Shown: in pieces, positions 1 to 37,128 of the stretch
Layout: every line of letters starts with the position of its first letter
Numbering within the stretch: the stretch's first letter is position 1
Assembly: GCA_033762295.1 (NCBI GenBank)
Contig: JANRLW010000007.1
Coordinates: 1-37,128 of the forward strand
Source: Capsulimonadales bacterium
Lineage (GTDB): Bacteria > Armatimonadota > Armatimonadia > Armatimonadales > Armatimonadaceae
Reading direction: 5' to 3'
Length of the DNA: 37,128 bases
The notes under the pieces: generated by a model
Database searches by the model: none
Told to the model about the DNA's origin: nothing
What the model saw: the letters and a program-made list of their open reading frames with translations, nothing else
Made by a program: the position numbers and the translations under genes

Positions 1-133
1 CACGCCGCACAGCGCCTCTGACGGTCCGAACCGGCAAATCTACGGTTGACCCCGGCTGAACTTTCGTCCATACCGTGCGTCCTTAGACCGAACAGACCGA
101 GAATAGAGGAAGACGCCTCTGTCGGAAGGACAC

Positions 134-2053
134 ATGATGCAGACCGAAATCCAAGCTCGAAGGACCTGGTACGGCGGAACCGCGCTTTTCCTGGCGCTGT
201 CGATCGGCATGACCGCCTACGCCATCGCCGGCCCGCCCAAAACCAAATCCGCCGGCAAAAAAGCGACCTCTGCCCGGCCCGCCGGTTCCGTCTCCCCCGT
301 GGCCGGCGACAATACGCCCCTCACTGAGGAGCAGAAGATCGTCCATGTTCTCAACCGTCTCGGCTTCGGTCCCCGCCCCGGCGATATCGCCCGGGTTCGA
401 CAAATGGGCCTTACCCGCTATATCGAAGCGCAGTTGAATCCGGAAACCATCGACGATTCCGCGATCGACGCCAAACTCGCCAACCTGGGGCTCCTCAAAC
501 AGACCAACGAGGAACTCGCCTCCGCCTTTTACAGCCGGTTGAAGGGCGCGGTCAAACTGGCCAAAGCCCGCGAAACCATGGAGAAGGCCGGAGCCACCCC
601 GGAAATGATGCAGGACCCCAACGTGCCGGCAGGGGAGAAGGCGACGCGAATGCGGCAGGCGATGGATGGAATGACTCCCGAAGAACGCGAACAGGTCCGC
701 GAGTACCGGACGATCCAGCAGAAGATTCGCCAGGGCGGCATCGAACTCGCGGTGGACAAGTCCGTCCGGGCCGCCGAATCCGAGCGTCAGCTTCAGGAAG
801 TTCTGGTCGATTTCTGGAGCAACCATTTCAACATCGACATCTCCAAAGGGGCCTGCCAGGTCTACAAAATCGCCGACGAACGGGACGTTGTCCGCAAAAA
901 CCTGTTCGGTAAGTTCCGAGACCTCCTCGGAGCGTCGGCCAAAAGCCCGGCGATGCTGTTCTACCTGGACAATGTTCAGTCCGTCGCCACCCCCACCATG
1001 ACACCCGCCCAGCAACGGCGTCAGGACGCTTTCCTCTCCCGAATGGAGCGGAGCGACGACCCGCGGGCGCAGCAACTCAGCCAGCAGGTCAAAAACCGAC
1101 GGCGGGGCGGACTCAACGAGAACTACGCCCGTGAGATCATGGAACTCCATACCCTGGGAGTCGATGGCGGCTACACGCAGAAGGATGTCCAGGAAGTGGC
1201 CCGCTGCCTGACCGGGTGGACGATCTCCCGCCTGACCGGAGGCTTCGATTTTGTTGCCGGACGCCATGACAACGGGGAAAAGATCGTTCTTGGCAAAACG
1301 ATCCCGGCCGGTGGAGGCATCCGCGACGGCGAGACCGTCCTCGACATGCTCGCCTCCCACCCGTCGACGATGCGGTATGTCTCGACCAAGCTCTGCCGAC
1401 GCTTTGTCGCCGACGAACCGCCGAAATCGCTGGTCGATAAGTGCGTCACCACCTGGAAGCGAACCGACGGCGATCTTCGAGCGATCTACCGGACCATTTT
1501 CACCTCGCCCGAGTTTTTCTCGCGCGCCGCCTACCGACAGAAGATCAAATCGCCGTTCGAGTATGCCGTCTCTTCCGTCCGGGCGCTGGGCGCGACGTTC
1601 GAGGTAGCCGACAGCGAGGACAATTTCGGCCGGAACGCCCGTCTCAACCCGGTCCGCGGCGGTGGGATGACCCGAACCGTTCAGGGACAGGTGGCCACGA
1701 TGGGGCAGCCGCTGTATCGCTGCCAGCCCCCGACCGGATGGACCGAAGACTCCCGCAAATGGGTCTCCTCCGGCGCCCTGATCGCCCGGCTGAACTATTC
1801 CCTGGCGCTGGTCAGCGGGAAACTCTCCGACCTGAAACTCGATCCGACCGCCCTGCCGTCCGGAACGACGCCTGCGGAGACGGTCCAGCGCCTTGCCGCC
1901 TCGCTCCTGCAGGGAGAGATGACGCCGTCCACCCGCGCCACCCTGCTCAAACAGGCGACCGCGACCCCGCAGGATGCCAATCTGGCCGAAACCGATACGA
2001 CCGTTCGACTGACCGCGCTGATTCTGGGCTCTCCCGAATTCCAGCGTCGCTGA
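134..2053 (+). CDS. DUF1800 family protein, Sec signal peptide
   Basis: Motifs HVLNRLGFGPRPG, FWSNHFN, PAMLFYLDN, NENYAREIMELHTLG, C-terminal SPEFQRR; hydrophobic N-terminus; directly upstream of DUF1501. Confidence 0.92.
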   Translation: MMQTEIQARRTWYGGTALFLALSIGMTAYAIAGPPKTKSAGKKATSARPAGSVSPVAGDNTPLTEEQKIVHVLNRLGFGPRPGDIARVRQMGLTRYIEAQLNPETIDDSAIDAKLANLGLLKQTNEELASAFYSRLKGAVKLAKARETMEKAGATPEMMQDPNVPAGEKATRMRQAMDGMTPEEREQVREYRTIQQKIRQGGIELAVDKSVRAAESERQLQEVLVDFWSNHFNIDISKGACQVYKIADERDVVRKNLFGKFRDLLGASAKSPAMLFYLDNVQSVATPTMTPAQQRRQDAFLSRMERSDDPRAQQLSQQVKNRRRGGLNENYAREIMELHTLGVDGGYTQKDVQEVARCLTGWTISRLTGGFDFVAGRHDNGEKIVLGKTIPAGGGIRDGETVLDMLASHPSTMRYVSTKLCRRFVADEPPKSLVDKCVTTWKRTDGDLRAIYRTIFTSPEFFSRAAYRQKIKSPFEYAVSSVRALGATFEVADSEDNFGRNARLNPVRGGGMTRTVQGQVATMGQPLYRCQPPTGWTEDSRKWVSSGALIARLNYSLALVSGKLSDLKLDPTALPSGTTPAETVQRLAASLLQGEMTPSTRATLLKQATATPQDANLAETDTTVRLTALILGSPEFQRR

Positions 2054-2076
2054 TGCCGCCGAAAAGGAAAACGCAA

Positions 2077-3402
2077 ATGAATATCACTCGACGCCTGTTT
2101 CTGAAAAACGGCGGGATCGCCCTTGCTTCCATCGGCCTCGCACCGGTGATGGGACCGGCCTTCCTCCGACGCGCCGTGTTCGGCGCGGAACCCACCGCAC
2201 AGAAGCGCAAGAAGACGCTGATCTGTATCTTCCAGCGGGGAGCCGCGGACGGCCTTTCCATGGTGGTCCCGCACGGCGATCCGAACCTGTACAAATTGCG
2301 CCAGAACATCGCGATTCCGCGCCCGGCGGCGGGGAACAACACCACAGCGCTCGATCTCGACGGCTTCTTCGGGCTTCATCCGGCGCTGGCGCCCTTCCTC
2401 CCGATCTATAAAGCGGGACACCTCGCTGTGATCCATGCGTGCGGTTCACCGCACGCGACCCGCTCGCACTTCGACGCCCAGGATTATATGGAATCTGCCG
2501 CACCGGGGAACAAATCGGTGCCGGATGGCTGGCTGGCTCGCGCAATTCAGGCCTGTCCCGAAGATCGCGCCCGGTTGGCTACCCCGCTCCGCGCGGTCGC
2601 CATCGGCGGAGCGATGCCGCGCAGCCTCCAGGGCGACGCGGGGGCGATCGCCATTCCCGACCTGCGAACGTTCGGCGTCGGGGCGAATCTCGCCGGAAAT
2701 ACCCGGCTCGCCCGTAACCGGGCGGCCATGCCCGCCGACAACAATGTCGCGTCCGGTTTTGAAACCCTCTATGATGATGCCGTCGGCGACGTCCTGCACG
2801 GCACCGGCAAGGAGAGTTTCGAAGCCATTCACCTCCTGAAAAAGATCAAGCCGGGAAGCTATGTGCCCGAACGCGGCGCCACCTACCCGGCCGGGCGGTT
2901 CGGCGACTCCCTGAAGCAGATCGCCCAGCTGATCAAGGGGGATGTCGGAGTGGAAGTCGCCTTCGCCGAAATCGGCGGATGGGACACCCATGCCAACCAG
3001 GGAGCCGTTCAGGGGCAACTGGCGGGACGGCTGCGCGAGTTCGCGTCGGGAATCACCGCCCTCTACGCCGATCTCGGCGACCGTATGGCGGATGTCGCCA
3101 TCCTGACCATGAGCGAGTTCGGCCGCACCGCGCGCCAGAACGGCACCGGGGGCACCGACCACGGACACGCGACCTGCTTCTTCGCCCTGGGCGGCGACGT
3201 CAATGGCGGGAAGGTGCTCGGTACGTGGCCTGGACTCGCCCCGGAACAGCTCAACGAAAACCGTGACCTCGCTCTTACCACCGACTTCCGCGTCGTTTTC
3301 GCCGAAATGGCGCAGCGACAACTCGGCGCGGCGCGGTTGGAGAAGGTTTTCCCCGGATTCCAGGTTGCACCGGCCGACTACCGCCGAATCCTCCGAGGCT
3401 GA
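2077..3402 (+). CDS. DUF1501 family protein with Tat signal
   Basis: Start re-called at ATG 2077 (AAGGA SD; MNITRRLFLK twin-arginine). Motifs FQRGAADGLS, RSHFDAQ, GGWDTH, SEFGRT, GTDHG. Confidence 0.92.
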   Translation: MNITRRLFLKNGGIALASIGLAPVMGPAFLRRAVFGAEPTAQKRKKTLICIFQRGAADGLSMVVPHGDPNLYKLRQNIAIPRPAAGNNTTALDLDGFFGLHPALAPFLPIYKAGHLAVIHACGSPHATRSHFDAQDYMESAAPGNKSVPDGWLARAIQACPEDRARLATPLRAVAIGGAMPRSLQGDAGAIAIPDLRTFGVGANLAGNTRLARNRAAMPADNNVASGFETLYDDAVGDVLHGTGKESFEAIHLLKKIKPGSYVPERGATYPAGRFGDSLKQIAQLIKGDVGVEVAFAEIGGWDTHANQGAVQGQLAGRLREFASGITALYADLGDRMADVAILTMSEFGRTARQNGTGGTDHGHATCFFALGGDVNGGKVLGTWPGLAPEQLNENRDLALTTDFRVVFAEMAQRQLGAARLEKVFPGFQVAPADYRRILRG

Positions 3403-3405
3403 CGG

Positions 3406-3440
3406 AAAGGGCAGGGAAAGTCCTCTTTCCCTGCCCTTTT
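3406..3440. terminator. Probable bidirectional intrinsic terminator
   Basis: Perfect 15-bp inverted repeat AAAGGGCAGGGAAAG-tcct-CTTTCCCTGCCCTTT between convergent genes. Confidence 0.85.
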
Positions 3441-3459
3441 CACTGCCCTTCGCGCCCGA

Positions 3460-4512
3460 TCATAACCAGAGCTTGATCATGGCGGCCTGCCCACCTTCAA
3501 CGAGGTGCGGAGGTTCCCCGGTCCGAACCACCAGCGAATCGCCCTGCGCACCCAGGTCCCAGAGAACGCCGCTCAAAAACACATTGATCCCCGCCTTCGC
3601 TCCGGACGCGGCGATCCGCCCCGCCAGAGCGTATCGTTGCCAGGCTTCCGCTTCGGTCAGGCGGTTCACGTCGCCGGGAAGAACATCGGTCGGCATCGGC
3701 GCGCCATCGTAACCGGGCCAGGGTTTTCGCCAGGTATCGATCCCGGTCGCATGCGATGGGACGACGATCCATTCCACCCCCTGCGCTTTCAACGCCGCGT
3801 ACGGTTCGGGGTACCACGCGTCGGCACAGATCAGGACGCCCAGACGACCCGCCGGCGTCTCCAGCACCGGCCACTCGCGCCGCTCCGGGGCGCGCAGGAA
3901 CGCCTGTTCCGCGCCGGTCGGGAAGACTTTCAGAATCGGAGGCGAGTACGGTTGACCGTCCGGCCGAAAGACGACCGCAACGTTTCGGAGCGGACCCGTT
4001 CCCGCCACGACGCCTTCCGGTGTGATCGCCGGATCGGGAAGAACCGTCGTCCCCCCGACCACCGTCACCTCGAAATCAGCGGCGAGACCGGAAAAAGCCT
4101 CCTGATAGAGTCGGGCCATCCGGGGAGCCTTGATCCGGAACAGAGTGGCCGCCACACGGTCGGCCTCGGTCGCCACGAGAGCGCCGCGAACCAGAGCCGG
4201 GAGATGCCGGAAGGCAAACCGACGAAGCGCCCCGGAAAGCGTCGCCTCCCTCGCGATCCGGTCATCCTCACCGGACAGAATCAGCCAGGTGCCGATATGC
4301 TCGGGGAAGACGACCGTTGTGCGCGGCCCGAGCCATCCGCAGGAACGCGCCGCCAGGAGATAGGCACGAAGTTTATCCTTGAATCGGTCGCCCGAAACAT
4401 AGTCGGCGGGCGTCATCCGAGCCTGAACGCCCACCAGATTCCCCCGGTGGACGTTCTCCCCGAATTCAAAGAGACGAACCGTGTGGCTGCGCTCCGACGG
4501 CGCGGAAATCAA
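3460..4512 (-). CDS. Carbon-nitrogen hydrolase (nitrilase superfamily) protein
   Basis: Glu-Lys-Cys triad motifs VVFPEH, LKVFP, GVLICADAWYPE; TTG start overlaps upstream stop (TTGA), start uncertain. Confidence 0.85.
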   Translation of the reverse strand: MISAPSERSHTVRLFEFGENVHRGNLVGVQARMTPADYVSGDRFKDKLRAYLLAARSCGWLGPRTTVVFPEHIGTWLILSGEDDRIAREATLSGALRRFAFRHLPALVRGALVATEADRVAATLFRIKAPRMARLYQEAFSGLAADFEVTVVGGTTVLPDPAITPEGVVAGTGPLRNVAVVFRPDGQPYSPPILKVFPTGAEQAFLRAPERREWPVLETPAGRLGVLICADAWYPEPYAALKAQGVEWIVVPSHATGIDTWRKPWPGYDGAPMPTDVLPGDVNRLTEAEAWQRYALAGRIAASGAKAGINVFLSGVLWDLGAQGDSLVVRTGEPPHLVEGGQAAMIKLWL

Positions 4513-5042
4513 CTCCGGTTTCCGCTTGCGGCGGGATTCGGCGCGTTGGGCAGTTTTTTCTGGACGGCGGGATTCCGCAGCAGCCAGAGACAGAACAACA
4601 GCACGGCCACCACGATTCCGATGATCGTGTAGGGAAGGATACCCAGTCGGTCCGGTTTGTAGTCCGGGGCGTCAAAATGGAGGTAAGCATCCTCAAGTCG
4701 TTCCATCGCGCTCCGCTGCGCCTGCCCCGACTTGTCCTCGGCGTTCGCCTCCACAATCCACCGGGTTCCGAGCATTCGCGGAATGTTCTCCCGGCCGCCG
4801 CGCAACTGCTCGTCCATTCGGGTCGCGGCTTCCTCCTCAATCCAGATCACCCGGATTCCGACGTTCTGCACTCCGAAACGCACCGTTCCCTCGATGTACT
4901 GGCCGGGAACGACCGCCACCAGTTGGCCGACCCGATTCAACGTCAGTTTCATCTTCCGAAGCGCCTCTTCCACAGGGTCCGAAACCCAGAATTCATGGGT
5001 CGGAGAGGAAGGCGCGGTGGTCGAATTGACAGTCTGGCTCAT
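4509..5042 (-). CDS. Hypothetical protein with one C-terminal TM helix
   Basis: AAGGAGG SD before ATG 5042 (MSQTVNS); hydrophobic YTIIGIVVAVLLFCLWLL. Confidence 0.75.
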   Translation of the reverse strand: MSQTVNSTTAPSSPTHEFWVSDPVEEALRKMKLTLNRVGQLVAVVPGQYIEGTVRFGVQNVGIRVIWIEEEAATRMDEQLRGGRENIPRMLGTRWIVEANAEDKSGQAQRSAMERLEDAYLHFDAPDYKPDRLGILPYTIIGIVVAVLLFCLWLLRNPAVQKKLPNAPNPAASGNRS

Positions 5043-5276
5043 TACTGCCTCCTTATTCGAGACATAACAACAGACAGGAGAGAATCGCAAAAGTTACAGC
5101 ACATAGTCAGAATACCCCGAATTTTCCCGGTATTCCTTCTTGAACCGGCTTACGCGCATGTTCGATTTCCCTCTGCCCTGGTCCGATTTTCGGGTATACT
5201 GCCGACGGAAAGACATGCCGTTATGCCACTTTTCGATCGGTTCCGGTACTGCGTTTCTTTAGAGCCAATAGTCTCG

Positions 5277-5516
5277 ATGGCTCGATTTTCCATCGTCGGC
5301 CCACCGCTGCGCCTTTCGTTTCCGAACGGTCAATACCGTGGAACGCTCCGTTTTCCCCCCGAACCGGGGAAAGACCCGCCCCCGCCCGATGGGTCCGGCC
5401 CGTCGTCCGACGGACTGTCGCCGGTTCACCTCCTCGCCGGAAGCATGGGTTGCCTGACCTTCGTCATGTTGATTCTGGTGGTGATCCTTTGGCACTCCCC
5501 GATCGCGGCGCAGTAA
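5277..5516 (+). CDS. Small Pro-rich protein with C-terminal TM helix (79 aa)
   Basis: Fills the intergenic gap; PPEPGKDPPPPDG linker then LTFVMLILVVILW; start uncertain. Confidence 0.5.
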   Translation: MARFSIVGPPLRLSFPNGQYRGTLRFPPEPGKDPPPPDGSGPSSDGLSPVHLLAGSMGCLTFVMLILVVILWHSPIAAQ

Positions 5517-5561
5517 AACCGCGCCGCGATCGCGGCCTCTCACGGACGATCGCTACCGTCG

Positions 5562-6356
5562 CTACTGTCGCGCCATCCAGCGATCGCCGAAGGTAACGAT
5601 CCCCTTTTCCGGCGACTGTTCGGCCAATGGCAGATCGCGAACGAACGCCTCCCGCTTGATCGCCTTCACATGACCGTCCGCAAACGAGAAGTTGGCGAAC
5701 GACTGATGCCGGAAATCGATCGACGGAAAACCGAACCAGGAGGAGGGCGGACCGATCAGGATCGTTTCATTGATACCCGGGTTCGGGAAATCTTTCTGGC
5801 CGGCGTCGCCCAGAAGGATGGTCTCGGCGGGCCGATTTAACTGAGCATCCTGAGCGGGATTCAGCAGCAGGTACGGCGGTTCGTTCTGCCAGGCATCACC
5901 GGCGATATTCTGGTTATATCCGTAACCGGTGCCGCCGAGATTGGTACCACCCGTGTACGAGGGACACTTCTGGATCTCACCGTTTTTCAGATACGGAAAG
6001 ATCAGCCCGCGCGACTTATCGAACGGACGTCCGGCGGCTTCGCGTCCTCCGGCCCAGTACGTCAGATAATCGTAGGTATACAGGGGAAACGTCCCGTCGT
6101 AGTCCTGAACGTACATCAGGAACCCGAGGGTGATCTGCTTCTCGTTGGACAGACAGGAGATCTGGCGGGCTTTCTCCCGTGCCTGAGCAAACACCGGGAA
6201 AAGGATTGCGGCCAGAATGGCGATGATGGCGATGACAACGAGCAGTTCGATCAACGTAAACGCGGAAATTTCACGCGGGGCGAACCGGAGTTCGGAACGG
6301 GAAGCCGTTCGTGGAGACGCAACAACAACGGACACGGTTTTTTCCTCTCTGCCCAT
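5562..6356 (-). CDS. DUF1559 (SBP_bac_10) prepilin-type N-methylation protein with H-X9-DG C-terminus
   Basis: [61 protein letters not shown]. Confidence 0.95.
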
Positions 6357-6445
6357 ACGGCGCGGGCACGGAAGCAGGTCGGAAACCGCAGTGCATCAGG
6401 GGAAATAACGACAAACGCCACCGGCCATCAGGCACGGCGGCGCAC

Positions 6446-6481
6446 GAAACCGACCGGAAAACGAAATACGTTTCCGGCGGG
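6446..6481 (-). terminator. Putative terminator in riboswitch expression platform
   Basis: Minus strand CCGCCGGAAACG-tattt-CGTTTTCCGGTCGG followed by TTTCGT (short U tract), between aptamer and ATG. Confidence 0.5.
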
Positions 6482-6489
6482 ATCGTCGC

Positions 6490-6606
6490 CCCTTAACGCG
6501 AGAGGTTTCACGACATTTCTGCGGCTGGCATTCGGGCTTGGAGCCTTCTCCTTACCGTTGCGCGACAGCACCGGATTTTCACCGGGTTTCCCCAGACACG
6601 CAGAAC
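6490..6606 (-). promoter_or_regulatory. Cobalamin riboswitch (compact, class II / AdoCbl-variant-like)
   Basis: Minus strand TTCTGCG..GGGGAAACCCGGTGAAAATCCGGTGCTGTCGCGCAACGGTAAGGAGAAGGCTCCAAGCCCGAATGCCAGC-CGCAGAA; closing stem 6599-6605/6517-6523; downstream CCTCT-CGCGTTA-AGGGG hairpin able to kiss L5 (CGCG). Confidence 0.9.
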
Positions 6607-6656
6607 TGCAATATGGAAGCTGAAAAAGTACCGCCTGCTTTCGCCGACGGTAGGAC

Positions 6657-6686
6657 AGTGTAGCACGGATTCGGTCGTTCCGTCAA
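6657..6686 (-). promoter_or_regulatory. Sigma70-type promoter for riboswitch-DUF1559 unit
   Basis: TTGACG (6686-6681), 18 nt spacer containing extended TG, TACACT (6662-6657). Confidence 0.75.
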
Positions 6687-6692
6687 TTCCGG

Positions 6693-7022
6693 TCAGAACT
6701 TTTCGAAGCGGGAGACTTCCATCACGAAAGCGATCGCCCCGCCGACCTCGACTTCCACCGGGGACGGAATAAACGTACCGACCGGGCCGGCATCCGGCGG
6801 CAGGACATTCACGAACTGCTTCCGGGTCTTACTCGCCTCGCCGATAATCCCGAGGCATCGCTCCACGTCCCGGTCGTCCACCCCGATCAGGAGCGTAACG
6901 TTGCCCTCCCGGAGGAACCCGCCGGTCGACCCGATCTTCGTGAATTTGAACCCGCCCCGGAGCAGGCTTTCCGTAATTTTGCCCCTGTCCCGGTCGTGTA
7001 CCACCGCCACTACCAGTTTCAT
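6693..7022 (-). CDS. darA: c-di-AMP receptor, PII-like (DUF970, DarA/PstA)
   Basis: MKLVVAVVHDRD, STGGFLREGNVTLLIGV, VEVGGA motifs; 109 aa; GGAGAAGG SD. Confidence 0.92.
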   Translation of the reverse strand: MKLVVAVVHDRDRGKITESLLRGGFKFTKIGSTGGFLREGNVTLLIGVDDRDVERCLGIIGEASKTRKQFVNVLPPDAGPVGTFIPSPVEVEVGGAIAFVMEVSRFEKF

Positions 7023-8361
7023 TCGTACCCTTCTCCTTCGGACGGAAGTTCGGCCTTGAATTCCGGTCCTCTTTCGGACGCTGATTCAACGGCGGGCGTC
7101 GTCCTTCCTTCCCGGCAAAACCGGCAGGATCGGACGATCGCGGAGCCGATGGCGAACCGCCTCCGTTCGGCCCCGGTCTTCGCGGAGGCCGCGATCCGAA
7201 CCGCTCTTGATCCGACGGCGGTCGCCCCATCCCGCCCCGCTCCGGACGCCGGTCTGCGGGACCCCGCGACCGGTCACCATCGTACCGGGGCCGCTCATCG
7301 CCGTACCGAGGCCGTTCCTCGCCGTACCGAGGCCGCTCTCCGCCGTATCGGGGCCGTTCCTCGCCCGGACGGTTCCGACCCTGAAAACGGCGGTCCGCCT
7401 CGATTCCGCGCGGTCCCCGATCGTTTCGGAATTCCGGAGGTCGATTCCGATCCGCGTTCCGGTTGTCGCGAGGATCGGGGCGGGATGGCCGTCCCTCATA
7501 CGGACGAGAGCGTTCCGAACGATCCTCCGGTGCACGATCCTCCGGTGCGCCACGGCGTGGCAACGGAATTCGCGCCGTAGACTTTTTCGGGCGCACCGCT
7601 TTGACGATCCGTCGCGTCTCCCGTGGCTCCTCTTCCGCCTCTCCGGACAGAATCTGCGCCACCTCGCGTTGTGTTAACTCACGCCACTGACCCGGCTGCA
7701 GATCGCCCAGCCAGACCGGACCGACCCGAATGCGTACCAGACGAACCACCGGATGGCCGACCGTCTCCATCATCCGGCGTACCTGGCGGTTGCGTCCCTC
7801 ATGCAGAGTCAGTTCGACCACCGAGGTTTTATCGGGACCGCGGCCCAGCCAGCGCGCGCCCGCCGGAGAGGTGCTGCGTTTCTCCCCGGGCAGCATCAGG
7901 CCGCGCGACAACCGGTCGATCGTCTCCCGCTCCGGGTTCCCCCGGACGATCGCATGGTAGGTTTTCCCCATCGTCTGCGACGGGTGCGTCACCCGATAGA
8001 CAAAATCCCCGTCATTGGAAAGCAATATCAATCCCTCGGAATCGGCATCCAGACGTCCCGCCGGTACCAGGCGAACATCGGGAATTCGAACGAGGTCGGT
8101 AACTTTTTTGTGGGCAAACTTATCGGCGACGGTCGAGACATAACCGACCGGCTTATGGAGGGCAATGTAATGCCGTTCGACCTCCTTGCGAATCGGCTGT
8201 CCATCCACCTCGATGGATTGCCGTTCGGCATCAACCAGCGCTCCCGGTTGTGTAACGGTTTCGCCGTCGACTCGAACCCGACCCGCCGCGATCATCTCCT
8301 CCGCCCGACGGCGCGACGCGATTCCGGCGGCGGCCAGCGCCTTTTGTAAACGTTCTTGCAT
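6829..8361 (-). CDS. rluB: RsuA/RluB-family rRNA pseudouridine synthase with long Arg/Gly/Pro-rich tail
   Basis: S4 domain (ERLQKALAAAGIASRRRAEEMI), HKPVG, GRLDADSEGL, EGRNRQVRRM; start re-called at ATG 8361. Confidence 0.9.
   Translation of the reverse strand: MQERLQKALAAAGIASRRRAEEMIAAGRVRVDGETVTQPGALVDAERQSIEVDGQPIRKEVERHYIALHKPVGYVSTVADKFAHKKVTDLVRIPDVRLVPAGRLDADSEGLILLSNDGDFVYRVTHPSQTMGKTYHAIVRGNPERETIDRLSRGLMLPGEKRSTSPAGARWLGRGPDKTSVVELTLHEGRNRQVRRMMETVGHPVVRLVRIRVGPVWLGDLQPGQWRELTQREVAQILSGEAEEEPRETRRIVKAVRPKKSTARIPLPRRGAPEDRAPEDRSERSRPYEGRPSRPDPRDNRNADRNRPPEFRNDRGPRGIEADRRFQGRNRPGEERPRYGGERPRYGEERPRYGDERPRYDGDRSRGPADRRPERGGMGRPPSDQERFGSRPPRRPGPNGGGSPSAPRSSDPAGFAGKEGRRPPLNQRPKEDRNSRPNFRPKEKGTNETGSGGGTRPGQGQNYGKPAPGRVQIHEDRVDRRVPPGGQRYAPDRGGRPGRGAMPRDYRRGE
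7281..7364. repeat. 4 x 21-nt tandem repeat encoding xERPRYG-type heptads in RluB tail
   Basis: Units cgtaccggggccgctcatcgc / cgtaccgaggccgttcctcgc / cgtaccgaggccgctctccgc / cgtatcggggccgttcctcgc; also a 2 x 15-nt APEDR repeat at 7520-7549. Confidence 0.9.
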
Positions 8362-9703
8362 ATGTACGCCATAGTACCAGACATAGAATGGCACTGCCCA
8401 TCACCAGGACCGCCGGGTGACGCACGGTCGCCAGAAACCCGTCCCTGGCCACACGGGACGCGGTTTGCAGCGCCCCGGCCGGAACATCGCTCGCCGCGAC
8501 CGCCGGGACTTCCGCGACGACCATCGAACCGCGCATCGCCACAAATTTCCCGACCGGCGTACCGGCGCGTACCGGCGCGGGAATCTCCCGCGGCTCCGCC
8601 ACAAATGCCGTGGTAACGTCCGTTCCGCCGGGCAACAGACGGTCGGTCACCGTCTTCAGATCCGCCGTCGTTACGGCCAGCACCGTGGGAAGCACCCCGC
8701 CGGTCACCGGCACCGAGCCAACTCCCTGCCCTTCCGACGCCAGCACCAGCGAACCGAACCTTCGAAATCCCCAGCTCTGCAGGGCGACCGTATCGTCAAT
8801 CGAGGAACCGCCACGCGCGCCGAGAACGACCGAGATCAGCCGATGACCGTCACGCGTCGCCGACCCGACATAACAGAAGCCCGCCGCCCGTGTATTGCCC
8901 GTTTTGATGCCGTCCGCTCCGGGGAACTTCTCGTGGAACCGCCGTTTCATCCGCGAAACGATCCGCGAATCCTCCTTGTTGATGCTTCGTTCGATCTCCC
9001 GTGCCGGGAGCCGCACCGCCTCGGCGAATCGTGGGTTCCGCATCGCCACCGCCGCAATCCGCGCCAGGTCCCGCGCGGTCGAGTAATGGTTCGGTTCCGT
9101 CAGACCGTGCGGATTCACGAAATGCGTATCGTTACACCCGATCTCGGCCGCGCGGCGGTTCATCAGGTCGGCGAACGCCGCCACCGAACCGGCCACATGC
9201 TCCGCGATGACGACGCCGGCGTCGTTCCCGGATCGAAGCATGAAGCCGTAAAGAAGGTTCTCCGCCGTAAATTTCTCCCAGGGCTTGATATGAAGACTGC
9301 TCTCCTCGATCCTGGTTATTGCGGGGTTCGTGCAGGTGATGATGTCTTCCGGACGCGTGTTCTCGACCAGCAATAAACCCGTCATGATCTTGGTGGTCGA
9401 GGCGACCGGCCGGCGAACATCAGCGTTCTTCTCGTACAGCGTCCTCCCGCTGTCGGCATCGATCAGGATCGCCGATGGTACGGAGAGGACGGGAAGCCGG
9501 GCCAGATCGGTCGGATCGAAGAACGGCGGCAGTTTTCCTTTCGTGACCAGAGCCTGCGCATTCGGGATCGTCCAGGGAGCGGCCTTTCGCGAGGGCGGCG
9601 CGTGTTTCGTCGGGCGAGGGTCTTTGGCGGCGGCGGGAAGGGCAAGAGACGCAAGCCACAGGGCGACAACCAGCGGTTTCGTGCGGTCCATTGTCTCTAT
9701 CAT
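8231..9703 (-). CDS. D-alanyl-D-alanine carboxypeptidase (peptidase S11, DacB/DacF-like)
   Basis: Signal peptide, ASTTK (SxxK), SGN, KTG motifs, C-terminal TM; alternative start 9691. Confidence 0.92.
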   Translation of the reverse strand: MIETMDRTKPLVVALWLASLALPAAAKDPRPTKHAPPSRKAAPWTIPNAQALVTKGKLPPFFDPTDLARLPVLSVPSAILIDADSGRTLYEKNADVRRPVASTTKIMTGLLLVENTRPEDIITCTNPAITRIEESSLHIKPWEKFTAENLLYGFMLRSGNDAGVVIAEHVAGSVAAFADLMNRRAAEIGCNDTHFVNPHGLTEPNHYSTARDLARIAAVAMRNPRFAEAVRLPAREIERSINKEDSRIVSRMKRRFHEKFPGADGIKTGNTRAAGFCYVGSATRDGHRLISVVLGARGGSSIDDTVALQSWGFRRFGSLVLASEGQGVGSVPVTGGVLPTVLAVTTADLKTVTDRLLPGGTDVTTAFVAEPREIPAPVRAGTPVGKFVAMRGSMVVAEVPAVAASDVPAGALQTASRVARDGFLATVRHPAVLVMGSAILCLVLWRTYARTFTKGAGRRRNRVAPSGGGDDRGGSGSSRRRNRYTTGSAG

Positions 9704-9774
9704 ATCCCGAAATGTGAGAGGAATACAACATACGGAGCCCCGCGGATGTCGCGGACCTATATATGGTGTTTCGA

Positions 9775-10359
9775 TCAGGCCGCACCGGCGGCGACGAGGG
9801 CGGTTCGCATCGCCTCCTCCCGATTTTCCGGCGGGTCGTCCTCCTCCGGAACGGGAAGTTGCGCCAGAGATGCCAGACCGAAATAGTGCAGGAACGCCTC
9901 GGTCGTCGCATACAGGATCGGACGGCCCGGCGACGGTTTCCGGCCCGCCTCACGGATCAGTTCCCGCTCCACCAGCGTTTTCAGGACACCATCCACCGCC
10001 ACGCCGCGAATCGCCTCGATCTCCGCCTGCGTACACGGCTGGCGGTACGCGATAATCGTCACTGTTTCGAGTGCGGGACGGCTCAGGCGGTTCGCGTTCG
10101 GCGCCAGAAACCGCCCGATCAGCGAAGCGAACTCGGGGCGCGTTCCCATCTGCCAGCCACCCGCGATTTCGATCAGTTGCAGTCCCGAACCGGCCAGACG
10201 GTAACGCTCCCGCAAAGCCGTTAACGCTTCGACCAGACGCTCCTCGCTCGTCCCCGTCAACTTCGCCAGTTCCGCAGGAGCCAGAGGTTCCCCCGCGACG
10301 AACAGGAGGCATTCCAGAATCGCCGTCAGTTCCGCTCCGTCCGTTTCGGTACCGTTCAT
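9775..10359 (-). CDS. scpB: SMC-Scp complex subunit ScpB
   Basis: ILECLLFV, IAGGWQMGTRPE, LSRPALETVTIIAYRQP, IEAIRGV, PGRPILYATT; ATGA overlap with scpA stop. Confidence 0.95.
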   Translation of the reverse strand: MNGTETDGAELTAILECLLFVAGEPLAPAELAKLTGTSEERLVEALTALRERYRLAGSGLQLIEIAGGWQMGTRPEFASLIGRFLAPNANRLSRPALETVTIIAYRQPCTQAEIEAIRGVAVDGVLKTLVERELIREAGRKPSPGRPILYATTEAFLHYFGLASLAQLPVPEEDDPPENREEAMRTALVAAGAA

Positions 10360-11183
10360 CCGTTCGCTCTTTCGATACGCTGGGTTTCCGGAACGTAAAA
10401 GACCCGGATCGTGCCGCAAAAATCATCCTGGGTCACTTCCACCACACCGATCTTCAGCAGTTCCAGCAACGCCAGAAACAATAGAACCACCTCGTTCAAC
10501 AGAAACGGCGGGTCCGGAAGCAGCCATTCGAGTTCGATGCCGCCCCCGCCCGCCTTCTCCGCCCGGGTTCGTACCTCCGCCATCTTGATTCGCAACGTCA
10601 CTTTCTGACGCCGGACCGCCGTGACCGATCGCTCACCCGCTCCGACCCGCTCCAGAACTCGCTCCAGCGTCCGCAAGAGGTCCGATGCGGAGAGAGTGCC
10701 GAACCTCGGCGGGAAGCGGTACTCACCACCATATTCGGACGGCGGACGAAAGAACAACGCCCGGCGATCGGCCTCCGCCTGCCGGAGCGTCTCGGCAATC
10801 GTCTGAAATCGATTGTAGGCCAGCAGTCGCTCGACCAGTTCGGCGCGAGGGTCGTTTCCGGCAGGCAACGCCTCCTCCCCGTCGGACTCGCCCGGTTCCG
10901 CCGACGGCAACGGCGGCAGCAGCATCCGGGATTTGATCTCGATCAGGGTCGCCGCCATCACGAAAAACTCCCCGGCGATATTCAGGTCCATGGCCTCCAT
11001 CGCCGCCAGATGCAGCAGATACTGCTCGCACAGGCTCGTCATCGGCAGGTCGAAAATATCCATCCGCCCCAGCCGAACCAGGTGCAGCAACAGATCGAGC
11101 GGCCCGTTGAAACTGCCCAGTTCGACGGCGGGTAGTTCCCCGGAGAGTCGCTTTTCCCGAATCCCGGTCGCGGTGAAAGGCAT
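10356..11183 (-). CDS. scpA: Segregation/condensation protein ScpA
   Basis: FNGPLDLLLHL, AGEFFVMAATLIEIKSRMLLP, DPRAELVERLL, FLALLELLK; start ATG 11183 within the 1237-aa ORF. Confidence 0.95.
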   Translation of the reverse strand: MPFTATGIREKRLSGELPAVELGSFNGPLDLLLHLVRLGRMDIFDLPMTSLCEQYLLHLAAMEAMDLNIAGEFFVMAATLIEIKSRMLLPPLPSAEPGESDGEEALPAGNDPRAELVERLLAYNRFQTIAETLRQAEADRRALFFRPPSEYGGEYRFPPRFGTLSASDLLRTLERVLERVGAGERSVTAVRRQKVTLRIKMAEVRTRAEKAGGGGIELEWLLPDPPFLLNEVVLLFLALLELLKIGVVEVTQDDFCGTIRVFYVPETQRIERANG

Positions 11184-11198
11184 GGGAGCATTGTAGCA
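11184..11198 (-). promoter_or_regulatory. Extended -10 promoter, probably leaderless scpA mRNA
   Basis: TGCTACAAT lies 6 nt before the ATG; no SD. Confidence 0.6.
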
Positions 11199-11342
11199 CG
11201 TCACGCTCCCTTCAAGGTTATCCGTCGATCCGTTGACGTTTCGCCCTCCCTCGGAAGGTACACTGTTAGCGCGGCGCGAGAGATACCGCGACCCAACGGA
11301 AAACGCAACCGGCGGAAACGCTACGGAACGTAACAGGATACC

Positions 11343-14108
11343 GTGATGACCCCCAATCTTGAACCCACCGTGACCACGACCCCGAACCTGAAAACCGATC
11401 CCGCCTACGATTTGCTGCGCCAGACCGGTCCGCATCCCCTGGACGTTTTCTTCCGCCCGCGTTCCGTGGCGGTCATCGGCGCGACCGAAACCCCCGGCAG
11501 CGTCGGACGAACCCTGCTGACCAATCTGATCGGTTCGCCTTTCGGCGGGGTCGTCTATCCGGTCAACCCGAAACGCCCTGCCGTGCTCGGAATCCGCGCC
11601 TACCCCGCACTCGCCGATATCCCCGATTCCGTGGACCTCGCGGTAATCGTGACCCCCGCCCCGACCGTTCCCGGTCTCATCGAGGAGTGCGTCGCCGCCG
11701 GCGTCAACGGAGCGATCATTATCTCCGCCGGATTCAAAGAGATCGGCCCCGAAGGGGTCGAACTGGAACGGCAGGTTTTGCAAAAGGCGCGCGCCGGAAA
11801 CCTCCGCATCGTCGGACCGAACTGCCTCGGGGTCATGTCCCCGCTGACGGGTTTGAATGCCACGTTCGCACAGGCGATGGCACGGCCGGGTCATGTCGCC
11901 TTCCTTTCCCAGTCCGGCGCCCTTCTGACCGCCGTTCTCGACCATGCGCTTCGTGAGAATATTGGGTTCTCGGCTTTCGCATCGCTCGGCTCGATGCTCG
12001 ATGTCGGCTGGGGCGACCTGATCGACTATCTCGGCAACGACGCCAATACCCGGAGCATCGTCCTCTACATGGAGAGCATCGGCGACGCGCGGCTCTTCCT
12101 TTCCGCCGCCCGCGAGGTCGCCCTCAATAAACCGATCATCGTCATCAAGGCCGGACGAACCGCCATCGGGGCGAAAGCGGCCGCCTCTCATACCGGATCG
12201 CTCACCGGGTCCGACGACGTCCTCGATACCGCGTTTCGCCGGGCAGGGGTACTTAGAGTCGATACGATCGCCGATGTCTACGCCCTGACCGAGGCCCTGG
12301 CCAAACAACCCCTGCCGAAAGGGAATCGGCTGACCCTCGTTACCAACGCCGGTGGGCCGGGCGTCCTCGCAACCGATACCCTGATCGCCGGAGGCGGCAC
12401 CCTCGCCCCGATCGGCGAACATACGATCGAAACCCTCAATACTTTCCTGCCGTCCGCATGGAGCCATAACAACCCGATCGATGTTCTCGGCGACGCCGGT
12501 CCGCAACGGTATGCCCGCACCCTCGCCCTGGCCGCCGCCGACGAGAACAGCGACGGATTGCTCGTCATTCTTACCCCGCAGGCGATGACCGATCCGACCG
12601 GCACCGCCGAACTGCTCGTACCCTACGCGCAATCCCTCGGAAAACCGGTCTTCGCCTCCTGGATGGGAGGCGCGACCGTCACCGCCGGGGCGGAGATACT
12701 GGCCAGAGCGGGTATTCCGACCTTTGCCTACCCGGATGAGGCGGCGAACGTCTTCAACCAGTTCCGGAAATACGCCGATAATCTGCGCGCCCTGTACGCC
12801 ACTCCGTCCCCGACCGTTCCGGAAGCCGCCGACCATACGCTTGCGGAGAGTCTTTTGCGCGACGTCCGGGCGAAGGGACGCTCGCTCCTCACCGAGTTCG
12901 AATCCAAACGAATCCTCACCGCCTACGGAATTCCGACCGTGGAAACGCGGGTGGCGGGATCCGAGGAGGAAGCCGTCGAGATCGCCCAGCAGTTTGGCTT
13001 CCCGGTCGTCCTCAAATTGAACTCCGAAACGATCACCCACAAGACGGACGTCAACGGTGTGCATCTGAACCTGCGCAATGAAAGCGCCGTTCGGGCGGCC
13101 TGGGTCGCGATCCGTCAGGGGGTCCACGAAGCGGCGGGAGACGGACACTTCCAGGGAGTCACCGTCCAGCCGATGGCCCGACTCGACGGTTACGAAATCA
13201 TCCTGGGCGCGTCCCCCGATCCGCAATTTGGGCCGGTCCTCCTCTTCGGCACCGGGGGCCAGCTGGTGGAGGTCTACCAGGACTCCGCCCTCGCCCTGCC
13301 TCCCCTGACCAGCGTCCAGGCCCGTCGTCTTATGGAACAGACGCGAATATACAAGGCGCTCCTCGGCGTTCGCGGACGACCGCCGGTCGATATGGAAGCG
13401 CTCGAACATCTGTTGGTCCGGTTCTCCCAGCTGGTCGTCGACCTGCCGCTCATCAAGGAGATCGATATCAACCCGCTGATCGCCTCCGATACCCAGCTTC
13501 TGGCTCTGGACGCACGGGTGGTCCTGTACGACGAAGGGACACCCGAAACCGAGATTCCCCGTCCGGCGATCCGCCCGTACCCCCATCGCTATGTCGGAAC
13601 GGCGCAGCTGACCGACGGCACCTCGATCGTCATTCGCCCGATACGCGCCGAGGACGAACAGCGGCTGATCGCGTTCCATGAGGGCCTCTCCGAACGCAGT
13701 GTCACGCTGCGGTATTACCAGCCGTTCGCTCTCACTCAGCGCGTCGCCCATGAACGCCTCCACCGGATCACCCAGGCCGATTACGACCGGGTTATCCCCC
13801 TGATCGCCGTTCTCGACGACGAACGGATGATCGGTATCGCCCGCCTGACGCGGGGCGCCCGTCTCGGCGTGACCGACACGACCGCGGCCTTCACCCTGCT
13901 GGTTACGGACGCTTTCCAGGATCGCGGACTCGGTACGGCGTTGCTGCGACGTCTGATGGAGGTGGCGAAGGCGGAGGGCATCACCGAACTGCAGGCGGAA
14001 ATTCTCGCCGAAAACCTTCCGATGCAGGCGATCTGTCAGTCGCTGGATTTCACGCTGACGGAGCCGCATGGCGACCCGCCCACCGTGACGGCGAGGCGGT
14101 CCGTTTAA
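11343..14108 (+). CDS. NDP-forming acyl-CoA ligase family / GNAT fusion (Pat/PatZ-like architecture)
   Basis: [47 protein letters not shown]-terminal GNAT QDRGLG; alternative start ATG 11346. Confidence 0.93.
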
Positions 14109-14129
14109 GAGGCGGTCGCTTTCACGGCC

Positions 14130-15110
14130 TTACGCGAAAAGCGCGGGCGTTCCCCCGGTATGGATAAAAAGCACCGTATCCTCCGGGGCGAAACGTTCCT
14201 TCCGTATATCGTCGATCAGCCCGGCCATCGCTTTGGCCGAATAGACCGGGTCCAGGAAAACGCCTTCGACGCGGGCCAGCAGACGAAGCGCCTCCTGGCT
14301 TTCCGGGGTCGGCGCGCCGTACCGCGGCCCCATGTACTCGGTCCCGCATCGGACCTGCTCCGGCGTCACAATCTCGTCACTGCCGAGCCGGGCGGCGGTC
14401 GCCGTCGCCAGATCGGCGATATCCTCCGCCCAGGACCGTCCGTCCGGAAGAGCGACGCCGTACCCGAGTACGACGGATTTCGAACCGAGCAGACGAACAC
14501 CGGTTTCGATGCCGGCCTGTGTTCCGCCCGAACCGGTCGCGACCGCGACATAATCCGGTACGATCCCCTGTTCGGTCCATTCAAGGACGGCGGCGGCATA
14601 CCCGACCGCGCCGATCGCGTTCGATCCGCCGATCGGGATCGGGTAAGGATTTTTCCCCTCCTGCCGGAGCCGCTCCGCCAGGTCGCGCATCGCCGCCGAA
14701 ACGTCCGCGCCCGGTTCGGAGAAATGGAGTTTGGCGCCCAGCCAGCGATCCGCGACCAGATTTCCGGTCGCCGTCGCGGGTTCGGGGCCGCGCAGGCAGA
14801 GATGGACCTCCATACCGTACATCGCCCCGACCCCGGCGGTCTGTCGGCAATGGTTACTCTGGGCGGCGCCGGCCGTAAGCAGCGTGTCGCAGCCGCGATC
14901 CAGAGCGTCGGCGACCAGCCATTCCAGTTTCCGAAGCTTGTTTCCTCCCAGCGCCACCCCGTTCAGGTCGTCCCTCTTGATCAGGAGGCGCGGCACACGG
15001 CCCGCCCCCCCCAGGAGATCGCGGAGGCGTGCCAGTTCCTGCACCGGGGTCGGAGCCAGTGCGAACCGCTCCCGGGGCAGACGTAACAGAGAATCAGCGA
15101 GCGAAATCAA
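14130..15110 (-). CDS. D-cysteine desulfhydrase / ACC deaminase family PLP enzyme
   Basis: IKRDD..GGNKLRKLE, QSNHCR, GSGGTQAG, LDPVYSAKA, IHTGG; TTG 15110 preceded by GGGGAGG. Confidence 0.92.
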   Translation of the reverse strand: MISLADSLLRLPRERFALAPTPVQELARLRDLLGGAGRVPRLLIKRDDLNGVALGGNKLRKLEWLVADALDRGCDTLLTAGAAQSNHCRQTAGVGAMYGMEVHLCLRGPEPATATGNLVADRWLGAKLHFSEPGADVSAAMRDLAERLRQEGKNPYPIPIGGSNAIGAVGYAAAVLEWTEQGIVPDYVAVATGSGGTQAGIETGVRLLGSKSVVLGYGVALPDGRSWAEDIADLATATAARLGSDEIVTPEQVRCGTEYMGPRYGAPTPESQEALRLLARVEGVFLDPVYSAKAMAGLIDDIRKERFAPEDTVLFIHTGGTPALFA

Positions 15111-15304
15111 GGTCGAACCTCCCCACCGGACAGCGTCCGAAAAACCGTGTATCATTATGCGGGCGGGGATCGATCGGGTCAAGCAAGAGCCGGCATTACC
15201 GTACCGGGGCAATGTTGCCCTCCTTTTCTCCTGAGGTTGTCGCCGCGCGGGCGGTCTTGCCTGCCCGAACCTAATCCTGATGTCGAAAGTGTTCCGAAGC
15301 GCCT

Positions 15305-16264
15305 ATGTTATCGCGTGAAGCTGACTCTCTTTTCTGGATGGGCCGATACCTGGAGCGGGCCGAAGCGACCGCTCGCATCGTCGATGTCCAGTACCATGCC
15401 GCGCTCGAAGCGCCCTCCCTGGGTCGCGATCCCTCCTCCCTCTGGAACTCGATCCTGGAAATCTCCGGCGATGACCTGATTTTTCAAGCGCGTTACGGGG
15501 ACGTTACCGAACGGGACCTCATCCGGTTCATGGTTTTTGACGCCGACCAGCCCAACTCGGTTGTGTCCTGCATCCGCTCGGCGCGGGCGAACGCCCAGGG
15601 AGTGCGCGAAACCATCTCCTCAGAGATGTGGGAGGCGGTCAATCGCGCCTACCTCGACCTTTCGCATCGCTCGCTCGACGATATGTTCGCCACCTCTCCG
15701 CACGCTTTCCTGACGGATATTCGGAACCGTTGCCACCTTTTCTACGGACTGGCGGAGCGGACGATGCTGATTGGCGACGCCTCCAACTTCGTCAAGACCG
15801 GCATTTTCCTGGAACGCGCCGACCAGATGAGCCGACTGACAGACGTCCTCGTCCGCGAACTGACCGGCGGAGATTATATCATCAGCGAAGGCGAAACGAT
15901 CGATGTTCACGGATGGATCGCCTGCCTTAAATCCGCGTCCGCCTTCGAAGCGTTCCGCAAAACGTACCGTGGCGGAATCACCGCCGACAACGTTCTCGCC
16001 TTCCTGATCCTCGACTGGGAATACCCGTCGTCGCTCCACCATGCCATTTCTCAGGTGGAACGATGCCTGCGGAGCATTTCCGGCTCCCACGGCCGCCGTT
16101 ATGCGAACGACGCCGAGCGGCTGGCCGGGCGTCTCCATTCCGACCTCTCCTTCCTGACCGTCAACGAACTCCATCGTTACGGACTTCATGAGTTCCTCGA
16201 AGGGATCCAGAAACGGTGCTGGGAGATCGGCGACGCCATTCGAGACCTCTACCTTCGGCACTGA
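15305..16264 (+). CDS. Alpha-E domain protein (DUF403)
   Basis: MLSR.ADSLFWMGRYLERAE, RETISSEMWE, FLERAD motifs. Confidence 0.92.
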   Translation: MLSREADSLFWMGRYLERAEATARIVDVQYHAALEAPSLGRDPSSLWNSILEISGDDLIFQARYGDVTERDLIRFMVFDADQPNSVVSCIRSARANAQGVRETISSEMWEAVNRAYLDLSHRSLDDMFATSPHAFLTDIRNRCHLFYGLAERTMLIGDASNFVKTGIFLERADQMSRLTDVLVRELTGGDYIISEGETIDVHGWIACLKSASAFEAFRKTYRGGITADNVLAFLILDWEYPSSLHHAISQVERCLRSISGSHGRRYANDAERLAGRLHSDLSFLTVNELHRYGLHEFLEGIQKRCWEIGDAIRDLYLRH

Positions 16265-16360
16265 ACGGTCGCACGCCCACGGCGTGATATTATTCGCACC
16301 CCGGTCCGTATTCGACGTTCCGGCATAATTTCTGCAACCCTCGCAAGCCGAAGGGGACAG

Positions 16361-18235
16361 ATGCAATCCACCAACGGAGATACACACCATCGCGAAACCA
16401 TCGGCAACGCCATTACGGACGATTGGCAGGACGTCGTCCTGTGCGCACTGTCGCGGGTGACGATCGCCCCCGATGAGGCGACCGCGATCGGCGAGTCGAT
16501 GCTACGGCAGGCCGAGAGGGAGCGGGACGACGAGCGAGTCGCCTGGTGCCGAACACTGATCGGTGCCGCACAGTTCGGTAAGGGGCACCTTGCCGAAGCC
16601 ATCGCCCTGCTGGAGACCGCACTGAGCGCGTTGGAGCGGTATGGTAACCATCGGCTCAAAGCCTACTGTCTCCATTTCCTCGGCGGAAGTTATTTCAATC
16701 TGGGCGACTATCCACGGGGTCTGGAGTACACCTATCAGGCGTTGACCCTTCGACGCAACCAGGGAAACGATCAGGAATTGACTGCCAGTGTCGGCGCGTA
16801 TGGCGCGATTCAGGGTGCGCTCGGTAATCTTCGCGAAGCTGCGTCGGCGTTCACCGAAGCGCTGGAAATCTCCCGAAGGGCGAACGATCGGTTAGGTCAG
16901 GCCGTGAATCTGGGGAACCTCGGGCGACTCCGATTCAAGATCGATCCGGAAAGCGACGAAACGTTTCGATATCTGTCCGAAAGCATTCGGTTGGCCGAGG
17001 AACTCGGCGAGAAGCGTCTTCTGGTGACTGTCCTGACGAATCAGGCCGAAGCGCTATCACACCGTGGCCGATATGCCGAAGCGCACGCCAGCGCACAGCG
17101 TGCCGTCCGCGAGGCCGAACAGATCCCTGCGTCCCGTTTCCGTGTTCACGCTTTGCTGCAACTCGCCGCTGTCCGAATCGAACAGCGGCAGTGGACCGAA
17201 GCCGAAGTGTCCCTTCAACGGGCGCAGACGGAAGCCGAGAACGGCCACCTCACCGCCGTTCCCCGGCTTTCGATGGTCCGCGGTCAGTTGAACAAGGCCC
17301 ATGGTGATCTGAAACAGGCCTATCGATGTTACCTGGATGCTCGCGAGCAGGCCACCACACTGGGGGAAAAAGAGGTCGTCGCCGGAATCGAACGGGTACT
17401 GTCCGCCGTCAGCGAGGAGATGGGCGATGTGTCGACCGCCCTTCGCCATTTCCGTGCCTTCCATGAACTGCAATGTGCGCTCGATCGGCGCTCAGCCCAG
17501 AATCTGCTACTCGCCGAACACACCCGGGCCATGATCGAACAGGCGCAACGAGAGACGGAACTGGCACGCGCCGAGGCGGAACTCGAGCGACTGCGGAACC
17601 GCGAGTTGTCGGAGGCGAACCGTGAGAAGGATCTCCGGTTGCATCAACTCCAGCAACAGGCCAATCACCTGGCCCGACTTGCCATCGAAGATCCGCTCAC
17701 CGGATTATATAATCGCCGCTACCTCATGGAATACCTGACCGGAGAACTGGACCGCGCCCGCCGGGGGAATTATCCGGTGACGGTGGTCCTTGCCGACCTG
17801 GATAACTTCAAGAAGGTCAACGACCGCTTTTCCCATGCCGTCGGCGACGAAGTACTGAAAACGACCGCCCAGATTCTACGTCAGTCCTGCCGTCGGGGCG
17901 ATGTGGCCGCGCGGTACGGCGGCGAGGAGTTCGTGGTTGTCCTGCCGGAAACCGATGCGGCCGGTGCGGAGATTCTCTGTGAACGCATTCGCCACGGCAT
18001 CGAAAACTTCGGATGGGAGCGGTACCACCCGGACCTCAGGGTCACGATCAGCCTCGGAATTGCCGATGAAGCACTGCGTCAACCGGACCGCCTCCTCGCC
18101 CTCGCCGACCGGCGTCAATATCAGGCCAAACACGATGGGAAAAATCGGATCGTCTCCCGGTTCAACGAACGGCTGGTCGATATGCCTCCCGCAGACGCCT
18201 GCCCGTTCGGATCGGCAACCTGCCCGTCCTTTTAA
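16361..18235 (+). CDS. TPR-repeat diguanylate cyclase
   Basis: TPR repeats, coiled coil, DPLTGLYNRR, DLDNFKKVND, RRGD I-site, RYGGEEF. Confidence 0.93.
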   Translation: MQSTNGDTHHRETIGNAITDDWQDVVLCALSRVTIAPDEATAIGESMLRQAERERDDERVAWCRTLIGAAQFGKGHLAEAIALLETALSALERYGNHRLKAYCLHFLGGSYFNLGDYPRGLEYTYQALTLRRNQGNDQELTASVGAYGAIQGALGNLREAASAFTEALEISRRANDRLGQAVNLGNLGRLRFKIDPESDETFRYLSESIRLAEELGEKRLLVTVLTNQAEALSHRGRYAEAHASAQRAVREAEQIPASRFRVHALLQLAAVRIEQRQWTEAEVSLQRAQTEAENGHLTAVPRLSMVRGQLNKAHGDLKQAYRCYLDAREQATTLGEKEVVAGIERVLSAVSEEMGDVSTALRHFRAFHELQCALDRRSAQNLLLAEHTRAMIEQAQRETELARAEAELERLRNRELSEANREKDLRLHQLQQQANHLARLAIEDPLTGLYNRRYLMEYLTGELDRARRGNYPVTVVLADLDNFKKVNDRFSHAVGDEVLKTTAQILRQSCRRGDVAARYGGEEFVVVLPETDAAGAEILCERIRHGIENFGWERYHPDLRVTISLGIADEALRQPDRLLALADRRQYQAKHDGKNRIVSRFNERLVDMPPADACPFGSATCPSF

Positions 18236-18401
18236 GAGACTTTTTCAACACATCGAACGGCAGTTTTGAGCGATTTATGCCTCATAATTCGAAATTCACC
18301 GATGTTCCTGTTCCGTTTTTTCCATTTTTCCCTTTTTCTTCCATCGGACGATGGATCCGAAACGAGTGGCGAAGAGGATCTGAGGGTGGTATTATATAGA
18401 C

Positions 18402-18482
18402 ATACCGCCGCGGAAAACACCCGTGGAAAGATTCGTTGAGATATCGCGACCTACTATTTTACAGGAGGTCGCGTTTTTGTTT
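18402..18482 (+). ncRNA. Candidate small RNA / attenuating leader, copy A
   Basis: TGGTATTAT extended -10 (18387-18395), 7 nt, TACCGCCG, hairpin, terminator CGCGACCT..AGGTCGCG-TTTTTGTTT; same architecture as copy B. Confidence 0.5.
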
Positions 18483-18535
18483 GCCGGCGTTTATCCTTCG
18501 TCGGTGCTCCGTCGATACGGGAAACGGAGGCAACG

Positions 18536-18949
18536 ATGATCCCCCTTACCCCCGCCGAGAAACAACGGCGTAAATATCGAAGGACAGCCAACCGCGCCCC
18601 CGGACGCGAGGAACGCCTCGCGTCGGAAGAGGTGGCGGAGTACCTTTCCCTGACGTTCGACCCTGATCCCGCTCTGCGTTGCGACGCCGTTCGCGCCCTT
18701 TGCCCCTGTCACGTACAGGCAAACCGAACCGACGTCTGGGATCGCCTGCTTCAACTGTCGAACGATCCGGACCTTGACGTTCGCAAAGCCGTCTTCCACA
18801 CCCTCGGCGACGGATCGCCTGCCGAACGGGAAACCGAGATCGTCCGAATCCTCGAAGCGATGTACCAGGAACCGGACCCGAAATTCCGTCGACAAATCCG
18901 GCATCTGCTGGCCCACTATCGGCGAACCGGCAGGCTCAATATTCTTTAA
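18536..18949 (+). CDS. Small HEAT-repeat protein with CPCH motif
   Basis: GGAGG SD; DPDPALRCDAVRAL, DPDLDVRKAVFHTLG, EPDPKFRRQI repeats. Confidence 0.82.
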   Translation: MIPLTPAEKQRRKYRRTANRAPGREERLASEEVAEYLSLTFDPDPALRCDAVRALCPCHVQANRTDVWDRLLQLSNDPDLDVRKAVFHTLGDGSPAERETEIVRILEAMYQEPDPKFRRQIRHLLAHYRRTGRLNIL

Positions 18950-18968
18950 GCGGTACAATCAGGGCGAC

Positions 18969-19754
18969 ATGTCCGATGCCGCCCTGACCGTACACATCCT
19001 CCATACCAATGATTTCCACAGCCGCCTGACGGAGCAAGGCGTCGCTCGCCTCCGTCAGGCGATCGCAGACCTGAACGGCGCCCCGTATCTGCTGCTGGAC
19101 GCCGGAGACGCCGTTAAGGCGGGCAACATCGGCGTCAATCCGTTCGGCGAACCGATCCTGACGACAATGAGCGAACTCGGTTACCACGCCATGACGATGG
19201 GCAACCGCGAATTCCATGTCTGGCGCGCCGCCCTGTCCGCCAAAATCAACCGCGCCCGTTTTCCGGTCCTCTGCGCCAACGTTTACGCGAAATCCCCCGA
19301 AGCGACCGGCGACGGTCTGCCCGTTCGATCGCACGTCCTCCTCCCCGTCGGCGGTCTGACGATCGGTATCTTCGGTCTGACCGTCCCGATGGTGACGCCG
19401 AAAATGCGGGCGGCCGCCCTTTCCCAGTTCCTGTTCGATGACCCGATCGCCGCCGCGAAACGGCAGGTGCTGGAACTTCGATACAAAGCGGACCTCCTGA
19501 TCGCGTTGACCCATATCGGCCTGACGCAGGATCGCCGTCTGGCGGAATCCGTCTCCGGAATCGACCTCATTATCGGCGGCCATTCCCACCATTCCCTGAC
19601 CGCGCCGGAAGTCGTTTCGGAAACACCGATCGTCCAGACCGGCGCTCATGCCCATTCCTTCGGTCACTGCCGGATGGAATTCCGCCGCTCGGGTATCCGG
19701 ACCGAGTACGCACTGTCGGCGTTGCAGGAAAAAGGCGCGCAAAAGCGAAAGTAA
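18969..19754 (+). CDS. Calcineurin-like metallophosphoesterase (5'-nucleotidase N-terminal domain only)
   Basis: HTNDFH, DAGD, GNREF, LTHIG, GGHSH; TACAAT 9 nt upstream of ATG 18969. Confidence 0.9.
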   Translation: MSDAALTVHILHTNDFHSRLTEQGVARLRQAIADLNGAPYLLLDAGDAVKAGNIGVNPFGEPILTTMSELGYHAMTMGNREFHVWRAALSAKINRARFPVLCANVYAKSPEATGDGLPVRSHVLLPVGGLTIGIFGLTVPMVTPKMRAAALSQFLFDDPIAAAKRQVLELRYKADLLIALTHIGLTQDRRLAESVSGIDLIIGGHSHHSLTAPEVVSETPIVQTGAHAHSFGHCRMEFRRSGIRTEYALSALQEKGAQKRK

Positions 19755-19761
19755 ACGACCG

Positions 19762-20691
19762 ATGAACGATGGCTCCTTCTGCGCGGTCTGTGGTGAAACC
19801 GCCACCACTCACTGGCGAACCGCCCCGGATAATCTCGTGGGCGGCAATCGCACCTTTACGGCGGTTCGCTGCGTCCGATGCGGATTGGTTCGGCTCTCCC
19901 CGCGCCCGGACGCGGATACGATGGGGCGGGCCTACGCGGCCTCGACCTATGCGCGTGCCGAAGGCGACGATCGAACCGTCGAACTCGGGAAGCGCCTCGA
20001 CCGCTTTTTCGAGAAACAGGCGGACCGTGCGGTCACTGCCTACGGATCGCGTCCTCCGGGACGCCTCCTCGATGTCGGGTGCGGCGACGGACGGTTCCTC
20101 GACGCGATGCAGCAGCGCGGCTGGAGGGTGGAGGGCCTGGAGACAGACCCGGTAGCCGCCGGCCTGGCCCGGCGCCGGACCGAAAGCGTCATCCATGAAG
20201 CCTATCTTGAAGACGCCTCGATACCGGCGGCCGGATTCGAAATGGTCTCGCTGCTGCATGTGCTGGAACATGTTCCCGATCCCCGCGAAACGCTGACCGC
20301 CGCGTTCCGCGCCCTGAAACCGGACGGCATGCTTCTTCTGGCCCTTCCCAATGTCGCGAGCGTGGAGGCGGAACTCTTCGGAGTCGTCTGGTACCCGTTG
20401 GACCTGCCGCGTCACTACTGGGGATTCACCCCGCATACTCTCGTACGCCTGGCCGAAGAGTGCGGCGGGACGGTCACCGGACTGCGCTACTTTCCCTTCC
20501 TTTTCGCGCCGCAAAGCGTTCGGTACATTCTTCGCGGAGCCGGAACCGGCAGCGGTCTGAACGCCGGCGCACGCACCGAGGCGGGCGGACTGCGTACCTG
20601 GCTCTTCGATACCCTCCTTCGGTCCGCCGAATCCGTCGGCGGGAAGATGCCCGGGGAAGTGATGGAACTGACCGCCCTGCGGGCACGGTAG
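19762..20691 (+). CDS. Class I SAM-dependent methyltransferase with N-terminal Zn ribbon
   Basis: CAVC..CVRCGL; LLDVGCGDG; HVLEHVPDP; LPRH. Confidence 0.9.
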   Translation: MNDGSFCAVCGETATTHWRTAPDNLVGGNRTFTAVRCVRCGLVRLSPRPDADTMGRAYAASTYARAEGDDRTVELGKRLDRFFEKQADRAVTAYGSRPPGRLLDVGCGDGRFLDAMQQRGWRVEGLETDPVAAGLARRRTESVIHEAYLEDASIPAAGFEMVSLLHVLEHVPDPRETLTAAFRALKPDGMLLLALPNVASVEAELFGVVWYPLDLPRHYWGFTPHTLVRLAEECGGTVTGLRYFPFLFAPQSVRYILRGAGTGSGLNAGARTEAGGLRTWLFDTLLRSAESVGGKMPGEVMELTALRAR

Positions 20692-20700
20692 TACGTTCGT

Positions 20701-22686
20701 ATGCTTTCCTCCCTCCTTGCCGTCGGTCTGCTGCTCCTGCTGATCGGTCTGACCTTCGGACTGGGCCAGACGATCGTTCGACGCTTCGCCGCGGACGCGC
20801 CGTTCGCCGAACGGCTCGTTTTCGCCGTCCCGATCGGCATCGGGATTGTCGGGTTTGTCGTCTGGTTCTGCGGCCTGATCGGTTTCCTTTCGCCGATCCT
20901 GTTCTACGGGTTGCTCGGACTCGGACTTCCCGGAATCGGCCTCCTCCTCTGGGACGCTCTGAAATCCCGTTCGGAAACGCGTCCGGACCGTGGTCCGCTG
21001 AACCATGCCGCGACCGTCCTACTGGGGCTTTTTTCGCTCTGCACCCTGGTCGGCGCCCTCGCCCCCCCGTCCATTCTCGAATGGGACGCCCTTTCCTACC
21101 ATCTGGCCAACCCGAAGACCTGGCTCGGCCACGGCCGCATCGATTTCCTGCCCTGGGACCACCATTCCAACTTTCCGTTCCTGGTACAGATGCACTACCT
21201 GCTCATGCTGGGCGTGGGTAGCATCGCCGGGGCGAAGCTGGTGCACTGGCTCTGCTACCTGTGGCTGTTCCTGTCGGTCCGGACCTTCGCGCGCCGTCAT
21301 TTCACCGCCGACGGTCAGGGCGCGATCCTGGGCGATGTCGCCGCGCTCCTTCTGGCGTCGGTTCCGATCGTGGTATGGGAAGCCTCGGTCGCCTACGTCG
21401 ACCTGGCGACCGCGCTCTTCACCTGGCTAGCCCTGTACGCGCTGATCAACGCCGTTTCCGTCCCCAAAAACGGCCCGGCGACGTCCGTCTCCTGGCTTCT
21501 CATTTCCGCCGTGTTGATGGGCTTCGCCCTCGGCACCAAATACACCGTCCTCGGATTCTGGGGCATTTTGCTGGTCGGCATCCTCGGCTGGCACGTGGTC
21601 GTGCATCGAACCTGGGCGAAGGAAACCCTGCCGCATGCGGCCCTCTGGGGTGGAATTTCTCTTCTGATCGGCCTTCCCTGGTATATCAAGAACTGGATTG
21701 TCGCCGGGAATCCGGTCTATCCGTTCGCTTACGGTCTGTTCGGCGGGAGGTACTGGTCCGACGAGAACGCCACCGCCTACACGGCGGAACAGGCGCGTTT
21801 CGGGTACGGCAAAACCCCCCTCGACCTCCTGCTGTCGCCCTGGCAGGTGAGCCAGGAACTCCTCTTTCTTCCCTCCTATTACGCCACCACCGGACGTCGG
21901 TTCATCTTTACCGAATACATCGTCTACGGCTTCGGGCTGTCGCCCGTGTTCGTCGGTCTGCTTCTGACTTTGCCGTTTCTGGGCCGACGCCTCTCCCGTC
22001 CGTCCCTTTACTGCCTGCTTTTCGGGGGCGGGGTATATCTTTTCTGGTTCCTGATCATGCAGCAGACGCGCTACCTGATCCCCGCCCTGCCCGCCTTCGC
22101 GCTGGTAATCGCCGAAGCGGTCGTCCTTCTCCTGACGGGAACGAAATCGTTCGTGCGCTTTCTCGGGGCCGGGCTGGCCGGGCTTTCGGTATTCTGGGGA
22201 CTTTTTCTCGCGGCCGGAATCGCCGCTTTCGGCGTCAACGGCGTACGAATCCTACCGAATGAGCCGGTACCGCGCCTGGCACCTGCGCTTCCGGTCGTCC
22301 TCGGGGCGGTCGACCGAAGGGAGTACGTCGAACGAACCCTCCCCGGTATCGGCGCGGCGTCGTTCTGGATCAACGAGAACACGGAGCCGCAGGAAAAGGT
22401 GGCGATGTTCGACGAAACCCGTGGGTTCTGGCTTGACCGCGAATATGTCTGGGCACAGCCGGACCACGCCGCCGGTCTTCTCCCCTGGGAGGAATATCGC
22501 GACGTCGACGACTGGCTGGCCGACTTCAAAAAACGCGGCTACACGGTTCTTCTGCTCGGATTATCGCCCGAGCTATTCCCGGAAGACGGTCGACGCTGGC
22601 GGTCGCTGATGGCCGAAGCGATCGCTTCCGGAAAATTGACCCCCGTCTTTGCGAAAGGCACGTACCGTGTCTATCACATTCCCTGA
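20701..22686 (+). CDS. Polytopic GT-C fold glycosyltransferase (GT39/ArnT-like)
   Basis: Many TM helices; WDALSYHL, AYVDLA, GTKY, PWYIKNWIVAGNPVYPF, RYLIP. Confidence 0.8.
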   Translation: MLSSLLAVGLLLLLIGLTFGLGQTIVRRFAADAPFAERLVFAVPIGIGIVGFVVWFCGLIGFLSPILFYGLLGLGLPGIGLLLWDALKSRSETRPDRGPLNHAATVLLGLFSLCTLVGALAPPSILEWDALSYHLANPKTWLGHGRIDFLPWDHHSNFPFLVQMHYLLMLGVGSIAGAKLVHWLCYLWLFLSVRTFARRHFTADGQGAILGDVAALLLASVPIVVWEASVAYVDLATALFTWLALYALINAVSVPKNGPATSVSWLLISAVLMGFALGTKYTVLGFWGILLVGILGWHVVVHRTWAKETLPHAALWGGISLLIGLPWYIKNWIVAGNPVYPFAYGLFGGRYWSDENATAYTAEQARFGYGKTPLDLLLSPWQVSQELLFLPSYYATTGRRFIFTEYIVYGFGLSPVFVGLLLTLPFLGRRLSRPSLYCLLFGGGVYLFWFLIMQQTRYLIPALPAFALVIAEAVVLLLTGTKSFVRFLGAGLAGLSVFWGLFLAAGIAAFGVNGVRILPNEPVPRLAPALPVVLGAVDRREYVERTLPGIGAASFWINENTEPQEKVAMFDETRGFWLDREYVWAQPDHAAGLLPWEEYRDVDDWLADFKKRGYTVLLLGLSPELFPEDGRRWRSLMAEAIASGKLTPVFAKGTYRVYHIP

Positions 22687-22713
22687 AGCAATCCGAAAAG
22701 CAGGTACGAGGCC

Positions 22714-23991
22714 ATGACCGCAACCAAAGACAACAGAACGACCGCTCTGCTGATCGGCATTACGGTCGTGGCCGTGGCGCTGGCGGTGATGTTCGCCTGG
22801 CGTGTGCCGTTTGACGCTCGATCGGGCTGGAATCCCGATGAAACGTCGCACCTGGATTACCTGCGCCTGCTCTGGGAGAACAAGGCTCCGGTTCGGTTCA
22901 CGGCGGGCGACCCCGCCTACTTCGAAACGCATCAACCGCCGCTGTACTACCTGTTCGCCCTTATTCCCTACGTGCTGACCGGGGGGAATGTCTTCGCCGT
23001 CCGCCTGGCGGCCGTTCCGATACAGGTGGCCACCATCCTTCTGGCGTTCCGGGCGGGGCGTGACCTCTTCCCCTCCCGTCCGGAAGTCGGCCTCGGCGCG
23101 GCGGCCTTCGTCGCCTTCCTTCCGACCCAGGCCCAGTTGTCGGGAGCCATCAACAACGACGGACTGACGACCCTGATTTCCGTGGCGATTCTGTGGCGAC
23201 TGGGTCTTCTCGTCCGGGGGACGGCGACCGATCTCCGTTCGTCGCTCCTGGTCGGCGTTCTGTTCGGCCTGGGATTGTATACGAAACTGACCGTGATCCA
23301 GTTGATTCCGGCGATGGCGGTCGCCTGTCTGCTCGCTCCGACCGGCGACCTCTCGCGAAAGGTCCGGCAGGGGGCGGTCTTCCTGGCGGTTGCGATCGGC
23401 GTCGGCATCCTGATTGCCGCCCCGTGGCTGATCCGCAATACGCTCCTTTACGGCGATCCGCTGAACATCAAAATTTTCCCGCTGACCGCCGGGGAGAACA
23501 CGCCGACCCCGACCATGATGATGCCGCTGTTCGAAGCCCTGGGAATGGGCGGTTCCTGGACCGACTACTGGCGGATCAACGCGGTGCGAACGTTCTACAC
23601 CTTTTTCGCCATCATGCCCCCCACCGGGTCGCAGGCATTGACACCGCCGATCCTCGGTCTGGTTGCCGTGATTCTTCTGTCGCTGGGCGGTCTGGTGGGC
23701 GCGTTCCGGGCGGAAAAGGAAGGCGGTGTCCCGCCGGACGAACGCCGCAACCTGCTCCTGATGCTGGTCTGTCTGCTCTTTATCGTCCCGTTCTTCGTTC
23801 GGTTCAACCTGCAGTTTTTCCAGGCGCAGGGCCGCTATTTCTACCCGGCGCTCCTTCCGGTCGCGCTGATCTGTGTTACGGGGTGGCGAAATGTTCTGGG
23901 AGAACGTCGGGGATGGCTCGGGGCGTTGCTGCCGGGTGCGGTACTTCTGGTGATGTGCCTTCTGCAGTGGCTGCGTTTCGGAACCGCATGA
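22714..23991 (+). CDS. Polytopic GT-C fold glycosyltransferase (GT39/DUF2142-like)
   Basis: PDETSH, HQPPLYY, INNDGL, TK, PWLIRN..YGDP, QGRYFYP. Confidence 0.8.
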   Translation: MTATKDNRTTALLIGITVVAVALAVMFAWRVPFDARSGWNPDETSHLDYLRLLWENKAPVRFTAGDPAYFETHQPPLYYLFALIPYVLTGGNVFAVRLAAVPIQVATILLAFRAGRDLFPSRPEVGLGAAAFVAFLPTQAQLSGAINNDGLTTLISVAILWRLGLLVRGTATDLRSSLLVGVLFGLGLYTKLTVIQLIPAMAVACLLAPTGDLSRKVRQGAVFLAVAIGVGILIAAPWLIRNTLLYGDPLNIKIFPLTAGENTPTPTMMMPLFEALGMGGSWTDYWRINAVRTFYTFFAIMPPTGSQALTPPILGLVAVILLSLGGLVGAFRAEKEGGVPPDERRNLLLMLVCLLFIVPFFVRFNLQFFQAQGRYFYPALLPVALICVTGWRNVLGERRGWLGALLPGAVLLVMCLLQWLRFGTA

Positions 23992-23995
23992 CCCC

Positions 23996-24079
23996 AAAAA
24001 CAACAAAAGCGACACACCTTCAAGAGGTTGCCGCCCATTCTCACGTCACCTAATTATTTCGCCTTTTCATCGGCGGTAC
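23996..24079 (-). ncRNA. Candidate small RNA, copy B
   Basis: Minus strand TGGTATTAT (24094-24086), 7 nt, TACCGCCG, terminator GCGGCAACCT..AGGTGTGTCGC-TTTTGTTGTTTTT; stands alone between convergent genes. Confidence 0.55.
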
Positions 24080-24297
24080 GCATTTATAATACCATAATTT
24101 CGGGGGTATTTCCACCCCTCCGTCAAAAGACGACGAAGCCGCAAAAACAACCGGAACGGAAACCAAACCCCGGAGAACGGCCGTAAATCGGATTATTTCC
24201 GCGCTGAACCATTGGAAATGGTAATCCTTCGTCTCAAATTCATCTCATTTTATGGAGCCGGAAGAAATTCCCGGACGACGCGGATACCGCTCGCGAA

Positions 24298-24325
24298 TCC
24301 GGCCCCGGAGAGTTCCGGGGCCGGA
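24298..24325 (-). terminator. Hairpin terminator after sugar isomerase
   Basis: TCCGGCCCCGGA-gagt-TCCGGGGCCGGA perfect 12-bp stem 5 nt past the stop; short U tract. Confidence 0.65.
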
Positions 24326-24330
24326 CCACA

Positions 24331-25200
24331 TTACGCGCTGCGCAGGAAGTTCAACGAGTGCAGAAGACCCGACTTCTCGCCCTCCGCGGAACCGTTGAAG
24401 TTACCGTCCTCCAGTTCGACGCTGACAATGCCGGAAAACGCGCCGGCGGCCAGAATCTTGAAAATCTCCGTCCAGCGGGCGACGCCGTGGCCGGGAATCG
24501 TGTACCGCCAGACGTGCTCGCCGTAACCGAACGGCGACTCGAAGGCGCTGTTCTGATACAGGCCCAATTCGTACGCCTTCTCGGGGAAGAGTTCCGTGTC
24601 CTTGCCGTGGACATGGCGGACATGCGGCAAAAATTCGTTCAGGAAACGGATATGGTCGATCCCCATACGGATCAGGTGTGACGGATCGTAATTGATCGCC
24701 ACCGACGGCAGGCCGATATCCTTGATCACCGATCGGTAGGTCTCCGGATTACACGCAAGATGCGGCAGACTGCCGCCGCCCGGCCAACCCTCGATCACGA
24801 TATAGGCGTCGACGCTGTTCGCCGCCTCCGCTACCGGAGCGAAACCCTCCAGGGCGATCCGATAGTTCTCGGCCCGCGATCGGCTGGCGTCGCCCGGCAG
24901 GATGGTGAAGAAAAGTTTTGCGCCGAGATCCGCTTTCTCCTTGATATAGGCTGCGGCCTTCTCGCCCGCCTCCTTACGTTTAACCGGCTCGCTGTCCGTC
25001 CACCCGCCCGGAAAATCGACCGTTCCCAGCTTCAGACCGTGCGCCTTCAGTACGTCAATGTCCTCCGCCGACGGTTGTCCCAGGTCGAGCGCCTCGAATC
25101 CGTTCTCGGACGCCCACTTCGCCGCCGCCGCGGTGTCCCGCTGCCACTCGGACCAACCCTTACGAAAACCGATGGCAAAATTGCCCGTTCGCGTCGCCAT
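24331..25200 (-). CDS. Sugar phosphate isomerase/epimerase (AP endonuclease 2 TIM barrel)
   Basis: IVIEGWP, NYDPSH, HVHGKD, PGHG, SVELED; GGAGG SD before ATG 25200. Confidence 0.88.
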   Translation of the reverse strand: MATRTGNFAIGFRKGWSEWQRDTAAAAKWASENGFEALDLGQPSAEDIDVLKAHGLKLGTVDFPGGWTDSEPVKRKEAGEKAAAYIKEKADLGAKLFFTILPGDASRSRAENYRIALEGFAPVAEAANSVDAYIVIEGWPGGGSLPHLACNPETYRSVIKDIGLPSVAINYDPSHLIRMGIDHIRFLNEFLPHVRHVHGKDTELFPEKAYELGLYQNSAFESPFGYGEHVWRYTIPGHGVARWTEIFKILAAGAFSGIVSVELEDGNFNGSAEGEKSGLLHSLNFLRSA

Positions 25201-25299
25201 ATCCACCTCCGAAATCGAAACGATTCGGCATTCCCTTCGGAAACCCCTTTAAGGGTACGACGGCGATCGGCGTTTTCCATGCTCGATTCGAAAGGTTTT

Positions 25300-26067
25300 T
25301 CAGGGGTCGCGCAGTTGAATGGTCCAGTCGACGATGTCCAGGGTGGGATCATCGACGGTCGGCCCCAACCGGTCGCGCACGTCATTCGCAATCTCCTGCG
25401 GACCGCCGGAGACCTGCTGACTGTTCGTGATGATCCGGTTCTGGCGGGTATCGAGAGTCAGGTAGTTGATCAACGAACCGGTCTGCGTTCCGTCTCCCAG
25501 CGCATCCCAGCGATGCTCGGCGGTCGGCGGGTCGGCGGGCAGGGGTAGCGTGTCCGTCGCCAGCAGGTTGATCTGGAGGAATCGCTTGTCGGCGTTGGGA
25601 AGACGTCCCAGGTCCAGCTGGAAGGAGATGGTCGAATCACCGGGCTGGGGTGTCTGCGATCGATCGGGCGGTCCGATCGGTGTAAAACTGCGCAGTGTCA
25701 CCGGATTCACGAGTTCCCCGCCGACCTGGGAGGTATACACCCCGAGTCCGCCCAGACCCTCGTCCCGACTGTAGCGGACGAACCCGACAAAGCCCTGCTC
25801 TCCATCCCGCGAGGGGGCGGCAAACCCGTTGCCCCACGGCGGCCCGACGACCGGGGCGGGGCCGGCATCGCCGATATTGTCCGTCAGGTTCAGGAGAACA
25901 TAATAAAAGTTGCCGGAGGGCAGACGGTTCACCTCCAGTTGGCCGCGAACCGTCATCGTGACTACCAGAATCTTGTTGACCGAGGACGCGCGATTCGCCG
26001 GAACCCGAGCGCAGCCGACGACGAGTCCGAACAGCAGGATCGCCGGAGCGATTCGGAAAAGCCTCAT
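25300..26067 (-). CDS. Hypothetical lipoprotein
   Basis: Signal peptide with lipobox LVVG-C; co-oriented with fucosidase, 6-nt gap. Confidence 0.75.
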   Translation of the reverse strand: MRLFRIAPAILLFGLVVGCARVPANRASSVNKILVVTMTVRGQLEVNRLPSGNFYYVLLNLTDNIGDAGPAPVVGPPWGNGFAAPSRDGEQGFVGFVRYSRDEGLGGLGVYTSQVGGELVNPVTLRSFTPIGPPDRSQTPQPGDSTISFQLDLGRLPNADKRFLQINLLATDTLPLPADPPTAEHRWDALGDGTQTGSLINYLTLDTRQNRIITNSQQVSGGPQEIANDVRDRLGPTVDDPTLDIVDWTIQLRDP

Positions 26068-26073
26068 ACCGTA

Positions 26074-27414
26074 TTAGTTCGTCGTGACCGCCCCACCTTC
26101 ACCACGAAACAGATCGAGCGGTCCTTCCAGTTCGACGCGCAGCACCGTCGCGTTCCGATCGAGCGCCGACGGAGGGAGATCGATCCAGAGAACGCCCGGA
26201 ATTCCGGCCCACGACGCGCCGCCGATCGTCCGGAAGCCAAGGGACTGACGGGACCCGACCACGGAAACGCTGCGAACCGCGTTGCGGATTCCCTTCACCG
26301 ACAGAGAGTTCCGCTGCTCGGCGGGCCGGTCGAAAAAGAAGAGGTACAGGACATCACCGGATGGGTTCAGAGTCGTCGGACCGTTGAAATGGCCGTGCGG
26401 GAGACCGGCGCGAGTCCCGTAGATCGCCTCCGCATGGCGCTTCATCCACTGCCCCAACCCCTCGAGACGCTCGATCTGTTCGGCCGGAATCGTGCCGTCC
26501 GCCATCGGTCCGATTCCGAGCAGTACGTTCCCTCCCATCCCGATACACTCGGCGAAGAGACGAACGATCTGCCGCAACGATTTGTAGTTCCGATCCTTTC
26601 CCTGGTACCCCCAGGAATCGTTCATCGTAACACAGAACTCCCACGGGCCGCGCGGCGAGACGATCGGCACTCCCTGCTCGGGCGTCGCATAATCCCCCGA
26701 CTTTCCGATCCGTGAGTTGACGACCACACCGGGACACCACAGATCGATATCATCGCGGAGAGTCTCGAAATCCCACCAGTTCGGTCCGGGCGTCCAGTCT
26801 CCGTCGAACCAGAGCAAATCGGGCGCGTAGTTATGGCACAGTTCGCGAATCTGACCGCGATGGAACTCGATAAAGTTCCGCCAGGACGGGTGATACGGCC
26901 CCTCGGTCCAGCGGAAAAAGACCTTTCCATCCTCCATCGCCGCCGCGGTACAACCGGGCGAAACGGGCGAGTAGTCGGGATGCGACCAGTCCAGGTGGGA
27001 GAAATAGAGTCCGACCTTCAGATTTTTCCAGCGCGAAGCCGCGCAGAACTCGGCCACGAGGTCGCGCGCCGCGGGCGTCTTCCGAACGACCGAAAGATCC
27101 GACAGCGCGGTTTCGAACAGAGCGACGCCGTCATGATGCTTGGCCGTCAGCACCACGTAACGCGCGCCCGCTCGTTCGAACAGTTCCGCCCAGGCATAGG
27201 GATCGAATTTTTCCGCCGTGAAGCCGGATAACTGCGCCATATACTCGTCATAGGGGATATGGCCGTTGAAGAAACTCCACGATTCCGACACCCCGTTCAC
27301 GGAATAGATACCCCAGTGGATGAAGATCCCTAATTTGGCGTCCAGGAACCATTCAAGATCGCTCCCTTCCTCCGGCATGCCTGCCATCGGATCGAAACCT
27401 GTTGTCAGACCCAT
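26074..27414 (-). CDS. Alpha-L-fucosidase (GH29)
   Basis: WFLDAKLGIFIHWGIYS, LTAKHHDG, LWFDG, SWGY; no signal peptide; start could be 27414, 27387 or 27378. Confidence 0.93.
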   Translation of the reverse strand: MGLTTGFDPMAGMPEEGSDLEWFLDAKLGIFIHWGIYSVNGVSESWSFFNGHIPYDEYMAQLSGFTAEKFDPYAWAELFERAGARYVVLTAKHHDGVALFETALSDLSVVRKTPAARDLVAEFCAASRWKNLKVGLYFSHLDWSHPDYSPVSPGCTAAAMEDGKVFFRWTEGPYHPSWRNFIEFHRGQIRELCHNYAPDLLWFDGDWTPGPNWWDFETLRDDIDLWCPGVVVNSRIGKSGDYATPEQGVPIVSPRGPWEFCVTMNDSWGYQGKDRNYKSLRQIVRLFAECIGMGGNVLLGIGPMADGTIPAEQIERLEGLGQWMKRHAEAIYGTRAGLPHGHFNGPTTLNPSGDVLYLFFFDRPAEQRNSLSVKGIRNAVRSVSVVGSRQSLGFRTIGGASWAGIPGVLWIDLPPSALDRNATVLRVELEGPLDLFRGEGGAVTTN

Positions 27415-27464
27415 TTTCCTTGTACTCCGATACCCGACTCCGCCGTTTGGCGGATACGAATTCC

Positions 27465-28796
27465 TTATTCCGGATTCCGTCGGCCTTCTCCTGCCTGCCC
27501 GTCGGATCGCCCGTTGCCGGCCACGTACGGAATCACATACGGCCCCTTCGGCAGGACGGCGATTCGGGCATCCGGCCCGTGGATGGCGAGCGCGGCCTCG
27601 ACGGCGCGTTCCACCGACTCGGCCGGGGTCACATGCAATTGACCGAGTAGATCGGAGGGAATGCCTTCGCAGAACATGCGGACCTCGTGGAACCGCGTCG
27701 CTCGCGCCAGTTCCTCCGCCTGCCACTGATCCGGAAACGGCACATGATCGGGTCTCTGCAAATTCTCCACCAGACCTTGCAGATCGCGCGTCTCGAGCAG
27801 ACACCGGCGAAAATGCGGGCCGCCGATCCCCTCCGTACAGGCCGCCGCGATAATGATGGTTCCGCCCCGGCGAACGATCGGAAGCGCACCCACCATCCCT
27901 TTCACCGCCTGATAGAACGTGGCGTCGAGCGGAGCGCCCGCTCCGGTCGTGATCGCGATATCGACCGGCTCCGGGACCGACACCCGGACGTGCCGGGCCG
28001 CGAACTCCACCCCGGCGTTCCAGGCCGCCTCCAGTTCTCCCGCGAACACGCCGGTGATCTTCTTCTCGGCATCGAGGGTCACATCCACGATCAGATCGGG
28101 CGGACAGAGACGCGCGATCAGGGTATTCTCCTCATGCACCGGGTTCCCGACCGTGATACCGGCCGTGGCGTTCGGATGTTCGAGGAAACGCGGGCTGTGC
28201 CACGCCTGCACCGTTTCCAATCCGGCGATTCCGGGCATGATCAGCTTTCGGCCGCCGCTGTAGCCAGCCATGAAGTGCGGTTCGATCAGTCCGACCGTGA
28301 TTCGGAGGTCGGCTTCCGTGTAATGGCGGTTCAACCGGACCGGCACCCCGTTCGGCGTGGTTCCGAAATCGCGCAAAGCGGAGAAATCCGTACTGTCGTG
28401 GTTGACGATACGAACGCCGGTGGCGAATTCCGCGCCGACCAGTTCGACCAGTTCCTCGCCGACATTCGGACGATGCGTTCCGGTCGCGATCAGAATCGTC
28501 AGGTTGTTGCGGGGAATTCCGCCGACCGCCAGTTCCTCCGCGATCGCCGGTAAAAGAAGGGCGTTCGGAACCGGACGGGTGATATCGCAGATCACGATAC
28601 AGACCTGCCCACCCGACCTTTCCCGCGCGATCTCGGCCAGCGGTCGTGTGCCGATCGGGGCGCGTAACGCCGACCGGATGGCGTCGTCCGGATCGGCCAG
28701 ACGGGGAGCCGGTGTCTGGGTCAGTACACCGACCACGTTCCGGTCCGGGAGATCGACCGGGAGTCCGTCCCGTCCGTAATCCAGGGTGACACGCAT
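27465..28796 (-). CDS. larA: Nickel-pincer lactate racemase family protein
   Basis: DITRPVP, ATGTHR, NHD, EPHFMAGYSGGRK, WH, YQAVKG. Confidence 0.9.
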   Translation of the reverse strand: MRVTLDYGRDGLPVDLPDRNVVGVLTQTPAPRLADPDDAIRSALRAPIGTRPLAEIARERSGGQVCIVICDITRPVPNALLLPAIAEELAVGGIPRNNLTILIATGTHRPNVGEELVELVGAEFATGVRIVNHDSTDFSALRDFGTTPNGVPVRLNRHYTEADLRITVGLIEPHFMAGYSGGRKLIMPGIAGLETVQAWHSPRFLEHPNATAGITVGNPVHEENTLIARLCPPDLIVDVTLDAEKKITGVFAGELEAAWNAGVEFAARHVRVSVPEPVDIAITTGAGAPLDATFYQAVKGMVGALPIVRRGGTIIIAAACTEGIGGPHFRRCLLETRDLQGLVENLQRPDHVPFPDQWQAEELARATRFHEVRMFCEGIPSDLLGQLHVTPAESVERAVEAALAIHGPDARIAVLPKGPYVIPYVAGNGRSDGQAGEGRRNPE

Positions 28797-28799
28797 CGC

Positions 28800-29399
28800 T
28801 TACCCGCGCGACCGCTCCAGCAGCACCAGCATAAACAGCCCGAGGAGGGCGCGATCCTGTTCGTCGTCACGGATCTCCCCTTCCCTCTCGATCACAAAAC
28901 GCCGACCGACCATCGAGGGCATCTTCTTCAGTCGGAGAACGATCGGTCCGTTCTCGTCGCCCCGCTTCAAAAGATATGCCGGGTTGAGGAGGTAATTGTG
29001 AAAAAGGCTTACCACCGGCACTTCGCTGAGGAGCGCATCGGCCACTTTGATCCAGGGATTGGCTTCCGTAATCGTGAAGACCGGGGTTTCGCTCCCCGTT
29101 CCGTCAAAAACATCGTAATGCGCTCGCCAGAGCGAACGGACGCCGTGACGCCGGACGGCGCCGATGGATCGACCTTCCGGGTCCGTGAACTCATACCGGG
29201 CGGAAAAATCGAAGATCTTGTTCGCTTTGATACGGTATAACTGCCGGGTCGACGTTTCATCGGCGAAAATCGTAATGTCCTCCCTGAGGGAAAACGCCTT
29301 TTGTTTGACATAAGCAACGGAACGGCCGAGTCCGTCGGTGATATTCACCTGACTGCTGATCGCAAAGATTCGAAAGGTTAAATCCAGCGGATAGTGCAT
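28800..29399 (-). CDS. Hypothetical protein, LURP-one/scramblase (tubby-C)-like
   Basis: YVKQKAFSLREDITIF, FDFSARYEF, RSLWRAHY pattern; AAGGAG SD. Confidence 0.7.
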   Translation of the reverse strand: MHYPLDLTFRIFAISSQVNITDGLGRSVAYVKQKAFSLREDITIFADETSTRQLYRIKANKIFDFSARYEFTDPEGRSIGAVRRHGVRSLWRAHYDVFDGTGSETPVFTITEANPWIKVADALLSEVPVVSLFHNYLLNPAYLLKRGDENGPIVLRLKKMPSMVGRRFVIEREGEIRDDEQDRALLGLFMLVLLERSRG

Positions 29400-29588
29400 C
29401 GCGTTACTCCTTGAAGTCTCCGGCGAGGAAGACTCTTTATCGTCGGACGGAACAATTCTCCCGTTTGGAAGGCACTAAACCCCATCTCCAAACGTATAAG
29501 TAAGCGTGGGGAACGGGAGAATCACTTCTTATCCCGCCCTGTCACTCATCATTCTTTCGTTCATCGGTTAGAAACGGAAATTGTTCTC

Positions 29589-29831
29589 ATGTATGATGTT
29601 TCCAACACCACCGTCCTCGAGGACGGACCGCGCTGGTGTCCGGTCTGCGCGGTCGTACTCAAGCCGTTCGAACGCAACGGTGTCGAAATGGACTTCTGCC
29701 CTCAGTGTCTGGGGGTCTGGCTCGATCAGGGCGAACTGGACGTTCTGATCCGCCGTTCGGTCACCATTCAGGTCGCGGAACCGTCGTCCTTGCCCCCGGT
29801 CAAGCCGCCGTTCGCATTCTGCGCTCCCTGA
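29589..29831 (+). CDS. zf-TFIIB zinc-ribbon protein
   Basis: CPVC..GVEMDFCPQCLGVWLDQGEL. Confidence 0.85.
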   Translation: MYDVSNTTVLEDGPRWCPVCAVVLKPFERNGVEMDFCPQCLGVWLDQGELDVLIRRSVTIQVAEPSSLPPVKPPFAFCAP

Positions 29832-29843
29832 TCGTCATCGTCG

Positions 29844-32045
29844 TCAACGTAGAAACGCCTCGGTCAGTCCGGCGTCCACCGGAAGCACCTGCCCGGTCAT
29901 CAGGCCCGTCCGTTTCTCGGATGCCAGCAGGAACACCGCTTCCGCCACCGCCGCCGGAGTGACCCGGCGCTTCAACAGCGACCGTTCGGCGTAAAACGCC
30001 GCCAGTTTCGCTCGCAACTCCTCCGTGGTTTCCGATTCGTCGAACGCGATCCGATACTTCGCCAGCGACGACAGCACCCGCTCGCGCGGGAACTGCAGGG
30101 AGCCTTCCACGACCGAGGCCGGCGCGACGCCGTTGACCCGGATTCCCGCATCGCCCGCCTCCACCGCCAGTTCCCGGACCAGGTGGTTCAACGCCGCCTT
30201 GCTGGTATCATAGGCGAAGCTTCCTTTTTTCGCGACCACGGCGTTCGCGGACGAGATCAGAACGACGCTTCCGCCATTTCCGGATACCCGCATCGTCCGG
30301 ATCGCCTCATCCGCCGGAACATAGGACCCCAGGAGGTTGACGTCGAACGTCTTTCGCCACTGATCTTCCGTGATCCGTCCGTCCTCGTCCGGCGCGAAAA
30401 AGACCGCGGCAACGCAGACCAGCAGGTCCACTCCGCCGAAATGCGCGACCGCCGCTTCCATCAAACGTCGCACCGAAGCCCTCTCGGTGCAGTCCGCCAC
30501 CGCCGCGATCGCCGTCTCCGGGCCGAACTGTCGGTTCAACTCGTCGGACGCCTGATCGGCAAATTCAGGTTTCAGGTCGCCGCAAACCACGTGAGCGCCC
30601 TCGGCGGCCAGTCGGGTCGCGATCGCCATCCCGATCCCCGATCCGACACCGATGACAACCGCGATCCGGCGAGACAACTCCTTCTCCGGCGGCATCCGCT
30701 GAAGTTTCGCCTCCTCCAGCGACCAGTACTCGATCCGAAACGCCTCGTTCGGGGGAAGCGCGACGTAATTCTCGGTGACGGACCCGGCCGCCTGACCCGG
30801 TCCTACCTGCGGCGGGGGATCGGTCGGCGGAGCGAGGTCGGCAAGAGTCGTCGCGCCCTCCATGACGTGGATGGCGTTGAGGTAGAACTCTCCGGTGATT
30901 CTCGCCTCGGTTTTGTTCTTTCCGAAGGAGAACATACCGACCCCCGGCACCAGCACCACGGTCGGTTCCGGGGATCGCATGGCCGGAGAATCGTCGGCCC
31001 GGTTCTCCTCGTAGTACCGGGCGTACGCGGCGCGATACTCCGGAAATCCGGCGGATGCGGCCGCAATCAGGGTGTCGGCATCACCGGACGCGGCATCCCA
31101 CTCCACCAGCATCGGGCGTACCTTGGTCCGCACGAAATGGTCCGGACAACTTGTTCCCTGCCAGGCAAGCTCCTTTGCCTGCGCGCTTCCGACAAACCGC
31201 AGGGTTTCCGGGTCGTCGGAAAAATGCCCGATGATCGCCCCCTGACGGATCTGGCGTCGAAGAGCGGGCATCAGACGTAGCGCCAGTTCCCGGCGGTCGG
31301 CGCGATCCTCGACGACCCGCCCACCGAACAGTGCGGTTCCCCGCGCCTCCACCCGCGGCACGACGAACCTGCCGATGGCGTCGAGTACCCGGAGGGTGTT
31401 CGTGTACGATTCCCGCGACGTCCGTCCCCAGGTAAACAGCCCGTGCGACCCGAGCAGAATGCCGTCAGCGTCGGGGTTTTCGGCGGCCGCCTCCTCGAGT
31501 CGAAGTCCGAGTTCGAATCCCGGTCGTTTCCAGGGCAGCCAGACCAGTTTGATCCCGGATTCGTCGCGCAGTCGTTCCGTCAGGCCGAGACCATTCGCCG
31601 ATGCCGCGAGCGAAATCGCCCAGTCGGGGTGCAGATGATCGACGTGGGGAAAGGGCAGGAACGCGTGCAACGGCGTATCGATCGATGGGGCGGTGCGGTG
31701 GTTACCGAACGCGCAAAGCGGATACAGCGCGACCATCTCGTCCTCGAATTCCGCTCCGCGATACCGGGATTTCAACGAGTCGAGCGCGGTCCGGTACAGT
31801 CGGGCGAACCCTTCGCGACGAATGGTGCCCAGGTCGCCTCCGCTCCCTTTGACCCACAGTACGTTTACCGTTTCTCCCGTTAGCGGGTCCGGCATATCGA
31901 TCTTCGCGGACGTGTTTCCACCCCCGAAGTTGGTGAGACGGCGATCGGAACCGAGCAGATTGGACCGGTAGCGCAGTTGTTCGGGTTCGTCCATCCCGGC
32001 TACGATCGTGTCATCCCAGAGGTCGGTGAGATACTGTAACGGCAT
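29844..32045 (-). CDS. Bifunctional rhamnulose-1-phosphate aldolase / short-chain dehydrogenase (RhaEW/YuxG-like)
   Basis: YRSNLLG..TNFGGGNTSAK, PSIDTPLH, HVDHLHPD, CPDHF, EYWSLEEAKL, GVGSGIG, YDTSK; start ATG 32045. Confidence 0.93.
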   Translation of the reverse strand: MPLQYLTDLWDDTIVAGMDEPEQLRYRSNLLGSDRRLTNFGGGNTSAKIDMPDPLTGETVNVLWVKGSGGDLGTIRREGFARLYRTALDSLKSRYRGAEFEDEMVALYPLCAFGNHRTAPSIDTPLHAFLPFPHVDHLHPDWAISLAASANGLGLTERLRDESGIKLVWLPWKRPGFELGLRLEEAAAENPDADGILLGSHGLFTWGRTSRESYTNTLRVLDAIGRFVVPRVEARGTALFGGRVVEDRADRRELALRLMPALRRQIRQGAIIGHFSDDPETLRFVGSAQAKELAWQGTSCPDHFVRTKVRPMLVEWDAASGDADTLIAAASAGFPEYRAAYARYYEENRADDSPAMRSPEPTVVLVPGVGMFSFGKNKTEARITGEFYLNAIHVMEGATTLADLAPPTDPPPQVGPGQAAGSVTENYVALPPNEAFRIEYWSLEEAKLQRMPPEKELSRRIAVVIGVGSGIGMAIATRLAAEGAHVVCGDLKPEFADQASDELNRQFGPETAIAAVADCTERASVRRLMEAAVAHFGGVDLLVCVAAVFFAPDEDGRITEDQWRKTFDVNLLGSYVPADEAIRTMRVSGNGGSVVLISSANAVVAKKGSFAYDTSKAALNHLVRELAVEAGDAGIRVNGVAPASVVEGSLQFPRERVLSSLAKYRIAFDESETTEELRAKLAAFYAERSLLKRRVTPAAVAEAVFLLASEKRTGLMTGQVLPVDAGLTEAFLR

Positions 32046-32236
32046 AACTTCCCCCACTCAAACCGGTGCTGTCGCCACGGCGACTGTCGAAAATTTCATA
32101 GAACACCCCCAATCGGGGAGACGTCTTGTCCGCAGAGAGATTCACCGGGGGGAAAGTCCTGACCTCCCCTTCGCGGCCGTTTTCCGGGATTTCGTAAATG
32201 GGGACGGCCGGTCCGGTAACGAAATCGGAGACAACT

Positions 32237-32863
32237 ATGAGCCGAAATACATTTGTCACCCTCTGGGCGTTTGCCGCCTCCCTGGCGCTCCTATTGTCGC
32301 TTCTGCCCGGCGTTCACGCGAACGCCGATTCGTCCGTGACACCGCCGACCCCGAATCTGCCGCTGCGCACGATCGACGGGTTCGAGGTGCCGTATTCCCG
32401 GTTTCAGGGGAAAGTGCTGCTGATCGTCAATACGGCGTCCCAGAGCGGATACACCCCGCAATATGCCGGATTGGAAAAACTGTATGCCCGTTTCAAGAAC
32501 CAGGGGCTGGAAATCCTCGCGTTTCCGACCAATGATTTCGGCGGCGAGGAACCCGGCAGCAGCGCCGAAATTCGAACCTTTGCGACCATGAACTACGGCG
32601 TTTCGTTCCCGTTGTTCGCCAAAGTCAACCTGAAAGGCCCCGAGGCGTCGCCGCTTTTCGCTTACCTTACCAGCAAGGAGGCCAACCCGGAAATCGCGGG
32701 ACCGATCACCGATAGTTTCACCAAGTTTCTGGTGAGTCGCGACGGCCGGGTCCTGGCCCGGTTCGCTCCGGGCGATGCGCCGCTCTCGCCCGAAGTCGTT
32801 GCGGCCGTCGAGGCGGCGCTCAATCGGAACGCCCCCTTCAAACTGGCGAAACGGCCCCGCTGA
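32237..32863 (+). CDS. Glutathione peroxidase homologue, secreted, catalytic residues replaced
   Basis: GKVLLIVNTASQSGYTPQY, AFPTNDFGGEEPG, ITDSFTKFLV; signal peptide; no Cys; GGAG SD before ATG 32237. Confidence 0.9.
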   Translation: MSRNTFVTLWAFAASLALLLSLLPGVHANADSSVTPPTPNLPLRTIDGFEVPYSRFQGKVLLIVNTASQSGYTPQYAGLEKLYARFKNQGLEILAFPTNDFGGEEPGSSAEIRTFATMNYGVSFPLFAKVNLKGPEASPLFAYLTSKEANPEIAGPITDSFTKFLVSRDGRVLARFAPGDAPLSPEVVAAVEAALNRNAPFKLAKRPR

Positions 32864-32964
32864 CGATAACACCACCCACCCGCGCGGGGCAAACGACCGG
32901 GAACCGGGAGGCCCTTCGGACGTTTCTCTAAGGAGAAGAAAAACTCCAAGGAGAAACGCCCGTA

Positions 32965-33543
32965 ATGGTCTCCCGCCTGATTTCCGGACTCCTTCTCATC
33001 GCCGCGTCGGTCCTGATGGTCGGTTCCCTCGAACCCGCCGAGGCCGGTCCTCCCCGTGGGCCGCTCGATTTTTCGGCAAAGAACATCGATGGCAAGGAAG
33101 TACCCCTCGCGCGCTACCGTGGGAATGTCGTCGTCATCGTCAACACCGCCTCCCGCTGCGGATACACCCCGCAATATGCCTCGCTGGAAAAACTGTACGG
33201 CAAGTACAAAAACCAGGGCTTGCGGATTCTGGCCTTCCCGTCCAACGATTTCGGTCAGCAGGAACCGGGGAGCGAGTCGGACATCAAGCAGTTCTGCGCC
33301 CTTAACTACAAAACGTCCTTCGACCTCTTCTCCAAGGTCGTCACCAACGGACCGAACGCCGCGCCTCTGTACCGGTGGCTGACCGGCAAGGAGACCAACG
33401 GAAAGTTCGCCGGCGATATCGCCTGGAACTTCACCAAGTTCGTGGTGGACAAAAAGGGCAACGTCATCGCCCGGTTCCCCTCGAACATCGATCCGATGTC
33501 TCCCGAGTTCGAAAAAGCCGTTCAGGCCGCGCTCAAAGGCTGA
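32965..33543 (+). CDS. Glutathione peroxidase family (Cys-GPx), secreted
   Basis: VNTASRCGYTPQY, FPSNDFGQQEPG, FC resolving Cys, WNFTKF; signal peptide. Confidence 0.95.
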   Translation: MVSRLISGLLLIAASVLMVGSLEPAEAGPPRGPLDFSAKNIDGKEVPLARYRGNVVVIVNTASRCGYTPQYASLEKLYGKYKNQGLRILAFPSNDFGQQEPGSESDIKQFCALNYKTSFDLFSKVVTNGPNAAPLYRWLTGKETNGKFAGDIAWNFTKFVVDKKGNVIARFPSNIDPMSPEFEKAVQAALKG

Positions 33544-33566
33544 CCCGGTTCCCCTACTTTCCCTTA

Positions 33567-33602
33567 CCGCCACGGGCAGTCGGATGGCTGCCCGGTTGGC
33601 GT
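33567..33602 (+). terminator. GC-rich hairpin after gpx pair
   Basis: CGCCA-CGGGCAG..CTGCCCG-GT-TGGCG stem; no clear U tract. Confidence 0.4.
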
Positions 33603-33666
33603 CACCGATGGTTTCCGGTATGATAGGCCGTTGCTCGCGCACGTCACCCCACCGAGGAAACCGCCC

Positions 33667-33948
33667 ATGATTCGACCCGTCTCGTTACGATTCCCCTTAC
33701 ATTCCCGGCTTGTCGCCCTTTCGGCGCTGGCGATTCCGCTCGTCTCCGGTTGTCCTTCCGCCGACCCGGCGGCGACCACCCGAAGCGCGTCGCCCGACAA
33801 ACGCTGGGAGGATTTCAAAAAGGGCAATGCCCGCGAGGTCGAGACCGCGCAGTCGGCGTACGAACGACGACAGGAACAGCTTGCCGCCAAACGTCGACAG
33901 GCCGCCGGCGGAACGGCGCCGTCGCCGGAAGCCGAAAAAAAACCCTGA
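33667..33948 (+). CDS. Small lipoprotein
   Basis: GAGGA SD; LVALSALAIPLVSG-C lipobox; short charged helical body. Confidence 0.65.
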   Translation: MIRPVSLRFPLHSRLVALSALAIPLVSGCPSADPAATTRSASPDKRWEDFKKGNAREVETAQSAYERRQEQLAAKRRQAAGGTAPSPEAEKKP

Positions 33949-33960
33949 TTCGCCTTTTTC

Positions 33961-33989
33961 TTGACAGCTTTTGAAATCAAGGCTATTAT
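33961..33989 (+). promoter_or_regulatory. Sigma70 promoter of LacI operon
   Basis: TTGACA-17 nt-TATTAT. Confidence 0.85.
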
Positions 33990-33998
33990 CAAACCACG

Positions 33999-34027
33999 AC
34001 TGAACCGATTTAGTGAATCCGTTCAGT
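33999..34027. promoter_or_regulatory. Two overlapping LacI-type operators
   Basis: ACTGAACCGATTTAGT (33999-34014) and AGTGAATCCGTTCAGT (34012-34027), imperfect palindromes just downstream of the predicted TSS. Confidence 0.7.
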
Positions 34028-34062
34028 GATGTTCTCAGGCAAAGGCGATCGCAACGAACGCG

Positions 34063-35097
34063 ATGCGGATTACGATCAAAGACGTGGCAAAGCAGGCCCG
34101 TGTCTCTCCGGCAACGGTGTCGCTGGTGCTGAATAACGCTCCGGGAGTCTCCGCGATGACGCGCGAAAAGGTTCTGCGCGTCATTGCGGAAATCGACTAC
34201 AAGCCCGATGCGCTCGCGCGCCGCTTTTCCTCCGGACGAACCGAAGCGATCGCCCTGATCATGCCCCCGGAGATCATCTCCCTTTACGATCCCTATTTTA
34301 TGAGTCTGATCCGGGGAGCCATTGAGGCCGCACGTGATCGGGGATTCCGGATGCTCCTCGAACTGGCCGACGCCCGATTCATGGAACAGCGGATCTGGGA
34401 AGACCTTTTCCGCAAGAAATACGTCGATGGACTTGTGATCGCAACCCCCTTCCTCGATCAGGAATATCTGAGCGAGATCCCGCGCGCAGGGTTTCAGGCG
34501 ATCCTGGTGAACGGCGACCGGTCCGATATCCCCGAACTCGATTACGTCGGCTACGATGATGTCCGGTGCGGTTTCGAAGCGACCTACTATCTGATCGGGC
34601 TGGGTCACCGGCGAATCGCCCATTTCGCCGGACCGACCAATCAGGCGTCGGCGCTCAAACGCTTCGAGGGGTTCCGACAGGCGCTGGAGCGGGCGCGCAT
34701 CCCGTTCCGACCCGAAGACATCTATCCCGGAGACTATATGTCGGAAATGGCAGCGGCGGCGATGCGCCGGATGCTGAGTCGCCCGACCGAGGACCGCCCC
34801 ACCGCTATTTTCGCTGCGAATGACACGACCGCGCTCGGAGCGATGGAGGTCGCGAAGTCGGCGGGGCTGGCCGTTCCGGAACACATTTCGATCATCGGTG
34901 TCGACGACACGGGCGCTGCGGCGCTGGCACAGCCCGGTCTCACCACCATGCGGCAGGATATCCATGCCCTCACGTATCGCGCCGTCTGCCGCTTCCTTCG
35001 CAAACTGGAGGAGCGCGCGCCGGAACGCATTCATGAACGGTCCCCGATGACGCTGATAGAACGGGGTTCCTGCGCCCCACCCGAAGGAAGGAGGTAA
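34063..35097 (+). CDS. LacI family transcriptional regulator
   Basis: ITIKDVAKQARVSPATVSLVLN HTH; LGHRRIA, AIFAAND, VPEHISIIGVDD, LTTMRQ. Confidence 0.96.
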   Translation: MRITIKDVAKQARVSPATVSLVLNNAPGVSAMTREKVLRVIAEIDYKPDALARRFSSGRTEAIALIMPPEIISLYDPYFMSLIRGAIEAARDRGFRMLLELADARFMEQRIWEDLFRKKYVDGLVIATPFLDQEYLSEIPRAGFQAILVNGDRSDIPELDYVGYDDVRCGFEATYYLIGLGHRRIAHFAGPTNQASALKRFEGFRQALERARIPFRPEDIYPGDYMSEMAAAAMRRMLSRPTEDRPTAIFAANDTTALGAMEVAKSAGLAVPEHISIIGVDDTGAAALAQPGLTTMRQDIHALTYRAVCRFLRKLEERAPERIHERSPMTLIERGSCAPPEGRR

Positions 35098-35102
35098 CAC
35101 CG

Positions 35103-35465
35103 CTGAGCGTCCTGAGAAACTCGCCCGGTAAAACGGTTCTCCCGCTAAACCCGTTCGCCGTTCGGATTCTGATCGGAGTCGGGTTGACCGCGCTTTTCTG
35201 CCTGATTCTCTGGTTTCTGATACCGCCGCCGCCCGAAAAGCCGGTCGTCAATCGACCACCCGATCCGTTCGCCGATCCCGCTGCCGGGATGGCCCATATC
35301 CGAAAACTGGCGGAACAATACGGTGACGATTTCGAACGTCTTAGCAACGACGACCGATTGTTCCTGAACTCGATCGCGTACGGCCATGGAAGGGAGCTTC
35401 TGGCCAAGACCGCGCGAGAACTGAAAAACAAACCGTCCGGTTCGCCAACGCCGCCACAACCCTGA
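35103..35465 (+). CDS. Small single-TM protein (probable CTG start)
   Basis: AAGGAGGT SD 7 nt before CTG 35103; [21 protein letters not shown] then Pro-rich linker; alternative TTG 35184. Confidence 0.65.
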
Positions 35466-35554
35466 CCACCGTCGAGGACGAACGTAGGAAACCGCAACCG
35501 GGTCCCCGGACCCACCATCCATCATCACCTGACTCATGTCATAGGAGAAAGTCT

Positions 35555-36457
35555 ATGTTGCCGATTCGCAACACATCCGTCAAAAAAGCCTTTACGCTGA
35601 TCGAACTGCTCGTCGTCATCGCCATTATCGCGATTCTGGCGGCCATTCTTTTCCCCGTCTTCGCCCAGGCGCGGGAAAAGGCGCGCGCCATCTCCTGTCT
35701 GTCCAACCTGAAGCAGCTTGGGATCGCCAACCAGATGTATGCACAGGATTATGACGAAACCTTTACCTGCGGCTGGGGCAACGGCCCGCAGGCGGGTTCC
35801 ATGATCTGGCGCGTCTCCCTCCTGCCCTATATCCAGAGGTACTCCGGACAGCTCGGAGACAACGGACAGGCCGCCTACGATGACACTCGTTACGGAAACA
35901 CCGGCATCCTTTCCTGCCCGGACCGACCGGCCGGTCAGGGTTACGGCCCGACCAGCTACGGCTATAACAATAGCGAACTGACCGCGCATAACGGAAACTG
36001 GACCAGTGCGGCGATCGTCGGTCAGATCAACGGCGAAGATATCTATGCCTACCCCGGCGTCTCCATGGCGGCGGTCAAGCGACCGGCCCAGATGGCGGCG
36101 TTCGCCGATTCCGGCGAAACCGGCAACGGTTCGGCCGAAGCCAACCAGCAGCTGGACCCGAACTACCTGCAGGGCGGCGGCAATAACTGCGTCGTGGCGA
36201 CCGGCGTCGGCGACTGCGGCCCCTACCAGTTCAAACCGGAAGTCTGGCAGGAACGCTGGAGCCCGGACTGGACTTTCGCGGTTCCCGGCACCACCGACCG
36301 CTGGAACCCGTTCTCCGACGGCGGACGACGCCCGGTCGCCCGACATAACGGCGGCTTCAACGTCACCTTCATAGACGGACACGCGAAGTACACCCAGGCC
36401 CGATCGCTCAATGTCCGGGTCGGCAGCCCGGAGGACATCTTCCACAACCATGACTAG
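35555..36457 (+). CDS. DUF1559 (SBP_bac_10) prepilin-type protein with H-X9-DG C-terminus
   Basis: [71 protein letters not shown]. Confidence 0.95.
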
Positions 36458-37128
36458 GCTTGGTTCCCTAACGGACCGAAAAGCCGGGGAAGGAGCGGCG
36501 ACCGCCGCTCCTTCCCGAACACGGGACGGCAACGCTCCGGAACCGAAACCACGTCGGCAACGCCTCCTTCTCGGCGGGATAGCGGTCGCGGCGATCGGGC
36601 TTGCCGGCGCTCGACTGGTCCCCTACATCCCCGCCGTTCAGGAATGGCGTCTGGAACGCCGGTCGCTGGACGAACTTCTGAAAGAACGCGGCGATGTTTC
36701 CAATGATCCGCGCCTGCTGTATTTTCTGGGCCGACGGCTGAATGAGCAGGGGCGCTTCGTCGAGGCCGAGAGCAACCTTCGACGCGCCGTCGGACTCGAC
36801 CCCGAATCCGCCCGCCTTCGCGATGAATGGACCCGGGCGCAACTGGGCAGCGGACGGACCTCCGATGCGTTTAACCAGCTGCGTCAGTTTGTCGGCACCC
36901 ATCCCCGATCCGCACTGGCGCATCTCGCCCTCGGAAAGTTTTATTTCGCCCAGAACTCCATGCAGCGCGCCCGCGAGGAGTTTTCCGTCGCCGTTTCGCT
37001 GGACTCGAAACACGCCGAAGGCTGGGCCTACCTTTCCCAGGCGGCGACACAGCTCGAACTACCGAACGAACCCCTGGAAGCCGCCCGGAAAGCGGTCGCG
37101 CTGGCTCCGGACAACGCCGGGTATCGCC
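36450..37128 (+). CDS. Membrane-anchored TPR protein (runs off the window)
   Basis: Not in the ORF track. Frame open from ATG 36450: ..[66 protein letters not shown]. Confidence 0.8.

What the first reader, a model, noticed from the sequence alone, without database searches (positions are those of the whole stretch)
18387..24094. Twin ~80-nt intergenic transcription units: candidate undescribed sRNA family
Seen: A (+, 18387-18482) TGGTATTAT-atagaca-TACCGCCG-cg-GAAAA..CGTTGAGA..GCGACC..GGTCGC-gTTTTT; B (-, 24094-23996) TGGTATTAT-aaatgcg-TACCGCCG-at-GAAAA..CGTGAGA..GCGGCA..TGTCGC-TTTT. They share the extended -10, 7-nt spacing, 5' octamer, A-rich hairpin loop, 43 vs 44 nt to the terminator stem and TGGnnA at -35, while intervening bases diverge. 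Both lie in AT-rich gaps. B has no downstream sense gene, so it cannot be a cis riboswitch. Inference: sibling sRNAs or protein-sponging RNAs. I do not recognise the family.
Basis: partly seen in the sequence, partly recalled or inferred. Interest (0 to 1): 0.78.

Follow-up and report, generated by a model that had tools for sequence, protein, structure and literature searches.

The report
Twin short RNAs bracketing an operon
Two look-alike promoter-to-terminator units of about 80 bases sit at either end of a five-gene cell-envelope glycosylation operon in an Armatimonadota-like bacterium; they probably make a pair of small regulatory RNAs, one doubling as the operon's leader, but only two copies exist, so a family is not shown.

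Summary
TGGTATTAT-N7-TACCGCCG-NN-GAAAA occurs exactly twice, at 18387-18417 (+) and 24094-24064 (-). Each copy has TGGnnA 17 nt upstream, a small 5' hairpin, and a stem plus U-tract terminator starting 43/44 nt after the predicted start. Each lies in an AT-rich gap.

Rfam 15 has no match. Similarity is confined to the 31-nt block and the terminator base; the RNA centre is not significantly alike. The block alone is only modestly significant: 8 of 400 intergenic shuffles reach 25/31. The case therefore rests on sequence and architecture together.

A and B face inward around one operon (HEAT, phosphoesterase, methyltransferase, two GT-C membrane proteins). No other promoter lies between terminator A and the first ATG, so A is positionally a leader/attenuator. 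B is an orphan twin.

No third copy was found in the contig. All 30 exact-motif hits among 185,579 species genomes look like chance. The lineage is poorly sampled (nearest ScpB 72% identical), so covariation could not be tested.

Verdict: a plausible new small-RNA/leader pair, with function inferred only. Interest is moderate.

The parts
18367..18372 (+). A: -35-like hexamer TGGCGA, 17 nt before the -10 hexamer
   Evidence: Read. It matches 3 of 6 positions of TTGACA, below the threshold of the scan. It shares GTGGnnA with B.
18387..18395 (+). A: extended -10 TGGTATTAT
   Evidence: The TGnTAnnWT census gives 10 hits in the window, several at plausible promoters (16285 GGDEF, 11198 ScpA, 8379 RluB).
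18402..18482 (+). A: predicted RNA of about 81 nt. It runs from the purine 7 nt after the -10 to the end of the T-tract and is also the first 81 nt of the HEAT-operon leader.
   Evidence: The start and end are inferred from the promoter and terminator, not measured.
18403..18417 (+). A: conserved 5' box TACCGCCG-cg-GAAAA
   Evidence: It is identical to B except for the 2 spacer bases.
18408..18426 (+). A: 5' hairpin CCGCGG / CCGTGG with a 7-nt A-rich loop
   Evidence: It appears in both the MFE and centroid structures.
18434..18441 (+). A: CGTTGAGA in the single-stranded centre. Its CGU can pair with the GCG of the terminator 5' arm in the nascent RNA.
   Evidence: nascent fold. The similarity to B here is not significant.
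18445..18482 (+). A: intrinsic terminator, stem CGCGACCT/AGGTCGCG followed by TTTTTGTTT
   Evidence: and (-13.9 kcal/mol).
18509..18538 (+). A leader, distal part: CTCCGT...ACGGAG hairpin covering the GGAGG Shine-Dalgarno (18526-18530) and the ATG at 18536
   Evidence: Fold of 18403-18540 and the sequence. This part has no counterpart in B (418 of 1000 shuffles score as well).
18536..23991 (+). Bracketed operon. HEAT-repeat protein 18536-18949; metallophosphoesterase about 18950-19754; SAM methyltransferase to 20691; 661-aa LIC_10190-like membrane protein 20701-22686; PMT_2/ArnT-like GT-C glycosyltransferase 22714-23991.
   Evidence: Pfam and NCBIfam. The start codons of genes 2 and 3 are approximate.
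24109..24114 (-). B: -35-like hexamer TGGAAA, 17-nt spacer
   Evidence: This is the only sigma-70-like site the scan reports in 17800-24800.
24086..24094 (-). B: extended -10 TGGTATTAT
23997..24079 (-). B: predicted RNA of about 83 nt, convergent on the 3' end of the PMT_2 gene (stop codon ends at 23991)
   Evidence: The ends are inferred.
24064..24078 (-). B: conserved 5' box TACCGCCG-at-GAAAA
24060..24075 (-). B: 5' hairpin CGCC / GGCG with an 8-nt A-rich loop
23996..24035 (-). B: intrinsic terminator, stem GGCGGCAACCT/AGGTgTGTCGCT followed by TTTTGTTGTTTTT. It lies next to the operon's stop codon: the T-tract ends 5 nt past it.
   Evidence: and (-11.1 kcal/mol for the core).

Best explanation
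A and B are two old paralogous copies of one module. The module is a sigma-70-type promoter with an extended -10, a transcript of about 80 nt that starts with (A/G)UACCGCCG-NN-GAAAA and folds that box partly into a small 5' hairpin, and an intrinsic terminator at a fixed distance. By default each makes a short terminated RNA.

A is also the 5' leader of the five-gene envelope-glycosylation operon. Every transcript that reaches the HEAT gene must pass terminator A, so A acts in cis as a transcription attenuator. A second hairpin in the leader masks the Shine-Dalgarno. B is an orphan twin that converges on the 3' end of the same operon.

The shared 5' box is the handle for one common trans-acting partner, a protein or an RNA. 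B therefore either competes with leader A for that partner (leader mimic/decoy) or acts beside A's short product as a sibling small RNA.

Shown: the sequence features and their positions. Inferred: transcription, the RNA ends, attenuation, and the common partner.
For: 1. **Twin block and conserved sub-blocks.** The block is exact in both copies, and it is the only significant similarity between the two gaps. Inside it the 7-nt spacer is only 3/7 identical, and the flanks are at random level: 17/60 upstream without gaps, and the centre reaches p=211/1000. The three sub-blocks therefore look conserved by selection, not by recent copying.
2. **Promoter reading fits the organism.** TGnTAnnWT sites sit before GGDEF, ScpA and RluB, and lacI has TTGACA-17-TATTAT. 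A purine lies 7 nt after the -10 in both copies.
3. **Terminators at RNA positions 44 and 45.** In my census only 5 of 31 terminator-like sites were flagged intergenic. The other three flagged sites (3437+, 6627-, 5518-) lie 5-40 nt after a stop codon. A and B lie about 210 and 296 nt after the preceding same-strand stop (with coordinates). The TIM-barrel gene has its own 13-bp GC hairpin just past its stop. A and B therefore look like separate units.
4. **No other promoter for the operon.** There is no promoter-like site between T-tract A (ends 18482) and the ATG at 18536. There is a good GGAGG Shine-Dalgarno, which the fold of 18403-18540 pairs.
5. **Weak alternative pairing.** In the nascent RNA of both copies, the CGU of the CGU(U)GAGA block pairs with the GCG of the terminator 5' arm. 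This is the geometry a factor-stabilised antiterminator would need.
6. **Geometry.** The two copies bracket one operon and face inward.
Against: - There are only two copies, so there is no covariation test and no expression data.
- The block's similarity is only modestly beyond chance on its own: 8 of 400 intergenic shuffles reach 25/31, and one of 6 window-wide shuffles comes within 0.5 bit.
- Fold energies are not exceptional. A has z -1.89 (12 of 200 shuffles as good) and B has z -1.23 (24 of 200).
- The predicted antiterminator pairings are weak (total nascent-RNA MFE, which includes the 5' hairpin, is -12.8 and -14.5 kcal/mol) and could arise by chance in GC-rich arms.
- The two 5' hairpins use different registers of the conserved box.
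- B controls no sense gene, so a cis role cannot be the common function.
- No candidate RNA-binding regulator was recognised among the neighbouring genes.
- None of 30 exact-motif loci elsewhere resembles the module.
Confidence: 0.4

Rival explanations
1. A and B are purely trans-acting sibling small RNAs. They are independent base-pairing regulators whose conserved 5' end or centre is a seed. The position of A before the operon is incidental, and the operon is fed by a promoter I failed to see or by leak-through.
For: The promoter, roughly 80-nt body and terminator with a long U-tail are typical of sRNA genes. Conserved ends with a divergent centre is the pattern I recall for sibling sRNAs such as OmrA/OmrB. 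The centre is single-stranded and A/U-rich in both predicted ensembles. There is no Rfam match.
Against: Half of the conserved octamer is buried in the predicted 5' hairpin. No promoter for the operon lies downstream of terminator A.
Confidence: 0.25
2. The conserved block acts at the DNA level. It is one promoter type with an operator for a shared transcription factor spanning -12 to +16, and the short RNAs are by-products.
For: The conserved block spans the -10 and the start site. GGTA-N11-TACC is a small dyad in both copies, extended to 7 of 8 arm positions in A. The reverse strand carries a perfect TATAAT in both.
Against: The dyad is only 4 bp in B. A DNA-only role does not explain a terminator at the same distance in both copies. 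The reverse-strand TATAAT has no TG, no -35-like hexamer and no gene or terminator ahead of it.
Confidence: 0.12
3. The resemblance is chance. Two unrelated near-consensus promoters happen to share a GC-rich octamer and happen to be followed by terminators.
For: Of 400 intergenic shuffles, 8 reach 25/31, and a window-wide shuffle reached 52.4 against 52.9 bits. Nine of the identical bases are promoter consensus. The centre and flanks are unrelated. No further copies were found anywhere.
Against: Several features occur together: the same -35 form at the same 17-nt spacing, the same 7-nt distance to the octamer, the same NN-GAAAA, and terminators at positions 44 and 45. Only 5 of 31 terminator-like sites were flagged intergenic in 37 kb.
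Confidence: 0.12
4. The elements are 3'-UTR modules of the upstream same-strand genes (GGDEF for A, the TIM-barrel operon for B). The hairpins, including GGUAU...AUACC, and the terminator belong to those mRNAs. At most, 3'-UTR-derived sRNAs come from an internal promoter.
For: Both copies lie downstream of a same-strand gene. GGDEF has no other terminator. With the upstream bases included, an extra hairpin forms: 8 bp in A and 5 bp in B.
Against: The distances from the stop codons (about 210 and 296 nt) are far larger than for the other three flagged intergenic terminators (5-40 nt). The TIM-barrel gene has its own strong hairpin. TGGTATTAT reads more simply as an extended -10, as at other genes here.
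Confidence: 0.08
5. The two copies are terminal inverted repeats of a mobile or invertible 5.7-kb segment.
For: They are the longest inverted repeat in 17900-24700 (31 nt, 81%) and flank five genes.
Against: There is no target-site duplication for any symmetric boundary; the only match is one 4-mer at k=35. No transposase, integrase or invertase appears among the Pfam hits of the window. GC content inside equals the flanks. Inversion between inward-facing identical promoters would change nothing.
Confidence: 0.03

Closest known systems
Sibling base-pairing sRNAs such as OmrA/OmrB of enterobacteria (recalled; no paper read here)
   Same: There are two paralogous RNAs of about 80-90 nt with nearly identical 5' parts, similar terminators and a divergent centre, each with its own promoter and terminator.
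   Different: OmrA/B are adjacent tandem genes with known Hfq dependence, an EnvZ-OmpR promoter and mapped targets. Here the copies are 5.6 kb apart and inverted, one sits as an operon leader, half of the conserved box is predicted to be paired, and no target or chaperone is known. There is no sequence or Rfam relation.
Leader-mimic decoy RNAs: EutX/Rli55, which sequesters the ANTAR antiterminator EutV away from eut leaders (recalled)
   Same: A stand-alone small RNA carries the same recognition element as the terminator-containing leader of the regulated operon.
   Different: ANTAR sites are two hairpins with hexaloops, and EutX/Rli55 carries an AdoCbl riboswitch. The loops here are 7 and 8 nt, no ANTAR or other antiterminator gene was seen, and binding is wholly hypothetical.
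Protein-dependent antitermination at RAT-type leaders (BglG/SacY/LicT) and terminated riboswitch leaders acting in trans (SreA/SreB) (recalled)
   Same: The layout is promoter, short structured leader, intrinsic terminator, then operon. A weak alternative hairpin overlaps the terminator 5' arm, and the terminated leader could also act in trans.
   Different: No RAT-like sequence, no PRD-type regulator and no Rfam riboswitch was found. At about 43 nt, the pre-terminator part is shorter than most aptamers.
Convergent sRNA gene sharing a terminator region with the end of an operon (general arrangement, recalled)
   Same: B ends 5 nt from the stop codon of the last operon gene, and its hairpin is the only terminator-like structure there.
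   Different: On the + strand the hairpin is followed by CCATTCTC, a poor U-tract. Whether it terminates in both directions is uncertain.

Membership tests
Any Rfam 15 family | Covariance-model score at or above the family's gathering threshold | tested here: not met
   In the whole window at gathering score, only AdoCbl-II at 6604-6518 (-) matches. In the two gaps at E<=10 there are 2 weak hits each (best E 2.8, 12-16 bits against gathering 34.8-46).
Independently transcribed bacterial small RNA gene (generic) | Own promoter | tested here: inconclusive
   The consensus evidence consists of an extended -10 in both copies, a -35 matching 3/6 (A) and 4/6 (B), and a purine at +1. There are no transcript data.
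Independently transcribed bacterial small RNA gene (generic) | Own intrinsic terminator giving a defined short product | tested here: met
   Each has a hairpin plus U-tract, -13.9 and -11.1 kcal/mol, and they are two of the five terminator-like sites flagged intergenic. This is a prediction only.
Independently transcribed bacterial small RNA gene (generic) | Detectable stable transcript of the predicted size | not testable with these tools
   No expression data are available for this contig.
   There are 2 members. Model R1 finds no third copy in the window (next best 10.9 bits, E 2.9). Of 30 exact-motif loci, 0 have the box or a model hit at the motif. The 5' hairpins use different registers.
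Transcription attenuator / riboswitch leader | Promoter, leader and terminator directly upstream of the regulated ORF on the same strand | tested here: inconclusive
   This is met for A: the terminator ends 53 nt before the ATG at 18536, with no other promoter found. It is not met for B, which runs into the antisense of PMT_2.
Transcription attenuator / riboswitch leader | Mutually exclusive antiterminator structure | tested here: inconclusive
   Weak CGU:GCG-based pairings with the terminator 5' arm appear in both nascent RNAs. They are too weak and too few to tell from chance.
CsrB/RsmY-type protein sponge | Multiple GGA motifs in loops or single strands | tested here: not met
   A has three GGA motifs and B has none (read). 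The defining feature is recalled.
Transposon or invertible segment bounded by inverted repeats | Target-site duplication, and a transposase or recombinase | tested here: not met
   There is no flanking direct repeat beyond one 4-mer. There is no such Pfam domain among the 39 ORFs scanned.
Sigma-54 promoter | GG and GC elements 10 nt apart (TGGCAC-N5-TTGC; recalled consensus) | tested here: not met
   B has TGG...TGC at the right spacing. A has GA/AC there, and that stretch is the non-conserved 7-nt spacer.

The most novel reading that the evidence does not exclude
A and B are the founding pair of an undescribed regulatory RNA class in Armatimonadota. In this class an operon's terminator-containing leader and a stand-alone mimic of it, placed convergently at the operon's far end, share a 5'-terminal box read by one antitermination factor. 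The mimic would set the threshold for switching on an envelope-glycosylation operon.
Probability: 0.15. Interest if true: 0.6.

Novelty: new member of a known kind. Interest (0 to 1): 0.35.

Why it matters
No regulatory RNA of Armatimonadota turned up in my three literature searches (listings only, no paper read). The phylum is barely cultured. If real, the pair would give a first handle on post-initiation control there, for an operon that probably modifies the cell envelope. It would also be a compact case of a leader and an orphan twin sharing one recognition box.

If it is only two similar promoters, it is ordinary. Either way, the module (strong extended -10 promoter, short RNA, clean terminator) is easy to test in a reporter.

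Tried and rejected
- **Exact-motif scan of genome contigs.** It returned 30 loci, each single and in unrelated taxa, mostly inside coding sequence. None of the 30 has NN-GAAAA after the octamer, and none has an R1 hit at the motif. These are chance hits, and the source genome is not in that collection. This used the only genome scan, so syntenic loci of relatives could not be fetched.
- **Covariance model R1.** It was built from A and B with an 11-pair structure. It found no third copy in the window.
- **Relaxed 15-nt box.** At up to 2 mismatches there are 7 hits against 1.58 expected. The five extra hits all have 2 mismatches. The one at 6652-6638 (-) is the 5' arm and loop of the terminator after the c-di-AMP-receptor gene. 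The exact TACCGCCG at 35221 lies in a probable small ORF. None has the promoter.
- **blastn 'distant' of both gaps against plasmids.** No match. Phages and E. coli were not searched.
- **Target search.** RNAduplex of the first 44/45 nt against 24 translation-initiation regions of the window showed nothing beyond the random-window background (mean about -25 kcal/mol). This is uninformative.
- **Small ORFs.** A has a 38-codon GTG ORF (18423-18539) ending in ATGA with the HEAT start. It has no Shine-Dalgarno, GC3 of about 0.5 by hand count against about 0.75 in genes, and no counterpart in B. B has only a 6-codon ORF. Rejected.
- **Reverse-strand promoter** (perfect TATAAT), **sigma-54** and **TIR/inversion** readings were rejected, as set out under rivals and membership.
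- **Downstream similarity** (GAAACGgAGgCA) is not significant: 418 of 1000 shuffles score as well.
- **A possible AAAAC/GUUUU (A) versus AAAAG/CUUUU (B) pairing** between the box and the U-tract was seen by eye. With two sequences it is an anecdote, and it is not in any predicted fold.
- **Literature.** 'Planctomycetes + transcription start sites + sRNA' gave 5 papers, none relevant. The 9-mer gave 260 papers, all of the 10 listed unrelated. 'Armatimonadetes / small RNA / terminator' listed nothing relevant. Only listings were seen.
- **My first taxon guess (PVC, from DUF1559/DUF1501/DUF1800)** was corrected.


Full report
**What is there**

- **A, + strand.** TGGCGA (18367-18372), a 17-nt spacer that ends in TGG, then TATTAT (extended -10, 18387-18395). 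Then 7 nt, TACCGCCG (18403-18410), cg, GAAAA (18413-18417). A hairpin CCGCGG/CCGTGG follows, then an A/U-rich single strand containing CGTTGAGA (18434-18441). The terminator CGCGACCT...AGGTCGCG (18445-18473) is followed by TTTTTGTTT (to 18482).
- **B, - strand.** TGGAAA (24114-24109), 17 nt, TGGTATTAT (24094-24086), 7 nt, TACCGCCG (24078-24071), at, GAAAA (24068-24064). Then a hairpin CGCC/GGCG, CGTGAGA (24045-24039), and the terminator GGCGGCAACCT...AGGTgTGTCGCT (24035-24008) with TTTTGTTGTTTTT (to 23996).
- **Shared layout.** The base 7 nt after the -10 is a purine in both. Counted from it, the terminator stem starts at position 44 (A) and 45 (B). Both gaps are the most AT-rich stretches of the region (GC 0.517 and 0.490).

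**Is it more than chance?**

- The motif-specific test is strong but post hoc: 2 matches against 0.03 expected, and 0 of 100 shuffles give 2.
- Pairwise blastn of the two gaps gives a single significant HSP, the 31-nt block at 81%, E 4.5e-5.
- In an all-against-all comparison of 31-mers over the whole window, pairs with at least 25/31 identity are few. They are the two glutathione-peroxidase paralogues, the two DUF1559 paralogues, an internal repeat, three palindromes, A-B, and two lower-scoring pairs in coding DNA.
- Window-wide, the composition-weighted score of A-B (52.9 bits) was not reached in 6 local-composition shuffles, but one reached 52.4.
- Within the 3299 nt of intergenic DNA, 8 of 400 shuffles reach 25/31.

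Sequence alone is therefore only modestly significant. Outside the block the copies are not demonstrably alike:

- RNA centre: 211 of 1000 shuffles score as well.
- Everything after the box, including the U-tract: 12 of 1000.
- Upstream 120 nt: 49 of 1000 (all).
- Ungapped upstream identity: 17/60.

The architecture carries the case. My terminator census found 31 hairpin+TTTT sites in the window, and 5 were flagged intergenic. A and B are two of those five, at the same distance from the same box. The -35 form and the 17-nt spacing are also shared.

Inside the block the 7-nt spacer is only 3/7 identical. The three sub-blocks therefore look selectively kept in an old duplication rather than recently copied.

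**Context**

Pfam and NCBIfam give this map:

- TPR-GGDEF cyclase, 16361-18235 (+)
- **A**
- HEAT-repeat protein, 18536-18949 (+)
- Metallophosphoesterase, to 19754 (+)
- SAM methyltransferase, to 20691 (+)
- 661-aa LIC_10190-like membrane protein, 20701-22686 (+)
- PMT_2/ArnT-like glycosyltransferase, 22714-23991 (+)
- **B**, on the minus strand, pointing at the end of that gene
- Xylose-isomerase-like TIM-barrel gene, 24331-25206 (-)

A and B therefore bracket one five-gene operon, probably for envelope glycosylation, and face inward. They are the longest inverted repeat of the region.

The long antisense ORF under B (22573-24015) has no Pfam hit, whereas the + strand gene does. B indeed has no sense gene ahead.

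The organism is not PVC, as I first guessed from the DUF1559/DUF1501/DUF1800 genes. The named relatives of its ScpB are Armatimonadota (Armatimonas rosea 61%, several MAGs 60-69%), and the best non-self hit is only 72% identical. The window is a whole 37128-nt contig of a poorly sampled lineage.

**Promoter direction**

The organism appears to use sigma-70-type promoters.

- TGnTAnnWT occurs 10 times in the window. Occurrences include sites just upstream of GGDEF (16285), ScpA (11198) and RluB (8379).
- lacI has TTGACA-17-TATTAT.

The reverse complement of the block contains a perfect TATAAT. That direction has no TG, no -35-like hexamer, and no terminator or gene ahead. A sigma-54 reading fails for A. 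I take the forward reading.

**Separate units or 3' UTRs?**

The other three flagged intergenic terminators sit 5-40 nt after a stop codon (3437+, 6627-, 5518-). A and B sit about 210 and 296 nt after the preceding same-strand stops. The TIM-barrel gene has its own 13-bp GC hairpin right after its stop. This favours separate units, though GGDEF has no terminator of its own.

**Cis or trans?**

Between the U-tract of A (18482) and the ATG (18536) I find no -10-like element, and the scan reports none. Any transcript that reaches the operon must therefore read through terminator A. By position, A is a leader with an attenuator. The fold of 18403-18540 also pairs the GGAGG Shine-Dalgarno with an upstream CUCCGU.

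In both nascent RNAs the CGU of CGU(U)GAGA can pair with the GCG of the terminator's 5' arm. This is a weak alternative that a factor could stabilise. B cannot be a cis leader.

The simplest model that covers both is one module used twice: once as the operon's leader, and once as an orphan that makes only the short RNA. The 5' box would be the handle for a common partner. I put this at 0.4. Pure sibling sRNAs get 0.25, a DNA-level operator 0.12, chance 0.12, 3'-UTR modules 0.08, and a mobile or invertible segment 0.03. The last has no target duplication, no recombinase and no GC difference.

**Comparison with known families**

- **Rfam 15.** There is no match. At gathering score, only an AdoCbl-II riboswitch elsewhere in the window matches. 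At E<=10 in each gap there are only two hits, of 12-16 bits.
- **Family membership.** Two members only. Model R1 finds no third copy in the window.
- **Exact-motif scan.** The scan of 185,579 species genomes returned 30 single loci in unrelated taxa. None has the GAAAA box or a model hit at the motif.
- **Limits of that negative.** The nearest sampled relatives are distant, so the negative result is weak. Syntenic comparison and covariation remain untested.
- **Resemblances.** By resemblance only, recalled and not read here, the closest things are sibling sRNAs of the OmrA/OmrB type, leader-mimic decoys such as EutX/Rli55, and RAT-type antitermination leaders. No defining feature of those families was met.
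- **Literature.** The three searches (listings only) found nothing on such RNAs in this phylum.

**Verdict**

The claim of an undescribed sRNA family is not established, because only a pair exists. One member is better read as an operon leader. I class it as a new member of a known kind (small RNA/attenuator module), of moderate interest.

Noticed in passing
window 6518-6604 (-): An AdoCbl-II (B12) riboswitch (42.7 bits, E 4.1e-07) lies directly upstream of a DUF1559 / prepilin-type N-methylation-motif protein gene (5562-6356, -). This is an unusual-looking gene for B12 control.
   Followed up: no
window 6628-6652 (-): The terminator hairpin after the c-di-AMP-receptor gene reads TACCGTCGGCGAAAG...GGCGGTA + TTTTT. 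Its 5' arm and loop match the A/B 5' box at 13 of 15 positions. This may be chance, or a hint that the box is a recurrent hairpin arm.
   Followed up: partly
window 9775-10419 (-) and the whole contig: The nearest named ScpB relatives are Armatimonadota, and the best non-self identity is 72%. The DUF1559/DUF1501/DUF1800 genes that suggested PVC are therefore in an Armatimonadota-like genome with no close sampled relative.
   Followed up: partly
window 32198-32863 and 32965-33543 (+): There are two tandem glutathione-peroxidase paralogues. They give the best direct 31-mer pair in the window (27/31).
   Followed up: no
window 5562-6356 (-) and 35555-36457 (+): There are two DUF1559 / N_methyl paralogues in inverted orientation, 29 kb apart, sharing 29/31 nt at the prepilin motif.
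   Followed up: no
window 6829-8394 (-): The S4 / pseudouridine-synthase ORF has a C-terminal tail of about 300 aa with 21-nt-period direct repeats (7283, 7304, 7335). As listed, it overlaps the c-di-AMP-receptor gene (6693-7022) by about 190 nt. The true stop or frame may differ.
   Followed up: no
window 3409-3436, 5500-5532, 36486-36517: These are long perfect or near-perfect GC-rich palindromes at gene ends (12-13 bp stems, -17 to -30 kcal/mol), apparently gene terminators. The one at 36486-36517 lies between convergent genes.
   Followed up: no
window 24296-24327 (-): A 13-bp GC hairpin lies immediately after the TIM-barrel gene stop with no U-tract. It is possibly a U-tract-less terminator, and it separates that operon from B.
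   Followed up: partly
window 29589-29831 (+), 33668-33948 (+), about 35100-35465 (+): Three small ORFs sit in apparent gaps: one zinc-ribbon-like with CxxC...CxxC, and two with signal- or anchor-like N-termini. Parts of these 'intergenic' regions are therefore probably coding.
   Followed up: no
window 18300-18340 (+) and 24130-24175 (-): Pyrimidine/T-rich tracts containing TTCCGTT lie 50-100 nt upstream of both twin promoters. The upstream similarity is marginal (49 of 1000 shuffles score as well).
   Followed up: partly
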